Shown here: positions 1-64,000 of the stretch, one piece after another
Layout of the letters: each line of letters opens with the position of its first letter
Position numbering within the stretch: position 1 is the first letter of the stretch
Assembly (NCBI GenBank): GCA_045587125.1
Contig: JAZNBN010000006.1
Span: 1,118 to 65,117, forward strand
Length of the DNA stretch: 64,000 bases
Direction of reading: 5' to 3'
Source: Candidatus Enterousia sp.
GTDB lineage: Bacteria > Pseudomonadota > Alphaproteobacteria > Rs-D84
Program-made: the position numbers and the translations under genes
The notes under the pieces: model-generated
The model's input: the letters and a program-made list of their open reading frames with translations, nothing else
Told to the model about the DNA's origin: nothing
Databases searched by the model: none

Positions 1-955
1 ATTTATTCGCCAAATCTTGGGCAATTAATGGATTGTCCGTCAATAACAAATCCAGCGCAGGCAATGCAGAATCCAAACGACCTGCTGCATTTAATCTGGG
101 TCCCAAACCAAAACCAACTGCATATACAGACGGACTTTTTATTCCTGCAACATTCATCAAAACACGCAAACCTAAGTTTTGTCGCAATCCCATAACCTTT
201 AATCCGGTTGCAACAAAGGCACGATTTAATCCAATCAAAGGCATTGTGTCACAAATCGTCCCCAACGCGACCAAATCCATATAATTCAATAAATTTATAT
301 TCTGTAATTTTGATTTTACTTCTTCATCTAAATTACGTGATTTTAATTCACGATTTAATGCCACCAGTGTTAAAAACGCAACACCAACACCGGCCAAATA
401 GTTTAATTCAGATGTATCATCAAACCGTTTTGGATTTACAATTGCATCTGCATTTGGCAATACCGAATCAGGCGAATGATGATCTGTAACAACAACCTGC
501 AAACCTAAACTGCGTGCATAATCAACTTCTGCAACACCACTGATTCCGCAATCCACAGTTATCAACAAATTTGCATTAGCATCTGCAATTTCTTTAATTG
601 CAACATTATTCAGACCGTACCCTTCACCCTCTCTGGTTGGCAAATGCCAAATAACATCACAACCGATTTCACGCAAATACTTTACAAAAACGGCTGTAGA
701 AGTAATCCCATCTACATCATAATCGCCATATATCGCAATTTTACGTTTTGCCTGCACAGCATCTGCGATAATATTCGCAGCCTTGTCCATATCCATTAAC
801 ACAGATGGATCAGGCATATATTCTTTTATACTGGGGTTTAAAAATTTTTGAATACTTTCTTCGTCACAAACACCACGATTTTTCAAAATCTTTTTTATCA
901 AATCGCCATTATTATCATTATCTTCATACCCCAACACCCATGTATTACCTAACAT
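1..955 (-). CDS. recJ: single-stranded-DNA-specific exonuclease RecJ (5' part; gene runs off the window start)
   Basis: My own translation of the minus strand from the ATG at 953-955 gives MLGNTWVLGYED...KIAIYGDYDVDGITSTAV...LLITVDCGISG...VVVTDHHSP...GPRLNAAGRL. These are DHH-family motifs in RecJ order. It is absent from the ORF track because there is no stop inside the window. Confidence 0.85.
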   Translation of the reverse strand, partial: MLGNTWVLGYEDNDNNGDLIKKILKNRGVCDEESIQKFLNPSIKEYMPDPSVLMDMDKAANIIADAVQAKRKIAIYGDYDVDGITSTAVFVKYLREIGCDVIWHLPTREGEGYGLNNVAIKEIADANANLLITVDCGISGVAEVDYARSLGLQVVVTDHHSPDSVLPNADAIVNPKRFDDTSELNYLAGVGVAFLTLVALNRELKSRNLDEEVKSKLQNINLLNYMDLVALGTICDTMPLIGLNRAFVATGLKVMGLRQNLGLRVLMNVAGIKSPSVYAVGFGLGPRLNAAGRLDSALPALDLLLTDNPLIAQDLANK

Positions 956-1022
956 GGATTTATCGACTATCTTTCTCACGCTGCACTCTTTTTTTTATTA
1001 TCAAGAGTATTATAATCAAAAA

Positions 1023-2660
1023 TTATTCAAATAGCAATGGCAGGATACTATCCAAAATTTTCCCTGTAACCGGCACCGCATTCCATGCAGCCGTACGCCA
1101 TCCCCATGATTCTTTTGTACCTTGGGGTTCATCTAAAACGACCAATATTGTATATTGCGGTGCATCGGCTGGGAACACACCAACAAACGCCGTTACATTA
1201 CGTTTAGAATCAATTTTTTTATTTGTATATTTTTCAGCAGTTGATGTTTTTCCACCTATTTTAATACCCGAAACGCGTGCTTTTTTTCCACTTGTTTCTT
1301 CTGCGACCCGCAACATAATCGGACGTAATTTTGCGGAAATCTCATCTGCCAAAACGCGTTCACCCTGGACAACACCGACATTTCGTTTTTGTAACGTAGG
1401 ATATATATAAATCCCCCCATTTGTAACGGCATTTACAGCCAACATCAAATGCATTGGGGTAACGGCATAACCCTGACCATACGCCACAGTCGCCCTTTCC
1501 ACAGGTCCCCATTTACGTTGCGGTATACTGTTTTCTGTTCGTCCAAATTCCAGATTTAACGCCTTGTCCATATGCAATCTTTCCAAGAATTCTTTTTGGG
1601 CACCATCTGGTAATTCTAATGCGATTTGTGCACTGCCCACATTACAAGAATGCATCATAATTTCTTCAAGATTTAAATTTGGGCGTGGCGGCTTAAAACT
1701 ACGAATATCTGTGATATATTTTGCGACACGACCATTTTTATCATGTATTGGGAATGGTTTTGCAACGTAATATTCTTTTGTAACAGGTATTCCGTTTTCC
1801 AATGCCAACGCAGTATTAAATATTTTAAAAATAGACCCCAATTCATATACACTACGCATTGGTTTAAATGTATGATTAACCGCGGCATCTGCCCTTAAAT
1901 TTTCTGGGTCAAAATCAGGCAACGAAACCATAGCAATCATTTCACCTGTTCTGGAATTCATAAGCATTCCCATTGCAGCCTTGGTTTGATACTTTTGCAT
2001 TGCAAATGATAATTGTTCATAAAACACAGCCTGAATTCGCGAATCAACAGACAAACGAAGTGGATGATTATTTTCCGTTAAATAATCATCATATGTTCTT
2101 TCTGCACCTTCCAAACCATGTCCATCTTCACCGACCAATCCAACAACATGTGAAAACAATCTACGTTTTGGATATTTTCTGGTTTGTATTTTTTCTACTT
2201 CCAACCCTTGTAATCTTACCTTTTCAACAATTGCACGTTGTTGTTCAGTTGCAAATTTTTGCAATCTTATAAAACGCCGTGAAGAATTTAATAAATCCAA
2301 CGCATCTGCCACTGAATACTTATAAGGTAATATTTGATGTATGGTTTGTGCGATTAAATCTTTATCTTTTTCCTGCACTGCCCTGTTACGCAATATAATA
2401 TGTCCGGACACAACATTTTTCGCCAAAATATCCCCATTTCTATCGACAATATCCGCACGCTGCACAGTCCATTGGCTGGCTGCATCTGCACGTCTTGCCC
2501 GGTCTGTACCCTGAATACCCAACTGTAAAGTACGCCCAACAAACAACACAAACGCAATTAAAAACAAAGTATAAACGATTCGTAATCTACTACGCGTTGT
2601 TTCATCGTTCTGTGCACCTGCAAATCCATGTTTTAAAATATCTTTGCCAACTTCAAACAT
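1023..2660 (-). CDS. ftsI: peptidoglycan D,D-transpeptidase (class B PBP, FtsI/PBP3-like)
   Basis: 545 aa ORF with an N-terminal TM anchor, SxxK (GSIFK), SxN (SCN) and a KT(G/S)T-like motif (GGKTSTA). Its ATG overlaps the stop of the upstream ftsL-like ORF (TAATG). Confidence 0.85.
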   Translation of the reverse strand: MFEVGKDILKHGFAGAQNDETTRSRLRIVYTLFLIAFVLFVGRTLQLGIQGTDRARRADAASQWTVQRADIVDRNGDILAKNVVSGHIILRNRAVQEKDKDLIAQTIHQILPYKYSVADALDLLNSSRRFIRLQKFATEQQRAIVEKVRLQGLEVEKIQTRKYPKRRLFSHVVGLVGEDGHGLEGAERTYDDYLTENNHPLRLSVDSRIQAVFYEQLSFAMQKYQTKAAMGMLMNSRTGEMIAMVSLPDFDPENLRADAAVNHTFKPMRSVYELGSIFKIFNTALALENGIPVTKEYYVAKPFPIHDKNGRVAKYITDIRSFKPPRPNLNLEEIMMHSCNVGSAQIALELPDGAQKEFLERLHMDKALNLEFGRTENSIPQRKWGPVERATVAYGQGYAVTPMHLMLAVNAVTNGGIYIYPTLQKRNVGVVQGERVLADEISAKLRPIMLRVAEETSGKKARVSGIKIGGKTSTAEKYTNKKIDSKRNVTAFVGVFPADAPQYTILVVLDEPQGTKESWGWRTAAWNAVPVTGKILDSILPLLFE

Positions 2661-2956
2661 TAGACATCGCCCTTATTTTCCAAATCATCAATTAAAATTG
2701 CCTTTTGAAAACTGATTGATTCTGCTTTGGGTGTAATCATTATAACAGTATTACGCAAACTTTCTGGTCTGACATAAGACGCAAAATTAGCCTCTGCCAC
2801 GGCTATATCTTGCTGTGTTTTTACAATATCCCGACGCACACGATTTAACTGTCCCAATTGAGTTCTAAAACATACCTGGAACACCAACAATATCATTACC
2901 ACAACACCCAACGCCCAAGAACCAATCTGAAACATTTTTTTATCTTCACTCATCAC
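2660..2956 (-). CDS. ftsL: small bitopic cell-division protein, FtsL-like
   Basis: 98 aa with a single TM helix followed by a coiled-coil-like segment. It lies immediately upstream of ftsI and is translationally coupled to it. The call rests on position and architecture only. Confidence 0.55.
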   Translation of the reverse strand: MMSEDKKMFQIGSWALGVVVMILLVFQVCFRTQLGQLNRVRRDIVKTQQDIAVAEANFASYVRPESLRNTVIMITPKAESISFQKAILIDDLENKGDV

Positions 2957-2985
2957 TTATTCCCCACAACTGTTTATGTATTTTA

Positions 2986-3348
2986 TCATAAATTCTGTAA
3001 AAAACTAATCATTGAATTCAATCCATTCATACGTCCTGCCCCCAGATTTAAATTTAATTCAGAAAATTCCTTACCTAAATCCATTTGTTTAATTTCATCT
3101 ATGCTTTTACCATCAACCATTGCCAACAAAATCGCAACGATTCCACGCACCAGCAAAGAATCCGCACGTGCAAAAAAATGTGAATCATACTGACAAATTT
3201 CTACAAAGGATGCACACCCATGAATTTCATGACAAATTGCACCATCTGGCACAGGTGGCATATTTTTACCAAAATCCATAACCATTTCCAATTTTTCCAT
3301 TGGATTATCGGTTAAACTAAGTGCATTTTTCATCTGAATATAATTCAT
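2986..3348 (-). CDS. sufE: cysteine desulfuration protein SufE
   Basis: 120 aa with a SufE-like core (HEIHGCASFVEI, active-site Cys context). It lies downstream of a cysteine desulfurase gene and a DUF59 gene. Confidence 0.75.
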   Translation of the reverse strand: MNYIQMKNALSLTDNPMEKLEMVMDFGKNMPPVPDGAICHEIHGCASFVEICQYDSHFFARADSLLVRGIVAILLAMVDGKSIDEIKQMDLGKEFSELNLNLGAGRMNGLNSMISFLQNL

Positions 3349-3352
3349 AAAA

Positions 3353-3667
3353 TCACCATCCCTGATTAGTTAAATCTAATTCCAAACGTGCCGCATCAGA
3401 CATTCTTGATAAATCCCATGGCGGGTCCCAAACCAAATCCACACGCACAGGCACCCCACCCACAACTTTGGCTACTACGTCATGAACCTGGGCCAACAAT
3501 TCTTCCATCATCGGGCACGTTGGACTGGTAAAAGTCATTTTAATAACAACACTTTCCGTTCCAATTTCAATATCATAAATCAATCCCATATCCCATATAT
3601 TTACCGGTATTTCTGGGTCATAGACTGTTTTAAGTGCCGCAATAATATCATCTTTTGTAAAATTCAT
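3353..3667 (-). CDS. Fe-S assembly DUF59/MIP18-family protein (SufT-like)
   Basis: 104 aa with the typical DUF59 N-terminus (IIAALKTVYDPEIPVNIWDMGLIYDIEI) and a conserved Cys (TSPTCP). It overlaps the desulfurase stop by 4 nt. Confidence 0.8.
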   Translation of the reverse strand: MNFTKDDIIAALKTVYDPEIPVNIWDMGLIYDIEIGTESVVIKMTFTSPTCPMMEELLAQVHDVVAKVVGGVPVRVDLVWDPPWDLSRMSDAARLELDLTNQGW

Positions 3668-4752
3668 TTTAATATATCTTTTATATACTTAATTACTGTT
3701 TCAATTTCTTGTTTTGTATTATATGCACCAACAGAAATTCTGACTGAACCGGACACACCCATTAATTCATGAATCCACGATGCACACATATTACCAACAC
3801 GCACGCACACACCACATGCACCCAACAAAGTTCCAAAATCCAACACATGCATTCCATCAATCACAAAACTGCACAAAGACGCATCCCGACATGACAACAT
3901 TTTTATTTTCGGAATTTTTGATAATTCATCATATAAATATTTAATTAAATCCGTATCAGGTCTATGACTTTGCAAATATTGAATTGCCACCCCTATACCT
4001 GAAATCTGGGTTAACGGCAATGTACCCGCTTCAAAAACATCAGGTGCAGAATTTAAAACAATATTATTATTTTCAACCTTTAAAACCATTCCGCCACCGA
4101 ATTTAACAGGCGAAAACGAATCGGGATTTTTAATATACATCACCCCAACACCGGTATCCGCACCAATTTTATGTCCAGACCAACACACAAAATCACAATC
4201 CCACTTTTTTACATCAATATTGTTATGTACAACAAATTGAGCCGCATCAACCACAGTAATAACATTTGGATTTTTTGTACGTGCCGCTTTAATTATTTCC
4301 GCAACATCTTGGGCCATCCCCAACACATTAGACATAGCGGTTATAATCAAAACATCTGCATACGGCACAACAGATATATCAATATTAAAATTGACATCCA
4401 ATGGACATAACACAACATTTGCACCCGTTTCAACAAATGGCAATCTGGCACTGTGATGGTCTAAATCAGAAACCGCCACAGTTTTATCACCAGATAATTT
4501 CAGCATCTTTGCAATCATATTCATTGCATCTGTTGTACCAGACGTAAAAACAATCTGATTCGCATTTGCATTCATAAACTTTGCAATTTGATTGCGTGCA
4601 TCTGCAATCATATTATCTGTAAACTTTGCACGGCTGCAAACACCCCGCCCTGCGTTCGCATAATTATTGCGCAAATAATCAACCTGGGTATCAATAACAA
4701 CATCTGGTTTCAGATAAGAAGCCGCCGCATCTAAGTATATGATTTTATTCAT
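3664..4752 (-). CDS. sufS: cysteine desulfurase (class V aminotransferase, SufS/NifS-like)
   Basis: The PLP-Lys motif SGHKIGADTGVGV and the active-site Cys (RVGNMCASW) are present. I place the start at MNKIIYLDAAASYLKP (ATG 4750-4752). The 87-codon upstream extension in the ORF track is Cys-rich nonsense and would overlap the trxA promoter and start. Confidence 0.85.
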   Translation of the reverse strand: MNKIIYLDAAASYLKPDVVIDTQVDYLRNNYANAGRGVCSRAKFTDNMIADARNQIAKFMNANANQIVFTSGTTDAMNMIAKMLKLSGDKTVAVSDLDHHSARLPFVETGANVVLCPLDVNFNIDISVVPYADVLIITAMSNVLGMAQDVAEIIKAARTKNPNVITVVDAAQFVVHNNIDVKKWDCDFVCWSGHKIGADTGVGVMYIKNPDSFSPVKFGGGMVLKVENNNIVLNSAPDVFEAGTLPLTQISGIGVAIQYLQSHRPDTDLIKYLYDELSKIPKIKMLSCRDASLCSFVIDGMHVLDFGTLLGACGVCVRVGNMCASWIHELMGVSGSVRISVGAYNTKQEIETVIKYIKDILK

Positions 4753-4827
4753 TTTGTTATTTCTCTTGCATTTTGTTACGATTATAATACACTCGCATGG
4801 AATATCAACAACATAAGGAGAAAAAAG

Positions 4828-5145
4828 ATGGCTATACAACACGCAACAGACGCAACAATTGCAGACATGATTGGTAATGGTATTACATTGGTTGATTTTT
4901 GGGCATCTTGGTGCGGTCCATGCCGCATGTTCGGTCCAATTTTCGAAGCCACATCTGAAAAAACAACCGACGCAAACTTTGTAAAATTTGAAATAGACGA
5001 ATCGAATCGTCAAACGCCTGTTAAATATGGAATCCGCAGCATTCCGAGTGTTTTGGCATTTAAAAATGGCGAATTGGTAGAAGCACGCACAGGTGTTATG
5101 GACGAAGAAACATTACTTGCATGGATAGAAGAATTAAAGGGTTAA
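4828..5145 (+). CDS. trxA: thioredoxin
   Basis: 105 aa with the WCGPC active site. An AGGAG-like RBS (aaggagaaaaaag) lies upstream. Confidence 0.95.
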   Translation: MAIQHATDATIADMIGNGITLVDFWASWCGPCRMFGPIFEATSEKTTDANFVKFEIDESNRQTPVKYGIRSIPSVLAFKNGELVEARTGVMDEETLLAWIEELKG

Positions 5146-5151
5146 TTAACA

Positions 5152-5580
5152 ATGGCAAAGAAAAATTACAAAACTTTGGAATTACCTGCCAAGTACACAC
5201 CAAAAAAATCAGAACCATATATGTGTCCTGAACATTTGGCGTACTTTTATAATATTCTGAAAAATCAAAAAGAAGAACTGGAAAGCGACAGTGATTCGGT
5301 TTTAAACGCGGTTCGTATGGCCGAAAAAACCGAGGCCGCCGGTGTTGGTGACGAATCTGATAACGCATCATATAACCAAGACATTACTATGGATTTGCGT
5401 ATATCTGAACGTAACAACAAATTGTTACAGAAAATAAATGCCGCATTGGACAGAATAGAAAATGGAACGTATGGTTACAGTGTTGTATCTGGTGATGAAA
5501 TCGGTTTACAACGTATGCTGGCACGCCCATTGGCAACAATGACAATCGAAGAACAAGAAGAATACGAAAATCGCAGATAA
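5152..5580 (+). CDS. dksA: DksA/TraR-family RNA polymerase-binding factor (Cys-less variant)
   Basis: 142 aa. It has the coiled-coil tip region DESDNAS..D and the C-terminal GTYGYSVVSGDEIGLQRMLARPLAT, which aligns to the E. coli YGYCESCGVEIG..RP...C..C region with all four Cys replaced. Confidence 0.8.
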   Translation: MAKKNYKTLELPAKYTPKKSEPYMCPEHLAYFYNILKNQKEELESDSDSVLNAVRMAEKTEAAGVGDESDNASYNQDITMDLRISERNNKLLQKINAALDRIENGTYGYSVVSGDEIGLQRMLARPLATMTIEEQEEYENRR

Positions 5581-5591
5581 AAAACTTTGTT

Positions 5592-5619
5592 AAAAAACCG
5601 GCAAACGCCGGTTTTTTTA
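5592..5619 (+). terminator. intrinsic terminator after dksA
   Basis: aaaaaaccggcaaacgccggttttttt: a GC stem (accggc/gccggt) followed by a T7 run. Confidence 0.8.
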
Positions 5620-5701
5620 TGTATTTATCACAACTATAAAAACTTGACAAATATAATTTTACACAATAATATTTACAACAATTTAAACAAAAGCGAATAA
5701 T

Positions 5702-5950
5702 ATGACCACAGAAAACAACCAGAATTTTTTTGATTTCAGAGAATTAATATACATTATCTATAATGGTATGGCCACAGGCGGAATCGTCAATTATACCAAT
5801 CAACTTATTGATAACGGTTACAATCGTGAAACCCTTATTATTTTATTGATGTGGATTGCTGGATTCGCCTATTCTGCAAATCGTTTATACGACATATATA
5901 AAACCAAAAAAGAGAATCAGAACAATAAACACAACCAAAACCAAAGATAA
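5702..5950 (+). CDS. hypothetical small membrane protein
   Basis: 82 aa ORF with one hydrophobic segment (LIILLMWIAGFAYSA) and a basic or Asn/Gln-rich tail. It is followed by a hairpin. No family recognised. Confidence 0.45.
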   Translation: MTTENNQNFFDFRELIYIIYNGMATGGIVNYTNQLIDNGYNRETLIILLMWIAGFAYSANRLYDIYKTKKENQNNKHNQNQR

Positions 5951-5980
5951 AAACACCCGCCAACTGGCGGGTTATTTTAT
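5951..5980. terminator. hairpin between convergent genes (bidirectional terminator candidate)
   Basis: cccgcc-aact-ggcggg stem flanked by an A-run and a T-run. It lies between the 82-aa ORF (+) and tatA (-). Confidence 0.65.
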
Positions 5981-6186
5981 TTCTTGTTAACCGTTTTCTT
6001 TTTAGCAACTGTTTTTTTAACAGGTTCTGATTTAACTGGTTCTTTTGTGCTTTTCAATTCTTTTTTGAAAACATTCAAACCATCTGCCAAATTCTTCATC
6101 ATTCCTGGTATTTTTTTATGACCAAATAAAATCATAACCAAAACTACAATTACCAGAATTTCTGTCCAGCCCAAACGTCCAAACAT
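5977..6186 (-). CDS. tatA: twin-arginine translocase subunit TatA/E
   Basis: 69 aa. MFGRLGWTEILVIVVLVMILFGHKKIP is the canonical TatA TM segment plus the FG hinge, followed by an amphipathic, basic tail. Confidence 0.9.
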   Translation of the reverse strand: MFGRLGWTEILVIVVLVMILFGHKKIPGMMKNLADGLNVFKKELKSTKEPVKSEPVKKTVAKKKTVNKK

Positions 6187-6197
6187 TTTTTAACTCC

Positions 6198-6965
6198 TTA
6201 TTTTGTTACGTAACAATCCAATCCATCTGCTTTGGCATTACGACAAAAACCATTTGCCTCTTTTGAAGTTGCGAACGCAACACGCAATCTGTATTTTGTT
6301 GTACCATCTTTCATTTGTGCAGCCAAGATTACAAATTGCTGGCCATCAAATAATCCTTTGTGTGCATTTTGCATTTGTCTTTGACCTGCCTCGGCCAATG
6401 CACGTGTACTGTATGATGCCAATTGAACATACCAATTTGCCGTAGTTGGTTTTGTAACAGGTTTTGTCACAGTTTTTTTCACAGCAGGTTTTGCCGCGGG
6501 CTTTGCCACAGGTTTCGCCTGTTGTGCGGTTGGATTAAATGTAACTTCTTTACGTTCTTCTACCACGCGTACAGGAACACCAACAGATTCTGGTTGCTGC
6601 ACAACCTGGGGTACAGGTTGCACTGCCACAGGTTGCGTTGCCACAGGTTGTGGCACAGGTTGTGGTTGTACAACCGGCTGTGGTTTATCGGCTGGCATAA
6701 CATTCATATCCACTGGGACACCTGCCCCATCAACAACAACCGCAGGTACATCTAAATCTACATCTATGGACGAAGAAGACGAATTATCACTGATTACACT
6801 GACTATTATATAAGTTGCCAACATAATAACCGCAATACCAACACCCAACAACAACCAAGGTTTTTTTGGACGTGGTGCCGCAAACGGTACCGCATCTGGC
6901 AAAGAATCCATTGTATCAGCATCATCTAAATCTAATAAATCCAAGTTATTATCTTCATTATTCAT
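6198..6965 (-). CDS. SPOR-domain (peptidoglycan-binding) membrane protein with a Pro/Gln/Val-rich linker
   Basis: 255 aa with an N-terminal TM, a PQPV-type repeats linker, and a C-terminal WYVQLASYS...YRLRVAFATSKEANGFC...C SPOR-like domain. Confidence 0.7.
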   Translation of the reverse strand: MNNEDNNLDLLDLDDADTMDSLPDAVPFAAPRPKKPWLLLGVGIAVIMLATYIIVSVISDNSSSSSIDVDLDVPAVVVDGAGVPVDMNVMPADKPQPVVQPQPVPQPVATQPVAVQPVPQVVQQPESVGVPVRVVEERKEVTFNPTAQQAKPVAKPAAKPAVKKTVTKPVTKPTTANWYVQLASYSTRALAEAGQRQMQNAHKGLFDGQQFVILAAQMKDGTTKYRLRVAFATSKEANGFCRNAKADGLDCYVTK

Positions 6966-7045
6966 GAAAAAGCCCCCTATATATTCTACTTATAGATGTA
7001 TTATATCATAAAAATCGACAATAACAAAATATATAAACAAAAATT

Positions 7046-7189
7046 TTATTTTGGCATTTGACCAAAATTTGGTGGCACAATCAATTTGTGATTTTCTGAG
7101 ACAATTGGTTCTACTTCACATTTTTTTGCACAACCACCCAATGCACAAACAATTACACCCAACATAAATAAACTGATAAATTTTTTCAT
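7046..7189 (-). CDS. small lipoprotein (hypothetical)
   Basis: MKKFISLFMLGVIVCALGGCAKK has a signal peptide plus the lipobox LGGC. An AGGAG RBS lies 7 nt upstream of the ATG at 7187-7189. The longer ORF-track start is unlikely. Confidence 0.55.
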   Translation of the reverse strand: MKKFISLFMLGVIVCALGGCAKKCEVEPIVSENHKLIVPPNFGQMPK

Positions 7190-7218
7190 AAGAAACTCCT
7201 TTCCGAAATTATAAATCT

Positions 7219-7239
7219 GGGTGCGAAAAATTCGCACCC
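7219..7239 (-). terminator. hairpin downstream of thrS
   Basis: gggtgcgaaaaattcgcaccc: a 7-bp GC-rich stem 8 nt after the thrS stop. The U-tract is weak in the minus sense. Confidence 0.45.
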
Positions 7240-7246
7240 AAAAATA

Positions 7247-8980
7247 TTACATTGGCATTTTGATTGCATCTTGCATCATTTTTACAAATTCTGCCAGTGG
7301 CATTACTTCCTGTTTTTCCTGTCCCAGTTTTCGTAATGTTACTGTTTTTTCTGCCATTTCTTTTTCACCAACAACGGCAACTATTGGTGTTTTTGCCAAA
7401 GACAATTCGCGGATTTTATAGTTTACTTTTTCATCACGCAAATCTGCACGTGTATTTACACCAACACCGCGTAATGCAGTCACAACTTCGTTTGCATATT
7501 CTGCGTGCTTTTCAGAAATTGGTGCAACAACCACTGGTTCTGGTGACAACCACAATGGCAAATGTCCACCTGTTGATTCCAGATAAATACCCATAAATCT
7601 TTCAATTGAACCTAAAATCGCACGATGCAACATAATTGGACGATGCTTTTCACCATCTTCACCGATATAAGACAAATCAAATCGTTCTGGCAAATTCATA
7701 TCCAATTGTACAGTTCCGCATACCCATGTACGACCAATTGCATCACGCATAGATATACCAATCTTTGGTCCATAAAATGCGCCCTCGCCTTCTGCGACAC
7801 TATAATTTGCATTTACAGACTTTAATGCTTTGTGCAAAGTTTCTTCTGCGAAATCCCATATTTCATCAGACCCAATACGGAATTCAGAATCTGGTCTTGT
7901 TTCCAAAGTCATATGCAATTCATTAAAACCTAATGCACTGTAAACACTTTTAATCAGATTTAATGCCTTGGCAACTTCTTCCTCCATCTGGTCTTCTGTA
8001 CAGAAAATATGTGCATCGTCTTGTGTCATTTCACGCACACGCATCAATCCCGCCAAAGAACCAGAAGATTCATAACGGTGTACTTTACCAAATTCAGCCA
8101 TATACATAGGCAAATCTTTATATGATGTAATACCATGTCCGAATACCAACATACCACCTGGACATGACATTGGTTTTACACAGAAATCTTTACCGTCTTG
8201 GGTTTTACCAGAATAATTATGTGACGCATATTTTGCCCAATGCCCACTGCGTTCCCACAAACTGCGTTCCATAACAGTTGGTGTAGAAATTTCCTGATAA
8301 CCTTCACGATTTTGGCGTTCACGGATAAAATCAATTAATTTACGATAGATTTTAAACCCTTTGTCATGCCAGAACACAGACCCAGGTGCATAATCTGGTT
8401 CAAAATGGAACAAATCCATATCTTTACCCAATTTACGATTATCACGTGCCGCCGCCAATTCTTGCATTTTCAAGAATTCTTCTAAATCTTCTTTGCATGC
8501 AAATGCATCAACATAGATACGTTGCAACATTTTATTTTTCGCATTACCCTTCCAGTACGCACCTGCAACACTGCGGATTTTAAAAGAATCCCTTGGTAAA
8601 TCTTTGGAAGATTCTACGTGCGGTCCACGACACAAATCCACAAAATCACGGAAAGTATAAATTGACAGAGCTTCGCCTGCGGCATCATATTCATTTAACC
8701 ATTCCATTTTATATGGTTGATTTGCGAAAATTTCTTTGGCTTCGTCAATTGACACATTGCGTTGTTCAAAACGACCATTAGATTTAATCAAATCACGCAT
8801 TTCCTTTTCAATTTTTGCAAAATCATCTTCGGAAAAGCGATATTCTGTATCAAAGTCATAGTAAAAACCATTTTCAATTGCCGGCCCCCCTGCGAATTTA
8901 ACATCAGGGTGCAATTTTTTAACCGCCGCCGCCATAACGTGTGCTAATGAGTGACGAATTATTTCTATATCATAAGACAT
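7247..8980 (-). CDS. thrS: threonine--tRNA ligase (starts at the editing domain; no TGS domain)
   Basis: 577 aa. The N-terminus IIRHSLAHVMAAAVKKLHPDVKFAGGPAIENGFYYDFD matches the ThrRS N2/editing-domain start. Class II core and anticodon-binding regions follow. Confidence 0.9.
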   Translation of the reverse strand: MSYDIEIIRHSLAHVMAAAVKKLHPDVKFAGGPAIENGFYYDFDTEYRFSEDDFAKIEKEMRDLIKSNGRFEQRNVSIDEAKEIFANQPYKMEWLNEYDAAGEALSIYTFRDFVDLCRGPHVESSKDLPRDSFKIRSVAGAYWKGNAKNKMLQRIYVDAFACKEDLEEFLKMQELAAARDNRKLGKDMDLFHFEPDYAPGSVFWHDKGFKIYRKLIDFIRERQNREGYQEISTPTVMERSLWERSGHWAKYASHNYSGKTQDGKDFCVKPMSCPGGMLVFGHGITSYKDLPMYMAEFGKVHRYESSGSLAGLMRVREMTQDDAHIFCTEDQMEEEVAKALNLIKSVYSALGFNELHMTLETRPDSEFRIGSDEIWDFAEETLHKALKSVNANYSVAEGEGAFYGPKIGISMRDAIGRTWVCGTVQLDMNLPERFDLSYIGEDGEKHRPIMLHRAILGSIERFMGIYLESTGGHLPLWLSPEPVVVAPISEKHAEYANEVVTALRGVGVNTRADLRDEKVNYKIRELSLAKTPIVAVVGEKEMAEKTVTLRKLGQEKQEVMPLAEFVKMMQDAIKMPM

Positions 8981-9021
8981 AACAAAAACCTTTTTATTTA
9001 AATTATTTTTTTAACTGATTA

Positions 9022-9050
9022 ATTATAAGAATTTGTGCGAAATATCGCAA
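9022..9050 (-). promoter_or_regulatory. sigma70-like promoter upstream of thrS
   Basis: The minus-sense sequence is TTGCGA, then 17 nt, then TATAAT. It lies about 40 nt upstream of the thrS ATG. Confidence 0.5.
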
Positions 9051-9155
9051 TAGAAATTACACCCCCAAAGGGGTTGTAGTAGTTGTCATAAAGAATAAAT
9101 TAAATAACTTCATATTACATATACTATTACATTCCACACAAAAGTCAAACTATTC

Positions 9156-9899
9156 TTATGCAACAAAATCCAAAATACACCCGAACAGGACTGCGAAAAA
9201 GAAACATACACTGCCCCCAATAACGAACAAATGCCATATTGCGTGCGAAAACTTCATACGTCGCCATAAATAGAATATAACCCCAATCGTATATGACAGA
9301 CCACCTGCCAAAATAAACCACAAACCACGCACCGGGATATTACGAATCATTGCCGGTAATATAAATAACAACGTCCACCCCATTGCAACATACAATGCAA
9401 CCATCCAACGTGGTTGTTGTTTCGGACTGCGTATTTTCATGTATGAACCAAACAAAACAATTCCCCATAAAATTCCAAACACAATCCAACCAATAAGACC
9501 ACGTAAATTCACCAACAAAAATGGTGTATATGTACCTGCAATCAACGCATAAATTGCAACACTGTCCCAAACTTCAAACAAACATTCACATTTTTTACCA
9601 ATTGTTGCGTGACACATTGTTGAACCAAAATAAAGTGTTATCATTGTAACCCCAAATATGGCACAAGACACAATTGCCCACGCATCACCTTTTAAACCTG
9701 CAAACACAACCAACAATGTCAACGCAGCAACCGCCAATCCAATCCCAATACCATGTGTTAAAATATTTACAACTTCTTCTGCATGTGTTGATGGTTTTTC
9801 CCATCGAAACAATCCAGTTGCCCGCAAAACTTTTAATAATTTTGACGCATGTGAATCTTTTTTAACCGCCTTGATTCTGGCCCTTTTTTCTTTGGTCAT
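9156..9899 (-). CDS. hemolysin III / PAQR-family channel protein
   Basis: 247 aa with 7 predicted TM helices and conserved His motifs (ILTHGIG, FSHAIWHLFVIGGS). Confidence 0.8.
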   Translation of the reverse strand: MTKEKRARIKAVKKDSHASKLLKVLRATGLFRWEKPSTHAEEVVNILTHGIGIGLAVAALTLLVVFAGLKGDAWAIVSCAIFGVTMITLYFGSTMCHATIGKKCECLFEVWDSVAIYALIAGTYTPFLLVNLRGLIGWIVFGILWGIVLFGSYMKIRSPKQQPRWMVALYVAMGWTLLFILPAMIRNIPVRGLWFILAGGLSYTIGVIFYLWRRMKFSHAIWHLFVIGGSVCFFFAVLFGCILDFVA

Positions 9900-11485
9900 T
9901 TTATTGCTCCCTCGATTCGTTTAATTACACGTTCGCCACCCATAACTGTCATTATTGAATACAGGTCTGGGGTATTTGTGCGACCTGATAACGCCACACG
10001 CAAATTCATTGCAACATCACCATTTTTAATACCGCATTTTTCCGCAACCGCAACAATTTTTGCCCACCACGTGTCTTTATCATCTGACGCATTATATGTC
10101 GCCAAGAATTCACGCAACGCATCCTGATTAAATTCATATTCAGTATTTGGCACAAACAATTCGTCCCAGAAAAACGCAACATTTTCCAATGTCTGGGACC
10201 ATGTGATAAAGTCCTTGCGTACACGCTTTGGATTATCACGTTCAATACCCAAAACACCCGTCAGATATTGAGTATCTGCAACCTGCATTTTGTTAACGTC
10301 CGAACCATATTCTTTTGCCCATGCAACGACACGATTTACCAATTCCGGCACCGACAGCGAACCGATAAATTCCTTGGCCCACCATTCCAGTTTATCTGTA
10401 TTAAACAATGCACTGCTGGTTGGGATTTTTTTAATTCGCAATGGATAGTTCCAAATTGTTGTATCAGACTTTTTATTTTTTTCTTCTTCAAAACCAGACG
10501 CCACAATATTGTACAAATAATTAAGTACAGCCTCAATTGGCCAACCTGCTGTTAAATAATGCATTGTGTTTGCTTCTGGGTCTGTACGTTTAGACAATTT
10601 TCTGGAATTTCCAGTTTGTTCATCTAATTTATTAATTGTCGCAACATGAATATATTCTGGGTTTTGCCACCCCATCATACGGAATAATTGCAAATGCAAA
10701 TTCAAAGAAGACAACCATTCTTCACCACGTTGAACCAATGTAGTATGCATAAAATGATCATCACATAAATGTGCAAAATGATATGTTGGCAACCCATCAT
10801 TTGATTTAATCAAAACAATATCTTCTTCGTTTTCAGGGAAAGCCAATCTTCCACGAACTTTATCGTTATAGAAAATCTTGTTATCCTTGTTTCCCATAGA
10901 ATACAAACGAATTGATGGCACCAAACCTTTGTCTAAGTATGCGACAATTTCTTCTTCGGTTAAATCACGATCACGTGCCCATTCGCCATAAATTCCAGTC
11001 GCCCACCCCGCAGATTTTTGACGATTACGAATATCTTCCATTTCTTCTGGTGTTAAAAAGCAAGGATATGCCAAACCACGTTCCAACAATACAGCCACTA
11101 CACTATGATAAATATCTTTACGTTCAGATTGATAATACGGTCCGTATTCACCACCATACGTCGGTCCTTCATCAGGTTGCAAACCAAAAGCATCTGCACA
11201 TTTTAAAATAACATCAACAGCACCCTGCACTTCACGTTTTGTATCTGTATCTTCTATACGCAACATAAAAACACCATCTGATTGTTGTGCTAATTTTTTT
11301 GCAATCATCATTTGATACAAAGTTCCCAAATGCATAAAACCTGTTGGACTGGGGGCAACACGTGTAACCTGTGCCCCTTCTTTTAAATTGCGTGGTGGGA
11401 ATTTTGCCTCTAATTCATCCAATGTATATTTTGGTGCCGCACCCAAAACACGTGCGATTAAATCTTTTGATAAACCATTTCTCAT
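9896..11485 (-). CDS. gltX: glutamate--tRNA ligase
   Basis: 529 aa with a class I HIGH-like motif (APSPTGFMHLGT) and a KMSKS-like motif (KLSKR). It overlaps the downstream gene by 4 nt. Confidence 0.85.
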   Translation of the reverse strand: MRNGLSKDLIARVLGAAPKYTLDELEAKFPPRNLKEGAQVTRVAPSPTGFMHLGTLYQMMIAKKLAQQSDGVFMLRIEDTDTKREVQGAVDVILKCADAFGLQPDEGPTYGGEYGPYYQSERKDIYHSVVAVLLERGLAYPCFLTPEEMEDIRNRQKSAGWATGIYGEWARDRDLTEEEIVAYLDKGLVPSIRLYSMGNKDNKIFYNDKVRGRLAFPENEEDIVLIKSNDGLPTYHFAHLCDDHFMHTTLVQRGEEWLSSLNLHLQLFRMMGWQNPEYIHVATINKLDEQTGNSRKLSKRTDPEANTMHYLTAGWPIEAVLNYLYNIVASGFEEEKNKKSDTTIWNYPLRIKKIPTSSALFNTDKLEWWAKEFIGSLSVPELVNRVVAWAKEYGSDVNKMQVADTQYLTGVLGIERDNPKRVRKDFITWSQTLENVAFFWDELFVPNTEYEFNQDALREFLATYNASDDKDTWWAKIVAVAEKCGIKNGDVAMNLRVALSGRTNTPDLYSIMTVMGGERVIKRIEGAIK

Positions 11486-11531
11486 CTATATATTCCTTGT
11501 GTTTTTAACAATGCAATTCTATACTAAATAT

Positions 11532-12152
11532 ATGGAAAAACAAGAAATAAGAACATTTGGTCGCCGTCATGGCAAAAAATTATCCGCCCGTCAACAAACC
11601 TTGGTTGATGAATTGTTACCTAACCTTGCCCCAGAAACGGGCGATATTCTGGAAATTGGATTTGGTGCCGGCGAACATGTACGCGATTTGGCACGCAATA
11701 ATCCAGACAAAATCATTGTGGGTGCCGAACCATTTATGAACGGCGTGGCCAGTTTAATGTCTGCAATTACCGACGAAAAAACGAATCGGGTTTTGGATGA
11801 ATACAAAAACATCAGAATTTGGCCCGATGACGTTCGTGATTTCTTGCGTAAAAACGAATCGAAATTTTCGCAAATTTGGGTATTACACCCTGACCCATGG
11901 CCAAAGGCACGACATGAAAAACGTAGATTATTATCTGCTGAATTTTTAAATATATTATCCCAACATTTGGCACAAAACGGCGAAATTATTATTGGTACAG
12001 ATCATTGGGAATATTTTGATTGGATTTGCGACCAGGTTAAAAAGACACAATTGAAAGCAACCATTCCAAACATAGAAATCATTCAAACCAGATACCAGAC
12101 AAAAAACAAAGCCGGCACCACCGCACCAAAATATTTGATATTACACAATTAA
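11532..12152 (+). CDS. trmB: tRNA (guanine-N7)-methyltransferase
   Basis: Shows the SAM-binding motif LEIGFGAGEH and the HPDPWPK motif. I place the start at MEKQEIRTFGRRHG (ATG 11532). An alternative ATG is at 11511. The ORF-track start at 11388 overlaps gltX. Confidence 0.85.
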   Translation: MEKQEIRTFGRRHGKKLSARQQTLVDELLPNLAPETGDILEIGFGAGEHVRDLARNNPDKIIVGAEPFMNGVASLMSAITDEKTNRVLDEYKNIRIWPDDVRDFLRKNESKFSQIWVLHPDPWPKARHEKRRLLSAEFLNILSQHLAQNGEIIIGTDHWEYFDWICDQVKKTQLKATIPNIEIIQTRYQTKNKAGTTAPKYLILHN

Positions 12153-12823
12153 TATCCCACAAAGAATTTAAGACGTTTTATCAATTCTGGTTGCATAGAT
12201 TCAACCAAACGCAATGTCTGTTCTATACGAGACATGTTCCCACCCAACATAAAATGCAAATCAAACTGATTATCATCATGCCACATATCCAACAAGGCAT
12301 GTATTTTACCAACAAAATCAGACTTAATCCCTGTATCTTTTGGCAAAACCAACATCAAAGCATTTGCACCTATTTTACGCAAATTTTCAAACACATCATT
12401 CCAATCCAACGGATTTATTTCGGATATATTCAACCCTATAATTAAATCCCTATCAAAAAACAAATCATCTTTGATACAATATGTCATATCGACCAAACCA
12501 TGTAACGCAGCCATTGGTAAAAACACCTGGGCACCATGTGCACCATACTTAAAACTTTCCTTTATCACTTGCGTTATATCAGAAACATGTTTTTCAGAAA
12601 CTTTTTTATCATCGATATAAACCCTGCTTATAATTTTAACATCAAAAGGTTCCAACCATGGCCAAATTGTAGCAACCGCAGACGGCACAACAGACACCAT
12701 AGACACACCATTAGAAACAACATTATCTGCGAACTTGGCCAAATCTGCGCCCTCACACGATACAGGGCACCACAAAGCAGACCCGTGTTTATATTCATCA
12801 AAAAAATTTTCTACATCAATCAT
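12149..12823 (-). CDS. hypothetical protein (224 aa)
   Basis: Long ORF with the start chosen at MIDVENFFDEYKHG (12821-12823), so that it diverges from the 12867 operon. No motif recognised. Its stop overlaps the trmB stop (TTAA). Confidence 0.5.
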   Translation of the reverse strand: MIDVENFFDEYKHGSALWCPVSCEGADLAKFADNVVSNGVSMVSVVPSAVATIWPWLEPFDVKIISRVYIDDKKVSEKHVSDITQVIKESFKYGAHGAQVFLPMAALHGLVDMTYCIKDDLFFDRDLIIGLNISEINPLDWNDVFENLRKIGANALMLVLPKDTGIKSDFVGKIHALLDMWHDDNQFDLHFMLGGNMSRIEQTLRLVESMQPELIKRLKFFVGY

Positions 12824-12866
12824 TCTACTTTTTACTTTATCATAAATATGATAAAATAGAAACACA

Positions 12867-13775
12867 ATGAACAGGAAATTTGATAATATTTTACTTGGCA
12901 TGTTATGGTTAATTGCATCCACACTTGGTGTATGTTTTTGGTTTAACACCAAATTCGGGTTTGATATATTTTCACGTTCACATTGGCAACATTTGGCGTA
13001 TATGCAGGCATCTCAACAACCAATACAAACATCATTTTATATTTCTTTAATCGTATCTGTATTCATTATGATTATTGTTTTGCACAATTTAATACGCCCC
13101 AGATTTAGAAAAATAAAATTCAAACAAAATCAACCGCAATCATCAATGATTTACGTACAAAAAACCAGTGAAACAACAAATCAACAACCACAACAACAAA
13201 TGGCTGTGAACAAGCCTGCACAAATTCAGCCGTCATCTGGTCCAATGACACGACCGCCGCGATTAAACATTCCACAAAACACCATGCGGCCACCACAAAA
13301 TACAGTACATATTGTTGCACCACCTATGCAACCCGCACGGCAACAAAATCCCCAATCAATGCAACCCATCATTAACGATTTAAAGAAAATATTTACATCT
13401 ACGGGATATACTGTTACCAAGAACCCAACCGCACCAAACACCCCTATTTCTTTGGTTGCGATTGGTTCTGGTGAAAAATTATGGATTGGTGGCGTTGGTA
13501 TATCTGTACAACAAATGCAAAATGTAATTGGAAAACTAGAACAAATATTTTCAGACACCTTGGACGAAATTATAATTGATATAAATGGATTTATTGTTTC
13601 ACCGAATCGGTCTGACAATACACCTGCTGGAAACATACTGACGTTCAATACTGTCCAAGAACTATATCAATATATGTCCGCACATAAAAACCCAACCACA
13701 GACACCGACCCAGAATCAATACGTGCATTTGAAACATATATAAACACCGTTATGGATTACATAGGAAAGATATAA
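12867..13775 (+). CDS. hypothetical membrane protein with a Gln/Pro-rich linker
   Basis: 302 aa with two N-terminal TM helices, a Q/P-rich low-complexity segment and a globular C-terminal part of about 120 aa. Its stop overlaps the next ATG (TAATG). Confidence 0.55.
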   Translation: MNRKFDNILLGMLWLIASTLGVCFWFNTKFGFDIFSRSHWQHLAYMQASQQPIQTSFYISLIVSVFIMIIVLHNLIRPRFRKIKFKQNQPQSSMIYVQKTSETTNQQPQQQMAVNKPAQIQPSSGPMTRPPRLNIPQNTMRPPQNTVHIVAPPMQPARQQNPQSMQPIINDLKKIFTSTGYTVTKNPTAPNTPISLVAIGSGEKLWIGGVGISVQQMQNVIGKLEQIFSDTLDEIIIDINGFIVSPNRSDNTPAGNILTFNTVQELYQYMSAHKNPTTDTDPESIRAFETYINTVMDYIGKI

Positions 13776-14281
13776 TGCAATTAACCGCTGCGAATGCAGA
13801 AAAATTAATATCTTCTTTGGGCATGTCAGATTTGCCATTGGTTGAACACAAACCCGTTTTAACCCGTGTTTCATCAGATTGGTTTGCGAAATATAAAAAC
13901 CTGTGCAAAGAATTTATAATGTCGCTAAGTGATTCTATTGAAACATTGGCATTTATGAACTTAAGCCAAGACGAATTTGTAAATTTAATTATGGGACGTT
14001 CTATTCCAGAAAACCTTTCCATCAGATTCAGGATGCCTTTGACATGGGGTGGCAAACTGGAAATCAGTAATTTATTCATGTGCAAAACATTTCCACATTC
14101 ATATAACATGGACAGATTCATAATCCAACAAAGTAACAGTGATATTATATGGTTGCCAAATCCGGCACAAAAAATTTATTTACCTGTCAATATGTTGGGT
14201 GGTGGTGATGGTGGAAATGCAACCGAAGACCGATTAACAGAAAATGCAGCCGCACAAATCGTTGCGGACCGTGACTTTTAA
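13775..14281 (+). CDS. hypothetical protein with a degenerate HNH (beta-beta-alpha-Me)-like motif
   Basis: 168 aa. RFRMPLTWGGKLEISNLFMCKTFPHSYN matches the HNH spacing H-x2-P-x3-GG-x5-NL-x2-C-x4-H, but the first His position is not His. Confidence 0.45.
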   Translation: MQLTAANAEKLISSLGMSDLPLVEHKPVLTRVSSDWFAKYKNLCKEFIMSLSDSIETLAFMNLSQDEFVNLIMGRSIPENLSIRFRMPLTWGGKLEISNLFMCKTFPHSYNMDRFIIQQSNSDIIWLPNPAQKIYLPVNMLGGGDGGNATEDRLTENAAAQIVADRDF

Positions 14282-14292
14282 AAGGGGAAAAT

Positions 14293-14727
14293 ATGAATTG
14301 CACAGAATTTTTATCTTTAATCAAAAGTCGCAATGTGAAAATCACCCCACCTGCACGCCAAAATCAAATTAACCTACTTAACGCCGCCCTGCAACAAAGA
14401 CGTTATGCGATATTACCCAAACCAATACTGGATTTATATAACGCAGTTGGTTCTTTAAATCTTGGCAACGGATACATATTTGGGCCAAATGAAATTGACA
14501 GAATAAACCAATACCCTATTCCCAGTATATTAAAGGTAAATGATGACATATCCAGATACGGAAAAACGGTCGGCAAAACAGTATTCGGACGTAATGATTT
14601 ATTTTGGTTTGCATTTGACGCATTTGGGAATTTTTATATGTTGGACAATCTGACTTTAACCCCATTACGTAAATACGATGATGCATATAAATGTATGTTT
14701 GATTGTTTAATCGCGGGGAAATTTTAA
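14293..14727 (+). CDS. SUKH/SMI1-KNR4-like protein (candidate immunity-type protein)
   Basis: 144 aa. It has LP-x5-LY-x8-GNGYIFG followed later by VFGRNDLFWFAFDAFGNFYMLD, which is the pattern I associate with SUKH-1 domains. A GGGGA RBS is present. Confidence 0.45.
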   Translation: MNCTEFLSLIKSRNVKITPPARQNQINLLNAALQQRRYAILPKPILDLYNAVGSLNLGNGYIFGPNEIDRINQYPIPSILKVNDDISRYGKTVGKTVFGRNDLFWFAFDAFGNFYMLDNLTLTPLRKYDDAYKCMFDCLIAGKF

Positions 14728-14729
14728 TA

Positions 14730-14936
14730 ATGAAAAAAATATCTGTATCTTTATCAGGACACCAAACCAGTATTACACTGGAACCAGAATTTATTGATAT
14801 TTTACGTAAAATATCGATTAAAAAAAATCAATCCATTGCATCGATTATCAGCGATATTGACACTAAACGCAAACCAAACACAAACCTGTCTTCCGCTGTT
14901 CGTGTTTGGGTATTAAATCAAATTTTATCAAAATAA
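14730..14936 (+). CDS. ribbon-helix-helix protein (RHH_4-type)
   Basis: MKKISVSLSGHQTSITLEPEFIDILRKIS...SIASIISDID...NLSSAVRVWVL matches the alphaproteobacterial RHH_4 pattern (GH.TS..LE..FW....NLSSA.R). The start is the ATG at 14730, right after the upstream stop. Confidence 0.7.
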   Translation: MKKISVSLSGHQTSITLEPEFIDILRKISIKKNQSIASIISDIDTKRKPNTNLSSAVRVWVLNQILSK

Positions 14937-14937
14937 A

Positions 14938-16944
14938 TTATTTTCTTTTCTTACCAGATAAACACATAACAATTATTGTAAGCAACAAAATAATCATCAT
15001 TGTTTTGTTCAAACCAATTGTTTTGTAAATTGTATCATGGGCACCCCATACATATCCGTCTAAAACCCCTGTTTCACCGACGGGCAAACTGGATATAACC
15101 ACGCCATCAGATGCGACAAATGCACTTATCCCAGAATAATTAGCCCGTACCACCGGCAACCCAGATTCAATTGCATATCTACGTACCATATCTAAATGCT
15201 GATATGTTCCAGGCGTATTACCGAACCAGTTATCATTTGTAATATTGATAATCGCATCTATTGGATATCGTCCATATGGTATCAAAGAATCTGAAAAAAT
15301 AATTTCATAACATATCGCAGGAACAAACACAAAGTTATTAACACTTATAATTTCAGGTCCATCGCCCTGTGCCATATCTACGGGTGCGGGCAAAAAACCC
15401 AAAGGTTTATATTCACCAAACGGTACCAAATGTGATTTATTATAAATTTTCGTTATATCACCATATTTATCAGTTATAACCATTGAATTATACACACCAC
15501 CCGGACCAAAGGTATTTGTTCCCATAATAACAGGCTTTGACAATTGTTTTGCAAAATCAATAACATCATCTGGCAATACAACAAATGGGTATGTTGTTTC
15601 TGGCAAAACAACAATATCAACATCACCTTCAACACTGGCTAAATCAAACAACTGTCTTAAATTATATTCTGCTGTTTTCAATGCATCTGCCCTGTTATGA
15701 GTCGCCTTTTGCTTTTGTGATTTTCCAGGCTGAATAATTCTTAACATTACTTTTTCATTATCTGCGCCAAAATCTGATATATTCATATTTTTATATCCGA
15801 ACACGCAACCAACAACAATCAAAATACTAAACAATATAAAACTAGATTTTGTTTTATTTAATAACAATTCAATAAAACTTGCGCAAAAACCAACAATTAC
15901 AAAACTAAGCCCCAACGCACCCCACAACGACATAGAATTTGCAATCATCGGAACATTTATCATAATATTTGCGATTGGATTCCATGGAAACCCAGTGAAC
16001 ATCCATTCACGTGCCCATAAAACCAACACCCATACACATGCGAATAATATAGGTCGCACATTTTTATTACACTTATACTTTTTTATAGCAATAAACGGCC
16101 ATGAAAAAATAGCCACACCCGCCACCAACAACCCTATTACACCGGGCAGTGTCCATATTGCATATTGTGAAGTTAATTCTGGAATTACATAAATAGAATG
16201 CAAAGTCCACCAAAACATCGTCAAACAATACACTGCACCAAACGGAGAAACACGTAACAACGTACGCCAAAAACCAGAATCATCTGCATTACGAATCGTC
16301 AACCAATACGCACCTGCAACCCCAATTAATGTACACCACCATTGATAAAAAGGTGCAAACCCAAAAGACGCAATTCCACCAAACACTGCGTATAGAACAT
16401 ATTGTAAAAAACTATTTTCTTTTATTTTATTTTTTTTTATCCATGAAATTATTTTACCACCCGGACAACAAGAACCGTCCACACACGACAAAACATTATC
16501 AGATGCATATGGGTTTTTTATACCCATTTTTGCCAATATTTTTGTTTCTTTGTTTTCCATAATTATCGCGTCTTTATCTTTGATATGATCATACCCCATC
16601 AGATGTAAAACACCATGCACAACCATATGTGCACAATGATCCTCAAAAGATATATTTTCCAAAATTGCTTCTTTTTTCACTGTATCAAAAGAAATATAAA
16701 TATCCCCCAACAACACATCATCACCTAATTCAAAAGACAACACATTTGTTGGTTTATCAATATTTCTATAATCCCGATTGATTTGTTGTATTTCCTTGTC
16801 ATCTGTCAAAATTATTGACACTTCGGCCTGTTGATACTTTTTACCACCGACTGCATCTACAATTTTTTGGAAATCTATTTTATATTTTTTCCACTTATGA
16901 TTATTATAGTTCAAATATACTTGCATCTTTTCCACCATATACAC
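14938..16944 (-). CDS. ybeY/lnt: fused endoribonuclease YbeY / apolipoprotein N-acyltransferase Lnt
   Basis: Single 668-aa ORF. Residues ~7-150 carry the YbeY zinc motif HGVLHLMGYDH. From ~185 onward it has Lnt-type TM helices (FGGIASFGFAPF) and a C-terminal CN-hydrolase domain (VVLPE, ICYE). There is no stop between the two parts. The start is GTG at 16944 or a nearby ATG. Confidence 0.8.
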   Translation of the reverse strand: MYMVEKMQVYLNYNNHKWKKYKIDFQKIVDAVGGKKYQQAEVSIILTDDKEIQQINRDYRNIDKPTNVLSFELGDDVLLGDIYISFDTVKKEAILENISFEDHCAHMVVHGVLHLMGYDHIKDKDAIIMENKETKILAKMGIKNPYASDNVLSCVDGSCCPGGKIISWIKKNKIKENSFLQYVLYAVFGGIASFGFAPFYQWWCTLIGVAGAYWLTIRNADDSGFWRTLLRVSPFGAVYCLTMFWWTLHSIYVIPELTSQYAIWTLPGVIGLLVAGVAIFSWPFIAIKKYKCNKNVRPILFACVWVLVLWAREWMFTGFPWNPIANIMINVPMIANSMSLWGALGLSFVIVGFCASFIELLLNKTKSSFILFSILIVVGCVFGYKNMNISDFGADNEKVMLRIIQPGKSQKQKATHNRADALKTAEYNLRQLFDLASVEGDVDIVVLPETTYPFVVLPDDVIDFAKQLSKPVIMGTNTFGPGGVYNSMVITDKYGDITKIYNKSHLVPFGEYKPLGFLPAPVDMAQGDGPEIISVNNFVFVPAICYEIIFSDSLIPYGRYPIDAIINITNDNWFGNTPGTYQHLDMVRRYAIESGLPVVRANYSGISAFVASDGVVISSLPVGETGVLDGYVWGAHDTIYKTIGLNKTMMIILLLTIIVMCLSGKKRK

Positions 16945-19008
16945 TTATGACACGTTATTATTTTCTTTCATAGATTGCTGTATACGCATAAAATCTGCTG
17001 TTTTTGATTGTTGCAACACACGTCCAGCCGCATCATTATACGCTATTTTTTTACCTTTTTGTTTTCCTTGTTTTTTTTCTATAACACGGGTAACATCTGC
17101 CTGAACACGTCGATTACCATTTGCCACAGCCAATTTATAATTTGCTAATGCCCTGTCATAGTCACCTTGCATTTCATATGCAAATCCCGCATTATATTGT
17201 GCGGCACCATATTGAGATTTATCACCAATACGTTGAACCACTTCGCGTGCCTGGGCAATCGCATCATCATATCGCCCAAGTTTATTGTATGTCGCCGCCA
17301 GGTCATTACGCAACAAAGCATTATCAGGATATTCTGCGATTAAATTTTCAAACTGGGTTGCAGCCATTTCAAATTCCTGTTTTTGATACGCATCCAAAGC
17401 CATCGCATATTGTTCTTCATACCCAATAACATACGTTTCACGTTCAATACTTTTCTGACGTTCAGTTTTTGTATAACTCTTGATACTTTTTTTCAGATTC
17501 ACATTTTTTTCACATTGTGCGACCATTTCTGCCGGCATCACATCGCGAACTTTTGGTTTACCCTTTAACGACACTCCACCTGTTTTATCCACAGGATCTT
17601 TTATCCATTTTTTGAACTTTGCCACAGTTTCTCTATTAACTTTTCTTTGTTCTTTTGTTGTTCCCTCATCGGTAACAACAAACCAATTTTTTCTTTCTCG
17701 TCCAACCAAATCAAAAAATTCAGACATATAATTTACAGGCACATCCAACAATTCCTGGACTGAAATATCACCATTCATAACACATGCTTCTAACCAACGA
17801 CGCCATCTGATACCATCACCATCTTTCTTAACATTTATATACCAACCTATTCCATTTGCCATTTCTGGAATACCGCCGTCATCTAACCAATATTGTCCGA
17901 CATGTCCCTTTGATTCAACTGGATACTTTTCGAACACTGCTTTTACTTGTTCTTCTGTTAATGCATCACCATACTTTTCATGCAACTTTCTGATTTCAGC
18001 CCATCGATTTCCCATTGCGACACTTTCTTTTTCTACGACCAATGTTCCACCATTATAAATCATTGATGCAATAGACATCGCCTGTTGTACGGTATTAAGT
18101 TGAGCCTTGGTCGCAACATCATATCCAAACATAAACAAGAAAGTTTCTTTGTCTTCCAAATGCCATCTGGTCCATTCAAATGCTTCTTCTGATGTAATTG
18201 GTGGCGAATAACTATTCAACGCCCTACCGTCTTTTCCGACGGTATTCCCATATCCTTGGGTGGCTTTTCCCCTTGGTTTTGCACCTGGTTTTAAAGGTTT
18301 CATAGTGGCATCATCATAAACAACATGCATACCATTTTCTGTAACGGCACCTTCCATCGCAACCAGTTCTGCCACAATCATAGGCACCACCTGTTGCATA
18401 CGTGCTTTATATTCACCATATGTTCCAGGTTCCACATCAATTTTTTCATCTTCATCATTAATAGAATTAAAAATGTCTCGCACCCAAACCTGAAATCTTT
18501 GCCATGCTTTATATTCTTTTTTATTTTTTTCGTCTTCTTTGTTATCTTCTTTGTTAAAACCATTAACAGCTAATTGGGTACCAGCAGTGGTCATAGTCCC
18601 AACCATCATGTAATACAATAAATAATTTTTTATCCATGGATGTTTCTTTCCAAACTTAGTCAATGCATTATTTTTTGTTACATTTTCCATACTTCTAATC
18701 ACAACGTTATCAACAAAAATCGCATTTAATCCACGTGATAAATATTCTAACAACCACAACCCACCAACACCCGATATTTTACCTGTTTGCTGTGCGACTT
18801 CTTTTGCCCAACGTTTTAACTTGTCCTGATTGATTTGCAAAACAGATTCGCCACTATCATTTTTTACACGTACAAAAACATCGGATAAATGTGCTGTATC
18901 CGGCACATTCCAACCTGCGACTTTTTTTCTTGCCCCCTTTACTTTGTCTGCGATTTTTCTGACCCCATCGCCAAATTTTTGTGAGTTAGTTTTTGTATTA
19001 CGTTTCAT
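16945..19008 (-). CDS. large protein with a GH24 (phage-type) lysozyme-like domain and C-terminal TPR repeats
   Basis: 687 aa. MEGAVTENGMHVVYDD...TQGYGNT...PPITSEEAFEWTRWHL...QQAMSIASMIYNGG follows the GH24 motif order E...Y.D..G..T.GYG...it.eeA...ALvSf.fN.G. The C-terminus has at least 3 TPR-like repeats. Its stop abuts the start of ybeY-lnt. Confidence 0.6.
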   Translation of the reverse strand: MKRNTKTNSQKFGDGVRKIADKVKGARKKVAGWNVPDTAHLSDVFVRVKNDSGESVLQINQDKLKRWAKEVAQQTGKISGVGGLWLLEYLSRGLNAIFVDNVVIRSMENVTKNNALTKFGKKHPWIKNYLLYYMMVGTMTTAGTQLAVNGFNKEDNKEDEKNKKEYKAWQRFQVWVRDIFNSINDEDEKIDVEPGTYGEYKARMQQVVPMIVAELVAMEGAVTENGMHVVYDDATMKPLKPGAKPRGKATQGYGNTVGKDGRALNSYSPPITSEEAFEWTRWHLEDKETFLFMFGYDVATKAQLNTVQQAMSIASMIYNGGTLVVEKESVAMGNRWAEIRKLHEKYGDALTEEQVKAVFEKYPVESKGHVGQYWLDDGGIPEMANGIGWYINVKKDGDGIRWRRWLEACVMNGDISVQELLDVPVNYMSEFFDLVGRERKNWFVVTDEGTTKEQRKVNRETVAKFKKWIKDPVDKTGGVSLKGKPKVRDVMPAEMVAQCEKNVNLKKSIKSYTKTERQKSIERETYVIGYEEQYAMALDAYQKQEFEMAATQFENLIAEYPDNALLRNDLAATYNKLGRYDDAIAQAREVVQRIGDKSQYGAAQYNAGFAYEMQGDYDRALANYKLAVANGNRRVQADVTRVIEKKQGKQKGKKIAYNDAAGRVLQQSKTADFMRIQQSMKENNNVS

Positions 19009-19010
19009 TT

Positions 19011-19370
19011 TTATTTCCTTTTACCAAGACCGGTTTTTTTTGCAATTTTGGAACGTTTACGTGAATAATTTGGTGCGACAAAGGGGTAATTATCTGGCAA
19101 TCCCCATTTTTCACGATATTGTTGCGGGGTCATATTAAACTTTCGTTTTATATACCTGCGCAACATAACATGCCATGTATTATCTTCCAGACATTGAATT
19201 TTATCATTCTGCACAGAATCTGCAATTTGTTGTGGTGTAACAGATGTTCCACGCAAAATCTCACGTGCATTATGCACAGCCTGGGCCATAGTTAAATTCG
19301 GGTTTGCAGACATTGCTGCAGCCGCCAAATTCGCAACTGCCAATGTAAAATCAGAATTTTTATTTACCAA
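19011..19370 (-). CDS. Ros/MucR-family transcriptional regulator (zinc ligands not conserved)
   Basis: The C-terminus MTPQQYREKWGLPDNYPFVAPNYSRKRSKIAKKTGLG is the Ros/MucR signature. I prefer the TTG start at 19368-19370 (AAGGA 9 nt upstream); an alternative ATG is at 19313. The 243-aa ORF-track version overlaps rarA and is rejected. Confidence 0.7.
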   Translation of the reverse strand: MVNKNSDFTLAVANLAAAAMSANPNLTMAQAVHNAREILRGTSVTPQQIADSVQNDKIQCLEDNTWHVMLRRYIKRKFNMTPQQYREKWGLPDNYPFVAPNYSRKRSKIAKKTGLGKRK

Positions 19371-19440
19371 CTTGCGAAATCCTTTGTAATTTAATAGAAT
19401 AATTATATCACAAATAAACAGATAATAAAAGCCAAGTAAA

Positions 19441-20709
19441 ATGACACGACCACTTGCAGATTTAATGCGTCCAAATACAATTGATGATATTGTCGGACAA
19501 ACGACATTATTGGGTGAAAACGGACTGGTCCGTCGTATGGTAGATAATAAAAAATTATCTAATTTAATTTTATGGGGACCGCCGGGGTGTGGAAAAACAA
19601 CCATTGCACGTGCATTGGCAAATTCTGTTGATATGGATTTTGTCCCTATGTCCGCTGTATTTTCTGGCACAGCCGACATTAAAAAGGCAATGGATGCTGC
19701 GCGCATGAATCGTGATATTGGTCGCAGCACGTTGTTATTCATAGATGAAATTCATCGCTTTAATAAAACACAACAAGATACATTATTGCCTTATTTAGAA
19801 GATGGCACAGTTGTATTTATGGGTGCGACCACTGAAAACCCCAGTTTTAATTTAAATAACGCATTGTTATCCAGATGTCATGTTGGTGTATTATCCGCCC
19901 TGTCCACCGAAGACCTGTTAATTTTAATAAAACGTGCCGAAAAATTCTTGGATAAAGAATTACCATTAACAGATGATGCACGCACACATTTGGCCCAGAT
20001 GGCAGACGGCGATGCACGATTTTTATTAAACACAGTTGAATATTTAATCAACGCGAATTTCAAAAAAGAATTATCACCAGACGAACTGGATAACGCTGTA
20101 CAAAAACGTGCCCCGATGTCTGACAAACATGGTGATGAACATTATAATTTAATATCTGCATTGCATAAATCCCTGCGGGCCAGTGATACAGATGCTGCAC
20201 TTTATTGGGCGGCACGCATGATGACGTCTGGCCAAGACCCAATGTATATTTTCCGCAGATTGACACGTTTTGCAGTTGAAGATGTTGGACTGGCAGATCC
20301 CAACGCATTACAAATCGCAATTTCCGCATGGCAGGCATACGAACGTCTTGGCAGTCCTGAGGGTGATTTAGCCCTGACACAATTGGTGATATATCTTGGC
20401 ACTGCACCGAAAAGCATTGGAAATTATCGTGCACAAAAATCGGCATACGCATCTGCCAAATCCACAGGCAGTTTAATGCCGCCAAAAAATATCTTAAACG
20501 CACCGACAAAATTAATGCGTGACCTGGGATATAACGAAGGTTACATTTATGACCCAGATACAGAATCCGGATTTTCTGGACAAAACTGTTTTCCGGACGG
20601 AATGCCACGCCAGAAATTTTATATACCTGTGGAACGTGGATTTGAACGTGAAATAAAAAAACGTCTTGATTACTGGGACGGATTACGTAAAAAGTTAAAC
20701 AAGAAATAA
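19441..20709 (+). CDS. rarA: replication-associated recombination protein A (AAA+ ATPase)
   Basis: 422 aa with Walker A GPPGCGKTT, Walker B LFIDEIHRFNK and a MgsA C-terminal domain (HYNLISALHKSLRASDTDAALYW). Confidence 0.92.
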   Translation: MTRPLADLMRPNTIDDIVGQTTLLGENGLVRRMVDNKKLSNLILWGPPGCGKTTIARALANSVDMDFVPMSAVFSGTADIKKAMDAARMNRDIGRSTLLFIDEIHRFNKTQQDTLLPYLEDGTVVFMGATTENPSFNLNNALLSRCHVGVLSALSTEDLLILIKRAEKFLDKELPLTDDARTHLAQMADGDARFLLNTVEYLINANFKKELSPDELDNAVQKRAPMSDKHGDEHYNLISALHKSLRASDTDAALYWAARMMTSGQDPMYIFRRLTRFAVEDVGLADPNALQIAISAWQAYERLGSPEGDLALTQLVIYLGTAPKSIGNYRAQKSAYASAKSTGSLMPPKNILNAPTKLMRDLGYNEGYIYDPDTESGFSGQNCFPDGMPRQKFYIPVERGFEREIKKRLDYWDGLRKKLNKK

Positions 20710-20733
20710 AAACGCCCCATTGGGGCATTTTTT
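20709..20733. terminator. hairpin between convergent rarA and an OMP gene
   Basis: aaaacgccccattggggcattttt: a gcccc/ggggc stem flanked by an A-run and a T-run. Confidence 0.7.
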
Positions 20734-20737
20734 ATTT

Positions 20738-21475
20738 TTAGAACAAAATATTCACCTGGGCACCGAACTGAATTTCATCACTTTCAAATTCATAATCAAT
20801 ATGTCCGACATATTGTGTGCGCCCATATTCACGAACTAATTTTGTATGCAACCATTCCTGGTCATAATCAGTTCCCTTGTATGGATCTTTACTGGTTGCC
20901 TTGCGAATTGTGAAACCTGCACCAAATCTCCAATCTGGGGCAATTCTGAAATAAGATTCCGGCGTAAAGTCAATAAAACTTACACCACGCAAATCATCAA
21001 ATACCCAATTTGATTTGATTGTTGCGGCCAACGTCAAACCTGCCCATTGACGTCCAAAACGCAACCCTGCGTAATATGTTGAATCCGCATAGTACGGTGT
21101 ACGAACGTGTGAACTGCCCCCGACTTTGAATCCCAACAATAAATCAGAGATCAAATTTGATTCTGTATCACCTGGTCGTCCCATACGGTACACTGCACCG
21201 AAATCTATGGCAGAAAAACCATCTTCATCACCATTAAAGTGATGTTGATAATGAACATTTGCACCAATACTTAGACGGCTGTTCATACCATAAGAAAAAC
21301 TTTGCCCTGCCCGTAAAGTATGATCCCAATACGCAACAGACGTTTTAGTTAAGACTTCTTCTGCCGCCTGCAAAAACAACGGATCAGACGTATCACGTGA
21401 TAAATCATTTGCAGACGATGCAAAAGGCATAGTAAACACCCCTGCAATTAAACAAACAGATAAAAATTTATACAT
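20738..21475 (-). CDS. outer-membrane beta-barrel protein (245 aa)
   Basis: Has a signal peptide (MPFASSA), alternating amphipathic beta-strand pattern, aromatic girdle residues and a C-terminal Phe (VNILF). Confidence 0.65.
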   Translation of the reverse strand: MYKFLSVCLIAGVFTMPFASSANDLSRDTSDPLFLQAAEEVLTKTSVAYWDHTLRAGQSFSYGMNSRLSIGANVHYQHHFNGDEDGFSAIDFGAVYRMGRPGDTESNLISDLLLGFKVGGSSHVRTPYYADSTYYAGLRFGRQWAGLTLAATIKSNWVFDDLRGVSFIDFTPESYFRIAPDWRFGAGFTIRKATSKDPYKGTDYDQEWLHTKLVREYGRTQYVGHIDYEFESDEIQFGAQVNILF

Positions 21476-21507
21476 ATTTTGACCCTCTCTCCACGATATT
21501 TATATGA

Positions 21508-22683
21508 TTAAAATTCAAACATTATCTGAACACCGGCACGTGTTTCATTGTATTTTTCAACATCTGCCTGACCAACCAAAGGTTGTGCAGCAGTTGCACT
21601 GTTTATCATATACAAATCTAATTGTTTATCACTTGCGCTGTCATAGAAAACAGTTTTCAGATATAAATTCAATGCGAACCAATCATTTGGTTGCCAACCA
21701 AATGCACCCTTGATTGATGCCTGGTTATGCCATTCATAGTTACCGAACACAGATTCCAAATGCAATGTCCAATCCTTGTTCAGCACAGAAAATACACCCA
21801 ATCCACCTTCTATATAGAACAAATTACTGGTCCCTGATTGATATGGAATATATATAGCCGCAGGATTTCCACCGGCATCTTTACCTTCCATACCAACGCC
21901 ATACGAATCGCCATCCAAAGACAAATACCAACCACGTCCAACACCATAAATTGTTGATGTTCCGACCTTGTAACCTGCCTTTAATTCCAAGATTACATTA
22001 TCAGAAAAATCTTTGTAATGCTGATAATATGCACTGGCCATTGCAATCCATTCTTCTGTATCAACGAATCTGCCCTGCAATCCCAAACCATAAACGCTTA
22101 ATTCACTACTGTCTGCTTTATCATCTGGGGAACCATCACTCCATTCAAATTTTACATCACTGGCATCAAACTGCGCCATTGCCATCAATGCCAATCTGTC
22201 TGTGATACCGAAACTTAAATCTTCTTTGACTGTAAATTGCGAAGTATTCCATTTACCTGTAATACCGGACAAACTGCCTGCATAAACTGGATCTGGGATA
22301 ATTGGGAATTCAAACGAAGCATCTGCATAAGACAAATCCGTGAACATACCAAATTTACCTTCTAACGGTTGATAGAAAGGATTTGCCAAGAAATATTTAC
22401 GCACCTGTCTGCCAACAACCGTAGCATTTTTTCTGGTTTGTGACTTACCAGTTTGATACATAGTTGTACGATTACCATTAATTGCATATCCACGATTTGC
22501 ACTGCTGGTTGTATATTTCTTAGAAGAAGTTTTTTGTGTTGTCTTTGAATAATTTACAGTTTTACGTGCAGATGGTAAATTTGCACTGGACGATGAACGT
22601 GTATAAACACGTGTTGCAGCATCTGCCCCAGACACACCCAAAATTGCGACCAAAGTGATAATAAATGAAAAATATTTACTCAT
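21508..22683 (-). CDS. outer-membrane beta-barrel protein with a basic Ser/Thr/Asn-rich N-terminal tract (391 aa)
   Basis: Signal peptide (GADA), about 90 aa of low-complexity basic segment, then a beta-barrel-like region ending in the OMP-type terminus VQIMFEF. Confidence 0.65.
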   Translation of the reverse strand: MSKYFSFIITLVAILGVSGADAATRVYTRSSSSANLPSARKTVNYSKTTQKTSSKKYTTSSANRGYAINGNRTTMYQTGKSQTRKNATVVGRQVRKYFLANPFYQPLEGKFGMFTDLSYADASFEFPIIPDPVYAGSLSGITGKWNTSQFTVKEDLSFGITDRLALMAMAQFDASDVKFEWSDGSPDDKADSSELSVYGLGLQGRFVDTEEWIAMASAYYQHYKDFSDNVILELKAGYKVGTSTIYGVGRGWYLSLDGDSYGVGMEGKDAGGNPAAIYIPYQSGTSNLFYIEGGLGVFSVLNKDWTLHLESVFGNYEWHNQASIKGAFGWQPNDWFALNLYLKTVFYDSASDKQLDLYMINSATAAQPLVGQADVEKYNETRAGVQIMFEF

Positions 22684-22767
22684 AATAAAGTTCTCCTTTG
22701 GGTAAAATTATACCATAAAAAAGCCCTATAAAAAAGAATAAAAACATGTAACAAGAAAAAAATTCCA

Positions 22768-22795
22768 ATAAAAAATCCCGCCATCTGGCGGGAAA
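22768..22795 (-). terminator. intrinsic terminator after the 730-aa gene
   Basis: The minus-sense sequence is cccgcc-agat-ggcggg followed by TTTTTT. Confidence 0.75.
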
Positions 22796-22797
22796 GT

Positions 22798-24990
22798 TTA
22801 TTCTTCGGTTTTTACTACTTTTTTCCAATTACGCAAACTGTCTTCTGGTGCCGTTACAGTTTTATCGTCCATATTCAAGGCTTCTCTTAAACAGCCTTCA
22901 CGCAACTTGGCAGAATTGAAAGTTTTTGTAGATTCTGAATAATCTTCCCAACTTTCTGTTTCTGTTGCGGCCCCATTCAAGATTTCATTTAATGTTACAA
23001 CGTTACGGCAAGTATTTTTCGTATAATCATTTGACCATACACATTTTTCACTATCCTGCAAATTGATAACACCAACGAATTGTGCACCTGATGGCTGACA
23101 AATCATTTCTTCATAGCAATGTGGAACATTTGCGATTTGCGCACAATATGTTTTGATACGAGATGTTGTCCAATTTGGTTCACTGTCTGCTGTTTCTTCA
23201 TAACATTCCCAAATTTCACTTAAACATTCGTTAAAGTTTGCATATGCAGTTTGAACAGAATTCAACACAGATTCTTTTTCTTCTGTTGCAAATTCCAAAC
23301 GTTTCTGTTGCAAAGCCTGTTGTGCAGCAACTTTTTGATAACCAATATTTTGTGCCATTACACGCAATTGTTCACCATAAACATCACAGTCTGCATTTGC
23401 GTCCAGCAAATATTTATTCATAATACTGCGACGTGCATCAGCCACCGGACCACGCAGATTTGAATACGGGTCACCATTGGCAGAATTATAACCAAAGCAA
23501 ACTGCACTATTATTTGTTGAAGTCGCTTTACGTTCAAACAATTCTATGTCACCATCACTGCCGACTGCTATTTTTGAATTATAGTTAAATGGACAATTGG
23601 TTGAAGATTGACCATCTGCACATTTTCCAATTCCACCCGCAGCAGTTGGGTTTCCGCATGCTTCATAAATACCGTTAAAGCAAGAATCCAATACACGGCT
23701 GCAAACATTGTTATGTGCAAATTCAAACAAATCATATCCCCATGTATTTGCCAATTTATCCGCAGAAGTTTCTGTTGATGTAAACGCGCCACCGATACCA
23801 CTTAAATTTCCAACAATAGTAGAAACATTATCCAACGCACCTGTCAGGCTGGTTGTATCATCTTTTAACAAAGTCTTTGTACTATCTTTTGCATCCGCCC
23901 ATGCCTGCAAAGAAGCCAATATATCAGAACTGCTGCCCTCTATATTATCGATATTAAACCCGAAATTATTACCACCTGCTGTATTATCTTGGCAATAAGA
24001 AGGCATTGTACAAGATGTTACTGCGGCACCATTATTATAAAAATTATGATTTGAACACCATGCTATGGCTTCTTCTGAACTTTGCCCATATTTACTTGTA
24101 ACCTCTTTCCAAGAAACACAGTTCATAACTTTTTCTGCATCTGTTAATTGAAAAGCCTGTGAAATATCTTTACCTTTGTTTGCAATCAACAATGCCAATT
24201 CACCAGATGCCTTAATCAATTCTTCATTTGCTGTTTCCAATTGTGATTCAGCATCTGCAAATGCTTTTACACGACCGGCACACGCACATCTGCGTTGTGC
24301 GGCATTACGTGCGGTACAAATTTCGTCCATACATGTATAATAAGATTCCATACAGTTACTGAACGCATCTGCAGAAATCAAACCTGTACTGGAATCAATA
24401 ATATTTGAATAATTACCTGTATACAATTTACTGTTCAAATAAGAATATGCGGTTGTCTGGGTGCCCTTGCTGCCACGGATTGCACTGCCCTGCAAAGAAA
24501 CACGTGCATTATCCACCATATCAGACGATGCGGTACGCGCACGAACATTACGTGTTAGGTTTGCATTTGCACGATTGATTGCACTTTTTGTGCGATTAAC
24601 AACATTACGTGATTTTGTCATATCTGCACGTTGATTTGCGATTTTATTTGTAGTACGTGCATTTGTACGTGTTGCGACCGCACGTGATTGAACCGCACGA
24701 TTTTGATTTACGTTTGCACGTGGATTATTTGTTGGTGCAACCGCAGTCCGTGCAACAGTTGCACGATTTGCAACCGAATTTGTTCCGCGTGGACTGGTAC
24801 GGCCAGACGTACGAACATTTGTACGCGTGCCCTGGGGCACAACAATTTCATTTGCATTCATTGGTGCGATTGGATCTGCAAAAACCGCCCTGATTGAAAC
24901 CAAAGTCGAACAAACAAAAAACGCCCCCGCCAACAAGAACACAGTTCCCATTGCATTTTTAACAGAACTTATGATTTTTTGACTTGTCAT
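22798..24990 (-). CDS. secreted Cys-rich protein (730 aa), member of a local family
   Basis: Signal peptide (VFADP), about 130 aa of Arg/Asn/Thr-rich tract, then about 40 Cys in paired motifs (FSNCMESYYTCMDEIC, NFNECLSEIWECYEE) plus coiled-coil segments. No known family recognised. Confidence 0.6.
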   Translation of the reverse strand: MTSQKIISSVKNAMGTVFLLAGAFFVCSTLVSIRAVFADPIAPMNANEIVVPQGTRTNVRTSGRTSPRGTNSVANRATVARTAVAPTNNPRANVNQNRAVQSRAVATRTNARTTNKIANQRADMTKSRNVVNRTKSAINRANANLTRNVRARTASSDMVDNARVSLQGSAIRGSKGTQTTAYSYLNSKLYTGNYSNIIDSSTGLISADAFSNCMESYYTCMDEICTARNAAQRRCACAGRVKAFADAESQLETANEELIKASGELALLIANKGKDISQAFQLTDAEKVMNCVSWKEVTSKYGQSSEEAIAWCSNHNFYNNGAAVTSCTMPSYCQDNTAGGNNFGFNIDNIEGSSSDILASLQAWADAKDSTKTLLKDDTTSLTGALDNVSTIVGNLSGIGGAFTSTETSADKLANTWGYDLFEFAHNNVCSRVLDSCFNGIYEACGNPTAAGGIGKCADGQSSTNCPFNYNSKIAVGSDGDIELFERKATSTNNSAVCFGYNSANGDPYSNLRGPVADARRSIMNKYLLDANADCDVYGEQLRVMAQNIGYQKVAAQQALQQKRLEFATEEKESVLNSVQTAYANFNECLSEIWECYEETADSEPNWTTSRIKTYCAQIANVPHCYEEMICQPSGAQFVGVINLQDSEKCVWSNDYTKNTCRNVVTLNEILNGAATETESWEDYSESTKTFNSAKLREGCLREALNMDDKTVTAPEDSLRNWKKVVKTEE

Positions 24991-25104
24991 AAATCTTTCC
25001 CCCTATTCCCCGTTTTCTGCGGGTTTCCTTTACTTTTTAAAATCATTCCACGGTGTGCAATGCACACTTATTTATATAATTATATCAATTTTTTTGATAT
25101 CTGT

Positions 25105-25140
25105 AAACAACAAATAAACACCCGCATGACCTGCGGGTGA
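25105..25140 (-). terminator. hairpin after the 257-aa gene
   Basis: cacccgca-tgacc-tgcgggtg: an 8-bp stem directly after the stop, with a T-rich tail (TTTATTTGTTG) in the minus sense. Confidence 0.6.
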
Positions 25141-25145
25141 TTTTT

Positions 25146-25919
25146 TTATCTGCTATTCCAACCTTTGGTATTATAACTTCGCTCTTGATCATTATAAGCA
25201 CGATACTGTGCCTGCAAACAATCTCTATAATATTCCATACAACTTTTAAACGCTTTACTTGATTTAATAGTAGATTTGGCAAAACAATTTTTATAGTCAT
25301 CTTCTGTTTTTTCAACACAACCTGACTTTCGTTCTGCGCCAAATTTCATCTCCTTCAAGGCTTTAAAATCGCCTGCCAACTGAGCCTTTAAATCTGATGT
25401 TACATCATTACCATAATTTGATGTACGTTCAACAATATCTAAATTTGTTTGATAACATTTTAAGATTTCTTCATCTTTATAAAGTCGTGAACAATTTTGT
25501 GTTCCTGCAATATTAACCCTGCTGTCATTTGAACTAAAATGACCCGATGAAGACGAAGATTTTTCAGAATCTGCACCTGCCATTTCAAACTTACTCATTG
25601 TAACGGCTTTTTCCAATTGGGTTTTAAAACGACGCAACATAGATTCCATTTGTTCATATTGCTTGTACATCTGTTGGGTAATCAGTGTCGTTTTCATACC
25701 AATAACTTCTTTCATTAACGCACGTTCATCAGCCCCCGGATTACCCGTCCGACCAATATTATATGCGTGCGTTGAACACAGGGCAAAATCAGGTGAAATT
25801 GCATCATTTGCATCATCTGCACATGAATCATTGGCACGCACGGCACACGGTCCAAACACAACCAACGCGATTAAAATCGCCCGCACAGATAATAAAAATT
25901 TCAACATACTTTTTTTCAT
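25146..25919 (-). CDS. secreted Cys-rich protein (257 aa), same local family
   Basis: Has a signal peptide (CAVRAND), a central coiled-coil (QQMYKQYEQMESMLRRFKTQLEK) and a C-terminal FKSCMEYYRDC motif that matches FSNCMESYYTC in the 730-aa protein. Confidence 0.6.
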   Translation of the reverse strand: MKKSMLKFLLSVRAILIALVVFGPCAVRANDSCADDANDAISPDFALCSTHAYNIGRTGNPGADERALMKEVIGMKTTLITQQMYKQYEQMESMLRRFKTQLEKAVTMSKFEMAGADSEKSSSSSGHFSSNDSRVNIAGTQNCSRLYKDEEILKCYQTNLDIVERTSNYGNDVTSDLKAQLAGDFKALKEMKFGAERKSGCVEKTEDDYKNCFAKSTIKSSKAFKSCMEYYRDCLQAQYRAYNDQERSYNTKGWNSR

Positions 25920-25930
25920 TTATTTTACTG

Positions 25931-26095
25931 TTATTTTAAACCTTTACTTACAACCTTGGCACCTTTGCATTCCTGTGTCACTGGATTGTAATTTTGACCG
26001 ACCGCACCACACTTGCGACACGCCCCATTGTTTTTACTCAGGTCAGCCACACCGCCAGTCTCAGCACAACTTGCTTGGCAAACCGCTCCCTCTCG
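25931..26095 (-). other. out-of-frame Cys-rich coding-like segment 3' of the 694-aa ORF (possible frameshifted gene end)
   Basis: My own translation of the adjacent frame gives REGAVCQASCAETGGVADLSKNNGACRKCGAVGQNYNPVTQECKGAKVVSKGLK*. This repeats the in-frame upstream pattern C.NGYGEYDPKTGTCSGEDGTEGRLLSKNN and ends 12 nt before the next gene. Confidence 0.5.
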
Positions 26096-28109
26096 TCAGG
26101 TCTAACCTGTTGTTTTTACTTAATAATCTACCTTCAGTTCCGTCTTCGCCCGAACACGTTCCCGTTTTAGGGTCATATTCCCCGTAACCATTTTTACATG
26201 CACACCACCCACCGTTACCTTGATACCATGTACCACCATATTCTTGACATTGTTTTTGTTCCTTTAAAATACAATCTCCATAATTATCGCGCACATAACC
26301 ATTTTTACAAATACAACCCTTACCATCCCATTCGGTACCCTCCTCTGAAACACACTGGGCCTTATCCGCTTTTGCAATAACATTACCAGAAATACAACAA
26401 TCTGCAGACACCACACATCTACCATTTTCCCCATTTTCACCACCTACCCAAGACACATCGCAACCATCATCAAACGTATACCCAGAGATCGATTGCGTAC
26501 ACCACTGTTTTTCTGTAACAGTCAAATTTGTATGACAACTATTTGTACTGCCCGCAGACAAATAACCATTTCTTACCACAATTTTTTCCAAATCATCATA
26601 CTTCACACACACATCTTTTGGCATTTGTCTACGACTAATGGCATTTTTCAACAAATCGTATCCATGTGGTGTCAACGAACAATACTTTACTTTTTCTAAA
26701 GTAGCATCACCTGCTCTGCTATACCTATTCTTTGTACCGGCATATTCTGGGGCATCTTGGGCCAACAAGCGTTCCAGTGTATCTAAATCCATTGTTGCGC
26801 CTTTGCGACTGGAACGGCGACCAAATATAGAAATTGAATCCAACGAAGATGTCGCACAACCAACACGCACAAATCCATCTGCGTCATGTTCATTACTTGA
26901 CACCCATTCACGCTGTAATGCGTCACTGCCTTCGTCTATTAAACTGATTAATGTACAACGCGGATCGTCTTGAGGCGGAACCGTCATTCCCGGTGTACAT
27001 TCGCCAACACCACGTGTCTGATCAGATTTCTGCGACTTTCCACCCACACAATTCAGCGGTTCATTATCACCACCTTCCTTGATTCTGTACTTATAATAAT
27101 CTGGACTACCATGATTAGCATACGCACACAAATATTTACCCCATTTATTACATGACCCGGACAACATCATAATAACATCAGAAACATCAACACCAACCGC
27201 CAATGCTGTTTCCAAGGCTTCGTACATTTCATCAACAATATTTTCGTATGGATCAATAAATCCCAATGCTTTGTCTTTGAACACCTTTACACGGTTTGGT
27301 CCTGAACAATTGTTCCCACGTGTATCACAACCTGCATATCTGAACGTGGTATCCATTGATTCTTTCAGATTTTTTAATGCAGCCTCGGCATTTTCAATTT
27401 TGGATAAAATTTCACCACCAACCTGTTCACGCAATAACACATCCGCAGAAACCCCAGATTCCACCGCAGCCTGTTGTGCCATGGTTAAACCCGTACTGGC
27501 CGATTCATTCATGCGTTGCTGGGCGGCGGCCGCTTCGGCCTGGGCATTTGCAACCATTTGTTTTTGTTCATTTAATGCAGCCTGCATTTGTTGCATTTGC
27601 TGGGCATTTTGCTGTTGCATTTGTTGTTGCATTTGCTGCATCTGCATTTGCATTTGTTGCATTTGCTGACTGTTACTGGCTGCGGCCGCGGCGGCAGCAG
27701 CCTGCTGTGCAGCCAACTGTTGCTGTTGCGATTTGGTATTTGCAGTCGCAACCAATTGTGCAGAAATATATTCAACCAAATCATTTCCGTATTGTTTACA
27801 TGTCGCATTACTGTTCACACACCCTGCAACAATCGGACGTGCCAAATCCAATGTTGTACAACCACCGCACTTTGGTTGTGCACAACGCAATATAACAGAA
27901 TTACAATTTCCAAAATCCGCAGTTGGCGCATTTGCAGCCGCAGTCAAAGTACGACTGTTTGTCATATTGTTCCAATTATTGTTGCTTGCAGACGCATTTC
28001 CACCATTCCACGCAGTCAAATTATTACCCGCAGTTGTTGCAACCTGGGCACCTGCGACACATGGCATGGCGCATAAAACCAATAAAAATAAGCGCTTAAT
28101 CAGTTTCAT
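26061..28109 (-). CDS. secreted Cys-rich protein with a poly-Gln/Met tract and EGF-like C-terminal repeats
   Basis: Start chosen at MKLIKRLFLLVLCAMPCVAGAQV (ATG 28107-28109, purine-rich RBS aagagag). Contains FGNCNSVILRCAQPKCGGC, an Ala/Gln/Met low-complexity coiled-coil, and repeats of type C.CKNGY....G.C at the C-terminus. Confidence 0.6.
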   Translation of the reverse strand: MKLIKRLFLLVLCAMPCVAGAQVATTAGNNLTAWNGGNASASNNNWNNMTNSRTLTAAANAPTADFGNCNSVILRCAQPKCGGCTTLDLARPIVAGCVNSNATCKQYGNDLVEYISAQLVATANTKSQQQQLAAQQAAAAAAAASNSQQMQQMQMQMQQMQQQMQQQNAQQMQQMQAALNEQKQMVANAQAEAAAAQQRMNESASTGLTMAQQAAVESGVSADVLLREQVGGEILSKIENAEAALKNLKESMDTTFRYAGCDTRGNNCSGPNRVKVFKDKALGFIDPYENIVDEMYEALETALAVGVDVSDVIMMLSGSCNKWGKYLCAYANHGSPDYYKYRIKEGGDNEPLNCVGGKSQKSDQTRGVGECTPGMTVPPQDDPRCTLISLIDEGSDALQREWVSSNEHDADGFVRVGCATSSLDSISIFGRRSSRKGATMDLDTLERLLAQDAPEYAGTKNRYSRAGDATLEKVKYCSLTPHGYDLLKNAISRRQMPKDVCVKYDDLEKIVVRNGYLSAGSTNSCHTNLTVTEKQWCTQSISGYTFDDGCDVSWVGGENGENGRCVVSADCCISGNVIAKADKAQCVSEEGTEWDGKGCICKNGYVRDNYGDCILKEQKQCQEYGGTWYQGNGGWCACKNGYGEYDPKTGTCSGEDGTEGRLLSKNNRLDLTRGSGLPSKLC

Positions 28110-28182
28110 ATTCTCTCTTAGGTTCAATTTTATCATAAACCCCACATTATTGAAAGTAAAAAAATGAATGATTTTACTCTAT

Positions 28183-28281
28183 CACTGTGATTAGCGAAAA
28201 AATTAAAGATAATGGTATAGATAAGCGGGTTGGCAATGGCGTAGTGTACAGAAGTTACATGAGTGCTTTACCCCACCCCGT
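28183..28281. repeat. nested-hairpin repeat, copy 1a (left arm, variable module and apical stem present; right outer arm missing; decayed)
   Basis: cactgtgattagcgaaaaaattaaagataatggtatagata + agcgggttggcaatggc + gtagtgtacagaagttacatga + a partly complementary right module. It abuts copy 1b directly. Confidence 0.8.
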
Positions 28282-28398
28282 AATTAGCGGAAAAATTAAA
28301 GATAATGGTATAGATACGCACAAACCCGACATCGTAGTGTACAAATGCTACATGAGATGTCGGGTTTGTGTGTAGATATGCCATTAGATTTAATTTTA
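28282..28398. repeat. nested-hairpin repeat, copy 1b (complete)
   Basis: Hairpin 28292-28397. The outer arms pair over 25 positions with two tandem G.A/A.G mismatches and one G.U. The inner stem is 17 bp (cgcacaaacccgacatc / gatgtcgggtttgtgtg). The apical stem is gta(g)tgta / tacatga. The right end overlaps the ftsK stop codon. Confidence 0.9.
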
Positions 28399-30660
28399 CA
28401 GTATTTGACGTTTGTTATTCACATCAGGCCCAGATATCACACCCTCTTGCTCCATACGTTCAATCAATCCTGCCGCCTTGTTATATCCGATTTGCAAACG
28501 ACGTTGCAGATAAGAAATACTGGTCTTTTTATCACGCAGAACAATTTCTTTGGCCTGTTCATACAAGTCTGCATCTTTACCTGCCTTGACTTCTGCCTTG
28601 GACGGCGTAACAGGTGCATTATCTTCTTCGCTTTCGGTTACACCAGATGCATATTCAGGTTCACCTTGGGCACGCAAGAATTTTCCAACACGATTTAATT
28701 CATCGTCTGCAATAAATGCACCATGAATTCGCACAGGGACACGGCCTGCTTCACTGAATAACATATCACCACAAGACAACAGATTTTCTGCGCCTTTTTC
28801 ACCCAATGTTGTCATAGAATCAATATGACTGCGTGCCTGGAACGATACACGTGTTGGGAAATTCGCCTTGATAACACCTGTAATTGTTGTTGCGTCTGGT
28901 CGTTGGGTCGCCATGACCAAGTGAATACCTGCTGCACGGGCCTTTTGTGCAATACGTTGTACACATGCCTCTACCTCTTTACGGGCCAAAGACATCAGGT
29001 CTGCCACCTCGTCAATAATAATGACGATATATGGAATATCAGACAAATCTACTTCTTGGGTTTCAAATAATAATTCACCTGTTTCAGGGTCTGTACCAAC
29101 CGCGACCTGTTTGGTTACTTTTTCACCACTGGCACGTTTTTCCGCAGCAATTTCATTATAACTTTCTACATTACGCGCATTCAGTAATTGCAATTGTTTG
29201 TAACGTTCTTCCATTTCACGTACAGCCCACTTTAATGCGTTCACAGCCGCCGCCGGATCTAACTTTACAATAGGCGTAATTAAATGCGGAATGTCATCCC
29301 AGAATCCAAAGTCAACACCCTTGGGGTCAATAATCATCAATTTACACTTATCAGGAGTAAAGTGATAAACAATTGACGTGATAATAGATTGCACAAACAC
29401 AGACTTACCAGACCCAGTACGTCCAGCAATCAACATATGTGGCATTTTTGCCAAATCGTAATACAATGGATTTCCACCAATATCTACACCCAATGCCAAT
29501 GGAATTTTATACTTTGAATTAATAAATGTTTCATTTGCAACCAATGTCTGATAACGCACAGTTTGACGCTTTAAATTAACCATTTCAACACCAATCAACT
29601 GGGTGCTGGGGATATGCGCAATACGAATATTTTCAGTCGCCATCGCACGTGTCATATCACGTACAGTGTTGCTAACATCTGCCATACGTGTACCACTATC
29701 TGGCATAAATTCATATAATGTAACAATTGGTCCCGGGCGAATCCCAACAACTTTGCCATTAACACCATATTCTGCAAAATGAACCTCCATCGCAGCGGCA
29801 TTACGTTTCAATTCAGGCGTTACTACATTTTTACCAAACACAGATTTTTCTAATAATTTTGGATCTGGCAAATTATACATAGCCGCTGCACGACGTGGAC
29901 GAACCGCCGCCACAGCCGTAGCAACCTTTCCCGTCTCTGCCTTAGGCGCACGTTTTTTTACCAATGTACGTTTTGGTTTTTCTTCTGGTTCTTCTTCGGT
30001 TTCATCTTCCTCTTCTTCGTCTTCTTCGTATTCTTCATCGTCTTCATATTCACCCTGGGCAGGTTTTATAAGGTGGAATGCACTGGCAATCCAACGCACC
30101 CAACGAATCAATACACCAAACGCCCAACGAAGATGTGCAAAACTGATATGCAACAACATTCCAGCCATAAACACAAATATACCAACACACAACACACCCA
30201 ACACAGGTGAAAATTTACCCAATGCCGCACCAATATCTGTGGAAACAATCGCACCAAACATGCCGCCATAATTTCCCGATGGAACCAACAATCCAAAACC
30301 AATTGCACCCACACAAACAGTTACAAAACCACGCAGAAAATTATATTCAGGCGAATAATCAATATTCATCCCCAGCATTTTTAATGCACCCCAACGAGTA
30401 AGTGCCAACAATACAAAAAACGCAGGCACCACACCAACGGCATATCGTAACGCACCAACGATATTTCCCATAACAGATTGTGTACCAAAGTTACTTGCAA
30501 CTGCGAACCCATTCATATACGGATCATACATACATACTGCAAACAATGCCCAAACGCCGCACAACATCAGTACCCCACCAAAGATGCGGCCCCACAAACT
30601 CTTTAATGCCCCAGAAACACCCGAAGGCAAAAATTTTGATTTTTTAGATTTCCTTGCCAT
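28396..30660 (-). CDS. ftsK: DNA translocase FtsK
   Basis: 754 aa with N-terminal TM helices, an acidic linker (EEYEEDEEEEDETEEE), a motor domain with Walker A GRTGSGKS, and a C-terminal gamma winged-helix (SISYLQRRLQIGYNKAA). Confidence 0.93.
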   Translation of the reverse strand: MARKSKKSKFLPSGVSGALKSLWGRIFGGVLMLCGVWALFAVCMYDPYMNGFAVASNFGTQSVMGNIVGALRYAVGVVPAFFVLLALTRWGALKMLGMNIDYSPEYNFLRGFVTVCVGAIGFGLLVPSGNYGGMFGAIVSTDIGAALGKFSPVLGVLCVGIFVFMAGMLLHISFAHLRWAFGVLIRWVRWIASAFHLIKPAQGEYEDDEEYEEDEEEEDETEEEPEEKPKRTLVKKRAPKAETGKVATAVAAVRPRRAAAMYNLPDPKLLEKSVFGKNVVTPELKRNAAAMEVHFAEYGVNGKVVGIRPGPIVTLYEFMPDSGTRMADVSNTVRDMTRAMATENIRIAHIPSTQLIGVEMVNLKRQTVRYQTLVANETFINSKYKIPLALGVDIGGNPLYYDLAKMPHMLIAGRTGSGKSVFVQSIITSIVYHFTPDKCKLMIIDPKGVDFGFWDDIPHLITPIVKLDPAAAVNALKWAVREMEERYKQLQLLNARNVESYNEIAAEKRASGEKVTKQVAVGTDPETGELLFETQEVDLSDIPYIVIIIDEVADLMSLARKEVEACVQRIAQKARAAGIHLVMATQRPDATTITGVIKANFPTRVSFQARSHIDSMTTLGEKGAENLLSCGDMLFSEAGRVPVRIHGAFIADDELNRVGKFLRAQGEPEYASGVTESEEDNAPVTPSKAEVKAGKDADLYEQAKEIVLRDKKTSISYLQRRLQIGYNKAAGLIERMEQEGVISGPDVNNKRQIL

Positions 30661-30692
30661 AACACATCTATTTTATCATAAAATTCACAAAA

Positions 30693-30728
30693 AAAATAGG
30701 CGTTTATTTTTTTCGCCTATTTTTTTAT
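30693..30728 (-). terminator. intrinsic terminator after the PAP2 gene
   Basis: aataggcg/cgcctatt stem flanked by A and T runs, immediately after the stop at 30729. Confidence 0.65.
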
Positions 30729-31415
30729 TTATTTTTGTCGTCCAAGAATCAAATATTTCACAATATCTGCAATTACCATACCTATAAATGCCCCCAATAA
30801 TACATCAGATGGCCAATGTGCACCATATGCAACACGGGACAATCCAACCAATACCGCCAACGTCCATGTCCAAGGTTTATATCGTGGGGCCAACATTCCA
30901 ATCATAACCAAACCTGCAAATGTTACCGTCGTATGACCAGACGGCATTGAATTAAACGCCCAATCAAATGACGGTGGATAAAAACCTGTCATATCCAACG
31001 CTTCAAAAAATATAGGGCGAGCACGACCAATAAGTATCTTTAAAATTTTAACAACGATGCCCGCTGATAAAACACTGCAAAAAATCAAAAAAGCATGACT
31101 GGTTTTAACCGCATTAAATGTATTACGAACAGCCAAAAACAAATCAAAGTGATTTCTTTCATTTTTAAATTTAATTTCTGATTTTATTATTTTTTTAACA
31201 CACAAAACACCCAACACAATCGTTGCAAACATTATCCATACATGTGCACTAAACACATTATCAAAAACACTACATAACCAACCATTAAAATTACGCAAAA
31301 ATAAAAACAAAGGCTGATCTAAAAAAAACACACCAGCCAACACCAACACAAAAGTTATCAGTGCACCCCAACCCATTTTACGCCACTTTATTTTATTACA
31401 ACATGTCAAAAACAT
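30729..31415 (-). CDS. PAP2-family lipid phosphatase
   Basis: The motifs KILIGRARP, PSGHT and SRVAYGAHWPSD fit KxxxxxxRP / PSGH / SRxxxxxHxxxD. It has multiple TM helices. The start is uncertain (M1 or M14). Confidence 0.8.
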   Translation of the reverse strand: MFLTCCNKIKWRKMGWGALITFVLVLAGVFFLDQPLFLFLRNFNGWLCSVFDNVFSAHVWIMFATIVLGVLCVKKIIKSEIKFKNERNHFDLFLAVRNTFNAVKTSHAFLIFCSVLSAGIVVKILKILIGRARPIFFEALDMTGFYPPSFDWAFNSMPSGHTTVTFAGLVMIGMLAPRYKPWTWTLAVLVGLSRVAYGAHWPSDVLLGAFIGMVIADIVKYLILGRQK

Positions 31416-31438
31416 ACCACACCCCTTGGTTATGAATT

Positions 31439-32944
31439 TTATTCTGCAAGCAATCTGTTATAAACCTTTTTCTCTGTCAAAATTTTAACAGCAATTGCCA
31501 AAGACAATGCGTCTTCATCTGCACCACTGGTAATTGTTGGGCAACCACGACGAACTGCATCTACATTAACATCTTCTTTTCTATTAAAATCTTGCATATT
31601 AAAGTCATTATTTAAAACATTTACGAAAAACGCATTTTGTTGTTGATTTGATCTGATATTAGACAAACATACAATTGGAAAAACGCCGCGTTTATCAATA
31701 ACACGACCAGACCCGGTTTTAACAGATTTGTTTAATAATTCCAACATACCGCCATTATCTAAATCAATCTGTGATGCAATACGTGCATATCCTGCAGTTG
31801 GCGTTCCAACCAATACGCCACGATGATTTTCATAAAACGCAGCAACCAATGCTTCGGCTGTACCACGCGTCATATCAGACATCAATACGACCACAGGTGC
31901 GTCACTTACCGCCGCACCACCTGGGATAATTTCAACTTCATCACGTGCAGTTTCAATAACACGCATAACAGGCACCTGTCCCATGAACAAACCCGCCAAT
32001 TTTGCCATTGCCTTTTCATCATCACCAGACGCAGCACGCAAATCCAAAACAATAGCATATACGCCTGCATAATTGGCCAAGGCTTGATTTATAATACTTA
32101 CAGAATTATTTGTAATTTTATGAACAACAATTTCTAAAATACCACCGAAACCTGCATCATCACGATAAACAATATCTGCATCTGCCAACGCAATTGATGC
32201 ACGTCTAAGCACGACATTTGTTTGTCCTGATGGTGTCAGTAATTTTAACTTTACCGTTCCTGATGTAAAACCAGACATAACCCCCGCCAAATCAGCACCT
32301 GTCATTTCTGCAACATTTTTACCGTCAATTTCGACTATTAAATCACCAGACTTTATTCCCGAAAAATCCGCAGGCGAACCTTTATAAACACCTGTTACAC
32401 GGAAATTACCACGACTATCACGTGCACCTTCAATACCAATACTGGTCAATATTTTTCCTTCTTCGGTTACTTGGGAATTTTTAGAAAGCACATATTTTCC
32501 ATGCTCATCTAAACCACGAACCAAACTTTCAACCGCAATTTGATAAATAGAATTTTCACTCATCGCACGCAGACGTGGATCATGTTGGCGCATTTTTAAA
32601 ATTAACGCGGTTGTAATTTCACCGAATGCACGCCAATCTTTTTCCTGGGGGCGTGAAAAGTTACCTATAATTGTATCACCCCAAACCAAAACAATTCTTT
32701 CATCTGTGGATGCAATATGTGCCAAAGAATTTATATTTTCCAATCCCTCAATTGCCAGATTCAGATTTTTTCCACCCCAATTTACACCATCCAGTTTTTC
32801 ATATACATCTGCAAAAGTGTCTGACATAACAAACACAGGCAAACCGTCTTGGATTGGTTCATCTTCAAAAAACAAACTATTTGCAAATGATGGCAAAGTA
32901 ACCAGGACTAAAAACACCCAAACAAAAAATTTTTTTATACTCAT
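31439..32944 (-). CDS. S41 (C-terminal processing) peptidase homolog, catalytic dyad apparently replaced
   Basis: 501 aa with a signal peptide, a PDZ domain (GVYKGSPADFSGIKSGDLIVEIDG) and an S41 core. Aligned by eye to E. coli Prc (SAS*ASE...TFGK*G), it reads TRGTAE...TAGYA. Confidence 0.7.
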   Translation of the reverse strand: MSIKKFFVWVFLVLVTLPSFANSLFFEDEPIQDGLPVFVMSDTFADVYEKLDGVNWGGKNLNLAIEGLENINSLAHIASTDERIVLVWGDTIIGNFSRPQEKDWRAFGEITTALILKMRQHDPRLRAMSENSIYQIAVESLVRGLDEHGKYVLSKNSQVTEEGKILTSIGIEGARDSRGNFRVTGVYKGSPADFSGIKSGDLIVEIDGKNVAEMTGADLAGVMSGFTSGTVKLKLLTPSGQTNVVLRRASIALADADIVYRDDAGFGGILEIVVHKITNNSVSIINQALANYAGVYAIVLDLRAASGDDEKAMAKLAGLFMGQVPVMRVIETARDEVEIIPGGAAVSDAPVVVLMSDMTRGTAEALVAAFYENHRGVLVGTPTAGYARIASQIDLDNGGMLELLNKSVKTGSGRVIDKRGVFPIVCLSNIRSNQQQNAFFVNVLNNDFNMQDFNRKEDVNVDAVRRGCPTITSGADEDALSLAIAVKILTEKKVYNRLLAE

Positions 32945-32981
32945 TTTATCCCCCCTGGTTACAAATCCATCTGTTATAAAT

Positions 32982-33854
32982 TTATTTATCTGTATCGCGT
33001 AAATTAAAGTTATACAGTATCATATTAGAAATATAAATACTTGTAAACGTACCCATTACAATAGAAAATCCCATTGCCAATGCGAAATCACGCAACATCG
33101 CACCACCAAACAAGAATATACCAATCATAGCCAACAATGTAGAAACACTGGTCAACATTGTACGACGCAACATTTCATTAACAGACAAATCTATCAAATC
33201 AGACATAGGCATTTTATGATACTTTTTTACATTTTCATCAATACGGTCATAATTTACAACCTTGTCATTAATAGAATATCCAATACCCGTCAAAATAACA
33301 GCAATCGCAGTCTGATTAAATTCCAAACCTGTAATAGAAAAGAAACCAAACATCAATACAAAGTCCAAGAACAATGATACAAATGCACCAACTGCATAGC
33401 CACCACGATATCTTATCCAAACATAAATTGCCATCATAACAAACGCGAACAATATCGCCAAGATACCACCACGAACCAATTCACCACCGATTTTTGGTCC
33501 AACAATTTGCACCTGAGAATATTCTACGTTTTCGCCCAAAATATTTTTAATTTGCGACACACGTTCATTTTGCTCGGCATCTGTTGCGTCTTTTGGCAAA
33601 CCCAATCGTATCAAGATTGATTTACCATCAACCTGTTGCAATTCTGGATTAAATTCAGACAATTGATTACGCATTTTATCAATGGTGTAACCTTCTTCTA
33701 TGGGTGTAACCTCCATAGATATACCGCCCGAGAAATCAATTCCGTAATTCAATCCACGAAACAACAAAGACAAAACAGATAACAATACCAAAGCCCCTGA
33801 AATAACATAGGCAATTTTACGATATTTCATAAAATGTAATTTCATTTTAAACAC
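32982..33854 (-). CDS. secF: protein translocase subunit SecF
   Basis: 290 aa with SecF topology and motifs (GIDFSGG, GYSINDKVV). It lies downstream of secD. The start may be an internal Met. Confidence 0.9.
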   Translation of the reverse strand: MFKMKLHFMKYRKIAYVISGALVLLSVLSLLFRGLNYGIDFSGGISMEVTPIEEGYTIDKMRNQLSEFNPELQQVDGKSILIRLGLPKDATDAEQNERVSQIKNILGENVEYSQVQIVGPKIGGELVRGGILAILFAFVMMAIYVWIRYRGGYAVGAFVSLFLDFVLMFGFFSITGLEFNQTAIAVILTGIGYSINDKVVNYDRIDENVKKYHKMPMSDLIDLSVNEMLRRTMLTSVSTLLAMIGIFLFGGAMLRDFALAMGFSIVMGTFTSIYISNMILYNFNLRDTDK

Positions 33855-33863
33855 CCCTTTACA

Positions 33864-35417
33864 TTATTTTGCAAAACCGATTTTTTTATTTTTACCATTC
33901 ATATACCAATCAACCAAAACCTTGGTCAACCATACGCATGTGAATAATGTGGTCAAAATACCAATAGACAATGTTACCGCAAAACCACGAATTGGACCTG
34001 CACCGAATTGGAACAATACCAACGCACAAATCAAAGTAGTCAAGTTTCCGTCCATAACTGTCTTTAACGATCTGTCAAAACCGATATTAACCGCACGCAG
34101 TGTTGGCGTACCTGCACGTACTTCATCACGAATACGTTCAAATGGCAATACGTTTGCGTCAACAGCCATACCCAACGTCAACACGATACCTGCAATACCT
34201 GGCAATGTCAATGTCGCACCAAACAAAGCAGTTATACCAACAATCATTCCCAAATTGACCATCAACGAAATACCGGCAATTACACCGAACAAACGATATA
34301 CAAAGAACAAGAATATAAAGATAAACGCAACCCCAACAATGGACCCCAGTTTACCTTTTTCAATCGTATCGGCACCCAATCCTGCCCCGACTGTACGTTC
34401 TTCTATAACCTGTAATGGGGCCGGCAACGCACCACTGCGTAACAGCACAGCCAAATCTTTCGCACCCTGTAATGTAAACCCACCTGAAATTTGACCACGA
34501 CCACCCGGGATTGGTTCACGAATAACAGGTGCAGACAAAACCTGACCGTCTAAAACAATTGCAAAACGTTCCCCAACATGTTCCGTTGTTAACTTTGCGA
34601 ATCTACGTGCCCCAGACGCATCAAACACAGTTGATACAACAGGCATATTATTCTGATCAAAATCAGCCTGAGAATCTTTCAAAGAATCACCTGAAACTTC
34701 TACCCTGGAATACACAGGCACTGTTTGCCATGGCATATCCATATATGGCAAAAATTCCGTACCGTTTGGTGCACGACCAGACGCCATTTGTTCCTGGGTA
34801 ACATTTTCATTTACCAGATGAAATGTCATTTTTGCGGTCTGCCCAATCAGATTTTTTATATGTTCTGGATTATCAACACCTGGCAATTGAACCAAGATAT
34901 ATTTTCCGCCCTGACTTTGAATAGACGGTTCTTTGGTTCCCAATGCATCAATACGACGACGAACAATTTCAATACTGCGTGCCAATGCGTCTTTTATCAT
35001 TTCTTGTTTTTGTACATCAGAATAAGTTAATTTAATAGTCTTGCCTTCTGATGTCATATCAACTGTATTTCCAAACGACGATTTCAAACGTCCCTTGGCA
35101 TCAGATACTTCATCTTCATTACGAACAACCAAAGACACAACACCATCATGGTTACGTAAATTAGAAAAACGAATAACACCCTTATCTCTATCAATTAATG
35201 CACTGCGTGTTTCTTCATATAATTGCTGTGTTTTTTCCTGCAACATCGTAGTTGTATCAACCTCTAGCAATAATTGTGCACCACCTTTTAAATCCAATCC
35301 CAACGGAATTGGCTCAATCCAAGATGGAAAATAAGGTGCCAATTTTGGAGACATTGTCGGCACAGCCAACAAAACACAAAAAGCCGCAACAAAAACAATT
35401 GCTAATTTCTTAAACAT
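33864..35417 (-). CDS. secD: protein translocase subunit SecD
   Basis: 517 aa with LGLDLKGG, a large periplasmic domain and C-terminal RND-like TM helices (GIAGIVLTLGMAVDANV). Confidence 0.92.
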   Translation of the reverse strand: MFKKLAIVFVAAFCVLLAVPTMSPKLAPYFPSWIEPIPLGLDLKGGAQLLLEVDTTTMLQEKTQQLYEETRSALIDRDKGVIRFSNLRNHDGVVSLVVRNEDEVSDAKGRLKSSFGNTVDMTSEGKTIKLTYSDVQKQEMIKDALARSIEIVRRRIDALGTKEPSIQSQGGKYILVQLPGVDNPEHIKNLIGQTAKMTFHLVNENVTQEQMASGRAPNGTEFLPYMDMPWQTVPVYSRVEVSGDSLKDSQADFDQNNMPVVSTVFDASGARRFAKLTTEHVGERFAIVLDGQVLSAPVIREPIPGGRGQISGGFTLQGAKDLAVLLRSGALPAPLQVIEERTVGAGLGADTIEKGKLGSIVGVAFIFIFLFFVYRLFGVIAGISLMVNLGMIVGITALFGATLTLPGIAGIVLTLGMAVDANVLPFERIRDEVRAGTPTLRAVNIGFDRSLKTVMDGNLTTLICALVLFQFGAGPIRGFAVTLSIGILTTLFTCVWLTKVLVDWYMNGKNKKIGFAK

Positions 35418-35435
35418 ACCGATACCCTTTTTATT

Positions 35436-35750
35436 TTACTCTACACTTGCCACTGCATTTTTATTTACTTCAATAACAACGCCCTTGGCAATTTCCATTT
35501 CTATTGTTTTTTCATTTATTTTTTTGATAACGCCATAAATACCCGCAGCCATCACACGATTACCAACCTGCAAAGAATCCAGCATCTTTTGATATTCCGC
35601 CATACGTTTTTTGTTTGGACGAACCATCATTAAATAAATTATTCCGAATACGACCAAACAGTACAAAACCATACCCCACACACTGCCCTGTGGTGCGGCA
35701 ACTTGCCCTGTTTGAACAACAGTATCTACAACTTCGGCTGTATTTTCCAT
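35436..35750 (-). CDS. yajC: preprotein translocase subunit YajC
   Basis: 104 aa with one TM helix, then MMVRPNKKR...L..GD/N.V.T..G..G motifs. It lies upstream of secDF. Confidence 0.85.
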   Translation of the reverse strand: MENTAEVVDTVVQTGQVAAPQGSVWGMVLYCLVVFGIIYLMMVRPNKKRMAEYQKMLDSLQVGNRVMAAGIYGVIKKINEKTIEMEIAKGVVIEVNKNAVASVE

Positions 35751-35821
35751 ATAATTTCTCCTTGTTTAATACCAGAACAGTAGTAAAAAAAGCAGATATT
35801 GTAAAGTAAAAATCACAGAAA

Positions 35822-37585
35822 TTACAATCTTTCAAACCAAGTATCTATTTCGGTCAACGGAATAATTTTATACACAGGTCGCCCATGATTACATTGACCT
35901 GCCCTTTGTGTATTTTCAATATCCCGCAACAGTGCATCCATCTGGGCAAAATCCAACTTTTGACCGGCACGCACAGAATGATGACACGCATAGTTTGCCA
36001 ACTTTAAATGCAACCTTTCATTTAATTGACTGGAAGAACCGTTTTCACGTACTTCATCTGCGATACTTTTTAAAACCTCGTCCCATTTCATATCCCAATC
36101 AGCCGGTTTTTCAAATATAGCCACTGCATCATCACCAAACGCATCAATATGCAACCCAGATTTTTTCAAATCATCTGTGATACTGATAATTGCACAAACA
36201 TCTTCTTCGCGTAATTTAATAACAATAGGTGTCAATAATGGTTGTGATTTTATTTTTCCATTACGTAACTTTTCATAAGTTATACGTTCATGACCGGCAT
36301 GTTGATCAACAATCACCATATTATCACCTTTTTGTGCAATAATATATTTGTTTGCAATCTGCCCCACAACATGTCCCAAAGGCAAATCTATTTCAACTGC
36401 CAAATCATCTTTTGGTGTGCTGATATTTAATTGTTCACCCATTGGAAACAATTCCGGTGTAACTTTTTCCAAAACGTCACGCACAAACATTGGTTTATTT
36501 ACCAATCCAAAATCAAATTTAACAGGCGACACATTTGGCTTGGCATTATGAAAATTATTTGTTTTAAAATCATTCACAGAAACAGACGGTTGGACCTGTG
36601 GCACACTTTGCACCATTGTTTTGGACAATCTGTCACGCAAAGTCTTAATTATAAAAGAACGCACATGTGTTGGTTCTAAAAAATGCACTTCGGTCTTGGC
36701 GGGCGATACATTAACATCAACAGCCCCTGTTGGTAATTTTAAATACAACGCACACAATGGAAATTCACGAGCATGCATAACATCCATATACGCAGCACGC
36801 AACGCACCGACCAAAACTTTATCTTTCACCGGTCGTCCATTAACAAACAAATATTGATCCACAGATGTTGCACGCCTTAGTGTTGGTTGTGAAATATATC
36901 CAGTCAATTCCATTCCAGATGTTGAACCAGACACAGCGTTTATTTCCAACATACGTCCCACAATATCATCACCCATAACCGCCTGCAATCTGTCCAACAA
37001 ACTTTGATTTTTTGGAAAGAACCATTTGTTATTCAGAACAAATCCAACATCTGTTCTGGACATAGCCAATCTTTTTACGACATCTAACACAGACATCATT
37101 TCTGCCCTATCACCACGCAGAAATTTTAAACGTGCAGGTGTTTTTGCGAATAAATTTTGCACACGAATTCTGGTCCCGGTTTGCCAATCAGACGGTTTTA
37201 TTTCACCTGTGGTACAATTAATTTGCCAACCGTTTGAATCTTTGCCATTACATGTATCAATTGTCATATCGGACACAGATGCGATTGATGGTAATGCCTC
37301 GCCCCGAAATCCCATAAAATTGATATTCAGCAAATTATCATCTGGCAACTTTGATGTCGCATGACGCGTAATTGCCAAAGCCAAATCTTCACGTGACATA
37401 CCACATCCATTGTCTGTTATACAAATCAGTGTACGTCCACCATCTTGAACATCAATAACGATTTGGTCTGCCCCCGCATCCAGCGCATTTTCAACCAATT
37501 CTTTAACCACACTGGCTGGTCTTTCCACCACCTCACCGGCGGCAATTTGGTTTATTAAAAAATCTGGCAACGTACGAACAGACAT
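35822..37585 (-). CDS. mutL: DNA mismatch repair protein MutL
   Basis: 587 aa with the GHKL ATPase N-terminus (QIAAGEVVERPASVVKELVENALDAGA, DNGCGM). Confidence 0.93.
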   Translation of the reverse strand: MSVRTLPDFLINQIAAGEVVERPASVVKELVENALDAGADQIVIDVQDGGRTLICITDNGCGMSREDLALAITRHATSKLPDDNLLNINFMGFRGEALPSIASVSDMTIDTCNGKDSNGWQINCTTGEIKPSDWQTGTRIRVQNLFAKTPARLKFLRGDRAEMMSVLDVVKRLAMSRTDVGFVLNNKWFFPKNQSLLDRLQAVMGDDIVGRMLEINAVSGSTSGMELTGYISQPTLRRATSVDQYLFVNGRPVKDKVLVGALRAAYMDVMHAREFPLCALYLKLPTGAVDVNVSPAKTEVHFLEPTHVRSFIIKTLRDRLSKTMVQSVPQVQPSVSVNDFKTNNFHNAKPNVSPVKFDFGLVNKPMFVRDVLEKVTPELFPMGEQLNISTPKDDLAVEIDLPLGHVVGQIANKYIIAQKGDNMVIVDQHAGHERITYEKLRNGKIKSQPLLTPIVIKLREEDVCAIISITDDLKKSGLHIDAFGDDAVAIFEKPADWDMKWDEVLKSIADEVRENGSSSQLNERLHLKLANYACHHSVRAGQKLDFAQMDALLRDIENTQRAGQCNHGRPVYKIIPLTEIDTWFERL

Positions 37586-37590
37586 TATTT

Positions 37591-38061
37591 TTAATCCTTA
37601 AAGGAAACAGATAAAATTTCGTATTCTTTTTCACCACTTGGTAATTTAACGATACACGTATCCCCGACACATCGTCCAATCATCGCACGCCCAACCGGTG
37701 ACGTACATGAAATCACACTGCGTCCATCTGATTCAATATCAGACAAAATACGGCATTGCATTTTATTACCATCTTCATCTTCGGCGATAACACGTGCCCC
37801 AAACATAACCTTATTACCACTAAGAGAATCAATATCTATAATAGCGGCATTTTCAATTACCCCTTCTAAGAATCTGATTCTGTTATCAATTTGGCGTTGT
37901 TTTTCCTTGGCAGCACTGTAATCTGCATTTTCAGACAAATCGCCCAAAGACCGTGCCCACTGAACAGTTTTTAATATTTCAGGCCTTTGATTTTCTTTTA
38001 AATCTTTTAGTTCTTTCAACAAGTTATCAAAACCTGCACGTGAAATTGGTTTCTTTTCCAT
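37591..38061 (-). CDS. greA: transcription elongation factor GreA
   Basis: 156 aa with the coiled-coil tip (GDLSENADYSAAKE) and the C-terminal globular domain. Confidence 0.93.
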   Translation of the reverse strand: MEKKPISRAGFDNLLKELKDLKENQRPEILKTVQWARSLGDLSENADYSAAKEKQRQIDNRIRFLEGVIENAAIIDIDSLSGNKVMFGARVIAEDEDGNKMQCRILSDIESDGRSVISCTSPVGRAMIGRCVGDTCIVKLPSGEKEYEILSVSFKD

Positions 38062-38158
38062 ATCTTTATACCTTTGACTATAATATTTATTCTAAAAGAT
38101 TATACGCATTCATTTTAATTTTGCAATTATCAAATGAACAAGGTATAGTTTTATTACT

Positions 38159-39217
38159 ATGTTTAAATTAAATATCTTAAATCGTTTTTTAATAGGCCGA
38201 TTTTTTTCCGGGGTCGGCTTGGTTATGTTGATCGTATGTGGGATTATATTGGCTGTAACATTTGTAGAACGATTGCCATCTAATCCAACTGCAATTGCTG
38301 CATTGTATGAATCCTGGATAAGATTATTGGAATATGTCCCTATGTTTTTACCATTGGCGGTATTTATGGGCACATTATTGACATCATACAAATTAACTAA
38401 ATCCAGTGAAAATATTATTATATCCAGTGCGGGTCTGTCACCGTTTCAATCTGCAACCCCATTTTTATTTGGTGCATTTTTAATTGGATTATTTGCAACA
38501 ACGGTTATAAATCCCTATTCTGTTTATATCAGTTCAGATAACATATCCCCCGATAAATTACAATTGGTTGATAATTCGATATGGTTACGTGAATCATCTG
38601 ATAATCAGTTCATTACAATTAACGCCAAGAACATGAAGAAAAATCATGACGAGTTAATTTTTCAAGACACTGTGATATACACACAAAACGAAAACTTTAA
38701 ATTAAAAAATCGCATTCAGGCAGAATCTGTTACATTATCAGACAATCAATTATCTGCCAAAAATGCACAAATTTGGGATTCGGACGGAAAAACCAGTCAT
38801 TCAGATTGGTCTGCAAAAACATTACTGACCCCACAAACTATTTTGGACAGATACCTGCAACCTGATCAAATATCATTTTGGCAATTGCATAAGTTTATTA
38901 GCAAGATGGAACACATAGGTGCATCTGTTCGTGGACATCGTGTACAATTGTGGACATTATTGTTTTTACCATTAACCATGATATCAATGGCGACATTGGG
39001 GATTGCGTTTTCTCAGACCAAACAACGCAGAAATTACAGTTTTGGTGTTAAATTCAGTCTTGGCATAGTAACCTGTTTTGCGGTCTATTTCTTAATCAAT
39101 TTGTTTAATGCACTTGGTGCGACTGGGGCATTACCACCGATATTGTCTATTATTGCACCACCATTGATTATTATTGCGGGTGCCGGAATATTTATAACCA
39201 GTTTTGATACAATATAA
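38159..39217 (+). CDS. LPS export ABC permease, LptF/LptG family
   Basis: 352 aa with the YjgP/YjgQ-type N-terminus (ILNRFLIGRFF), 6 TM helices and a central periplasmic beta-jellyroll-sized insert. Confidence 0.8.
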   Translation: MFKLNILNRFLIGRFFSGVGLVMLIVCGIILAVTFVERLPSNPTAIAALYESWIRLLEYVPMFLPLAVFMGTLLTSYKLTKSSENIIISSAGLSPFQSATPFLFGAFLIGLFATTVINPYSVYISSDNISPDKLQLVDNSIWLRESSDNQFITINAKNMKKNHDELIFQDTVIYTQNENFKLKNRIQAESVTLSDNQLSAKNAQIWDSDGKTSHSDWSAKTLLTPQTILDRYLQPDQISFWQLHKFISKMEHIGASVRGHRVQLWTLLFLPLTMISMATLGIAFSQTKQRRNYSFGVKFSLGIVTCFAVYFLINLFNALGATGALPPILSIIAPPLIIIAGAGIFITSFDTI

Positions 39218-39238
39218 AAAATCACAAGGGGAAAGAAT

Positions 39239-39373
39239 ATGCCATTAAAAAAGAAAAGAAATACCAAAACAAAAACGATATTGATATGGTCATTGGTGGC
39301 CATAATTATCATATTGATGATTGTATCATTTCCAACAACACAACATTTAACAGAAATTGTGGTATATCCGTGA
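39239..39373 (+). CDS. small membrane protein candidate (44 aa)
   Basis: My own translation gives MPLKKKRNTKTKTILIWSLVAIIIILMIVSFPTTQHLTEIVVYP*. It has a GGGGA RBS, and its stop overlaps the xerD GTG (GTGA). It is below the ORF-track size cutoff. Confidence 0.35.
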   Translation: MPLKKKRNTKTKTILIWSLVAIIIILMIVSFPTTQHLTEIVVYP

Positions 39374-40221
39374 AATACATAGATATATTTTTAGAATATT
39401 TATCTGCTGAAAAAGGTCGCAGTAAACAGACATTACAAAGTTATGAATCTGATTTACGTCTGGCGGACAATGCCATTTCTGGTGGTCTGATGAACGCAGA
39501 CACAAATGCACTGCAAGATTACCTGTCGGGGCTTGATGAAAAACCTACATCTGTTTCACGCAAAGCCTCTGCCCTGCGTAGTTTTTTCAAATTTTTAATG
39601 ATTGAAAAAATAATATCTGAAAATCCGACAAAAAATTTAGACCTGCCAAAACCAGAACGCTGTCTGCCCAAATTTTTATCTCCAGATGAAATAGAATTAC
39701 TTATATCATCTGCGGGCGACATAAAAAATTCACTGCGCCTGCGTGCAATGATTGAATTGCTGTACGCATCAGGTCTGCGTGTTTCAGAATTATGCGAATT
39801 ACCAATGTCTGGGATATTAAATGATAAATTATTAATTCATGGTAAAGGTGCCAAAGAAAGATTGGTCCCCATGCATGACGCCGCCATACACGCACTGAAC
39901 AAATGGTTGGACGCACGTGGGGACACCCAATCAAAATATGTATTTCCATCAAACGGAAATTCAGGCCATATAACACGTGATGGTTTTTTCAAAATATTAA
40001 AAAAATGTGCTGTATTGTCTGGCATAGCCCCCAATCGGGTCAGTCCACACGTCCTGCGCCATTCATTTGCATCACACCTGTTATCAGGTGGTGCAAACCT
40101 GCGTGCGATACAAACAATGTTGGGTCACGAAGACATATCAACCACACAAATTTACACGCATGTTATGCCTGAAAAATTAAAAGAAACTGTTACTAAACAT
40201 CACCCATTTGCAAACAAGTAA
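39370..40221 (+). CDS. xerD: tyrosine site-specific recombinase XerD-like
   Basis: Shows FLEYLSAEKGRSKQTLQSYESDL (XerD N-terminal pattern) and catalytic residues in LRVSEL, HVLRHSFASHLL, LGHEDISTTQIYTH. I prefer the GTG start at 39370 over the ORF-track start at 39286. Confidence 0.85.
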   Translation: MKYIDIFLEYLSAEKGRSKQTLQSYESDLRLADNAISGGLMNADTNALQDYLSGLDEKPTSVSRKASALRSFFKFLMIEKIISENPTKNLDLPKPERCLPKFLSPDEIELLISSAGDIKNSLRLRAMIELLYASGLRVSELCELPMSGILNDKLLIHGKGAKERLVPMHDAAIHALNKWLDARGDTQSKYVFPSNGNSGHITRDGFFKILKKCAVLSGIAPNRVSPHVLRHSFASHLLSGGANLRAIQTMLGHEDISTTQIYTHVMPEKLKETVTKHHPFANK

Positions 40222-40234
40222 AGGTAAATAAAAT

Positions 40235-40738
40235 ATGATAAAAAAATGCGATAAACCAGGTTGCACCAAAGCCGGCACATGCCGTGCCCCAAAATCCCGT
40301 ACTTTACAGGACTATTGGTTTTTTTGCCAAGAACATGCGGCCGAATACAATAAAAACTGGAATTATTACGCAGACATGACCCCTGATGAAATAGAAGCAG
40401 ATTGGGAAAAACAAACATTTGGCACAGAATTAAAAGATAAAAAGTCTGCAAACCAAGATGCATCAGAATATGTAAATTTCTTGAACGACTTTATCACAGG
40501 GCGCAGTAAATTTGACCGTATGCCTGCAAAAAGTAAATTACCAACAAATGTTGTATCTGCATTAAAAGTATTTGAATTGGGCATATCTGCCACATGGCGT
40601 GAAGTTGGTGTAAAATACCGTGCATTGGCAAAGCAATACCACCCAGACACTGCAACAGATAAAAAGAACGCAGCAACTGAATTTGCCCGCATTTCCACCG
40701 CATACGATATATTAAAGAAACACTTTGGCAAGAAATAA
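40235..40738 (+). CDS. J-domain protein with an N-terminal Cys-rich region
   Basis: 167 aa with a C-terminal J domain (YRALAKQYHPD) and an N-terminal CDKPGC...C...FFCQEH segment. Confidence 0.75.
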   Translation: MIKKCDKPGCTKAGTCRAPKSRTLQDYWFFCQEHAAEYNKNWNYYADMTPDEIEADWEKQTFGTELKDKKSANQDASEYVNFLNDFITGRSKFDRMPAKSKLPTNVVSALKVFELGISATWREVGVKYRALAKQYHPDTATDKKNAATEFARISTAYDILKKHFGKK

Positions 40739-40757
40739 TTTATATAAATTCCCAAAC

Positions 40758-40785
40758 AAAAAAATCCCCCACTTGGGGGATTTTT
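40758..40785. terminator. ATCCCCC-N4-GGGGGAT terminator between convergent genes
   Basis: aaaaaaatcccccacttgggggattttt. Confidence 0.75.
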
Positions 40786-40804
40786 CAAGGACGGAAACTG
40801 ATTA

Positions 40805-41950
40805 TTATTCCGTTGTGGTGTTTTCCAGTAACTTCCAACCCATAAACGTATATCCTGGCTTTACTGGGTCGGATGGAACGGTAATACTGCCTTCATACGT
40901 ACATTGATTGATTGTATGTGCACCATTATTATCTGGGTTCCAATCAATATTAATTGTGTTAGCCGCACATGTGGCAGGTGACACAGGCAGACTGTTCATT
41001 ACCGCAGTACGGAACGTGCGATAGTACACGCCATCGGCCTGCAGGTTGCTCACACAGACGTCCGCGCAATTGGACGCGCAATCATAATCCGTATCTTCGT
41101 TGCTGTTGAACACCCACGGGGCAGATGTAACTATTACTTTGTCGCCACCAGTTGGGGTAAAGCCATCAACCTGACAATAACAATATTGTGCACCTTCAGC
41201 ACCCGTTTCATCGGTCAGGGTGTCTACAATAGTGATTTCCCCGGCAGTACTTGTGTTCCAATCAAATTCTCTTACCCCTGGTTGCGTGCTGCAACGGCCA
41301 TGGCCCGTTATCATGCCTTTGTCGCCATAGGCGGACGCAAATGCCATCGGGTCGCCTGCAATACCCGCATCAGATGATGTCAGATTATAAGACACACCTT
41401 GATTTCCGTTGTTATCGTTAGATGTATATCCAGTGCCGACGTCTTCACCAATTGTTTCACCTATATCCAATCCTGGTTTTACGTGCCATCCGGCAACGCA
41501 TGCCGTTGGTTCGCACGTGTCAACCCCACTGCCATAGTAATCGTTACCCGTTACCGCCGTTGCATGTGCTATGTTTGCCGTTGCAACCGTACATGCTGTA
41601 TAACATTGTGTGTCTGCACCTGAACCTTCGGCACTGTTTGGGTATTCGGTTGGACATTGGGCGATACTGTTGTCCGCCGTTTCAACCGTGAATCCACCAC
41701 CAACGCAGTATGAACCCGCGGGGCATGTTGTTTTGTCCACAGATGTTTCTGTTACGCTTAAATATTGACCAGGGTCCAATGTATAATCTATCAAATCCCA
41801 TGTCGCGATTGTATTTGCCGTGGCGTTATTGTCCGATACGCCCAATACATCAACCGTACATGTGTTCTCACTGGTTATTATTTTATCGGCACCGAATGCA
41901 GGTGCAATAAACGTTCCCATTAATGCGGTGGTTAAAAAATATTTTTTCAT
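40805..41950 (-). CDS. Cys-rich surface/secreted protein, paralog A (C-terminal Listeria-Bacteroides-type repeat)
   Basis: Start at MKKYFLTTALMGTFIAPAFGA (ATG 41948-41950, RBS ggaaaggg). Contains a CPAGSYCVGGG motif and the C-terminal PVKPGYTFMGWK (GYTF.GW repeat). It is a paralog of 47684-48811. Confidence 0.7.
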   Translation of the reverse strand: MKKYFLTTALMGTFIAPAFGADKIITSENTCTVDVLGVSDNNATANTIATWDLIDYTLDPGQYLSVTETSVDKTTCPAGSYCVGGGFTVETADNSIAQCPTEYPNSAEGSGADTQCYTACTVATANIAHATAVTGNDYYGSGVDTCEPTACVAGWHVKPGLDIGETIGEDVGTGYTSNDNNGNQGVSYNLTSSDAGIAGDPMAFASAYGDKGMITGHGRCSTQPGVREFDWNTSTAGEITIVDTLTDETGAEGAQYCYCQVDGFTPTGGDKVIVTSAPWVFNSNEDTDYDCASNCADVCVSNLQADGVYYRTFRTAVMNSLPVSPATCAANTINIDWNPDNNGAHTINQCTYEGSITVPSDPVKPGYTFMGWKLLENTTTE

Positions 41951-41978
41951 TTCCCTTTCCTTTTCGTTATAAAAAAAC

Positions 41979-42015
41979 AATCACCTTAATGGCATGGTAT
42001 GCTATTAAGGTGATT
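41979..42015 (-). promoter_or_regulatory. leader hairpin plus U-run (terminator/attenuator-like) upstream of paralog A
   Basis: aatcaccttaat..attaaggtgatt: a stem of about 12-17 bp. In the mRNA sense it is followed by TTTTTTT and lies about 30 nt before the ATG. The same element is conserved at 48839-48875. Confidence 0.5.
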
Positions 42016-42022
42016 ATTCAAC

Positions 42023-42044
42023 AACGCAAACGTACGTTTGCGTT
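42023..42044. promoter_or_regulatory. perfect 22-bp palindrome in the paralog A leader
   Basis: aacgcaaacgt|acgtttgcgtt. The arms are conserved at 48883-48903, where the centre differs. Confidence 0.5.
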
Positions 42045-42056
42045 AAATGTTTTTAA

Positions 42057-42072
42057 CTCTCTCTCTCTCTCT
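42057..42072. repeat. (CT)8 / (AG)8 dinucleotide microsatellite in the paralog A leader
   Basis: Counted directly: 8 CT units here versus 7 at the paralogous position 48916-48929. Confidence 0.9.
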
Positions 42073-42150
42073 AGATTTCTGCGGAATTTTATCATTTTTT
42101 CCTTCGCTTTTCCCTGATTACCTGAATTTTATCACAAACCACACATTATT

Positions 42151-42216
42151 AAAAGCAGAAAATTAAATAGAACAGTTTAGATGTGGAACGGCCCCGATAA
42201 CGTAGTGTACAAACGA
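42151..42216. repeat. nested-hairpin repeat, copy 2a (degenerate and truncated)
   Basis: gcagaaaattaaa..tag..gtggaacggccccgataac + gtagtgtacaaacga. It is truncated within the apical loop and abuts copy 2b. Confidence 0.6.
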
Positions 42217-42335
42217 CACGATTAGCAGAAAATTAAAGATAATGGTATAGATACGCACAAACCCGACATCGTAGTGTACAAATGCTACATGAGATGTCGG
42301 GTTTGTGTGTAGATACGCCATTAGATTTAATTTTT
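42217..42335. repeat. nested-hairpin repeat, copy 2b (complete)
   Basis: The inner and apical parts are identical to copy 1b. There is one substitution in the right arm (tagataCgcc). The trxB stop codon (42327-42329) lies inside the right arm. Confidence 0.9.
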
Positions 42336-43226
42336 GTTAAGGTATGCGATGGCATCCATCCCAGCCGTACACCCTGTTCCAACTGCTGTGGCAATTTGCA
42401 TCTTTATATCACTGTGCACATCGCCTGCAACAAACATACCGACTGGCAATGCAGATGGTGCCAAACGACCCATTGCATCACGTTTAACATCTTCGGTTAA
42501 ATAATCTGTGTTGGCTTCGTGTCCGATTGCAACAAACACACCGTCAACAACCAACTGTTCACCATTTGTTGTTGTAACAATCAATTCGCCATCTGTGGAA
42601 TCTGGCTTTTCTTCTATTTTTGCCAAATCTGTATTAAACAGACATTCAATGTTTTCACGTGCCGCTACACGTTCACGTAATACAGCCTCGGCCCGTGTAA
42701 ATTCAGATTTACGATATACGATTTTTACAGTCTTTGCCAAATCAGCCAAATACAATGCATCATTTAACGCACTGTTTCCACCACCCATAACAATAACTGT
42801 TTTACCACTGTAAAAGAATCCATCACATGTTGCACAATATGATACGCCACGTCCCATCAGTTCACGTGCACCTTCTATTTCCAGTTTACGTGGCGATGCG
42901 CCTGTGGCAATAATTACCGCACGACCATTATATTCTTTGCCATCATCACCAGACACAACGAATCCAGATTCTGCATCACCAGAAATATTTTTCGCAGACA
43001 CGAAATTTACAGTCGCACCAAAGGATTCTGCCTGTTTTTTCATAAACTCTGCCAACTCTAAACCACTGCCTAAAAAACCAGGGTAATTTTCCAAAGTTGC
43101 AATACCTGCCATCTGACCACCCAGACGTGCGCCGCCTAAAACGATTGTTTTTTTGTTTGCACGTGCTGCATATAACGCAGCCGTCAATCCCGCAGGACCA
43201 GAACCTAATATAATAACATCATACAT
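42327..43226 (-). CDS. trxB: thioredoxin-disulfide reductase
   Basis: 299 aa with the FAD motif GSGPAG, the redox-active CATCDG and the NADPH motif GGGNSA. Confidence 0.93.
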   Translation of the reverse strand: MYDVIILGSGPAGLTAALYAARANKKTIVLGGARLGGQMAGIATLENYPGFLGSGLELAEFMKKQAESFGATVNFVSAKNISGDAESGFVVSGDDGKEYNGRAVIIATGASPRKLEIEGARELMGRGVSYCATCDGFFYSGKTVIVMGGGNSALNDALYLADLAKTVKIVYRKSEFTRAEAVLRERVAARENIECLFNTDLAKIEEKPDSTDGELIVTTTNGEQLVVDGVFVAIGHEANTDYLTEDVKRDAMGRLAPSALPVGMFVAGDVHSDIKMQIATAVGTGCTAGMDAIAYLNKN

Positions 43227-43475
43227 AATAAAACCTTCCTATTTAACGTTTGCCTCAGCATACACAATAATTAAACCTGATGCAAACAAAAACCGCACAT
43301 GATATTCTATTGATTTTTAACTTAAAGTATTTTATAATTACATACGTTATGAAATTGAGTTTTGTATTTTTTAGTTTATCTTCATCCCCGTTGGGGGAAT
43401 AATTTATCACGCATTTTCTTTACAAAAAATATTATTAGTTATAGTATATATATAAAAACCTAAGGACATATTGTT

Positions 43476-44756
43476 ATGCTAGATATAAAATTTATTCGTG
43501 AAAACCCAGAAGTGGTAAAAAAGGCTTGTGAATTAAAAGGCTTTGCAGATTACACAGATCAAATTCTGGAACTGGATAAACGTGTTCGTGAATTAAAAAC
43601 AATCACACAATCAAAAACAGCCGAAAAAAATAAAATCACACGTGAAATCCCAACCGCTACGGACAAGGCACCTTTGATTGCACGGTCCAAAGAAATCAAC
43701 GCAGAAATTGCCGCAGACATGGCAGAACTTGCCGAAAAAGAAGAAAAACTGTCTGAATTACTGCACAGTGTCCCACAAATTCCATCTGCCGATACACCAA
43801 TCGGTCGTGATGATACAGAAAACGTTGAAGTACGCCGTGTCGGTACCCCACGTGAATTTGATTTCACACCACGCCCACAATGGGATTTATTGGAAATGAA
43901 CGGATGGTGGAAACCTGAAAAAATTGCTTCAATTTGTGGTACACGCACATACGCATTGTTTGGCGAAGCCGCAGAATTGGAATTGGCAATCCAAACATAC
44001 GTTATTCAAAAATTAATCAGCAAAGGATTTACATTTGTAAATTGCCCATCAATTACAAAACCACAAACAATATTTAACGCAGGTCATTTTACCGGCAAAG
44101 ATTTATCTGTTATGAACAACGATGTGTTTATGTTGACTGATACAGACCGTTGTTTGGCTGGCACTGCGGAAATTATATTAAATTCTTTGCACAGTGATGA
44201 AGTTTTAAATGAAAAAGATTTGCCTATTAAATACGCAGGCTATTCACCATGTTTCCGTAAAGAAGCAGGTGCTGCAGGTCGTGATACACGTGGAATCGTA
44301 CGCATACATCAATTTAACAAGGTTGAACAATACATCTATTGCACACCTGAACAATCTGATGAAATGCACGAACATTTATTAAACAACCTGTGTGAAGTTA
44401 TGGAAGATTTGGAATTACCATACCGTGTAATAATGGCATGCACTGGCGACATGGGATTTAACAAGGTCAAAATGCATGATGTTGAAGCCTGGTTCCCCAG
44501 TGAAAACACATACCGTGAATTGGGTTCTTGTTCTTCTATTGGTCAATATCAGGCACGCAGAACAAACACCCGTTTCCGTGCATCAGACGGCACTATGCAA
44601 TTCTGTGCAACATTAAATAACACAGGCATTGCCTTGCCACGTGCAATTGTACCTGTTATTGAAAACCACCAAAACCCAGATGGTTCTGTAAATATCCCAA
44701 AGGCATTACAACCATTGATGGGTGGTCGCACAAAAATCGGTGGCAAACACCAATAA
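43476..44756 (+). CDS. serS: serine--tRNA ligase
   Basis: 426 aa with an N-terminal coiled-coil arm and class II motifs (FRKEAGAAGRDTRGIVRIHQFNKVE, GSCSS). Confidence 0.93.
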   Translation: MLDIKFIRENPEVVKKACELKGFADYTDQILELDKRVRELKTITQSKTAEKNKITREIPTATDKAPLIARSKEINAEIAADMAELAEKEEKLSELLHSVPQIPSADTPIGRDDTENVEVRRVGTPREFDFTPRPQWDLLEMNGWWKPEKIASICGTRTYALFGEAAELELAIQTYVIQKLISKGFTFVNCPSITKPQTIFNAGHFTGKDLSVMNNDVFMLTDTDRCLAGTAEIILNSLHSDEVLNEKDLPIKYAGYSPCFRKEAGAAGRDTRGIVRIHQFNKVEQYIYCTPEQSDEMHEHLLNNLCEVMEDLELPYRVIMACTGDMGFNKVKMHDVEAWFPSENTYRELGSCSSIGQYQARRTNTRFRASDGTMQFCATLNNTGIALPRAIVPVIENHQNPDGSVNIPKALQPLMGGRTKIGGKHQ

Positions 44757-44783
44757 AAAAATCCCCGTTCGGGGATTTTTTTA
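44756..44783. terminator. ATCCCC-N4-GGGGAT bidirectional terminator
   Basis: aaaaaatccccgttcggggattttttt, between convergent serS and the 175-aa ORF. Confidence 0.8.
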
Positions 44784-45308
44784 TTTACATAACATCGTTT
44801 TAATTTTTTGCATAGCACATTGATTTTTCTGTATTTCTGCCAAATATTCATTTATTGCACCCACACCAAAAGATATCGCTATTTCATACACATCTAATAC
44901 ACTATCTTTCTGTTCAGTTTTACGTGCATATTCCCACAAATAAACCAATTCACAAAATTTCTTATACATTTCTGATAAATTCTGATTACCCCAAACAAAG
45001 TTTACCTTTGCAACAAATTCTTCGGCAGGGTTTGTAACAGCTTCCATGGCAATTTTATCATCATTAATCCCATACACTGCTTTGAATTTATTTGCCCTGG
45101 CCTGCCATTGATTATACGTTCTGGCATAAGAAAAATAATTGACGGGCTTTTTCGCAGCACTTTCCATCAACAACATTGCATGTGCAATCTCGTAACGTTG
45201 CTTTTGTGGTATTTTGGCCCAACGTCCCAGCGCATCATCATGTGCCGCATTTTTAAAAGCATATAAACCTTTGCTTACTTGCGAATGAATATTTCTAACA
45301 TCTGACAT
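44781..45308 (-). CDS. hypothetical protein (175 aa)
   Basis: ORF with the start chosen at MSDVRNIHSQ (45306-45308). No motif recognised. Confidence 0.45.
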   Translation of the reverse strand: MSDVRNIHSQVSKGLYAFKNAAHDDALGRWAKIPQKQRYEIAHAMLLMESAAKKPVNYFSYARTYNQWQARANKFKAVYGINDDKIAMEAVTNPAEEFVAKVNFVWGNQNLSEMYKKFCELVYLWEYARKTEQKDSVLDVYEIAISFGVGAINEYLAEIQKNQCAMQKIKTMLCK

Positions 45309-45450
45309 ATAAACACCATTTATTTTTACACAGACTGCAAACCATAGACAAAACATCAAAAGATGTCAATAAAAACACAATATATTCTTGAAAAACGATA
45401 AAATTGGGTATACCCTGAACAGGAAAAGCAAAAAATATGGGGTTAAAAAC

Positions 45451-47283
45451 ATGAAAATTCGTAATATTGCAATTATTGCACACGTTGACCATGGGAAAAC
45501 CACACTGGTTGACAACATGTTAAAACAGGCCGGAACATTCCGTGCCAACGAAAAGGTCGAAGACCGTGTTATGGACAGTGGTGATATTGAACGTGAACGT
45601 GGCATTACAATTTCTGCAAAACCAACATCTATCCAGTGGGGCGAATACAAAATCAATATCGTAGATACACCTGGACACGCAGACTTTGGTGGCGAAGTTG
45701 AACGTATTTTATCCATGGTTGATGGCGTAGTATTATTGGTTGACAGTGCCGAAGGTCCCCTGCCCCAGACCAAGTTTGTATTATCCAAGGCATTAAAATT
45801 GGGCCTACGTCCAATCGTATGTATTAACAAAGTTGACCGTGGTGACGCACGTCCGGACGAAGTTTTAACAGAAACATTTGATTTATTTGATAAACTGGGT
45901 GCAACAGATTCACAACTTGATTTCCCATATTTATATTCTGTTGGCCGTGATGGTTGGGCTGTACGTAATCTGAACGATGAAAAGAAAGACCTGACCCCAT
46001 TATTTCAATTGATTGTAGATCATGTGCCGGCACCTGATTGCAACGGTGAACGTTGCCAATTGGACGCACCATTTAAGATGTTGGCCACAACACTGGAAGC
46101 AGACCCATATGTTGGCCGAATACTGACCGGGAAAATTGAATCAGGAACTGTTCGTGTTGGCCAATCGGTCAAGGCAATAAACATGCATGGTGAATTTATA
46201 GAAAATGCAAAAATCACCAAAATCATTGAACATCGTGGAATTGAAAAAGTATCACGTGATACGGCATCCGCAGGTGACATTGTTGTTGTAGCCGGTTTTT
46301 CCAAAGCGACTGTATCCGACACATTGTGCGACCCATGTGTCACAGAACCCATTCCTGCGATGCCAATTGATCCACCAACCCTGACCATGACATTTTTTGT
46401 AAACACATCACCATTGGCGGGTAAATCTGGTAAAAAATTAACATCACGCATGATTGGCGAACGCCTGTTCAAAGAAGCCGAAACAAACATCGCATTAAAG
46501 GTTGAACAAAGCGAAAATAACGAAGCGTTCGAGGTTTCCGGTCGTGGCGAATTACAATTGGGTATTTTAATTGAAACAATGCGCCGTGAAGGATTTGAAT
46601 TATCTGTATCACGTCCACGCGTTGTTATGACAGACGGTGAAAATGGCGAAAAACTGGAACCAATCGAAGATGTTGTTATTGACGTAGATGACGAATTCAG
46701 CGGCGTAGTTATTGAAAAAATGACAAAACGCAAGGCAACAATTACTGAAATGAAGGCATCTGGTGGCGGAAAAACCCGTATTGTATTTTCTGCACCATCA
46801 CGCGGTTTAATTGGGTATTTGTCTGAATTCCGCACAGACACCCGCGGCACAGGAATTATGAACCGTGTATTTGCAGAATACGGCCCATATCGTGGTCCAA
46901 TTATGCAATACCGCCCAGGTGTTTTGGTATCCATGGAAAAAGGCAGTGCCGCAACATATGCCCTGTTTAATTTGCAACCACGTGGAACATTGTTCATTGA
47001 CCCACAAACAGAAGTTTATTCTGGCATGATTATCGGTGAACACAGCAAAGAAAATGACTTAGAGGTAAATCCAATCAAGGGTAAAGAACTGACCAACATG
47101 CGTTCTGTAACCGCCGACGAAAAATTATTCTTGGCGCCACCACGTCGCATATCTTTGGAAGAAGCATTGTCTTATATCTTGGATGACGAATTGGTAGAAG
47201 TTACTCCAGACACAATTCGTCTGCGTAAAAAAGAACTGGACAGCAACGTTCGCAAGAAAACACGTAAAAACGCAGACGCTTAA
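45451..47283 (+). CDS. typA: translational GTPase TypA/BipA
   Basis: MKIRNIAIIAHVDHGKTTLVD, DTPGHADFGGEV and NKVD motifs are present, with EF-G-like domains. Start is the ATG at 45451. Confidence 0.93.
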   Translation: MKIRNIAIIAHVDHGKTTLVDNMLKQAGTFRANEKVEDRVMDSGDIERERGITISAKPTSIQWGEYKINIVDTPGHADFGGEVERILSMVDGVVLLVDSAEGPLPQTKFVLSKALKLGLRPIVCINKVDRGDARPDEVLTETFDLFDKLGATDSQLDFPYLYSVGRDGWAVRNLNDEKKDLTPLFQLIVDHVPAPDCNGERCQLDAPFKMLATTLEADPYVGRILTGKIESGTVRVGQSVKAINMHGEFIENAKITKIIEHRGIEKVSRDTASAGDIVVVAGFSKATVSDTLCDPCVTEPIPAMPIDPPTLTMTFFVNTSPLAGKSGKKLTSRMIGERLFKEAETNIALKVEQSENNEAFEVSGRGELQLGILIETMRREGFELSVSRPRVVMTDGENGEKLEPIEDVVIDVDDEFSGVVIEKMTKRKATITEMKASGGGKTRIVFSAPSRGLIGYLSEFRTDTRGTGIMNRVFAEYGPYRGPIMQYRPGVLVSMEKGSAATYALFNLQPRGTLFIDPQTEVYSGMIIGEHSKENDLEVNPIKGKELTNMRSVTADEKLFLAPPRRISLEEALSYILDDELVEVTPDTIRLRKKELDSNVRKKTRKNADA

Positions 47284-47312
47284 AAAAATCCCCCAAACGG
47301 GGGATTTTTTTT
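47283..47312. terminator. ATCCCCC-N3-GGGGGAT terminator after typA
   Basis: aaaaaaatcccccaaacgggggatttttttt. Confidence 0.8.
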
Positions 47313-47400
47313 CAGTCAGGAAGATGAAACTGTTTTTTATTCGGTTTATGGTGTTTTAGAAACAAATCCAACTGTTTTACCACCGTTGTTATTCTTCTTT
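47311..47400 (-). pseudogene. decayed 3' end of a third member of the paralog A/B family
   Basis: The minus-sense sequence tggatttgtttctaaaacaccataaaccgaataaaaaacagtttcatcttcctgactg aligns by eye with tggaagttactggaaaacaccacaacggaataataatcagtttccgtccttg at the ends of A and B. The same terminator family follows. Indels and stops are present. Confidence 0.55.
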
Positions 47401-47615
47401 GTCATTGCGAGCGAACGCGTGGCAATCCAGTCATTCTTCTTCCTTGTCATTCTGGGGCTTGACCCCAGGACCCAGGTTTGGCCTTAGTATTTAAAGGAAA
47501 GATGACCTAGGTTCTGGGGTCAAGCCCCAGAATGACAAAAAATTTACAATTTTTTTCTATTTGGTTCGCTTTGCTCACACTTCTTAGTCCCAACCCCTGC
47601 CTTCGCAGGGGTGAC
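47401..47615. repeat. cluster of GC-rich GTCAT/GTCAC-hairpin mini-palindromes, including a 23-bp inverted pair (MITE-like)
   Basis: gtcattgcgagcgaacgcgtggcaatccag (47401-47430). gtcattctggggcttgaccccag (47446-47468) has a perfect inverted copy at 47514-47536. gtcacccctgcgaaggcaggggttggg lies on the minus strand (47589-47615). These are much more GC-rich than their surroundings. Confidence 0.8.
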
Positions 47616-47637
47616 AAAGGGGCTTAATTTTTTTATC

Positions 47638-47664
47638 AAAAAAATCCCCACCTGGGGGATTTTT
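47638..47664. terminator. ATCCCC-N4-GGGGAT terminator after paralog B
   Basis: aaaaaaatccccacctgggggattttt. It is part of the block duplicated with 40758-40785. Confidence 0.75.
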
Positions 47665-47683
47665 CAAGGACGGAAACTGATTA

Positions 47684-48811
47684 TTATTCCGTTGTGGTAT
47701 TTTCCAAAAGTTTCCATCCACTGAACGTATATCCTGGCTTTACTGGATCTGCTGGTACTTCAATCGCACCTTCATATGTACACTGATTGATTGTGTGTTT
47801 ACCACCATTATCCGGATTCCAGTCAATATTGATTGTGTTCGCCGCACATGTGGCAGGTCCATCAACAGTCCCAAATACTGCAGCACGGAATCCACTACTG
47901 TATGTAGCAATGTAACACAGGCGATCTGCACAGAACAGTGGGCAAGTTGAAGCGCACCCATTACCTGTTGAGCTATCACCGAGGAATACCCATGGTGCAG
48001 CTACGATAGGGGTGCTTTCGCCATCCGCACTTTTATAACCATCTAGCTGACAATAACAATATTGTGCGCCATCCGCACCAGTTTCATCTGGCCAATTATC
48101 TGCAATAGTTGGGTCAGTCCAAGTATTATCATTATTGTCGCCCGCCTGTGTACTGCAACGACCACGCCCAGTTATCATGCCTTTGTCTCCATAAACAACC
48201 GCAAATGCCATTGGTTCGCCTGCGATACCCGCATCAGAAGGAGTTATAGATATGTTAGCTTTTTTGGTACCAGTGTTATCATTACTTGCCCATCCTGTAC
48301 CTGTATCTGTTGTGCCAATTGTATCGGTCAGATTCAATCCTGGTTTTACGTGCCATCCGGCAATGCACGCCGTTGGTTCGCATGTATCAACCCCACTGCC
48401 ATAATAATCATTACCGGTAACCTTTGTGGCCTTCGCAACCATATCAACTGTACATGCGGTGTAACACTGGGTATCGGCGGACGCACCGTTTGCAGAATTT
48501 GGATATCCCGTTGGACATTGGGCGATACTGTTGTTCGCCGTTTCAACCGTGAATCCACCACCAACGCAATATGATCCCGCCGGACAGGTTGCCTTGTCCA
48601 CAGATGTTTCTGTTACGTTCAGATATTGCCCGGGATCCAATGTATAATCTATCAAATCCCATGTTGCAATCGTGTTGGCGATTGCATTATTATCGGACAC
48701 GCCCAATACATCAACCGTACATGTATTCGCACTGGTTATTATTTTGTCGACACCGAATGCAGGTGCAATAAACGTTCCCATTAATGCGGTGGTTAAAAAA
48801 TATTTTTTCAT
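47684..48811 (-). CDS. Cys-rich surface/secreted protein, paralog B
   Basis: Start at MKKYFLTTALMGTFIAPAFGV (ATG 48809-48811). The N-terminal ~130 aa and C-terminal ~60 aa are nearly identical to paralog A. The central region is divergent. Confidence 0.7.
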   Translation of the reverse strand: MKKYFLTTALMGTFIAPAFGVDKIITSANTCTVDVLGVSDNNAIANTIATWDLIDYTLDPGQYLNVTETSVDKATCPAGSYCVGGGFTVETANNSIAQCPTGYPNSANGASADTQCYTACTVDMVAKATKVTGNDYYGSGVDTCEPTACIAGWHVKPGLNLTDTIGTTDTGTGWASNDNTGTKKANISITPSDAGIAGEPMAFAVVYGDKGMITGRGRCSTQAGDNNDNTWTDPTIADNWPDETGADGAQYCYCQLDGYKSADGESTPIVAAPWVFLGDSSTGNGCASTCPLFCADRLCYIATYSSGFRAAVFGTVDGPATCAANTINIDWNPDNGGKHTINQCTYEGAIEVPADPVKPGYTFSGWKLLENTTTE

Positions 48812-48838
48812 TTCCCTTTCCTTTTCGTTATAAAAAAT

Positions 48839-48875
48839 AATCACCTTAATGGCACGACATGCCATTAAGGTGATT
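48839..48875 (-). promoter_or_regulatory. leader hairpin plus U-run upstream of paralog B
   Basis: aatcaccttaatggcacgacatgccattaaggtgatt, followed by TTTTTT in the mRNA sense. The arms are identical to the paralog A copy and the loop-proximal bases differ. Confidence 0.5.
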
Positions 48876-48882
48876 ATTCAAT

Positions 48883-48903
48883 AACGCAAACATAGTTTGC
48901 GTT
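48883..48903. promoter_or_regulatory. palindrome in the paralog B leader
   Basis: aacgcaaac-ata-gtttgcgtt. Confidence 0.45.
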
Positions 48904-48915
48904 AAATGTTTTTAA

Positions 48916-48929
48916 CTCTCTCTCTCTCT
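48916..48929. repeat. (CT)7 / (AG)7 microsatellite in the paralog B leader
   Basis: Counted directly: one unit shorter than at paralog A. Confidence 0.9.
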
Positions 48930-49021
48930 AGATTTCTGCGGAATTTTATCATTTTTCGCACTTTTTTCCCTGTTTTCTTGCCTGAATTATATCATAATTA
49001 CAAAAAACACACAAGACAGTT

Positions 49022-50218
49022 TTACATCTTTTCTTTTAACCATTTTCTGAATTTACCACGTCTGACACGCCCGGGCACAATACATGAAACATATTTAATA
49101 AATTTCTTTTTAAATTTAACATAAAATTGACCACCATTATTTTTCTTGAATTCTTTTAATTGTGCCCTGTATTCGGCCAGTGCATCTTTATCAATCGCCA
49201 AATCATCGTCATCGTATTTAAAATTATTTTCATCAAAAAATTGTTTTAAATATTTATTAACACCAATAATCTGGGGTGCATGAAATCCACCATGCGTTGA
49301 TTGAAATTCTTCAACAGATGCAGAAATAATATCAATATTTTGATTTTTTATCATGCACAATCTGTATTGAATTTCACCATTATCTTTAACCGCAGACGTA
49401 CGGTTTAATTGAATAACACGTGTACCATCACACATAGTCAACGCCAAATGCAACGCAGTCCCCGCACAACCTGCCAACACTTTGGCATGACTGATTATCG
49501 CAATTTGTTGACTCAAAGGCATTGTTTCTGGGTAAATAACCGTAAACCCATTTTTTTCAAATATATGTTGAACCTTTTCTTCGCCCCACACACGCATATC
49601 ATCATTTAATTTTGCACGTGATACATAAACTTTGTCATAGACTGTATCAGACCCAGAATTTTCACGCATTACATCAAACACATTTTTAAATTCATTACCA
49701 TACCACCCAGACACAATATTCAAAGATTGCGACGGAATATATATTTTATTAAATCGCATTGATTTATTTAAAATCAGAATATCTTTTTCAGGTACCCCGG
49801 CCAATTTTAAAAATTCAATCATCCATTGCTTTGCACCCATATTTTGATTATCCACCAAAACGTATTTAATATTTTTACTGTTTATCTGTGCAATTCCCCA
49901 CCCACGATTTAAATGTTCCAACAAAAAATGTCCAAAGTGCGGATATGCATTACCTAAAAACACCGCATCACAGTCCATATAATCATCTGGGGCATAAAAC
50001 TTTGGTATAAATTGTGCGGTCTTGCCACGATATTGCAACGAAGAATTTACCAATCCGCCCTGTCCATCAAAAACACCAAACGCACCTGTATTTGTATCTA
50101 TGATAAAAGAACCACCTGCAACAGTATCTATGTTCATATCATCACGACGTGAAATTTTTGCAATTTTTTTCATTAAAAAGCGTTTGTATTTATCATCACT
50201 GTAACAAGACATTTTCAT
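49022..50218 (-). CDS. glycosyltransferase family 61 / DUF563-like protein
   Basis: 398 aa. GNAYPHFGHFLLEHLNRGW matches the GT61/DUF563 signature (hfGHfl.E.l.R). The start is uncertain (several in-frame Met). Confidence 0.6.
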   Translation of the reverse strand: MKMSCYSDDKYKRFLMKKIAKISRRDDMNIDTVAGGSFIIDTNTGAFGVFDGQGGLVNSSLQYRGKTAQFIPKFYAPDDYMDCDAVFLGNAYPHFGHFLLEHLNRGWGIAQINSKNIKYVLVDNQNMGAKQWMIEFLKLAGVPEKDILILNKSMRFNKIYIPSQSLNIVSGWYGNEFKNVFDVMRENSGSDTVYDKVYVSRAKLNDDMRVWGEEKVQHIFEKNGFTVIYPETMPLSQQIAIISHAKVLAGCAGTALHLALTMCDGTRVIQLNRTSAVKDNGEIQYRLCMIKNQNIDIISASVEEFQSTHGGFHAPQIIGVNKYLKQFFDENNFKYDDDDLAIDKDALAEYRAQLKEFKKNNGGQFYVKFKKKFIKYVSCIVPGRVRRGKFRKWLKEKM

Positions 50219-50271
50219 AGCAATCTCCTAAGACCTTGCAAAATCATTATAAAACATGTAAATTATATAAT

Positions 50272-51135
50272 ATGAAACATAATGATTCTAGGAAAAAACG
50301 TTTATTTTTATTTGCAGGCTTTAATAAATCTGCACGTATTGATGACGCATTGATTTATTATATCCGTGCACTTAATAAATTTGGCGATGTTATTTTGGTT
50401 ATGGATTCTGATTGTCCGAATTCAGAAACAGATAAAATAAAAAAATATACAAAATATACATCTGCCACCCGTCATGGCGAATATGATTTTGGATCTTATA
50501 AACGTGCATATATTTGGGCATGCGAAAATTTAAAAATATCTGATTACGATTATGTATATTTGGTAAATGATTCTGTATATGGACCGTTGTATTCAATGAC
50601 ACGTTATTTTGACGCAATGGAAAACATGGGGCACGATGCATTTGGCATTGTCAAGAATCCAAACCCAAAGCACCCACATATTCAATCTTGGTTTGTTGGA
50701 TTAACAAAAAACATATTCACATCCGATTGGTTTGATAAATTTATGAACGCTATTACAAAACTGCCTTCCAAAGGTGCAATTACCCGTGAATACGAACAGG
50801 GATTATCCAAACAAATTTCCGAACATGGTTTTACATGGGATTGTCTTTATACTGTTTCCGGTCGCGGTGTGTATAACCAGATAAAAAAATTATTTACCCA
50901 TGGTATGCCATTTATGAAACGGGTTGCATTTTCGCGTAATCATGGGGGGTTGGGCAAACAAATAAGATATGTATTAAATCATGTAAATCCAGACATAAAA
51001 TCCGCAATTATAAAATCTGCAACCGATGAATATGGCGAAAAATATATCAAATGGTTATTAACATCAAACCCAATAAAAATCGGATTCAGAAATATCAAAC
51101 ACGCACTTTATAAATTATTGGTCGAGGGAATATGA
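50272..51135 (+). CDS. rhamnan-synthesis protein F (RgpF)-like polysaccharide biosynthesis protein
   Basis: LFLFAGF...DYDYVYLVNDSVYGPL is the pattern I associate with the RgpF family. Start at MKHNDSRKKR (ATG 50272). Confidence 0.55.
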   Translation: MKHNDSRKKRLFLFAGFNKSARIDDALIYYIRALNKFGDVILVMDSDCPNSETDKIKKYTKYTSATRHGEYDFGSYKRAYIWACENLKISDYDYVYLVNDSVYGPLYSMTRYFDAMENMGHDAFGIVKNPNPKHPHIQSWFVGLTKNIFTSDWFDKFMNAITKLPSKGAITREYEQGLSKQISEHGFTWDCLYTVSGRGVYNQIKKLFTHGMPFMKRVAFSRNHGGLGKQIRYVLNHVNPDIKSAIIKSATDEYGEKYIKWLLTSNPIKIGFRNIKHALYKLLVEGI

Positions 51136-51974
51136 AAACACAACAATTAAAAAAAATAGCAGTTATAACAATGGCACGCAACGATGACTTTTTTCTGTCA
51201 CGTTGGATTGAATATTATGGCACGCAATTTGGCACAGAAAACCTGTATATATATCTGGACGGACTGGACCAAAACATTCCTGAAAACGCAGACAATGCAC
51301 ATATAACAAAACTGCCACACACAGACATGTCACGCAGTGCCGGTGACAAATACAGAATTGGAAAAATATCTGCACTGGCAAAAGAATTATTAAAAACATA
51401 CGACATTGTAATTGGTTGTGATGCGGATGAATTTTTAATTGTTGACCCAAAATTAAAAACAACATTACACCAACATTTATCAAACAAAAAAATTCATACA
51501 ACAATGTCTGGTTTGGGATTGGACGTTGGGCAACATATGAAATTTGAAAAATCACTGGATACATCAAAACCATTTTTATCACAACGCAGTTTTGCATTAA
51601 TGTCAACCCGATATACAAAACCTGTTGTTATAAACAAACCTGTAAATTGGGGCAGTGGTTTTCACCGTGTCAAAGGCAAAAATTTTCACATTGATAAAAA
51701 CCTTTACCTGTTACACTTTGGTGCGGTTGATATGGACATGTTAATTGCCAAGGCCGCCGCCCGTGGGGCTGATTGGGTAAACCACCTTAAACGTCGTGGG
51801 AACGGCACAATAAACGACGTAACAAACCGCCCTGGCCGTGGCGAAGGTTGGATAAAATTCGCACGATTTATTCAAACGTATATTCGTGCCCCATACGCAA
51901 TAAACAAACCAAATATGTTGGGGGCAAAAATAGTTGTAAAAATCCCAGAACGTTTTAAAACAACACGCATATAA
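51132..51974 (+). CDS. glycosyltransferase (GT2-like fold, Glyco_tranf_2_4-type)
   Basis: 280 aa. IAVITMARNDDFFLSRWIEYY...LYIYLDG...GCDADEF (DxD-like). It overlaps the upstream stop by 4 nt. Confidence 0.55.
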   Translation: MKTQQLKKIAVITMARNDDFFLSRWIEYYGTQFGTENLYIYLDGLDQNIPENADNAHITKLPHTDMSRSAGDKYRIGKISALAKELLKTYDIVIGCDADEFLIVDPKLKTTLHQHLSNKKIHTTMSGLGLDVGQHMKFEKSLDTSKPFLSQRSFALMSTRYTKPVVINKPVNWGSGFHRVKGKNFHIDKNLYLLHFGAVDMDMLIAKAAARGADWVNHLKRRGNGTINDVTNRPGRGEGWIKFARFIQTYIRAPYAINKPNMLGAKIVVKIPERFKTTRI

Positions 51975-52006
51975 AAAAATAAGACGCAAATGCGTCTTAT
52001 TTTTTT
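51973..52006. terminator. bidirectional terminator between convergent glycosyltransferase genes
   Basis: aaaaaaataagacgcaaatgcgtcttattttttt: a 10-bp stem flanked by an A-run and a T-run. Confidence 0.8.
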
Positions 52007-53027
52007 ATTTAATAAAATCTAAAATTCTGCGTTTATATTTTCTGGCACGCAATCCACGTGGTCTGTCAAACACACCATGATTATATAAATCAGAAACAAA
52101 TTCTTTCGCCGTTGCAACATCTTCTTCGTTATCTAAATCACGAATTTTTCGCATCATTATAACTGTAAATGGCCACAAGAAATGATAGTTAAAATGTAAA
52201 AAATCCATTTTACTGGTATTCTGTGAATACAAATCATACGATGCACGCAACCCAGTTGCGATTGATTTTGCCATAAACAAAGATTTCGAACTGTTTAACT
52301 GTGATGCCGTATTTGGTATATAAAAATACAGTGGCAATTTTGTTATAACTGTTTTTGGTTTTTTATGTAACACCGCCACCCACCATGGAAAATCTTCTAT
52401 AATAATCCCTTTGATAAACGGAATATCTTTTATTAAATCTTTTTTATATAATGCCAACACAGGATAACAATGTTTCCGCACACGTGCAGGCCGCCTTAGC
52501 CATAAACTGCGATTACGTTCTGTACAATGCATTAAAATATTCTTAGTCACAAATTTATAAAACTTATTAACCTTGTAAATTCTACGTCTGCTGGTTGGTA
52601 CCAAACCATATATATCTTTGTTTTTATTTAACAACCTTTTTAAGTCTTTATAAAAAGGCACATCAAAATTAAACATTGCCATATCTGCGTGTTTTTGTTT
52701 AATTGTGCCAACCATCAATTCCAACGTTTGGTCATGAATAAAATCATCACTGTCCACAAATAAAATATATTCACCCCTGGCATGTTTCATTCCGGTATTA
52801 CGTGCCTCAGAAGATCCAGCATTTTTTTTATTTATAATTTCGAACCGCATATCACGCATTGCGTATTCTTGTAATATTTCCAAACTGTTATCCGTACTGC
52901 CATCATTAACACATATTGCGTGCCAATTTTGAAACGTTTGACGCAACAGACTGTCTAAACATCTGCGTAAATAACGTTCAACATTATACACAGGGATAAT
53001 TACGGTCACTAATGGTTTTTCGGGCAT
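52005..53027 (-). CDS. family 2 glycosyltransferase
   Basis: 340 aa. VTVIIPVYNVERYLRRCLDSLLRQT...NDGSTD...FVDSDD (GT2 signature). Confidence 0.85.
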   Translation of the reverse strand: MPEKPLVTVIIPVYNVERYLRRCLDSLLRQTFQNWHAICVNDGSTDNSLEILQEYAMRDMRFEIINKKNAGSSEARNTGMKHARGEYILFVDSDDFIHDQTLELMVGTIKQKHADMAMFNFDVPFYKDLKRLLNKNKDIYGLVPTSRRRIYKVNKFYKFVTKNILMHCTERNRSLWLRRPARVRKHCYPVLALYKKDLIKDIPFIKGIIIEDFPWWVAVLHKKPKTVITKLPLYFYIPNTASQLNSSKSLFMAKSIATGLRASYDLYSQNTSKMDFLHFNYHFLWPFTVIMMRKIRDLDNEEDVATAKEFVSDLYNHGVFDRPRGLRARKYKRRILDFIK

Positions 53028-53030
53028 AAC

Positions 53031-54050
53031 TTATTTTCCTTTGATAAAATCCATAATTTGTTTTTGAATCTTTTTTGCCCACGAACAATGTGGATTAGAC
53101 AACGCACCAATTTTTTCCAGATTTGCAAAACATTGGCGTGCATCTGCAATATCTGCATCAGCATCTAAATATTTAATTTTTCTGAATGCCCATTTAATAA
53201 AATACCATTTAAACTGTGCATTCCATTTTTTCATCTGATAATCTGTTGCAGATTCTTTATACGCCTTGTACGCACTTTCAATTCCCGCACACAAACTTTT
53301 CATAATACGCAATTGTTTTGCACTTAACACAATTCCACCAAAATTTGGTATATAAAAATACAGTGGCAATGGTGCAATCGTAACACGTGGATTGCGTAAC
53401 ATAACCCTGCTCCACCATGGGAAATCTTCAAACAAAATACCCTTGATAAAAGGAATATCTTCAATTAATTCACGTTTATATAAATTCTTCCAAACCTGAC
53501 AGTGTTTAATTAACCAACGACGCTTTGGATTAAACATATTATGCGTACGTTCAGTTGCATATTCATAAACATCATCTGTTACACGTGTTTTAATTTTTGC
53601 GACATCATATTTTTTACGTATACGTTTTGGCACAACATTATCTGTATCCAAACCTAATTTATGACGCACCATTAATTGTGGGCGATAAATTCTGTCGTAT
53701 GTAAAAGACACGATATCTGACCCATCACGCAGTGCCAAAGAATATGCAATTTCCATAGTTTGTGGGTGAATAAAATCATCACTGTCCAGATATAAAATGT
53801 AATCACCTGTAACATACGGCATTGCTGCATTACGTGCATCAGACAATCCACCATTTTCTTTATCTACCACAATAAAGCGCTTATCACGTGCAGCATATTC
53901 ACGTGCGATTTCCCCAGATTTATCAGGACTGCCGTCATTTACACAGATTGCCTGCCAATCTTTAAAAGTCTGATTTTGTACACTGTCCAAACATCTGCGC
54001 AAATATTTTTCAACGCCATACATTGGAATAATAATAGATATAGCAGGCAT
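53031..54050 (-). CDS. family 2 glycosyltransferase (tandem paralog)
   Basis: 339 aa. ISIIIPMYGVEKYLRRCLDSVQNQT...NDGSPD...YLDSDD. It is colinear with the neighbouring GT2 (shared IPFIKGI..EDFPWW block). Confidence 0.85.
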   Translation of the reverse strand: MPAISIIIPMYGVEKYLRRCLDSVQNQTFKDWQAICVNDGSPDKSGEIAREYAARDKRFIVVDKENGGLSDARNAAMPYVTGDYILYLDSDDFIHPQTMEIAYSLALRDGSDIVSFTYDRIYRPQLMVRHKLGLDTDNVVPKRIRKKYDVAKIKTRVTDDVYEYATERTHNMFNPKRRWLIKHCQVWKNLYKRELIEDIPFIKGILFEDFPWWSRVMLRNPRVTIAPLPLYFYIPNFGGIVLSAKQLRIMKSLCAGIESAYKAYKESATDYQMKKWNAQFKWYFIKWAFRKIKYLDADADIADARQCFANLEKIGALSNPHCSWAKKIQKQIMDFIKGK

Positions 54051-54065
54051 ATATAATCCTTTTGT

Positions 54066-54974
54066 TTATTTATACATTTTTATAATTTCATCTGCATAGG
54101 TCCCAGGCACTGGGTTTTCAGAACCACGATATGTCAACTTCTGAAAGAAAGCACCACTGGTAACTTCATCAAATTGTTTTTTATCAAATGGTTTATTATG
54201 ATAATCCCACCACAACATATGTGTTGGATCTTGGTCAACATGTGGCATTTTTGCGAAATACTTTTTCGCACGTGGATCATATGTTACCAATGTCTTGAAC
54301 AACAATTGATGCATAAAATAATCAAAGTTTGAATTTTCATGTGTCCAATAATCCAAAATCATCGCACGCCATGCGTCCAACAAGTACGCACCCCTGCGTG
54401 CACGAATAAAACAATTTTGCATAAACGAATAAGGACTGCCAACATTTTGTCCCGCCATATACACAAAGAAATCTTCATTTTCAATCCAATCTGGAATTGC
54501 ACTGGTTGCCAATCCTGTTGAATCCAACCAATAACCACCATGATTATATAACAATTCCACACGACAAATATCTGCGAAATGCGCATGTGCGATTTTACCT
54601 GCCCTGCGTTTTTCCATAATAATATCTGGCAAAGTTATATAATCAAAAACAGTCTTTTCATCTAATACAACTAATTCTTGTTTACAGTTTTTACGCACAC
54701 TGCGAAAACACGCCTGAACCAAAGGTGGTGCTTTGTCTTCACCCTGTAACCACAATGTGAAAATTTTGTCATTTTTATCATTATTTATAACTTCGCGTTC
54801 CTTTACCGCCGCAGCCGCTGGCAAATATCTTTTAAAATATTTTGGTATTACTTTGGAAATAACATCACTGCGTACCTTACGTCTTTTAACACGTGAACGC
54901 CAAGGCCAATTAAAAATATGCCCCAAAAATACAATTTTCATTGTCGCAATAAATCTTGAAAAACTCATATTCAC
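54066..54974 (-). CDS. capsular-polysaccharide-synthesis-type glycosyltransferase (Caps_synth/GT32-like)
   Basis: 302 aa. IFTLWLQGEDKAPPLVQAC..S.......L..... and FADICRVELLYNHGGYWLDS resemble the Caps_synth / DXD sugar-binding region pattern. Confidence 0.55.
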   Translation of the reverse strand: MNMSFSRFIATMKIVFLGHIFNWPWRSRVKRRKVRSDVISKVIPKYFKRYLPAAAAVKEREVINNDKNDKIFTLWLQGEDKAPPLVQACFRSVRKNCKQELVVLDEKTVFDYITLPDIIMEKRRAGKIAHAHFADICRVELLYNHGGYWLDSTGLATSAIPDWIENEDFFVYMAGQNVGSPYSFMQNCFIRARRGAYLLDAWRAMILDYWTHENSNFDYFMHQLLFKTLVTYDPRAKKYFAKMPHVDQDPTHMLWWDYHNKPFDKKQFDEVTSGAFFQKLTYRGSENPVPGTYADEIIKMYK

Positions 54975-55030
54975 ACCTTTGTTAAAAATCAGACAAACAA
55001 CCCAACCAGGAATCTGATTGGGTTATTTTA

Positions 55031-56110
55031 TTATTCTTCTGTATCTTCAGAAAAACTTTCTTCGTCACTTGGGCCGGTTGTCATTTCTTCGGCAATACCA
55101 GATGCACGTGCCATAATTTTATCCAGCAATTCTTTCTGAACATCTTCATGGTCTTTCAGCCATGCACGGGCATTTGCCTCACCCTGACCCATACGTTCAC
55201 TGTTATAAGAATAGAAACTGCCCGCCTTTTCAATCAGGTCGTATTTCACACCCATATCTAATATTTCACTGATGCGACTAATACCTTCGCCATACATAAT
55301 TTTAAAATCAACCGTACGGAAAGGTGGTGCAACTTTATTCTTTACAATTTTAACACGTGTTTCATTTCCAACAATATTTTCTTTGTCTTTAATTTGTCCT
55401 GTACGGCGAATATCAAGACGCACAGACGCATAGAACTTTAACGCATTACCACCAGATGTTGTTTCTGGGTTACCAAACATAACACCAATTTTCATACGAA
55501 TTTGATTGATAAATATCAACAAAGTATTACTACGCGATACAGAACCGGCTAATTTTTTCAAAGATTGACTCATCAATCGGGCAGTTGTACCAACAAAAGA
55601 ATCACCGATATTACCTTCTAATTCTGCCTTAGGCACCAATGCAGCCACACTGTCAATAACAACAACATCAACCGCACCAGATTTAATCAATGTATCTGCA
55701 ATTTCCAATGCCTGTTCCCCAGAATCAGGTTGTGAAATAATTAAATTTGAAACATCAACACCCAATTTTTTTGCATAACTTGGGTCCAACGCATTTTCTG
55801 CATCAATGTACGCACATGTACCGCCTTTTTTCTGGGATTCTGCAACCGCATGCAACGCCAGTGTTGTTTTACCAGAACTTTCCGGTCCATAAATTTCAAC
55901 AATACGTCCCTTTGGATATCCACCAACACCCAACGCGATATCCAACCCCAAAGAACCAGATGAAATTGCTTCTATATTTTGTTGGGACCCATCGCCCATT
56001 TTCATAATTGCTTCTTTACCGAATTGTTTTTGGATTTGCGCCAACGCAGATTCCAGCGCAGGATTTTTTGCAGACACACCTGCATCTTTGACATTATCTT
56101 TTTTTGCCAT
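55031..56110 (-). CDS. recA: recombinase RecA
   Basis: 359 aa with [27 protein letters not shown] and an acidic C-terminal tail. Confidence 0.97.
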
Positions 56111-56173
56111 ACGTTTCCCCTTTATTTCTTAGGAAAATCATACAAAGAAACCCAACAAAAAGCAATGAAATTG

Positions 56174-57364
56174 TTATTTTTTTCTTTCAACCAAAATCAA
56201 CAACATAAACGCCCCAATAAACGCAGTCACCGTCCACACAGCCGTTGTTGTACCAAATAAAGTAATCGCCAACGCCCCCAATGTTGGGACAATAATATTT
56301 GGCAAATTAGAACTTGTTCTGAACACACCATAAAAACGTGTTTGTTGTGCCTTAGTTTGTGCGTTATCAAAGAATAATAAATCATGCACAGGTTCCATAA
56401 ACGCACCTGAAATCTGCCATGCAACAAATATAGCCAGCAATGGCACACCCTTTACAAATACAGCCATCGCAGACAAAAGCGCAAACGAACCGAACCCAAT
56501 AACCAACCATATTGTTTTACCAAACCTGCGAACCAAACGTCCCATAACTTCACTCATCAATAAATAGGGTATAATTCCCAAAGTCAAAACAATACCCAAT
56601 GTATCTTTGGTAAATCCATTTTCAATAACCAAAATCGGCACATACAATACACGTAACGCACGCAACGAATAATATCCAAAATTCACTAAATACGCCCTTA
56701 TCATTCCCGGCACTTTAAAAAATTGATATGTATTTCTAAGTAACGCACGTATTGTTCTTCTGGGGCTGACCGGTTTAACATTTACGTCTTGTTGAACAAT
56801 TTTGAACAATCTGAACATAAACCAACCCACCAAATAAATAATCGCAGACCCCATAAACGCCGCCCGATTACCGAAATTATTTGCAATTAAAACCGCAACC
56901 ATTGGTGCAAAGAACGCACCTATATTTAACCATAAATGATATCTGGCATTTAATCGTGCCATACCGACTTTTTCTGAAAAATCAGACATAAACAGCGGTA
57001 TCAACACAGCCGTCAACGTTATCGCAAATCCTGTTGTATAATCCAAAATAATAAACGTACGTGGTAATATAGAAAAACTCATCATCGCATAACAAACTGC
57101 AATCATCAGCATTGCGAAATAAAAAACTTTGACTTTTGAAAACTGACGAAAAATTTCATTTGCGAACAATCCGACCAAAAAACAGAACACAGAATAAATT
57201 GCGACATAAATACCAACAATTGCACTGCTGCGGAAAATTTCCAGAATAACCAGTGAATACACAGCATTATAAATACCGTCTGCGAATCCGGTAAACAACC
57301 CCAGATTTGCAAACGAAAAACCGCTTACATTGCGTCCAACTGAAATATACTTCTCTCTCGCCAT
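56174..57364 (-). CDS. MFS transporter
   Basis: 396 aa with about 12 TM helices and a basic loop between the halves. The substrate is unknown. Confidence 0.65.
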   Translation of the reverse strand: MAREKYISVGRNVSGFSFANLGLFTGFADGIYNAVYSLVILEIFRSSAIVGIYVAIYSVFCFLVGLFANEIFRQFSKVKVFYFAMLMIAVCYAMMSFSILPRTFIILDYTTGFAITLTAVLIPLFMSDFSEKVGMARLNARYHLWLNIGAFFAPMVAVLIANNFGNRAAFMGSAIIYLVGWFMFRLFKIVQQDVNVKPVSPRRTIRALLRNTYQFFKVPGMIRAYLVNFGYYSLRALRVLYVPILVIENGFTKDTLGIVLTLGIIPYLLMSEVMGRLVRRFGKTIWLVIGFGSFALLSAMAVFVKGVPLLAIFVAWQISGAFMEPVHDLLFFDNAQTKAQQTRFYGVFRTSSNLPNIIVPTLGALAITLFGTTTAVWTVTAFIGAFMLLILVERKK

Positions 57365-57407
57365 GGATATATATTATACCAGAACAAAGCATTTGTTGCA
57401 AATATGA

Positions 57408-57884
57408 TTAAAACCGTGTGGTGTTGGTATGTGCCAATGCGATTGCAATTGCGTCTGCTTCGTCTGCAGTTTTCGGATGTGCATTTGGCAATAAAATTTG
57501 CACCATTTTATCAACAGCCGTCTTATCTGCATGCCCCGCCCCAGTCAGTGCTTTTTTTATTTTATTTGGTTCGTATTCAAATATAGGAATATCTTGATTT
57601 GCAACCGCAACAATTGCCGCCGAACGTGCATGCCCTAAAATCAATGTAGTTTTTGGATTTTTATTTACAAAAGTTATTTCAATACTGCATTCATCTGGTA
57701 AAAAAGTTTCACATATTTTTGTAACTTCACGAAAAATAGTAACCAAACGCTGTGCCATTTCCATTTTTGGATTTGGTAAAATTACACCACTGGCAATATA
57801 TTTACGTGTCTGTCCCGCAGTATCAACAACCGCCCAACCTGTATGTAACAAACCCGGGTCAATACCCAACACACGCTTTGTCAT
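57408..57884 (-). CDS. ruvC: crossover junction endodeoxyribonuclease RuvC
   Basis: 158 aa. VLGIDPGLLHTGWAVV and the C-terminal DEADAIAIAL show the catalytic acidic residues. Confidence 0.92.
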   Translation of the reverse strand: MTKRVLGIDPGLLHTGWAVVDTAGQTRKYIASGVILPNPKMEMAQRLVTIFREVTKICETFLPDECSIEITFVNKNPKTTLILGHARSAAIVAVANQDIPIFEYEPNKIKKALTGAGHADKTAVDKMVQILLPNAHPKTADEADAIAIALAHTNTTRF

Positions 57885-58270
57885 TTCTTTATTACCCTGC
57901 GTTTTGTTGTTTTTATTTCTTTGGCGGATATAATATGCTTATACAACCCCAACCAAGGGATACGCACGCCATACGTTTTAATTTTATACCTTTTACCTTT
58001 TTTAAATTTTCCTTGTAATTCATCACTGTGAAATTTCCAAAACCAAATACAATTAGTATTTTTTATTGCCTGTCCATTTGTAGTATAAACCATATGATGC
58101 GATTCCACATGAACATCGTCACCAATCGTAGAACTATGCACAACAATACCCTTGTCTGAAATTTTTATAATTTCACTAGAAACAGTTGATTTACAATACC
58201 AATAACTTCCCAACAAAAATAATAATATTAACAACACAGGTAATACAATTATCAGAAAAATATCCAACAT
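57881..58270 (-). CDS. hypothetical membrane-anchored protein (129 aa)
   Basis: N-terminal TM helix. Its stop overlaps the ruvC ATG (ATGA). No family assigned with confidence. Confidence 0.5.
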   Translation of the reverse strand: MLDIFLIIVLPVLLILLFLLGSYWYCKSTVSSEIIKISDKGIVVHSSTIGDDVHVESHHMVYTTNGQAIKNTNCIWFWKFHSDELQGKFKKGKRYKIKTYGVRIPWLGLYKHIISAKEIKTTKRRVIKK

Positions 58271-58281
58271 AGCCCACCCCT

Positions 58282-58482
58282 TTATTTTCTATCCTTACCA
58301 AACTTTTTTGAATGTATATATCGCCACCCTAAACTCGTCAGTGGGAAAAATACCACAATTACAAAAAAAACATACAAACAAACCCAAAATAAATTAACAT
58401 CTGTTAAAAAGAACAAATCATTACCTATTTTTAACAAAAAAACACAAGCTATAAAATACAAAGCTTTAAAAAAATTTTTCAT
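58282..58482 (-). CDS. hypothetical small membrane protein (66 aa)
   Basis: Two hydrophobic helices. It is co-oriented with its neighbours and tightly packed against them. Confidence 0.4.
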   Translation of the reverse strand: MKNFFKALYFIACVFLLKIGNDLFFLTDVNLFWVCLYVFFVIVVFFPLTSLGWRYIHSKKFGKDRK

Positions 58483-58493
58483 ATCACATCTCC

Positions 58494-58823
58494 CTATTTC
58501 CTAAAACTTATTTTACTAACCGCGTTATATCCAAAGTATTTATTTATACGTTTAATTATTTCATCTGATTGATACGACAATTGTAACGCATACGCAGGCA
58601 CAGCCGGTCTGATTACAACATTAAAAGTCTTATCACGATTTTGTTTAATTGCCGACAATCTGGCGACTGACGCAATATCTGCCCCCATAATTTCGTCCCA
58701 ACGTGCAACCAAATCAGAATCAGACGCACGACCACCAAACAAACGCATCATTCCCCCCAACGCACCTGCCAAGGTTTGTGGACGTGCCGTTCGTTTTTCA
58801 AAATTTTTACTGTGGTTTGACAT
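58494..58823 (-). CDS. DUF721 (DciA-like) protein
   Basis: 109 aa. LVARWDEIMGADIA...FNVVIRPAVPAYALQLSYQSDEIIKRINKYFG...ISFR matches the DUF721 pattern (W..ivG......t.....g.L.v.v.s...a.eL.....li.rlN..lG...V..i.f). Confidence 0.6.
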   Translation of the reverse strand: MSNHSKNFEKRTARPQTLAGALGGMMRLFGGRASDSDLVARWDEIMGADIASVARLSAIKQNRDKTFNVVIRPAVPAYALQLSYQSDEIIKRINKYFGYNAVSKISFRK

Positions 58824-59907
58824 AGGTATATTCTTTTGGCATCAATATAAACATTTGACCTTGGGAATGTTGTCCTTGGGCGAATTTATATGCTTCGTCC
58901 CCTTTACCGAAGAATATGTCTGCACGAATCCACCCACGAATTGCACTGCCTGTATCTTGGGCAATCATCAATCGGCGGAACGGGCGACCATCTGATAAAT
59001 TCGTATTTACATACACAGGCAATCCCAATGTATATAATTTATCGTCCATCGCAACACTGCGGATTTTTGACAAAGGTGTACTTAATTTTCCGATAACATC
59101 TGGTGGTGTTGATTCATAAAAATAAACATATCTTGGGTTTTTATAAATTACATCTTTTGCCAATGCTGGGTTTGCCTTTAAATGTTGCCACACAGCCTCA
59201 GACGAATACCCACCCGCCGGTCTGATACCACGATTACGCAGTTCTTCACCGATTGATTTAAACGGCATATCATTCACACCTGCATAATTCAGTTTTACAT
59301 CTGTACCGTCTTCTAATCTCAGGTTTCCACTGCCCTGAATTTGCAAATTTTGCACATCAACAATATTTGCCCAGTACAAAACCTGACCTATTTGTTTTTC
59401 AACAATATCTTTTTTTGCGACCCCTTTGTATGCACGTCCATCTTTTGGAATCCCCATCAATGGTTCATTACATTGCACGGTCTTGGTACGACACGCAGGT
59501 ATAATTGGTGAATAATATCCTGTGTATGTACCTTTGTCTGTTCCGTTATCGTTATAAATCTTGTACGGTTGGAAATTTGATTCAAACCACGCACGCACAG
59601 TCGCCACATCTGCGGACGCAGACGGCAAAGTACGGCATTTTTCATCAAATAATTGCTTATCTGGGATTAAACGCCCAGTGTATTGAATTTTGGCCTTGCA
59701 AGAATTACGAAACGCCTGCAAAGCATATCTGACATCATCTTCACGCCAACCGGGCAAATCACTGTATGACACACGTTTGAAATTAGATGGAATTACAGAA
59801 TTATCCCCACTGACTGTTGGACCCGACAAATCGCACGAAGCCAGCACAAATGCACATAAAACGGACAAAATTCCCCGAACGAACATATTTTTTTCCAAAA
59901 AAGCCAT
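58807..59907 (-). CDS. mltA: murein transglycosylase A
   Basis: 366 aa with a lipoprotein signal (LASC). It has an MltA-specific domain plus a 3D domain (MIAQDTGSAIRG..RADIFFG). Confidence 0.85.
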   Translation of the reverse strand: MAFLEKNMFVRGILSVLCAFVLASCDLSGPTVSGDNSVIPSNFKRVSYSDLPGWREDDVRYALQAFRNSCKAKIQYTGRLIPDKQLFDEKCRTLPSASADVATVRAWFESNFQPYKIYNDNGTDKGTYTGYYSPIIPACRTKTVQCNEPLMGIPKDGRAYKGVAKKDIVEKQIGQVLYWANIVDVQNLQIQGSGNLRLEDGTDVKLNYAGVNDMPFKSIGEELRNRGIRPAGGYSSEAVWQHLKANPALAKDVIYKNPRYVYFYESTPPDVIGKLSTPLSKIRSVAMDDKLYTLGLPVYVNTNLSDGRPFRRLMIAQDTGSAIRGWIRADIFFGKGDEAYKFAQGQHSQGQMFILMPKEYTYVKPQ

Positions 59908-60020
59908 TTTTTATGTATCCCCCCACTTGTAAAACAATTTTATATTGCTATATTATCATAAAAGCGGGGTGCAAGTCCAGACCTTACATCCAACAAAAAA
60001 CACAGCAAGGAGAAAGCATA

Positions 60021-60446
60021 ATGGCAAACTTTAAAATTATCTCACAATTCTTAAAAGACATTTCTTTTGAAAGTCCAAACGTTCCAGAATTATTTTTTAA
60101 ACAAGAAAGCGGCCAGGCAAAACTGGAAATAAATATTGACATTCAAATCAAAGGTGCAGAAAACAATTTGTTTATGGTTGATTTGATTACCAAGGTTCAT
60201 TCTAAACTGGAACAAGGCGAAAAAACAATGTTCTTGATTGAATCAACATATTCTTGCTTGGTGCAAATGGAAGAAGAAAAAGACGAAGAAGCAAAAAAAC
60301 GCACATTGTTAATCAGCGTTCCTACATTAATATTCCCATCTGTTCGTGCGTTGGTTACACGTCTGACATCGGAATCAGGTTTTCCACCATTGGCATTACA
60401 ACCTGTGGATTTCGCAGCATTATACGAACAGAAAAATGCAAAATAA
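60021..60446 (+). CDS. secB: protein-export chaperone SecB
   Basis: MANFKIISQFLKDISFESPNVPELFF is the canonical SecB N-terminus. An AAGGAG RBS is present. The ORF-track start at 59817 is rejected. Confidence 0.88.
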   Translation: MANFKIISQFLKDISFESPNVPELFFKQESGQAKLEINIDIQIKGAENNLFMVDLITKVHSKLEQGEKTMFLIESTYSCLVQMEEEKDEEAKKRTLLISVPTLIFPSVRALVTRLTSESGFPPLALQPVDFAALYEQKNAK

Positions 60447-60468
60447 TAAAAACAAATTCCTACCTTTC

Positions 60469-60498
60469 GAAAAATCCCCGATTGGGGATTTTTTTTAT
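60469..60498. terminator. ATCCCC-N4-GGGGAT terminator
   Basis: gaaaaatccccgattggggatttttttt, between convergent secB and the 237-aa gene. Confidence 0.8.
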
Positions 60499-60507
60499 AA
60501 ATAAAAA

Positions 60508-61221
60508 CTAATGTTGTTTGATTTTATAATACAGTTCTATTACCTGTTTTTGTAATTTTTCATCTTTAATTTTTTGCATGGTATATTTAAACATTTCTTG
60601 TTCTGTTTTTTCACTCATACCATACAACAAATACATAATCATCGTGGACAATTTGGATTCAATACCATATTTTTCACGAAACAAAACTTGAAATTTCAAT
60701 GCGCGTGAAACCAGTGAAGGTTCCGTATACAACGTATCTATCTTATTATTCAAGACACGATAATTTGCCAATTCTATTGTTTTGTTTGACGTAAAACCAT
60801 AAAAAGGTGCCGCCGCCAAAATTTGCTGTGTTTTATTATAATAAAAAATAGAATTACAATTAAAATCAAAATACTGACCAACAATCATATCTGGCCAATC
60901 AATTTCTTTATTAAAAATATCAACTTCTGGGAATTTTTTTAAACCCAACTTTGTTCCACCAAAAGAATTTTGTTTTACATAAATAACATTCGGATTATTT
61001 TGCAAATCTGGTTTTTGCGATAATATTAAATCAATATCTTTTGATTCTGTTTCTTTGCCGACCAATTTTCCCAAGACCGCATCACGCACAAACCCACCAA
61101 CCGCAAAAACATCTGTATTTTTGGGCAAATTTAAATCATTAACAATTCCATCAACCACCGGGGCAATTTTTAATGTTGCCCCACGAATTGCTTTTTCAAC
61201 ATCTTCCAGATACCATCTCAA
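60508..61221 (-). CDS. short nucleotidyltransferase with a poly(A) polymerase/CCA-enzyme head-domain motif
   Basis: 237 aa. VFAVGGFVRDAVLGK...KDIDLIL fits GG.VRD.LLG....D.D. There is no recognisable tRNA-binding tail. The only start available for the full ORF is TTG at 61221, so the start is uncertain. Confidence 0.55.
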   Translation of the reverse strand: MRWYLEDVEKAIRGATLKIAPVVDGIVNDLNLPKNTDVFAVGGFVRDAVLGKLVGKETESKDIDLILSQKPDLQNNPNVIYVKQNSFGGTKLGLKKFPEVDIFNKEIDWPDMIVGQYFDFNCNSIFYYNKTQQILAAAPFYGFTSNKTIELANYRVLNNKIDTLYTEPSLVSRALKFQVLFREKYGIESKLSTMIMYLLYGMSEKTEQEMFKYTMQKIKDEKLQKQVIELYYKIKQH

Positions 61222-61232
61222 AACACACCCCG

Positions 61233-61352
61233 CACGTGATTAGCAGAAAAATTAAAGATAATGGTATAGATAAGCGGGTTTAAGATGACGTAGTGTACAT
61301 GACGTTACATGAGACATCTTAAACCCGCTTAGATATGCCATTAGATTTAATT
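61233..61352. repeat. nested-hairpin repeat, copy 3 (complete, different inner module)
   Basis: The outer arms and apical stem match copies 1b and 2b. The inner stem is agcgggtttaagatgac / gacatcttaaacccgct (16 of 17 paired). It lies between the yebC stop (61358) and the start of the 237-aa gene (61221). Confidence 0.9.
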
Positions 61353-61357
61353 TATTT

Positions 61358-62074
61358 TTATGCAGCGGCTGTGAACACCTTCTGCACATCATCATTTGCA
61401 TCCAATGCATCAACCAGTTTTTCCAGTTTTGCATATGCTTCATCGTCCAAATCCATTGGCATATTTGGCAACCAAGTCAATTCTGCCTGTTCTGGTTCAC
61501 CCAACACATCTGCCAGATATTTTTGTACAGTGATGAAATCTTCTGGTTTTGTTGTGATAATAAAACCTTCTTCGGATGTTTCCAGGTTATCTGCATTTGC
61601 ATCCATAATAATTTCCATCATTTCATCTTCGGTTTTACCGATTGATGCCGGATACATGATTTGACCTGCACGTGTAAACATAAACACAACAGAACCTTCT
61701 TCGCCCATATTTCCGCCATTTTTACCAAATATATTGCGGATTTCTGGCACTGTACGACGTGGGTTATCAGTCAATGCTTCTACGATAACAGGCACGGCAC
61801 CTGGGCCATAACCTTCGTATCTAACTGCTTCGTAACTTTCTGTATTTGCCCCAGATGCCTTTTCAATTGCGCGTTTGATATTATCATTTGGCATTGAATT
61901 TTTGCGCGCTGTCAAAATTGCCAAACGAAGTCTTGGATTGTTGTCTGGGTTTTTATCACCTAATTTGGCAGCCATAGTAATTTCACGTGCCAATTTTGTA
62001 AACAAACCACTGCGTGCAGCGTCTGCCGCACCTTTCTTGTGTTGAATGTTATGCCATTTACTGTGTCCACTCAT
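61358..62074 (-). CDS. yebC: YebC/PmpR-family transcriptional regulator
   Basis: MSGHSKWHNIQHKKGAADAARSGLFTKLAREI is the canonical N-terminus. Confidence 0.93.
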   Translation of the reverse strand: MSGHSKWHNIQHKKGAADAARSGLFTKLAREITMAAKLGDKNPDNNPRLRLAILTARKNSMPNDNIKRAIEKASGANTESYEAVRYEGYGPGAVPVIVEALTDNPRRTVPEIRNIFGKNGGNMGEEGSVVFMFTRAGQIMYPASIGKTEDEMMEIIMDANADNLETSEEGFIITTKPEDFITVQKYLADVLGEPEQAELTWLPNMPMDLDDEAYAKLEKLVDALDANDDVQKVFTAAA

Positions 62075-62125
62075 ATTTGACCTTTTTATTTATTTAGATT
62101 AAAATTACCAGTAAAAGGATAACAA

Positions 62126-62716
62126 ATGATTGGCAAATTGCAAGGCATAGTTGATTATATTGGTGATGGATATGTAATTTTATTGGTCCATGGTGTCGGG
62201 TACAAGGTTTATACTGCGGAATATCTGACCCATAAATCAACCATTGAATTATGGATTGAAACGATTGTACGTGAAGATTCAATTCGCCTATTTGGGTTTT
62301 CATCACTGCAATCCCAAGATTTATTTAACATGCTGACGGGCGTTTCTGGGGTTGGACCCAAGGTAGCATTGGCAATAATGGGGACTGTTAAATCAGACAC
62401 ATTAATATCTGCCATTGCAACAGGTGACGCAAAAACGATTTCGACTGCACCTGGGGTTGGCAAAAAGATGGCTGAAAAAATCATTGTTGAATTAAAGAAC
62501 AAAGTTGGTGGCGCATCTGCGACATTATTTGCACATGACAATCCGGCGGGGGTTGCATCATCTGCCCTGCCCGACTTATTGATGGCACTGGAATCTTTGG
62601 GTTATCGCAGACTGGACATAATTGAAATGGCACAAAAATTGGTGAATGAAAATCCATCTGCGAACGTATCTAAATTGGTCCCGATGGCATTAAAAGAAAT
62701 CAGCAAAGGAAAATAA
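62126..62716 (+). CDS. ruvA: Holliday junction branch migration complex subunit RuvA
   Basis: MIGKLQGIV...VGYKV, the HhH motifs (LTGVSGVGPKVALAI, APGVGKKMAEKI) and the C-terminal domain III are present. Confidence 0.93.
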   Translation: MIGKLQGIVDYIGDGYVILLVHGVGYKVYTAEYLTHKSTIELWIETIVREDSIRLFGFSSLQSQDLFNMLTGVSGVGPKVALAIMGTVKSDTLISAIATGDAKTISTAPGVGKKMAEKIIVELKNKVGGASATLFAHDNPAGVASSALPDLLMALESLGYRRLDIIEMAQKLVNENPSANVSKLVPMALKEISKGK

Positions 62717-62720
62717 AGTT

Positions 62721-64000
62721 ATGAATAACGATACAATTTTTGCACTGTCCAGCGGACATGGAAAATCAGGCGTTGCGGTCATTCGCATTTCTGGCGAAAA
62801 ATTATCTGATATTTTCGAACGTTTTATAAACAAACCAAACATATCGCCACGTCATGCATACTTTATAAATCTGTTTGATAACGCCGATGAAATCATAGAC
62901 CAATGTTTGGCGATATATTTTCCGGATCCAAATTCTTTCACAGGCGAAGACGTTATTGAATTACACACCCATGGCGCACCTGCGGTAATAAACAAAATAT
63001 TTGATTATCTGTCCACATTAAATATGCGTATGGCAACACCTGGGGAATTTTCCAGACGTGCATTTTACAACAACAAAATGGATCTGGCAGACATTGATGG
63101 TCTGGCGGCATTACTGGACGCACAAACAGACATGCAACGCAAACATGCCCTGCGTTCTATGTTGGGCCACGACAGTGATATTTATAATACTTGGCGCAGT
63201 CAAATGATAGAAGTTTCTGCATACGCCGCCGCCATATTGGATTACAGTCCAGACGACCTGCCACCAAATATTGGTGATACAGTTCGCAAAACAACCCAGA
63301 AATTATACGACGAAATTTCAAATGCATTAAATCAATATAAAACAGTACGTGCCATTCGTGGCGGTATAAATGTTACATTGGTTGGCGAAACAAACGTTGG
63401 CAAATCATCTATATTTAATCAATTGGTTGGGACAAACCGTGCGATTGTATCTGACGTTGCAGGCACCACACGTGATGTTGTATCTTGTAATATTGATATA
63501 GATGGATTTATGATAAACCTGTCTGACACGGCCGGCATTCGTGAAACAGATGATACGGTTGAAAACATCGGTATTGAACGCACAAAATCAGAGATAGAAA
63601 ATTCAGACATTATAATTCACGTCTATACGCCGGAAACATTCGCACACAACACATTATCAGACAATGAAATTGTTGTTATAAATAAATCAGACACAATAAA
63701 AACCCAAGACACACAAAATGTAATTTATACATCTGCAAAAACAGGCGCCGGAATACCAGAATTAATGAACGTGCTGCGCAAAAAAATACATGAAATAACA
63801 AACGGTGCAGAATCTGCATTATCTATAAACGCACGCACAAAATCGTTACTGACGGATACACAAAACGAATTATCAAACGCATTGATGGCCGGTGATAATT
63901 ATGATATATTCGCGGAACACGTTCGCCGCAGTGCAGACAGCATTGGAAAAATCCTGGGGACAATATCCGCAGACGAAGTTCTGGATATGACCTTTGGCCA
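62721..64000 (+). CDS. mnmE: tRNA modification GTPase MnmE (5' part; continues beyond the window)
   Basis: My own translation from the ATG at 62721 gives MNNDTIFALSSGHGKSGVAVIRISG..., with G-domain motifs GETNVGKSS and DTAGIRET. It is absent from the ORF track because there is no stop in the window. Confidence 0.88.
   Translation, partial: MNNDTIFALSSGHGKSGVAVIRISGEKLSDIFERFINKPNISPRHAYFINLFDNADEIIDQCLAIYFPDPNSFTGEDVIELHTHGAPAVINKIFDYLSTLNMRMATPGEFSRRAFYNNKMDLADIDGLAALLDAQTDMQRKHALRSMLGHDSDIYNTWRSQMIEVSAYAAAILDYSPDDLPPNIGDTVRKTTQKLYDEISNALNQYKTVRAIRGGINVTLVGETNVGKSSIFNQLVGTNRAIVSDVAGTTRDVVSCNIDIDGFMINLSDTAGIRETDDTVENIGIERTKSEIENSDIIIHVYTPETFAHNTLSDNEIVVINKSDTIKTQDTQNVIYTSAKTGAGIPELMNVLRKKIHEITNGAESALSINARTKSLLTDTQNELSNALMAGDNYDIFAEHVRRSADSIGKILGTISADEVLDMTFG

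Follow-up and report, generated by a model that had tools for sequence, protein, structure and literature searches.

Outer-membrane barrels accompanied by Cys-rich secreted proteins are known from the chlamydial outer membrane complex, in which the MOMP porin is found with the Cys-rich proteins OmcA and OmcB in a host-dependent bacterium of reduced genome. In FapF, an N-terminal periplasmic extension with a coiled coil precedes the barrel. Variable surface adhesins and antigens of host-associated bacteria combine a conserved scaffold with a replaceable tip, and EGF-like or ephrin-receptor-like modules are found in the surface proteins of eukaryotes and protists. The five genes described here recall each of these systems in some respect; by analogy, barrels and Cys-rich secreted envelope proteins in a reduced genome would resemble the chlamydial arrangement.

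The genes belong to Candidatus Enterousia (order Rs-D84), an alphaproteobacterium of the gut whose reduced genome is smaller than 1 Mb and which is suspected to live in dependence on a partner (PMC12306168). In the window (the whole stretch of DNA analysed, 64,000 nucleotides) an ORF check recovered five minus-strand genes, A to E in order of transcription, at the coordinates given by an earlier sequence-only reading, flanked, as it had stated, by rarA/MgsA and FtsK. Their co-orientation is uninformative, because the minus strand carries 36 of the window's 49 genes. All five predicted proteins begin with the signal peptide claimed for them (K/R segment, hydrophobic segment and AxA-like cleavage site), and these features are kept in the orthologues. 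The paired-Cys motif strings are also present and, within the window, confined to A, B and C. No relatives of A to E were found in Pfam, NCBIfam or PDB and all homologues came from gut MAGs of Candidatus Enterousia/Rs-D84, in agreement with the proposal of lineage-specific envelope proteins outside any described family; the Cys-rich proteins A, B and C, having no confident homology to well-known families, remain orphans. Judged by sequence, A to E are genuine, lineage-restricted genes of the cell envelope, each encoding a protein from a large family that occurs in this clade only.

Hairpins followed by T runs, resembling intrinsic terminators, were found 3' of B (25119–25139, minus strand), of C (22776–22793, minus strand) and of E, the last a bidirectional one between E and the convergent rarA (20708–20732), and none within A-B or D-E. 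A sigma-70-like promoter candidate precedes C (25079–25107, minus strand; TTTACA, a 17-nt spacer and a TG-extended TATAAT), purely as a consensus match (11 of 12 positions). These predicted terminators divide the block into A-B, C and D-E, matching the three or more transcription units suspected earlier. The genomes of relatives were compared for the same genes, and the full block was present in 5–6 of 80 species loci, while in about 70 of 80 species genomes C stood apart from the other four genes. The position of D-E is fixed between ftsK and rarA and the pair evolves like housekeeping genes; the order is ftsK-D-E-rarA in one locus (L084) and ftsK-A-B-...-rmlABCD-D-E-fabD-rarA in another (L083), where rmlABCD parts D-E from A-B, and in two others (L004 and L088) the units are kept apart by the housekeeping genes mnmE/ruvA/yebC or secB/mltA/ruvC. 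Neighbourhoods and the three terminators therefore speak against a conserved five-gene cluster or operon, and only the pairs A-B and D-E behave as such. On balance, we lean towards seeing the block as three independent transcriptional and evolutionary units of clade-specific envelope genes that happen to lie side by side in one subclade. C nevertheless adjoins A-B in at least three arrangements (A-B-C, C-A-B and C-AB fused) and D-E in two orders (the window and L060), and this recurrent adjacency leaves room for some functional coupling between the units.

Gene A (26061–28109, minus strand) encodes 682 aa from an ATG at which its homologues also start, 12 codons into a longer ORF of 694 aa with a GTG start at 28145 (26061–28145, minus strand). 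Its signal peptide is followed by an N-rich tract, a CX6CX4CX2C motif, a Q/M/A-rich helix and, as seen in the alignment of homologues, a conserved Cys-containing core and a hypervariable tail. More than 1315 homologues were found, all in the Enterousia clade, and no real Pfam match. Two EGF-like CxCxxGY modules with an EGF_2-like signature lie in the tail (about 26154–26315, minus strand), the signature string at residue 611 and a near-match at 648. The string C-x-C-x2-G-[YF]-x4-8-C, which we take to fit the PROSITE EGF_2 pattern, recurs at the C-termini of C2 (the paralogue family of C, see below) and of some C orthologues, and never in D. It is in this that these proteins resemble the surface proteins of eukaryotes and protists, although here the number and sequence of the modules vary freely and the A of the window gave no Pfam EGF-type match even at E<=1. 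Its conserved scaffold and variable tip recall those of a variable adhesin, but searches of Pfam and NCBIfam revealed neither an anchoring domain nor a repeat family nor a secretion signal of any known class (autotransporter, LPXTG, RTX, T9SS C-terminal domain).

Gene B (25146–25919, minus strand; 257 aa, from the ORF and the alignment of homologues) encodes a signal peptide and a conserved KTTLITQQMYKQYEQMES..KTQLEKA core, its C-terminal half being variable; the first Cys of its paired-Cys motif is not conserved in the family. A is followed by B at every locus with enough sequence, and in about 18 divergent loci the two form a single ORF, in which the A core continues in frame into mature B, devoid of the B signal peptide. 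From this gene structure, B appears to be a functional partner of A, and A-B two halves of one predicted secreted Cys-rich protein that is a single chain in other lineages.

Gene C (22798–24990, minus strand; 730 aa) encodes a hydrophobic segment, highly conserved, at the N-terminus, followed by a polycationic disordered tract and then by a Cys-rich core predicted to be largely helical. It has more than 1195 homologues (55–99% identity) and is present in 278 GTDB species genomes; a search of 1.84 billion representative proteins gave merely 186 matches, the weakest of which cover only positions 40–290 of the C profile. The AF2 model is mostly helical, at low confidence (pLDDT 49.5). The basic low-complexity tract (24496–24873, minus strand; residues 40–165) is A/N/R/T/V-rich, has a net charge of +18 and no Cys, is modelled with pLDDT <50 and varies in sequence across the family. 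Beyond it lies a Cys-helix module (24115–24369, minus strand; residues 208–292; NCMESYYTCMDEIC..QRRCACAGR and a helix), whose Cys residues are invariant in the C alignment and which is common to C2 (hhalign probability 98.4%, E 6e-15, 84 columns). We group C and C2 here in a superfamily of our own definition, both having a module of ~85 aa (C-x6-C-M-D-x2-C ... R-C-x-C and a helix) after a basic low-complexity tract; some members carry Listeria-Bacteroides or ephrin-receptor-like repeats, and one remote member reaches Pfam Ephrin_rec_like. The single Cys-rich family that had been proposed for A, B and C is not borne out, given hhalign probabilities of 2% for C/A, 0.7% for B/C and 2% for B/A. 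The sole BLASTP match among the three is one of 41 aa between C and B (E 0.002), and at the level of modules A stays below 1% against any other and the C-terminus of B reaches 33% against the C module. Cys sets are invariant in both the A and the C families, and of the motifs in A, B and C only that of C lies demonstrably within a conserved module.

Among conspecific strains, A is 98–99% identical over residues 1–330 as against 17–28% over residues 521–682, the hypervariable part corresponding to the 3' half of the gene (26061–27119, minus strand; residues about 331–682 in the 682-aa numbering). Nucleotide identity falls in two troughs only, one over B and the 3' half of A (27200–25700) and one in mid-C (24200–23600). 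C has an internal strain-variable cassette (23731–24120, minus strand; residues about 291–420), 49% identical in two conspecific strains compared with 95–100% for the remainder of the protein. D, E, SecD, S41 and FtsK are 94–99% identical among these strains.

Gene D (21508–22683, minus strand; 391 aa) encodes a signal peptide, a basic extension (22399–22617, minus strand; residues 23–95, 73 aa, net charge +15, no Cys) and a barrel (residues 96–391). In the AF2 model the barrel is all beta, with about 15 strands and pLDDT 80–90, and the N-terminal tract is disordered. The basic tracts singled out in C and D by the sequence-only reading are real. Foldseek returned 225 matches at E<=1e-3, the best 50 of the 225 all being outer-membrane barrels, and the closest were the 12-stranded barrels of the FapF/COG4313 type (PDB 5o65, 4rl8; probability 1.0, E about 1e-7, target-normalised TM about 0.6). 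All 812 homologues of D are within the clade and its C-terminal F391 is invariant in 61 sequences. With its signal peptide, modelled barrel and C-terminal aromatic beta-signal, D qualifies as a predicted outer-membrane beta-barrel. Like FapF it has an N-terminal extension before the barrel, but a basic and disordered one, not a coiled coil; identity is below 12%, DSSP counts about 15 strand elements in the model, a provisional number, no sequence match was found in Pfam, NCBIfam or PDB, and around D lie E, C, rarA and ftsK but no fap genes. D was rejected as an autotransporter or type V protein as well, having no Pfam match and a 73-aa disordered basic tract for an N-terminus; the likeness is at the level of the fold only. 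Gene E (20738–21475, minus strand; 245 aa) lies directly 3' of D at every locus having either gene and encodes a signal peptide, amphipathic beta segments with weak similarity to the barrel strands of D (hhalign probability 48–65%) and the end ..VNILF, its C-terminal Phe being invariant in 7 sequences; it is probably a small outer-membrane barrel. The earlier assignment of both proteins to the outer membrane stands for D, by its modelled fold, and for E can only be deduced, from the comparison with D; the C-terminal Phe noted in both is conserved. Most likely, D and E would be outer-membrane channels of a general kind, through which solutes are exchanged.

D and/or E could instead be dedicated exporters or anchors for A-B and C, along the lines of FapF, autotransporters or two-partner secretion, all five genes then forming one module. 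The top structural matches of D include 12-stranded barrels that transport polypeptides (FapF, EstA, NalP, EspP), all five families share the same narrow phyletic range, C stands beside D-E in the two orders mentioned and the analysis revealed no alternative way of exporting A, B or C. Against this, Foldseek matches are equally good for the diffusion channels COG4313, OmpG and CymA, at <12% identity; D-E stays put, whereas A-B and C are sometimes beside it and sometimes not, terminators and, in relatives, housekeeping genes lie between the units, and D and E do not vary between strains as A, B and C do. In relatives, synteny with the barrels, on which the idea of a five-gene module had hinged, is largely not conserved, and we regard such a module as unlikely.

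We prefer to read A-B and C as variable surface proteins that are exported and face outwards. Together with C2 they would be exported via Sec and retained at the envelope, where their variable parts may face outwards and come into contact with a partner cell, the host or phages; such exposure would drive the allelic replacement of these parts. In A-B, it would be the C-terminal half, ending in EGF-like modules, that is swapped between strains; C, strongly conserved and presumably exported, would combine a polycationic disordered tract with a Cys-stapled helical core and a single variable cassette. The conserved Cys residues may stabilise these helical scaffolds; whether disulfides form in the periplasm is uncertain, since the lineage reportedly has no respiratory chains. 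The polycationic N-terminal tail of D may be periplasmic or threaded through the pore. As large folded proteins, A, B and C would need a passage through the outer membrane, and none was identified at the loci covered.

A periplasmic, disulfide-cross-linked network of A, B and C that, like the chlamydial complex, stiffens the envelope from inside, its basic tracts tied to the barrels, seems to us rather improbable. It would suit the invariant Cys sets, the conservation of C to the level of FtsK, the basic disordered tracts carried by C and by the barrel D, and the reduced genome. Yet A, B and C show no sequence or profile similarity to OmcA or OmcB (Pfam, NCBIfam, PDB), nor was any to MOMP found; A and C appear to be helical, not rich in beta structure, and the peptidoglycan synthesis genes PBP, FtsW and MurG are present. 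The allelic replacement of A, B and C between strains is what outward-facing proteins typically show and internal scaffolds do not, and the EGF-like ends and Listeria-Bacteroides/ephrin-receptor-like repeats also suggest the outside. A polymorphic toxin-immunity pair, suggested by the conserved N-terminal and hypervariable C-terminal parts of A (the putative toxin) and the small, likewise variable gene after it (the cognate immunity protein B), is very improbable, since no toxin, trafficking or immunity domain was found in Pfam or NCBIfam, the tail of A consists of Cys-rich EGF-like modules, and B has its own signal peptide, a highly conserved core and in-frame fusions to A in many lineages.

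Carried further, the outward-facing reading of A-B and C would make them, with C2, an undescribed contact apparatus specific to Rs-D84, built of helical surface proteins stabilised by Cys, with swappable EGF-like tips and polycationic tethers, possibly exported through the FapF-like barrels D/E. We hold this to be a long shot. If true, it would show how a sub-1-Mb bacterium without standard transporters attaches to and exploits a partner cell or host, and would represent a new route of outer-membrane display or secretion, key to the lifestyle of the lineage.

Between ftsK (28396..30660) and rarA/MgsA (19441..20709, plus strand) lie five neighbouring minus-strand genes, found exactly at the positions where the sequence-only reading had put them: A (26061..28145, 694 aa from a GTG, or 26061..28109, 682 aa, from the internal ATG that its homologues use as a start), B (25146..25919, 257 aa), C (22798..24990, 730 aa), D (21508..22683, 391 aa) and E (20738..21475, 245 aa). 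All five begin, as that reading held, with a signal peptide (basic segment, hydrophobic segment, AxA-like cleavage site) that is conserved in orthologues, and the C-terminal Phe noticed in D and E is invariant in both. The basic tracts reported for C and D are likewise real: residues 40–165 of C carry a net charge of +18 and residues 23–95 of D one of +15. Neither contains Cys; Arg/Lys, Thr and Ser abound in both, Asn stands out in C, and AF2 models leave the two tracts disordered.

The five genes encode undescribed protein families of an uncultured but widespread gut lineage, and their closest functional classes, outer-membrane barrels and variable secreted surface proteins, are already known. 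None of the five has a sequence relative in Pfam, NCBIfam or the PDB: Pfam and NCBIfam searches with all of them returned only a low-complexity TFIIA match to the Q-rich stretch of A, and sequence-profile searches of the PDB with the alignments of C, D and E gave no match. The proposed lineage specificity was borne out by the homologues of A (more than 1315) and D (812), all from the same clade. For C there were over 1195 homologues, the best 120 of them at 59–100% identity and nearly all over 96–100% of the query; the protein was found in 278 GTDB species genomes, and of 1.84 billion representative proteins only 186 matched its profile. Across the genus, C (ca. 60%) and E (53–85%) are as conserved as FtsK (65–75%). 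Scans of IMG/VR viral contigs recovered no relatives of C or A, and a phage origin for these two was rejected on this ground. Literature searches on Enterousia and Rs-D84 brought up genome descriptions alone and no account of these proteins.

A, B and C had been taken for a single Cys-rich family, but BLASTP and profile–profile comparisons show no relationship among them (probabilities 0.7–2%). At the level of modules, the C-terminal motif of B reached 33% against the C module, and A stayed below 1% against everything. The Cys motifs on which the grouping was based are present, and no protein of the window other than A, B and C has their strict form, but the first Cys is not conserved in B; shuffle tests make the motif look significant, though it had been chosen post hoc. 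Given the null family comparisons and the unconserved Cys, the common string would at most be a short element, either convergent or of very old origin. The window holds two more Cys-rich secreted proteins (40805..41980 and 47684..48865, both minus strand; 391 and 393 aa, 16 and 18 Cys), which are paralogues of each other, 71% identical, about 7 kb apart and each ending in a Listeria-Bacteroides repeat (PF09479, E ~2e-6). The ORF at 3664..5013 (minus strand) has 22 Cys (4.9%), yet is a class-V aminotransferase or cysteine-desulfurase-like protein adjoining SufE and an Fe-S assembly protein. The Pfam match starts at residue 92, and an over-extended TTG start probably accounts for the Cys-rich first 90 residues.

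Rs-D84 bacteria, among them Candidatus Enterousia, are uncultured, widespread in the guts of humans, livestock and insects and suspected of a partner-dependent lifestyle, with ca. 900 genes in genomes mostly below 1 Mb that are without TCA cycle, respiration or standard transporters (PMC12306168). In compact, strand-biased genomes, adjacency and co-orientation are weak evidence of a system, and the co-orientation of A to E means little because 36 of the 49 window genes are on the minus strand. The window has a GC content of ca. 38%, and no tRNA or Rfam feature was found in it. Its GC skew is strongly negative, and is so in nearly every 2-kb step, with about three quarters of the genes on the minus strand, which is consistent with a single replichore with a strong leading-strand gene bias.

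Terminator-like hairpins and comparative synteny gave the same partition of the block. Strong terminator-like sites, each a hairpin followed by a T run on the minus strand, come after B (25139-25119), C (22793-22776) and E (20732-20708), with none found inside A-B or D-E, and a near-consensus promoter-like sequence precedes C. Of 80 species genomes compared at the C locus, only five or six keep the full order S41-PAP2-ftsK-A-B-C-D-E-rarA, while about 70 have C with none of A, B, D or E within 10 kb. Elsewhere the genes are found apart, as ftsK-A-B-(161-aa ORF)-rmlABCD-D-E-fabD-rarA (locus L083) or ftsK-D-E-rarA (L084), with mnmE, ruvA and yebC between C and D (L004) or secB, mltA and ruvC between B and C (L088). 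Comparative synteny thus splits the supposed five-gene system, which we find unsupported, into three: D-E is a fixed pair in a housekeeping neighbourhood, and A-B and C move. On the genomic evidence these appear as three transcription and evolutionary units. C does lie beside A-B in several arrangements (A-B-C, C-A-B, C-AB), which hints at some coupling of these two units, short of a conserved cluster. The ftsK-rarA interval is itself a rearrangement hot spot in the genus (L083, L004, L088, L060, L084), holding, by genome, rmlABCD and fabD, mnmE/ruvA/yebC, secB/mltA/ruvC or D-E alone. Close by, a 687-aa protein with C-terminal TPR repeats (16945..19008, minus strand) adjoins a Ros/MucR regulator (19011..19400, minus strand); its relatives show a weak Phage_lysozyme match, but it is retained beside rarA across the genus and so is not part of a prophage. 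A 243-aa ORF (19011..19742) overlapping the rarA start looks like an over-extended MucR gene of ca. 120 aa. Another ORF (14938..16944, minus strand, 668 aa) joins YbeY endoribonuclease to apolipoprotein N-acyltransferase (LNT_N and CN_hydrolase), a fused product also called in L083, L084 and L166 (664–667 aa).

The AF2 model of D (61 sequences) is all-beta over residues 96–391 (pLDDT 80–90, ca. 15 strand elements) and disordered over residues 1–95; hydrophobic-moment strand calling was too crude for strand counts. Foldseek returned 225 PDB matches at E<=1e-3, the best 50 all outer-membrane barrels, led by FapF and a COG4313 channel (target-normalised TM ~0.6); autotransporter barrels, OmpG, CymA and Pla/OmpT come next, and identity is below 12% throughout. 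By the model and these matches, D is an outer-membrane barrel whose sequence family is new; E, a probable barrel, aligns weakly with the strands of D (48–65% probability). Since D resembles polypeptide-conducting barrels, one might imagine a single module in which D and E export or display the other proteins. Synteny and terminators speak against it, making it improbable, and barrels dedicated to A, B and C were rejected as the primary reading on synteny.

C belongs to a wider set of proteins. Its own model (22 sequences) has a pLDDT of 49.5 and was uninformative in Foldseek, retrieving only generic coiled coils (E >2), and residues 208–292 are matched at 98.4% probability by a second protein of ca. 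700–950 aa, C2, present in at least 23 loci and absent from the window (e.g. L027 13038..15404; L141 9308..11629). By this profile match, C and C2 were shown to be paralogues. C2 consists of a signal peptide, a basic S/T/R-rich tract, the motif CQxQYNxCMDQFC..NQKRCSCS with a helix, and a large Cys-containing core. It is typically found after rplU-rpmA, downstream of C or C-AB, where no secretion-system genes are present; PPDK, a PagL-like OMP and UvrD are other neighbours. For 20 C2 proteins and eight remote members of the superfamily, the only Pfam matches were isolated ones to Flg_new and Ephrin_rec_like. An EGF_2-like signature (C-x-C-x2-G-[YF]-x4-8-C) marks the C-terminal end of 19 of the 20 C2 proteins and recurs in the A of the window, in a minority of A homologues and in those C orthologues that are extended at the C-terminus, never in D. 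At sequence level, terminal Cys modules are thus common to C2, A and some C orthologues. The extensions bring some C orthologues to 840–1094 aa (L004 10001..12916, P0021, P0077, P0082 and others), and that of the L004 protein (971 aa) is a repeat array of CxxGY..C modules.

The most informative new result on the five genes came from comparing the window with three loci of conspecific strains. SecD, S41 and FtsK are 95–99% identical at the protein level, PAP2 91–92%, D 94–96% and E 95–98%. A keeps 98–99% over residues 1–330 and falls to 17–28% over residues 521–682, B ranges from 37 to 93% by segment, and C drops to 49% over residues 291–420 in two strains, the remainder staying at 93–100%. In 300-nt sliding windows, nucleotide identity has a background of ca. 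0.84–1.00 and dips sharply twice, at 27200-25700 (to 0.15 at the lowest) and at 24200-23600 (0.63–0.73). These alignments show allelic replacement localised to A, B and C and not in D or E. The ftsK-A intergenic region (28101..28400), presumably the promoter region of A, also varies, with identities of 0.64 (L167) and 0.82 (L165) against a background of ~0.95. Strain hypervariability and surface-type modules both sit poorly with a disulfide network in the periplasm, on the model of the chlamydial outer membrane complex, which we hold to be slightly less probable still than the export module.

In 80 metagenomic loci collected with a profile of A, the gene after A is B whenever the contig extends far enough, and in about 18 divergent loci a single ORF runs from a signal peptide through the A core into the mature B domain, which has lost its own signal peptide; judged by these fusions, A and B are one functional protein. 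The same fusion and B's own signal peptide led us to reject a polymorphic toxin with its immunity protein as very far-fetched.

The picture that we favour, by a modest degree, is of general channels and separate surface proteins. D and E would serve as general outer-membrane channels in a bacterium equipped with very few transporters, and A-B, C and C2 would be Sec-exported scaffolds stabilised by Cys residues, whose variable parts may face the exterior and meet a partner cell, the host or phages, and whose polycationic tracts may tether them to the anionic envelope. Disulfide formation is uncertain because the lineage is without respiratory chains. Together the five genes devote ca. 2,300 codons to orphan envelope proteins that are conserved in hundreds of species, and metaproteomics, antibody or FISH work and heterologous expression find defined targets in them. 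Strain-specific hypervariable cassettes in three of the five make these genes the most concrete candidates to date for molecules facing partner, host or phages; as candidates for the surface with which Enterousia interacts, the loci are good and specific.

Follow-up and report, generated by a model that had tools for sequence, protein, structure and literature searches.

At the ends of ftsK, trxB and yebC, a Candidatus Enterousia genome carries copies of a long, imperfect hairpin. What kind of element is this, and why does it stand where genes stop? The DNA that we analysed, a stretch of 64 kb, is called the window here. The initial annotation had reported five copies, and all are present, as 3 complete hairpin units (104-105 nt) and 2 upstream half-units in identical orientation throughout; a covariance model found no further copies in the 64 kb. 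The identities proposed for the adjoining genes (FtsK, TrxB and YebC) were confirmed. In window coordinates, the features are as follows.

28126-28151, minus strand: promoter-like motif AATAATGTGGGGTTTATGATAAAATT with extended -10 TGATAAAAT, directly downstream of array 1 in the gene direction
28183-28199, plus strand: flank module F of half-unit 1, cactgtgattagcgaaa, the conserved 5' flank that precedes most units in many genomes
28200-28263, plus strand: half-unit 1 (left arm 28200-28223, middle 28224-28239, tip 28240-28263), without a right half
28264-28292, plus strand: junction and flank module F of complete unit 1 (C-rich run, small hairpin ccgtaattagcgg, A run)
28293-28396, plus strand: complete unit 1 (left arm 28293-28316, middle 28317-28332, tip 28333-28356, middle' 28357-28372, right arm 28373-28396); covariance model score 114.6 bits, fold -63.9 kcal/mol, z = -14.5
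28396-28398, minus strand: ftsK stop, overlapping the last base of the right arm of complete unit 1
42125-42150, minus strand: second copy of promoter-like motif AATAATGTGGGGTTTATGATAAAATT, downstream of array 2 in the gene direction
42160-42215, plus strand: half-unit 2, sister 'l' arm type (arm 42160-42182, middle 42183-42200, left tip half 42201-42215)
42216-42229, plus strand: flank module F of complete unit 2, shortened, acacgattagcaga
42230-42333, plus strand: complete unit 2; covariance model score 111 bits, 99% identity to unit 1
42327-42329, minus strand: trxB stop, within the right arm of complete unit 2
61224-61248, plus strand: flank module F of unit 3, cacaccccgcacgtgattagcagaa
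61249-61353, plus strand: complete unit 3; covariance model score 106.1 bits
61358-61360, minus strand: yebC stop, 4 nt past the arm of complete unit 3

The complete units scored 106-115 bits on the plus strand, compared with 52-55 bits on the minus strand. Their plus-strand folds have z-scores of -12 to -14.5, which does not indicate a chance hairpin; given these scores and the recurrence of the repeat in dozens of genomes, we do not regard it as a product of chance. The arms and tip of unit 3 are like those of the others, and its middle stem is unrelated to theirs but fully complementary.

Truncated or decayed copies had been described upstream of the first two units. Partial units do lie there; the second belongs to a different arm dialect and is not a decayed form of the first. 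Half-unit 1 has no independent fold (z = 0.2). The break in half-unit 2 falls inside the tip loop; in a related MAG (L019), a complete unit of its type stands next to the gene at the trxB end. The ftsK and trxB stops had both been placed inside the right arm; the trxB stop does lie there, and the ftsK stop overlaps the last base of the arm. On the minus strand, the complement of the unit 3 flank is G-rich and precedes the TTG start codon of the gene at 60508-61221 by 5-6 nt; it is a candidate ribosome-binding site. The promoter-like motif AATAATGTGGGGTTTATGATAAAATT occurs only twice in the window, both times beside an array, with a chance expectation of 0.

Across all genomes we collected 84 distinct full units, of which 83 measure 103-106 nt. 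Each has five modules, namely a 5' flank rich in C, conserved arms (of two dialects), a middle stem, a tip, and G.A and G.U pairs at fixed places. The termini read AAAT[TA]AAAG and CTTT[AT]ATTT, and the arms contain no internal palindrome. Each unit has a single tip. The middle stem (16-18 nt) varies between copies and is always paired; about 10 major types are common to several species. The tip is near-invariant. The apical stem with a bulged G that had been proposed is conserved, although it is better drawn as a closing C-G pair, an internal loop GUA/GA, a G.U pair, a stem UGUA(C)/(G)UACA and a loop of 5-7 nt. Compensatory double changes were found at 20 of the 37 predicted pairs, and 96.8% of the cells in these columns are paired; shuffles gave 81.1%, with none of 500 reaching the observed value, and slid controls 30-42%. 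In arrays, half-units are capped by one full unit that adjoins the gene.

The features first noted in three copies, namely fixed tandem G.A mismatches, a G.U pair and four AGAT tetramers in the same sense, are borne out in 83 distinct ones. Odd pairs in the arms of these copies are strongly one-sided, with 301 G.A cells against 1 C.T cell and 97 G.T cells against 15 A.C cells, and their positions are fixed in both arm dialects. The G.A sites are 12 and 21 nt apart in the sequence, roughly on one face of a helix. The top strand folds more stably in 81 of the 83 units. One correction to the initial annotation follows from the flanking genes being on the minus strand: the better-folding strand, which the fixed G.A and G.U pairs favour, is antisense to them.

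Related genomes carry the same family. Candidatus Enterousia and the order Rs-D84 have it in 34 or more species-level MAGs; these are gut Alphaproteobacteria with genomes of 0.75-1 Mb and about 900 genes. Between species the right arm is 94-97% identical, flanking coding DNA 76-85% and the middle stem 45-55%; the yebC end alone shows at least 8 different middle stems across 13 species. Orthologous sites are occupied in up to 19 of 20 related genomes with their middle stems exchanged, and it is common for the element to be present in one genome and absent from another, or to survive as a remnant or a truncated unit. Although these genomes are shrinking, they have kept the elements. Beyond this order, many metagenomic bacteria carry hairpins with the exact tip motif on unrelated arms, and conservation of the motif spans GC contents of 33-66%, with an apparent identity that is inflated by a search demanding the exact motif. 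Among these non-Enterousia hairpins, too, the top strand is the better folded in 58 of 71. No recurrent protein family was found beside them. Rfam 15 gave no match at the gathering score in the window (E-value mode returned chance miRNA-like matches, E >= 0.28) and none in the 14 metagenome loci that represent the metagenomic classes. A literature search with the tip sequence led only to bunyavirus termini and primers.

The position of the element is as regular as its structure. Tabulating 89 units, we found a convergent ORF at the right end in 82 and a stop codon within -15 to +5 nt of that end in 77, always in the same orientation; in 22 the stop is a TAA inside the arm. The arm contributes at most the last 1-2 codons and the stop to the adjoining gene. 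Flanking genes include ftsK, trxB, yebC, secB and others scattered through the genome. In a census of gene junctions, units occupied 39 of 79 convergent, 19 of 149 tandem, 3 of 64 opposite-strand tandem (0 reversed) and 0 of 66 divergent ones. Some left arms begin 0-7 nt past the stop of a convergent gene, and where two genes converge, the left-hand one has the top strand as its 3' UTR. Read along the element, 84 of 84 units show negative GC skew. This would set the element in a constant orientation relative to replication, as judged from local GC skew as the sole basis, which is confounded with gene direction.

Comparison of orthologous sites between species yields a different middle stem, a plain terminator, or nothing. 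Plain bidirectional terminators follow the window gene at 20738-21475 and secB where other species carry the element. The ftsK end of one MAG (L105) has a plain terminator in place of the element, another (L062) retains a remnant, and the trxB end of a third (L297) is the one empty orthologous site, which cannot be aligned at the nucleotide level. A terminator or insulator role gains indirect support from such interchange. On both strands the unit reads as a run of A, then a long hairpin, then a run of T; a scan with the intrinsic terminator consensus did not call it, because the base of its stem is A/U-rich.

Several other readings were tried and rejected. The minus-strand frame of unit 1 is open for 38 codons from an ATG in the arm, but a small protein or C-terminal extension was discarded because neither frame nor peptide is the same in unit 3 or in units with another type of middle stem. 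A sigma-70 or sigma-54 promoter in the flank module would have the wrong hexamer spacing, which also differs between clades. A CRISPR-like or guide-like middle stem does not agree with only about 10 types, common across species and mirrored in the right half. The left arm matches what we take to be the XerD half-site in 9 of 11 positions; the XerC-side match hinges on one middle-stem type, and we hence consider the dif/Xer likeness to be chance. A phage origin was rejected because the tip motif is absent from the viral collection and a 16-mer of the arm matched there at chance level only.

We put the probability at roughly 55% that the repeat is a new family of a known type, the ERIC-type miniature intergenic repeats: a non-autonomous hairpin that would act at gene 3' ends as a terminator or insulator and as a ribosome-sensitive stability element. 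ERIC, the enterobacterial repetitive intergenic consensus (also IRU), is about 127 bp long. The data support the earlier suggestion of a non-autonomous hairpin in 3' UTRs and intercistronic space. The right end lies on or just past the stop of a gene on the G-rich strand, presumably the leading strand, so the unit would be co-transcribed as the very start of the 3' UTR, in the form of the weaker-folding (C.U / C.A) strand. The resulting RNA hairpin could terminate transcription or insulate convergent or tandem genes from each other. It may also couple mRNA stability to translation, if a ribosome that has reached the stop codon opens the A/U-rich stem base and leaves the other arm exposed. Position, replacement by plain terminators at orthologous sites and the published biology of ERIC all point to such a role; termination, processing and ribosome sensitivity are best viewed as what these lines of evidence suggest. 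Conservation of arms and tip above that of coding DNA may reflect recognition by some factor, or ongoing spread or conversion among the repeats. Occupation of a single class of gene ends could come from two filters acting together, the strongly folding strand being tolerated neither on the lagging-strand template nor as mRNA against a stop codon. Half-units would arise by loss of the right half, either when a further unit is added or by palindrome-driven deletion. What would be odd for a function in mRNA is that every fixed non-Watson-Crick pair favours the other strand.

Two rival explanations turn on the top strand. According to one, which we consider rather improbable, the repeat is mobilised as single-stranded DNA, like REP/REPIN or IS200/IS605 elements; an HUH (Y1) enzyme would recognise the top-strand tip, effects on transcripts would be a by-product, and fixed orientation would follow from insertion or excision coupled to the replication fork. 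The tip does consist of GTAG and a 5-bp hairpin, and REPs have a 5' GTAG beside a hairpin. All fixed odd pairs favour one strand, orientation tracks GC skew in 84 of 84 units with no reversed copy at opposite-strand gene ends, and at fixed sites one subfamily gives way to another. The half-units are reminiscent of REP singlets and the tandem clusters of REPIN clusters, and in REP arrays, too, orientation goes with the replichore (PMC3116915). Against this, the search for RAYT or IS200-type proteins that the initial annotation had suggested gave no motif and no tblastn match with E. coli RayT in about 1.7 Mb of flanks (about 0.9 Mb of genome loci with the window, 0.8 Mb of metagenome loci), and no other transposase or partner protein was found in the flanks examined. 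No inverted copies flank a gene, the arms lack a palindrome of their own, there is a single tip in place of two inverted REPs, and the genomes measure only 0.75-1 Mb. Finally, the well-folding strand is the C-rich one, presumably the leading-strand template, which is contrary to the IS608 rule. The other rival, which strikes us as very improbable, takes the functional molecule to be the plus-strand (antisense) RNA or a protein-bound single strand, whose G.A pairs and GUA/GA loop, likened to a bulged-G or S-turn module, would bind a host protein. It accounts well for the better folding of the top strand in the Enterousia units, the other tip hairpins and ERIC, for G.A pairs on about one helix face, and for a tip conserved over unrelated arms and a wide range of GC; convergent junctions would supply the top strand as a 3' UTR. 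However, tandem junctions offer nothing obvious to transcribe it, the spacing from the flank to a -10-like hexamer varies by clade so that no promoter is conserved, half-units cannot fold, and Rfam has no match. The variable promoter spacing, together with left arms that begin within 7 nt of a convergent stop, also makes the sRNA precursor once suggested for this repeat unlikely.

It is also possible, again with a rather low probability, that the repeat is a purely selfish, slowly decaying MITE without a host role, its position at stop codons being the only harmless space in very compact genomes, tightened by deletion of spare spacer. Frequent presence/absence differences, remnants and truncated units would fit, as would a left end that also abuts stops in convergent junctions and an avoidance of divergent (promoter) spacers as expected of harmful insertions. 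Coding density in the host genomes is about 90% (PMC12306168). The initial annotation had named random orientation and loose mismatch positions as marks of a plain decaying MITE; we found uniform orientation and, in both arm dialects, fixed positions. Arms more conserved between species than the neighbouring coding DNA, occupation of up to 19 of 20 orthologous sites despite stem exchange, and persistence in shrinking genomes also speak against simple decay.

A broader proposal, unlikely in our view though worth stating, is that ERIC, the repeats of about 150 nt in E. coli, the Enterousia units and the metagenomic hairpins form one pan-bacterial superfamily. The tip they would share (C-G, G(N)A/GA, G.U, a 5-bp stem ending UAC...GUA, a short loop) would be the docking site of one trans-acting factor, present from Enterobacteria to Alphaproteobacteria of 0.8 Mb, and copying would proceed via ssDNA or cDNA. 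Arrays of half-units would then be traces of a top-strand synthesis that runs from the flank towards the right arm and aborts when the nascent strand snaps back at the tip. That half-units keep flank, left arm, middle and tip would favour an ssDNA or cDNA intermediate over cut-and-paste. Such a factor, if encoded among about 900 genes, should be findable by phylogenetic profiling.

Turning back to the ERIC-type hairpin that we prefer, its interest lies partly in what it could do for ERIC itself. ERIC has been in use for typing for 35 years, and to our knowledge neither its role nor the enzyme that mobilises it has been settled. A compact relative that combines a near-invariant tip, exchangeable stems and strict placement would narrow the search for a partner protein, and Enterousia is favourable for such a search, with genomes of about 900 genes and dozens of species. 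The interchange of elements also provides a natural experiment on how a hairpin at the stop codon affects termination, ribosome release and mRNA decay. For annotation, the elements mark gene ends, supply the stop codon in 22 of 89 cases and replace plain terminators at some sites; tandem half-units can mislead assembly and alignment of Enterousia MAGs.

Among known systems, integron attC sites (the VCRs of Vibrio) resemble the Enterousia units as imperfect palindromes of about 120 nt that follow cassette stops in uniform orientation, with strand-specific unpaired bases, a variable centre and conserved ends. They differ in that the Enterousia units accompany dispersed housekeeping genes, not cassettes, and lack GTTRRRY/RYYYAAC cores; no integrase was seen. 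Correia/NEMIS elements of Neisseria and RPE of Rickettsia are likewise co-transcribed hairpins of about 100-150 bp in compact or host-associated genomes, and Correia elements can provide terminators, promoters and RNase III sites (PMC10969869). No sequence relation to either is visible by eye. Correia elements have long terminal repeats with a TA duplication, and RPE inserts in frame inside genes, whereas the Enterousia units are intergenic and their through-frames differ between copies. REP, BIME and REPIN sequences are extragenic gene-end hairpins with conserved ends, a less conserved complementary spacer, GTAG beside the hairpin, and both decayed singles and tandem clusters (PMC3116915). 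The Enterousia unit instead has a single GTAG and hairpin, no inverted doublets among its copies, arms without their own palindrome, and uniform orientation.

ERIC is the closest of the named families. The initial annotation could match the repeat to none, which agrees with the empty Rfam result; the tip, however, has the design of the ERIC centre and a sequence close to that of an E. coli repeat. Like the Enterousia unit, ERIC is an imperfect palindrome most conserved at its centre, and that centre (CCCCAG-GA-GCUUAC-AUAA-GUAAGU-GA-CUGGGG) has the same plan of a central hairpin flanked by G.A mispairs: tandem G.A, a G.U-closed stem of 5-6 bp (CUUAC/GUAAG, compared with UGUAC/GUACA) and a short A-rich loop. 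From the sequences compared, we regard this as a likeness of design and not as proven homology. ERIC shows the same strand asymmetry (-50.5 vs -36.1 kcal/mol), and in the copy examined 1-2 nt separate its right end from the ybhI stop, which is on the other strand. De Gregorio et al. are said to have found in 2005 that ERIC copies in Yersinia lie on or beside stop codons in fixed orientation. We know of no mobilising enzyme for ERIC. Its hosts are Enterobacteriaceae and Vibrionaceae, while those of the Enterousia units are Alphaproteobacteria; ERIC has TA termini and a TA target duplication. The Enterousia ends are A and T runs with blurred limits. With an E. coli ERIC copy as query, nhmmer found no similarity in the arms across all Enterousia and metagenome loci collected. 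A true ERIC turned up in one unrelated locus (L084). Exchangeable middle stems, capped arrays of half-units and the flank module are Enterousia features not known for ERIC. Both elements lie in intergenic DNA at gene 3' ends, which for the Enterousia units is presumably transcribed; ERIC is co-transcribed, acts in an orientation-dependent way and has in its 3' arm an RNase E site that can become unmasked (PMC2229807, PMC10969869).

The tip leads to E. coli by a second path. Metagenomic class-1 hairpins with the exact Enterousia tip match a repeat of E. coli (E = 1e-8 to 1e-6), a dispersed intergenic hairpin of about 146-150 nt found in the ucpA-cysP spacer and 4-7 other places. RefSeq annotates nothing there; by length and copy number it is probably the 'RSA' of K-12 annotation (PMC5172473). 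Its arms are unrelated to the Enterousia arms (E = 2.9), it is longer, with many internal loops, and in the copy examined a plain terminator stands between repeat and stop codon. Its tip, CC-GGAG-CGTAC-ACATA-GTACG-TGAG-G, is nearly identical to that of Enterousia, with a compensatory change from U-A to C-G in the stem. The tip design and this chain through the metagenomic classes are the likenesses that would join the Enterousia hairpins to ERIC.

All five copies of the hairpin repeat listed in the initial annotation were found at the positions it gave, and its naming of the adjoining genes as FtsK, TrxB and YebC was borne out. With a covariance model based on 83 family members, exactly three complete units were recognized in the window. 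These scored 106–115 bits on the + strand and about half of that on the - strand, with fold energies of -52 to -64 kcal/mol (z = -12 to -14.5) on the + strand and -40 to -45 kcal/mol on the - strand. Because all three genes lie on the - strand, the better-folding strand is antisense to ftsK, trxB and yebC. Read in the gene direction, the unit begins on the stop codon at trxB and ftsK and 4 nt past it at yebC.

Hairpin units and associated features of the window
28293-28396, + strand: complete unit 1, ftsK end
42230-42333, + strand: complete unit 2, trxB end
61249-61353, + strand: complete unit 3, yebC end
28126-28151 and 42125-42150, - strand: promoter-like motif, 26 nt, a nearly identical pair directly downstream, in the gene direction, of the arrays
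5949, 20705, 40758, 44753, 47282, 47637 and 60468: plain bidirectional terminators, about 28 nt each

In the gene direction, a shared promoter-like motif with an extended -10 follows both window arrays (units 1 and 2 with their half-units), and the next gene comes directly after unit 3; the element can thus lie between transcription units or inside one. The two 26-nt motifs precede unrelated genes of unknown function, and related motifs (TTGAAATGGGGCGTTTTTTGTGATAAAAT) adjoin arrays in other MAGs. The motif may travel with the element or may be a common strong promoter.

Searching the species-representative genome collection with an exact 19-mer of the left arm gave more than 116 stretches. About 80 are true elements, and they belong to at least 34 MAGs bearing the label Candidatus Enterousia or gut Alphaproteobacteria. 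Enterousia belongs to the order Rs-D84 and has genomes of 0.75–1.0 Mb with a coding density of about 90% (PMC12306168). We collected 84 distinct full units, 83 of them 103–106 nt long. Each starts with a flank made of a C-rich run, a small hairpin with TTGC, TAGC or GATTAGC, and an A run. The arms come in two dialects: in L/R, AAAT[TA]AAAGATAATGGTATAGATA pairs with TAGATATGCCATTAGATTT[AT]ATTT, and in l/r, AAAT[TA]AAT[TA]AGAATGATTTAGAT pairs with TAGATGAATTATTATA[TA]TT[TA]ATTT. Hybrid arms also occur, and their pairs co-vary. The middle stem (16–18 nt) has about 10 major unrelated types common to several species, and the tip reads CGTAGTGTACA, 5–7 nt, TACATGAG.

This hairpin is conserved and compensated. 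RNAalifold predicted 37 pairs, with compensatory double changes in 20 of them, and 96.8% of cells were paired, compared with 81.1% in shuffles (none of 500 reached the observed value) and 30–42% in slid controls. The odd pairs of the arms are fixed and strand-specific (G.A in 301 cells vs C.T in 1; G.T in 97 vs A.C in 15). The variable stem has G.U and A.C intermediates in similar numbers (roughly 30 and 34, counted from the pair table). In 81 of 83 units the top strand folded more stably.

Units are placed on stop codons, in a single orientation, and avoid promoter spacers. A convergent ORF lies at the right, gene-proximal end of 82 of the 89 scorable units; in 77, the first base of its stop codon falls between -15 and +5 nt relative to the right-arm end, and in 22 the stop is the TAA inside that arm. 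The element occupied 39/79 convergent spacers, 19/149 tandem spacers on the gene strand, 3/64 on the other strand (none reversed) and 0/66 divergent spacers; choice of loci inflates these rates and leaves the contrasts between junction types unaffected. No reversed element was seen at 175 opposite-strand gene ends, and all arrays within one locus share an orientation. Local GC skew, read in element orientation, was negative in 84/84, from which we infer that the well-folding strand always lies on the C-rich (lagging) strand, local skew being confounded with gene direction. On its G-rich strand the flank module reads GGGGTGGGG or GGGGGTG (window 28262-28279 and other loci). KOPS are G-rich polar octamers (GGGNAGGG) that orient FtsK, and the module resembles them. 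If it is KOPS-like, this would be a further reason for the fixed orientation.

The element turns over at fixed sites. The yebC end is occupied in 19 of 20 related loci, and the ftsK and trxB ends are also occupied in many species, with middle-stem types and even arm dialects differing at the same gene ends. Between species, identity is 94–97% in the right arm, 76–85% in flanking coding DNA and 45–55% in the middle stem. Elements also interchange with plain bidirectional terminators (AAAAAAATCCCCC-NNNN-GGGGGATTTTT), two of which in the window sit where other species have the hairpin: AAAAACGCCCCATTGGGGCATTTTT at 20705-20732, and one after secB at 60468-60495. Conversely, the ftsK end of locus L105 has a plain terminator; the trxB end of L297 is empty, and L062 holds a short element remnant.

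Flanked by two plain terminators, a different long palindrome (47443-47539; 34-nt arms 94% complementary, TTGTCATTCTGGGGCTTGACCCCAGGACCCAGGT...) occupies a convergent spacer. A related MAG (L075) has a similar CAAGCCCCAGGATGACA motif twice, downstream of the paralogous gene, and the palindrome therefore looks like a second repeat family. The window also holds paralogous genes at 40759-42100 and 47638-48956, with about 84% DNA identity, whose proteins (391 and 393 aa) both have a Listeria-Bacteroides repeat domain. Upstream, 41 nt are identical in the two genes (42059-42099 and 48916-48956) and include a (CT)7 tract as well as a promoter-like box, TGATAAAAT; the tract could make their expression slippage-prone.

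Elements occur as single units or as half-unit arrays ending in one complete gene-proximal unit. A half-unit comprises flank, left arm, middle stem and tip, the right half being present only in the gene-proximal unit. Cut points fall inside the tip loop (window 42215/42216), just past the tip, or within the first 13 nt of the right middle stem. Half-units may be products of palindrome-driven deletion or aborted copies. At two loci (L106, L099) the arrays are plain tandem duplications. The window half-unit at trxB corresponds to a full, gene-proximal unit in a close relative (L019), a weak hint that new units are added on the gene side. One locus (L004), about 150 nt downstream of a yebC homologue, combines normal arms and middle stem with an inverted tip (CTTATGTAGCTTCTGTACACTGCG), which is unique among more than 200 units. 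The tip may have been flipped when the two arms recombined, and its orientation seems otherwise to be maintained.

We propose that two filters shape where the element is found. One would keep the stable strand off the lagging-strand template, since palindromes are unstable there, as Trinh and Sinden reportedly described in 1991. The other would exclude the same strand from mRNA that directly adjoins a stop codon; ribosomes stall at REPs that lie within 15 nt of stops. Together, the filters would explain why only the ends of G-rich-strand genes are occupied. The weaker-folding strand would always be the one transcribed, together with the upstream gene, and the unit could act as an ERIC-like 3'-end hairpin whose base is opened by the ribosome at the stop codon, exposing the distal A/U-rich arm (for the analogy, see PMC2229807, PMC10969869). 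Otherwise, it may end or insulate transcripts.

A REPIN/RAYT-like or IS200/IS605-like single-strand mechanism fits the GTAG-plus-hairpin design, strand bias and clusters (PMC3116915), but is unlikely, as no enzyme was found in the about 1.7 Mb of flanking DNA scanned and the strand is not the expected one. We also doubt that the element is a purely selfish, decaying MITE: the conservation of the right arm relative to coding DNA does not fit, although the remnants do. That the top-strand RNA is the functional molecule seems quite improbable, since it has no conserved promoter, even if G.A-rich motifs would suit it. Readings as attC, RPE or coding sequence were all rejected.

The exact tip motif was absent from viral contigs and abundant in metagenomes (at least 120 stretches). 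About half of the metagenomic matches listed are of the Enterousia type; the others are long imperfect hairpins with unrelated arms, in several recurring classes, from hosts of 33–66% GC. These are intergenic and adjoin unrelated housekeeping genes, with a convergent gene at the right end in 22 vs 9 of the matches listed, no neighbouring protein in common and no Rfam match. One class (class 1) has matches in E. coli chromosomes.

L359 (E. coli ER1709, ucpA-cysP spacer) and K-12 2543529-2543831: E. coli hairpin repeat, about 146 nt

The ucpA-cysP copy reads CC-GGAG-CGTAC-ACATA-GTACG-TGAG-G, a tip nearly the same as that of Enterousia. The repeat occupies a median of 5 places per genome (5426 genomes), shows significant similarity to class 1 (nhmmer E = 1e-8 to 1e-6), and has nothing at its locus in the RefSeq annotation. 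In length and copy number it fits the 'RSA' repeats of the K-12 record (PMC5172473), and it probably corresponds to that repeat of the old K-12 annotation.

For the Enterousia family, we found no Rfam match and no published description in the literature on Enterousia or on the motif. The centre of classical ERIC (CCCCAG-GA-GCUUAC-AUAA-GUAAGU-GA-CUGGGG) has the same design as the Enterousia tip, and ERIC shows the same strand asymmetry (-50.5 vs -36.1 kcal/mol); in the one copy examined, its right end comes within 1–2 nt of the stop of ybhI, a gene on the other strand. ERIC shares short arm motifs with classes 1 and 3 (CAAGGCG left; AACGCAGCA-ATGC right), without a statistical match by nhmmer. 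Across Enterousia, E. coli-repeat and ERIC tips, 2 of 5 stem pairs co-vary (C-G/U-A; U-A/G-C) and UAC...GUA is constant. The family is a new one of a known type, the ERIC-type miniature intergenic hairpin repeats, and is unusual in its exchangeable middle stems, half-unit arrays, strict placement and orientation, occurrence in very small genomes, and a tip common to distant bacteria.

Follow-up and report, generated by a model that had tools for sequence, protein, structure and literature searches.

REPINs combine conserved parts with a middle that is limited only in its length and its capacity to form a hairpin, and compensatory changes in them are common (Bertels and Rainey, PMC3116915). The REPs that stand inverted at the two ends of a REPIN carry a GTAG or GTGG tetranucleotide 0-2 nt 5' of their hairpin (PMC6006769) and often supply stop codons (PMC3733652). 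Here we describe a hairpin repeat that represents a previously undescribed family of imperfect palindromes of ~113-120 nt in Candidatus Enterousia and related gut Alphaproteobacteria. A middle that is variable and yet paired is already known in kind from REPs and REPINs, whereas the Enterousia family itself is new. Like REPINs, the element occurs as many intergenic, hairpin-forming palindromes of ~100 nt with conserved parts and a compensated variable middle, bears, in the copies selected by the search pattern, a GTAG tag 5' of a hairpin and has ends that are able to supply stop codons. Moreover, similar to REPs and BIMEs, it is found in mosaic clusters or arrays with long vertical residence and without target duplication.

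Correia/NEMIS and ERIC elements span ~100-150 nt, have terminal inverted repeats and are co-transcribed with their neighbours, and a long RNA hairpin of this kind is a plausible RNase III or stability element. The Enterousia element resembles them in being a hairpin repeat of similar length with inverted ends. However, Correia/NEMIS and ERIC elements show target-site duplications and presence/absence polymorphism, whereas no such duplication was found for the element described here, which lies strictly at stop codons and has a strict strand polarity. Repeats are normally purged from genomes of ~0.75-1.0 Mb in size. Enterousia, a member of the order Rs-D84, has genomes of about 0.75-1.0 Mb (PMC12306168), and despite these small genomes the many sampled species of Ca. 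Enterousia retain, at the same gene ends, a structured element of 115 nt.

The hairpin repeat and its family

The window, by which we mean the whole 64-kb stretch of DNA that was analysed, contains five repeat units, all on the + strand. Three are full hairpins (copies 1b, 2b and 3) and two are truncated units, 1a and 2a, which lie immediately upstream of the full hairpins 1b and 2b, respectively; the three loci belong to ftsK, a trxB-like gene and yebC, respectively. The element folds as one long hairpin that consists of an optional C-rich tail, a 24-nt outer stem, a 17-18-bp middle helix and a conserved apex of the form GTAGTGTAC-loop-TACATGAG.

Copy 3, the focus of this study, is a full hairpin at 61236-61353 (+ strand, as are all its parts) that adjoins yebC; taken as an imperfect hairpin of ~115 nt, it was delimited at 61243-61356. 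It starts with the tail motif GTGATTAGCAG (61236-61246), an optional 5' extension, which is followed by a left outer arm of type 1, AAAAATTAAAGATAATGGTA (61247-61272). This arm ends in the invariant TAGATA and pairs with 61330-61353, including two tandem G.A/A.G mismatches. The left middle arm AGCGGGTTTAAGATGAC (61273-61289) is the variable module and is complemented at 16 of 17 positions by the right middle arm (G)ACATCTTAAACCCGCT (61313-61329), which lies on the other side of the apex GTAGTGTAC-ATGACGT-TACATGAG (61290-61313). The apical stem of 5-6 bp, GTGTA(C)/(G)TACAT, includes a G.U pair and is flanked by a GTA/GA internal loop. The right outer arm TAGATATGCCATTAGATTTAATTT occupies 61330-61353, and the yebC stop codon (complement tta, 61358-61360) is found 4 nt past it. 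As RNA, copy 3 folds at -53.9 kcal/mol compared to -20.8 +/- 3.2 for shuffled sequences (z = -10.4).

At the ftsK locus, the partial unit 1a (28187-28279, + strand) comprises the tail, the left outer arm, the module AGCGGGTTGGCAATGGC (28224-28240) and the apex (28241-28263), and ends with tgctttaccccacccc in place of a right arm. The adjoining full hairpin 1b (28280-28397, + strand) carries the module CGCACAAACCCGACATC (28317-28333), which pairs with 28356-28372, and runs at its right end into the stop codon of ftsK (tta at 28396-28398). At the locus of the trxB-like gene, the decayed partial unit 2a (~42158-42217, + strand) retains TAGATG and the module TGGAACGGCCCCGATAAC (42184-42201), with an apex that is reduced to its 5' half. 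The full hairpin 2b (42220-42333, + strand) again has the module CGCACAAACCCGACATC (42254-42270), and the stop codon of the trxB-like gene (tta at 42327-42329) is located inside its right outer arm.

An earlier, sequence-only reading of this DNA had quoted the left middle arms of these copies, and its quotations are exact: cgcacaaacccgacatc for 1b and 2b, agcgggtttaagatgac for copy 3, agcgggttggcaatggc for 1a and tggaacggccccgataac for 2a. Its pairing counts are likewise right, namely 17 of 17 with one G.U in 1b and 2b and 16 of 17 with one A.A in copy 3, and its description of the outer arms and the apex as nearly invariant holds within the window. The motif cgggttt that it placed in copy 1a actually reads cgggttG.

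Scanning species-representative genomes with the pattern TAGATA-N14-21-GTAGTGTAC-N4-12-TACATGAG returned at least 110 loci, and the hosts of the listed genome loci are without exception MAGs of animal or human gut origin that are labelled as Candidatus Enterousia, uncultured Alphaproteobacteria or Rickettsiales. A search of metagenomes added 55 matches, three of which (L140, L142 and L171, copies of one contig) are chance matches; the 52 remaining metagenome loci were taken as pattern matches and not unit by unit. Beyond the window, about 200 more units are thereby found in MAGs of Ca. Enterousia and of related Alphaproteobacteria from the gut. The listed genome set contains 147 units, with 103 full hairpins, 34 partial units and 4 hybrids, and its 87 distinct middle sequences can be grouped into about 16 types. 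The three loci in the 64-kb window would correspond to roughly 40 per ~0.9-Mb genome if the density holds, a figure that is an extrapolation and not a count. A covariance model built from alignment A1 recovered more relatives that the exact pattern had missed, and the most conserved core in diverged relatives is AGTGTAC..TACA. One copy, L012:5148-5260, has an apex that is inverted relative to its outer arms.

The optional C-rich tail, of the GTGATTAGCG type or the CCCTTGC type, is present in 43% of units and sits at a fixed position, -33 to -27 from TAGATA, in 62 of 143 units. We considered whether the tail and left arm hold a promoter (CTTGC ... GATAAT/TAGAAT) and rejected this candidate based on its spacing of 14-15 nt, its occurrence in fewer than half of the units and a negative promoter scan. 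A known RNA family was rejected as well, since the window had no Rfam match at gathering thresholds and its sub-threshold matches were generic miRNA-precursor hairpins only. Finally, a phage origin was rejected because the 10 matches that a relaxed pattern gave in viral contigs are at chance level and none of them has a complementary right arm.

Conserved pairing and exchange of middle modules

The middle helix is a spacer helix in which pairing is conserved while the sequence is free, with at least 16 module types. The sequence-only reading had suggested selection for pairing rather than for sequence and had proposed covariation statistics on the middle stem. Run on 100 full copies from other genomes, these statistics revealed a strong excess over shuffles and bear out the suggestion: 93.6% of the cells in the middle helix are paired compared to 59.0 +/- 0.9% in shuffles, 567 cells are changed on both sides compared to 190, and the covariation score is 0.903 compared to 0.264, a value that 0 of 500 shuffles reach and that lies far above the slid controls (0.10-0.28). 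Double-sided changes occur in 12 of the 13 main pairs, for example CG38/UA35/AU24 at one pair and UA40/GC26/AU17/CG12 at another. The modules thus do not derive from two or three lineages without a compensatory excess, which is the outcome that had been named as speaking against such selection. In addition, RNAalifold on alignment A1 (100 full copies) predicted 31 pairs, 18 of them with double-sided compensatory changes.

The outer stem covaries as well. Its arms are mainly of two types, AAATTAAAGATAATGGTA and ATAAATTAGAATGATT, and in L020, L050, L091, L155 and L161 unrelated outer arms are still paired. The family is a clean natural case in which a helix is conserved without conservation of its sequence. 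Describing the middle as hypervariable, as had been done, is accurate in that it differs between copies and yet stays paired, but overstates the matter in that the modules fall into discrete, limited types and identical 17-mers recur in MAGs from different species. A further proposal, a strand exchange that preserves the helix, is weak: the 7-mer common to copy 3 and copies 1b and 2b does lie on opposite arms, but is 3-4 nt out of register and therefore does not reflect such an exchange. Among the 16 module types, opposite-arm shared k-mers of at least 7 nt were found in 2 pairs compared to 0.55 expected (P~0.10) and those of at least 6 nt in 7 pairs compared to 2.7 expected (P~0.02), and given this marginal excess we rejected a strand swap as a general rule.

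Within this variable framework, several features that are not Watson-Crick pairs are conserved, namely the tandem G.A/A.G mismatches formed by TAGATA opposite TAGATA, the apical G.U and, below the apex, the GTA/GA internal loop. That the motifs are invariant in the genome set is partly an effect of the search pattern, but the right-hand TAGAT, which the pattern did not demand, is conserved anyway. Even the motifs that appear constant have compensated variants in relatives, such as TAGATG...CAGAT and GCAGTGTAC...TACATAAG. In the middle helix, G.U mismatches outnumber A.C mismatches by 51 to 32, a modest excess by which strand-specific RNA selection on this helix is not strongly shown, and the mismatch spectrum, with 83 transition-type mismatches and 47 others, looks roughly neutral.

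A roughly neutral spectrum of this kind (83 to 47, with G.U 51 and A.C 32) would also be expected of a neutral palindrome whose arms are kept alike by templated correction, through quasipalindrome template switching or hairpin mismatch repair, or by fold-back synthesis, so that changes would appear compensatory and pairing would persist without function. The existence of partial units made of a left arm and an apex could be read in the same way. However, arm-to-arm correction would erase the invariant G.A and G.U positions, yet every copy has them. In type-B modules, identical A.G and A.C mismatches recur in many MAGs, and hybrids with non-matching arms stay uncorrected. We therefore regard this explanation as very unlikely and, since the invariant G.A and G.U positions and the conserved mismatches contradict it, rejected it as the origin of arm complementarity.

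A constant scaffold with a variable 17-18-mer, units in arrays and an RNA-level fold that is optimised on one strand could also bring to mind a guide-like RNA or programmable module, in which the scaffold would present the 17-mer to a phage, a plasmid or a target at another locus. The sequence-only reading had accordingly proposed a search for guide or target matches. In 0.9 Mb, the matches with at most one mismatch outside masked elements are degenerate copies of the element, with one chance-level exception, and the matches of viral contigs to the element pattern are all at chance level. Moreover, the 17-mer is sequestered in its own helix, the module types are few, old and common to several species, and no effector gene is associated with the loci, where the neighbours are ftsK, trxB and yebC. 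A guide or target role of the 17-mers was rejected on the near-matches, which are other element copies; in the DNA sampled, a guide-like role is already largely refuted, and we consider it exceedingly improbable.

Our comparison of copies demonstrates that the differences between them originate and are propagated through ectopic recombination or gene conversion, for which the constant outer arms and the apex serve as anchors. Module types C-G are each found with both outer-arm types, a four-gamete-style sign of recombination between middle and scaffold, and in four hybrid copies the left and right arms stem from different modules. Downstream of trxB, 11 genomes have at least 8 module types between them at the orthologous locus, and the yebC and ftsK loci show the same behaviour. 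For example, at ftsK the window has a partial B unit followed by a full D unit, and L042 a partial D unit followed by a full B unit. In copy L116, the arms come from two D subtypes.

Exchange of modules by recombination is also caught at the level of strains. Ten contigs encode a YebC that is 100% identical to that of the window; all are occupied by the element and have near-identical flanks. The module at yebC is that of the window (type 3) in 5 of them, a variant of it in 1 and the D type known from copies 1b and 2b in 4, and one D-type strain carries an extra truncated unit. This comparison of close strains, which had been suggested as a way to see module turnover, together with the reassortment of arm types, the hybrids and the diversity at the trxB locus, supports the earlier idea that a cassette-like module is replaced inside a constant scaffold. 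The sequence-only reading had also argued that ordinary decay of a terminator or a MITE does not account for this pattern. Such reassortment, hybrid formation and strain-level replacement are footprints of ectopic recombination or gene conversion. Ectopic exchange reassorts modules with scaffolds, makes hybrids and replaces the module at a fixed locus between close strains, and unequal exchange or slippage leads to tandem arrays in which some units are truncated. At locus 2, strain L122 has kept ~25 nt that unit 2a of the window has lost and has another gene neighbourhood on the far side, which marks a rearrangement breakpoint. The strain look-up gave no exact protein record for the ftsK gene or for the gene at 20738-21475.

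Gene ends, terminators and the replication strand

The element is placed at the ends of genes. Among the matches listed in the genome set, 98 of 103 arrays have a right neighbour gene that is encoded on the opposite strand, and in 88 of 103 its stop codon is -16 to +8 nt from the end of the right outer arm, that is between 16 nt inside and 8 nt beyond it. The metagenome set repeats this placement (40/44 and 39/40). The stop codon is TAA in 82 of these 88 arrays, and most apparent exceptions to this placement are arrays in which the last unit was missed by the exact pattern. The left neighbour is convergent in 63 arrays and co-directional in 39, which places 62% of arrays at convergent junctions. 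The flanking genes include ftsK, trxB, yebC, ruvA and secB, and the loci are dispersed.

Several observations indicate that the element shares its genomic slot with terminators. In the window, canonical bidirectional terminators at 20705-20732 and 60468-60495, hairpins of the form AAAAA-TCCCC..GGGGA-TTTTT, stand at positions that in 5 and 2 other MAGs, respectively, are taken up by the element. The species-level alternative to the element is a canonical terminator and not an empty site. For secB, the element is found where the gene is on the G-rich strand and a plain terminator where it is on the C-rich strand. Canonical terminators are weakly depleted beside element-bearing genes (7/89 compared to 50/317, or 8% compared to 16%). 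Similar to bidirectional intrinsic terminators, the element has A-rich 5' and T-rich 3' flanks and is enriched between convergent pairs. In contrast to them, it is five times longer, has conserved motifs and non-canonical pairs, and forms a homogenised repeat family with one polarity relative to replication. A consensus terminator scan of the elements found no terminator-like site, because the U-rich run is part of the A/U-rich outer stem and does not follow a G+C stem.

The second polarity concerns replication. On the element strand, the flanks have a negative GC skew in 96 of 98 genome loci (mean -0.18) and in 34 of 36 metagenome loci. The skew persists at third codon positions in the genes of both strands, and no clearly positive-skew locus, which would mark a lagging-strand gene, was seen among the examined loci. 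Only ~61% of neighbouring genes lie on the strand opposite the element, and 39% of neighbours are lagging-strand genes. As a rule, the leading strand has G>C. Together with the negative skew, this means that the element strand is the leading-strand template and that the abutted gene is a leading-strand gene; the element keeps a fixed orientation relative to the replication strand and to the ends of leading-strand genes. With RNA parameters, the element strand folds better in 100 of 100 copies (-51.7 compared to -40.1 kcal/mol), and this better-folding strand is antisense to the abutted gene. With DNA parameters, the difference between the strands of copy 3 is small (-29.4 compared to -26.5). 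We know of no report for REPs of an orientation lock to the replication strand and leading-strand gene ends. This unusually strict double polarity is accounted for by neither a plain terminator nor a known transposon.

Weighing these results, we lean modestly towards the view that the element is a REPIN/BIME-like structured repeat that sits in the terminator slot, is homogenised by ectopic recombination and forms a putative RNA hairpin at the 3' ends of genes. There it may act as a terminator, an insulator or a processing or stability element, and some protein or RNase would bind the hairpin, with the protein reading the G.A platforms and the apex. The best-folding strand would correspond to a transcript that runs head-on, in antisense, into the leading-strand gene, and the main role of the element could be to stop such transcripts. 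A C-rich, G-poor stretch is often found just upstream of the hairpin and is a possible Rho-loading site, and the same element may also close the abutted gene's own transcript. It is this head-on strand and the C-rich upstream stretch that favour a role as a terminator/insulator or processing element; for termination itself, we infer the role from position only. Two findings speak against a plain terminator, which has no need for an invariant apex or conserved G.A mismatches and which should also serve the lagging-strand genes that make up 39% of neighbours.

Mobile elements and recombination sites

The lock to the replication strand is a classic signature of single-strand-DNA processes, and a mobilising enzyme may thus be encoded elsewhere in the genome. 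According to this explanation, the element would be mobile as single-stranded DNA but non-autonomous, either akin to REPIN/RAYT or of IS200/IS605 descent, and would be served by an HUH/Y1 or other enzyme; the hairpin would fold at the replication fork and be copied next to TAA-A-rich sequence on one template strand, and the middle would need to pair for the DNA hairpin only. Mobility of this kind would explain the replication polarity most naturally, since the orientation is locked in 96/98 and 34/36 loci although only ~61% of neighbour genes share that orientation. A target-site duplication was not found (longest shared flank word 3.64 nt compared to 3.74 nt permuted, n=72 flank pairs with fuzzy A/T-rich boundaries), which is in line with IS200/IS605 elements and REPs and sets the element apart from TIR-type MITEs, for which such duplications are a criterion. 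The tandem arrays resemble BIMEs, and, like the element, REPINs have conserved ends and a compensated variable middle (PMC3116915) and REP ends often supply stop codons (PMC3733652). As in REPs (PMC6006769), a GTAG is located directly 5' of the apical hairpin; it precedes the apical stem in all pattern-selected copies, where the pattern demanded it, but is not conserved in diverged relatives recovered by the covariance model, which have GCAG, GATG, GGAG, GAAG or ATAG.

Other comparisons speak against such mobility or separate the element from REPINs. The element has no sequence similarity to REPINs, and its tagged hairpin is single, apical and 5-6 bp long, whereas REPINs have two inverted REPs of 7-20 bp at their ends. 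REPs are defined by a stem of 7-20 paired nt with a loop of 2-5 nt, or by a bulged long hairpin, and are typically G+C-rich; the apical stem of the element is 5-6 bp with a G.U, has a loop of 4-9 nt and is A+T-rich. The element as a whole is likewise A+T-rich and has conserved tandem G.A mismatches, in contrast to REPINs. REPs usually flank their cognate RAYT gene, whereas tblastn detected no RayT or IS200-type Y1 transposase (TnpA) at E<0.7 in ~1.27 Mb of element flanks including the window, a search with E. coli RayT and an IS200 TnpA sequence as probes, by which a single-copy gene elsewhere would mostly be missed. Membership of the element in the REP/REPIN class is therefore not established.

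The comparison with PATEs, which derive from IS200/IS605, leads to a similarly mixed picture. Both show a replication orientation bias, and the better fold of the element is on the leading-strand template; however, IS200/IS605 uses the lagging-strand template, and the strand asymmetry of the element, large under RNA parameters, is small under DNA parameters. Moreover, PATEs have two ends, each with a subterminal hairpin, and a fixed tetra- or pentanucleotide target, whereas the element is one long palindrome and its junction with the stop codon is variable (-16 to +8 nt). Each genome for which one of the orthologous loci was recovered also carries the element there (11 genomes for trxB and at least 6 for yebC, all collected via element matches), which fits long residence better than repeated insertion. 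Taken together, we regard a single-strand-DNA mobile element as a serious but rather unlikely explanation.

The placement directly after stop codons also invites comparison with attC sites, such as the Vibrio cholerae repeats, which are imperfect palindromes of ~60-140 nt found right after the stop codons of ORFs, keep their structure over their sequence and adopt their functional fold on the strand that complements the gene. A recombination site of the attC kind, folded from a single strand and used by a tyrosine recombinase, would be consistent with the conserved base and mismatch positions, the variable centre and the length of ~115 nt. In sedentary chromosomal integrons, as in the element, the folded strand complements the coding strand and is on the leading-strand template, which counts in favour of this explanation. 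However, the element sequence contains no R''/R' core sites (RYYYAAC...GTTRRRY), its loci are dispersed across the chromosome among core housekeeping genes and not in a cassette array, and no integron integrase was seen, the only related finding being a Xer-type gene near one strain's locus. We give an attC-like site hardly any weight.

A further possibility, which we consider quite unlikely, is that reduced gut Alphaproteobacteria possess an undescribed system acting on single-strand nucleic acid, with the element as its cis site and an enzyme of no relation to the known Y1 transposases that copies or recombines the hairpin beside the ends of leading-strand genes, at their stop codons. Recognition would then take place on one replication strand through the G.A platforms and the apex, and the middle helix would be an exchangeable identity cassette; if true, the element would represent a REPIN-like replicator of a new kind or a site that organises the genome in a polar manner. 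Should either this enzyme or the head-on insulator that we envisage for the preferred reading, a structured repeat in the terminator slot, prove to exist, the element would bear on replication-transcription conflict or on selfish DNA in tiny genomes.

In practical terms, the element marks the ends of transcription units for annotation and could be used as a strain-typing locus. It also fragments or confuses MAG assemblies, and many copies of the element lie at contig ends.

Inversion and rearrangement at the element

A copy of the hairpin element adjoining the yebC stop codon in another genome (L012:5148-5260) carries an apex, GCAGTGTAC..TACATAAG, that runs inverted relative to its own outer arms, CATCTA..TATCTA. 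This copy is evidence that recombination between the arms can flip the apical segment. At the trxB-like locus, we compared window 40805-42340 with L122:2380-3900, from another strain, and found that the TrxB-like proteins are identical but that the gene neighbourhood beyond the element differs, so that a rearrangement breakpoint coincides with the element. Past the element, the L122 strain carries a gene for a DnaJ-domain protein and one for a Xer-type tyrosine recombinase, in convergent orientation.

The optional C-rich tail

In 62 of 143 units, an optional C-rich tail containing CCCTTGC or GTGATTAGCG lies 27-33 nt upstream of TAGATA (for example, window 61236-61246 and 28280-28290, and L006:5850-5940 in another genome). 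The CCCTTGC motif often lies within a small hairpin loop, closed by a stem that differs in sequence between units, including CCCACC..GGTGGG, ACCGC..GCGGT and AACCCC..GGGGTT. One guess is that the tail could act as a Rho-loading site.

Terminators, duplication and strand asymmetry in the window

Canonical bidirectional intrinsic terminators that share the pattern AAAAA-TCCCC..loop..GGGGA-TTTTT form a family in the window (5949-5976, 20705-20732, 40758-40785, 44753-44780, 47282-47309, 47637-47664 and 60468-60495) and sit tightly against stop codons. Two of these seven, at 20705-20732 and 60468-60495, occupy positions that hold the hairpin element in other genomes.

A duplicated region of ~1.3 kb (window 40759-42100 and 47638-48956; 77-86% identity between copies) codes for a Listeria-Bacteroides repeat domain protein, and both copies are adjoined by an identical 41-nt stretch with (CT)7 at its start. 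A separate palindrome at window 47444-47538, with 34-nt arms (TTGTCATTCTGGGGCTTGACCCCAGGACCCAGGT ...) that are 94% complementary, has no sequence relation to the hairpin element.

Replication-type GC skew is very strong across the window and all loci in these reduced genomes. On the window's plus strand it is ~-0.2, and at third codon positions it lies between -0.24 and -0.36. Over 40-48 kb, which includes most of the duplicated region, it weakens to -0.07, compared with ~-0.2 in the rest of the window. Of the window's 57 long ORFs, 41 lie on the minus strand.
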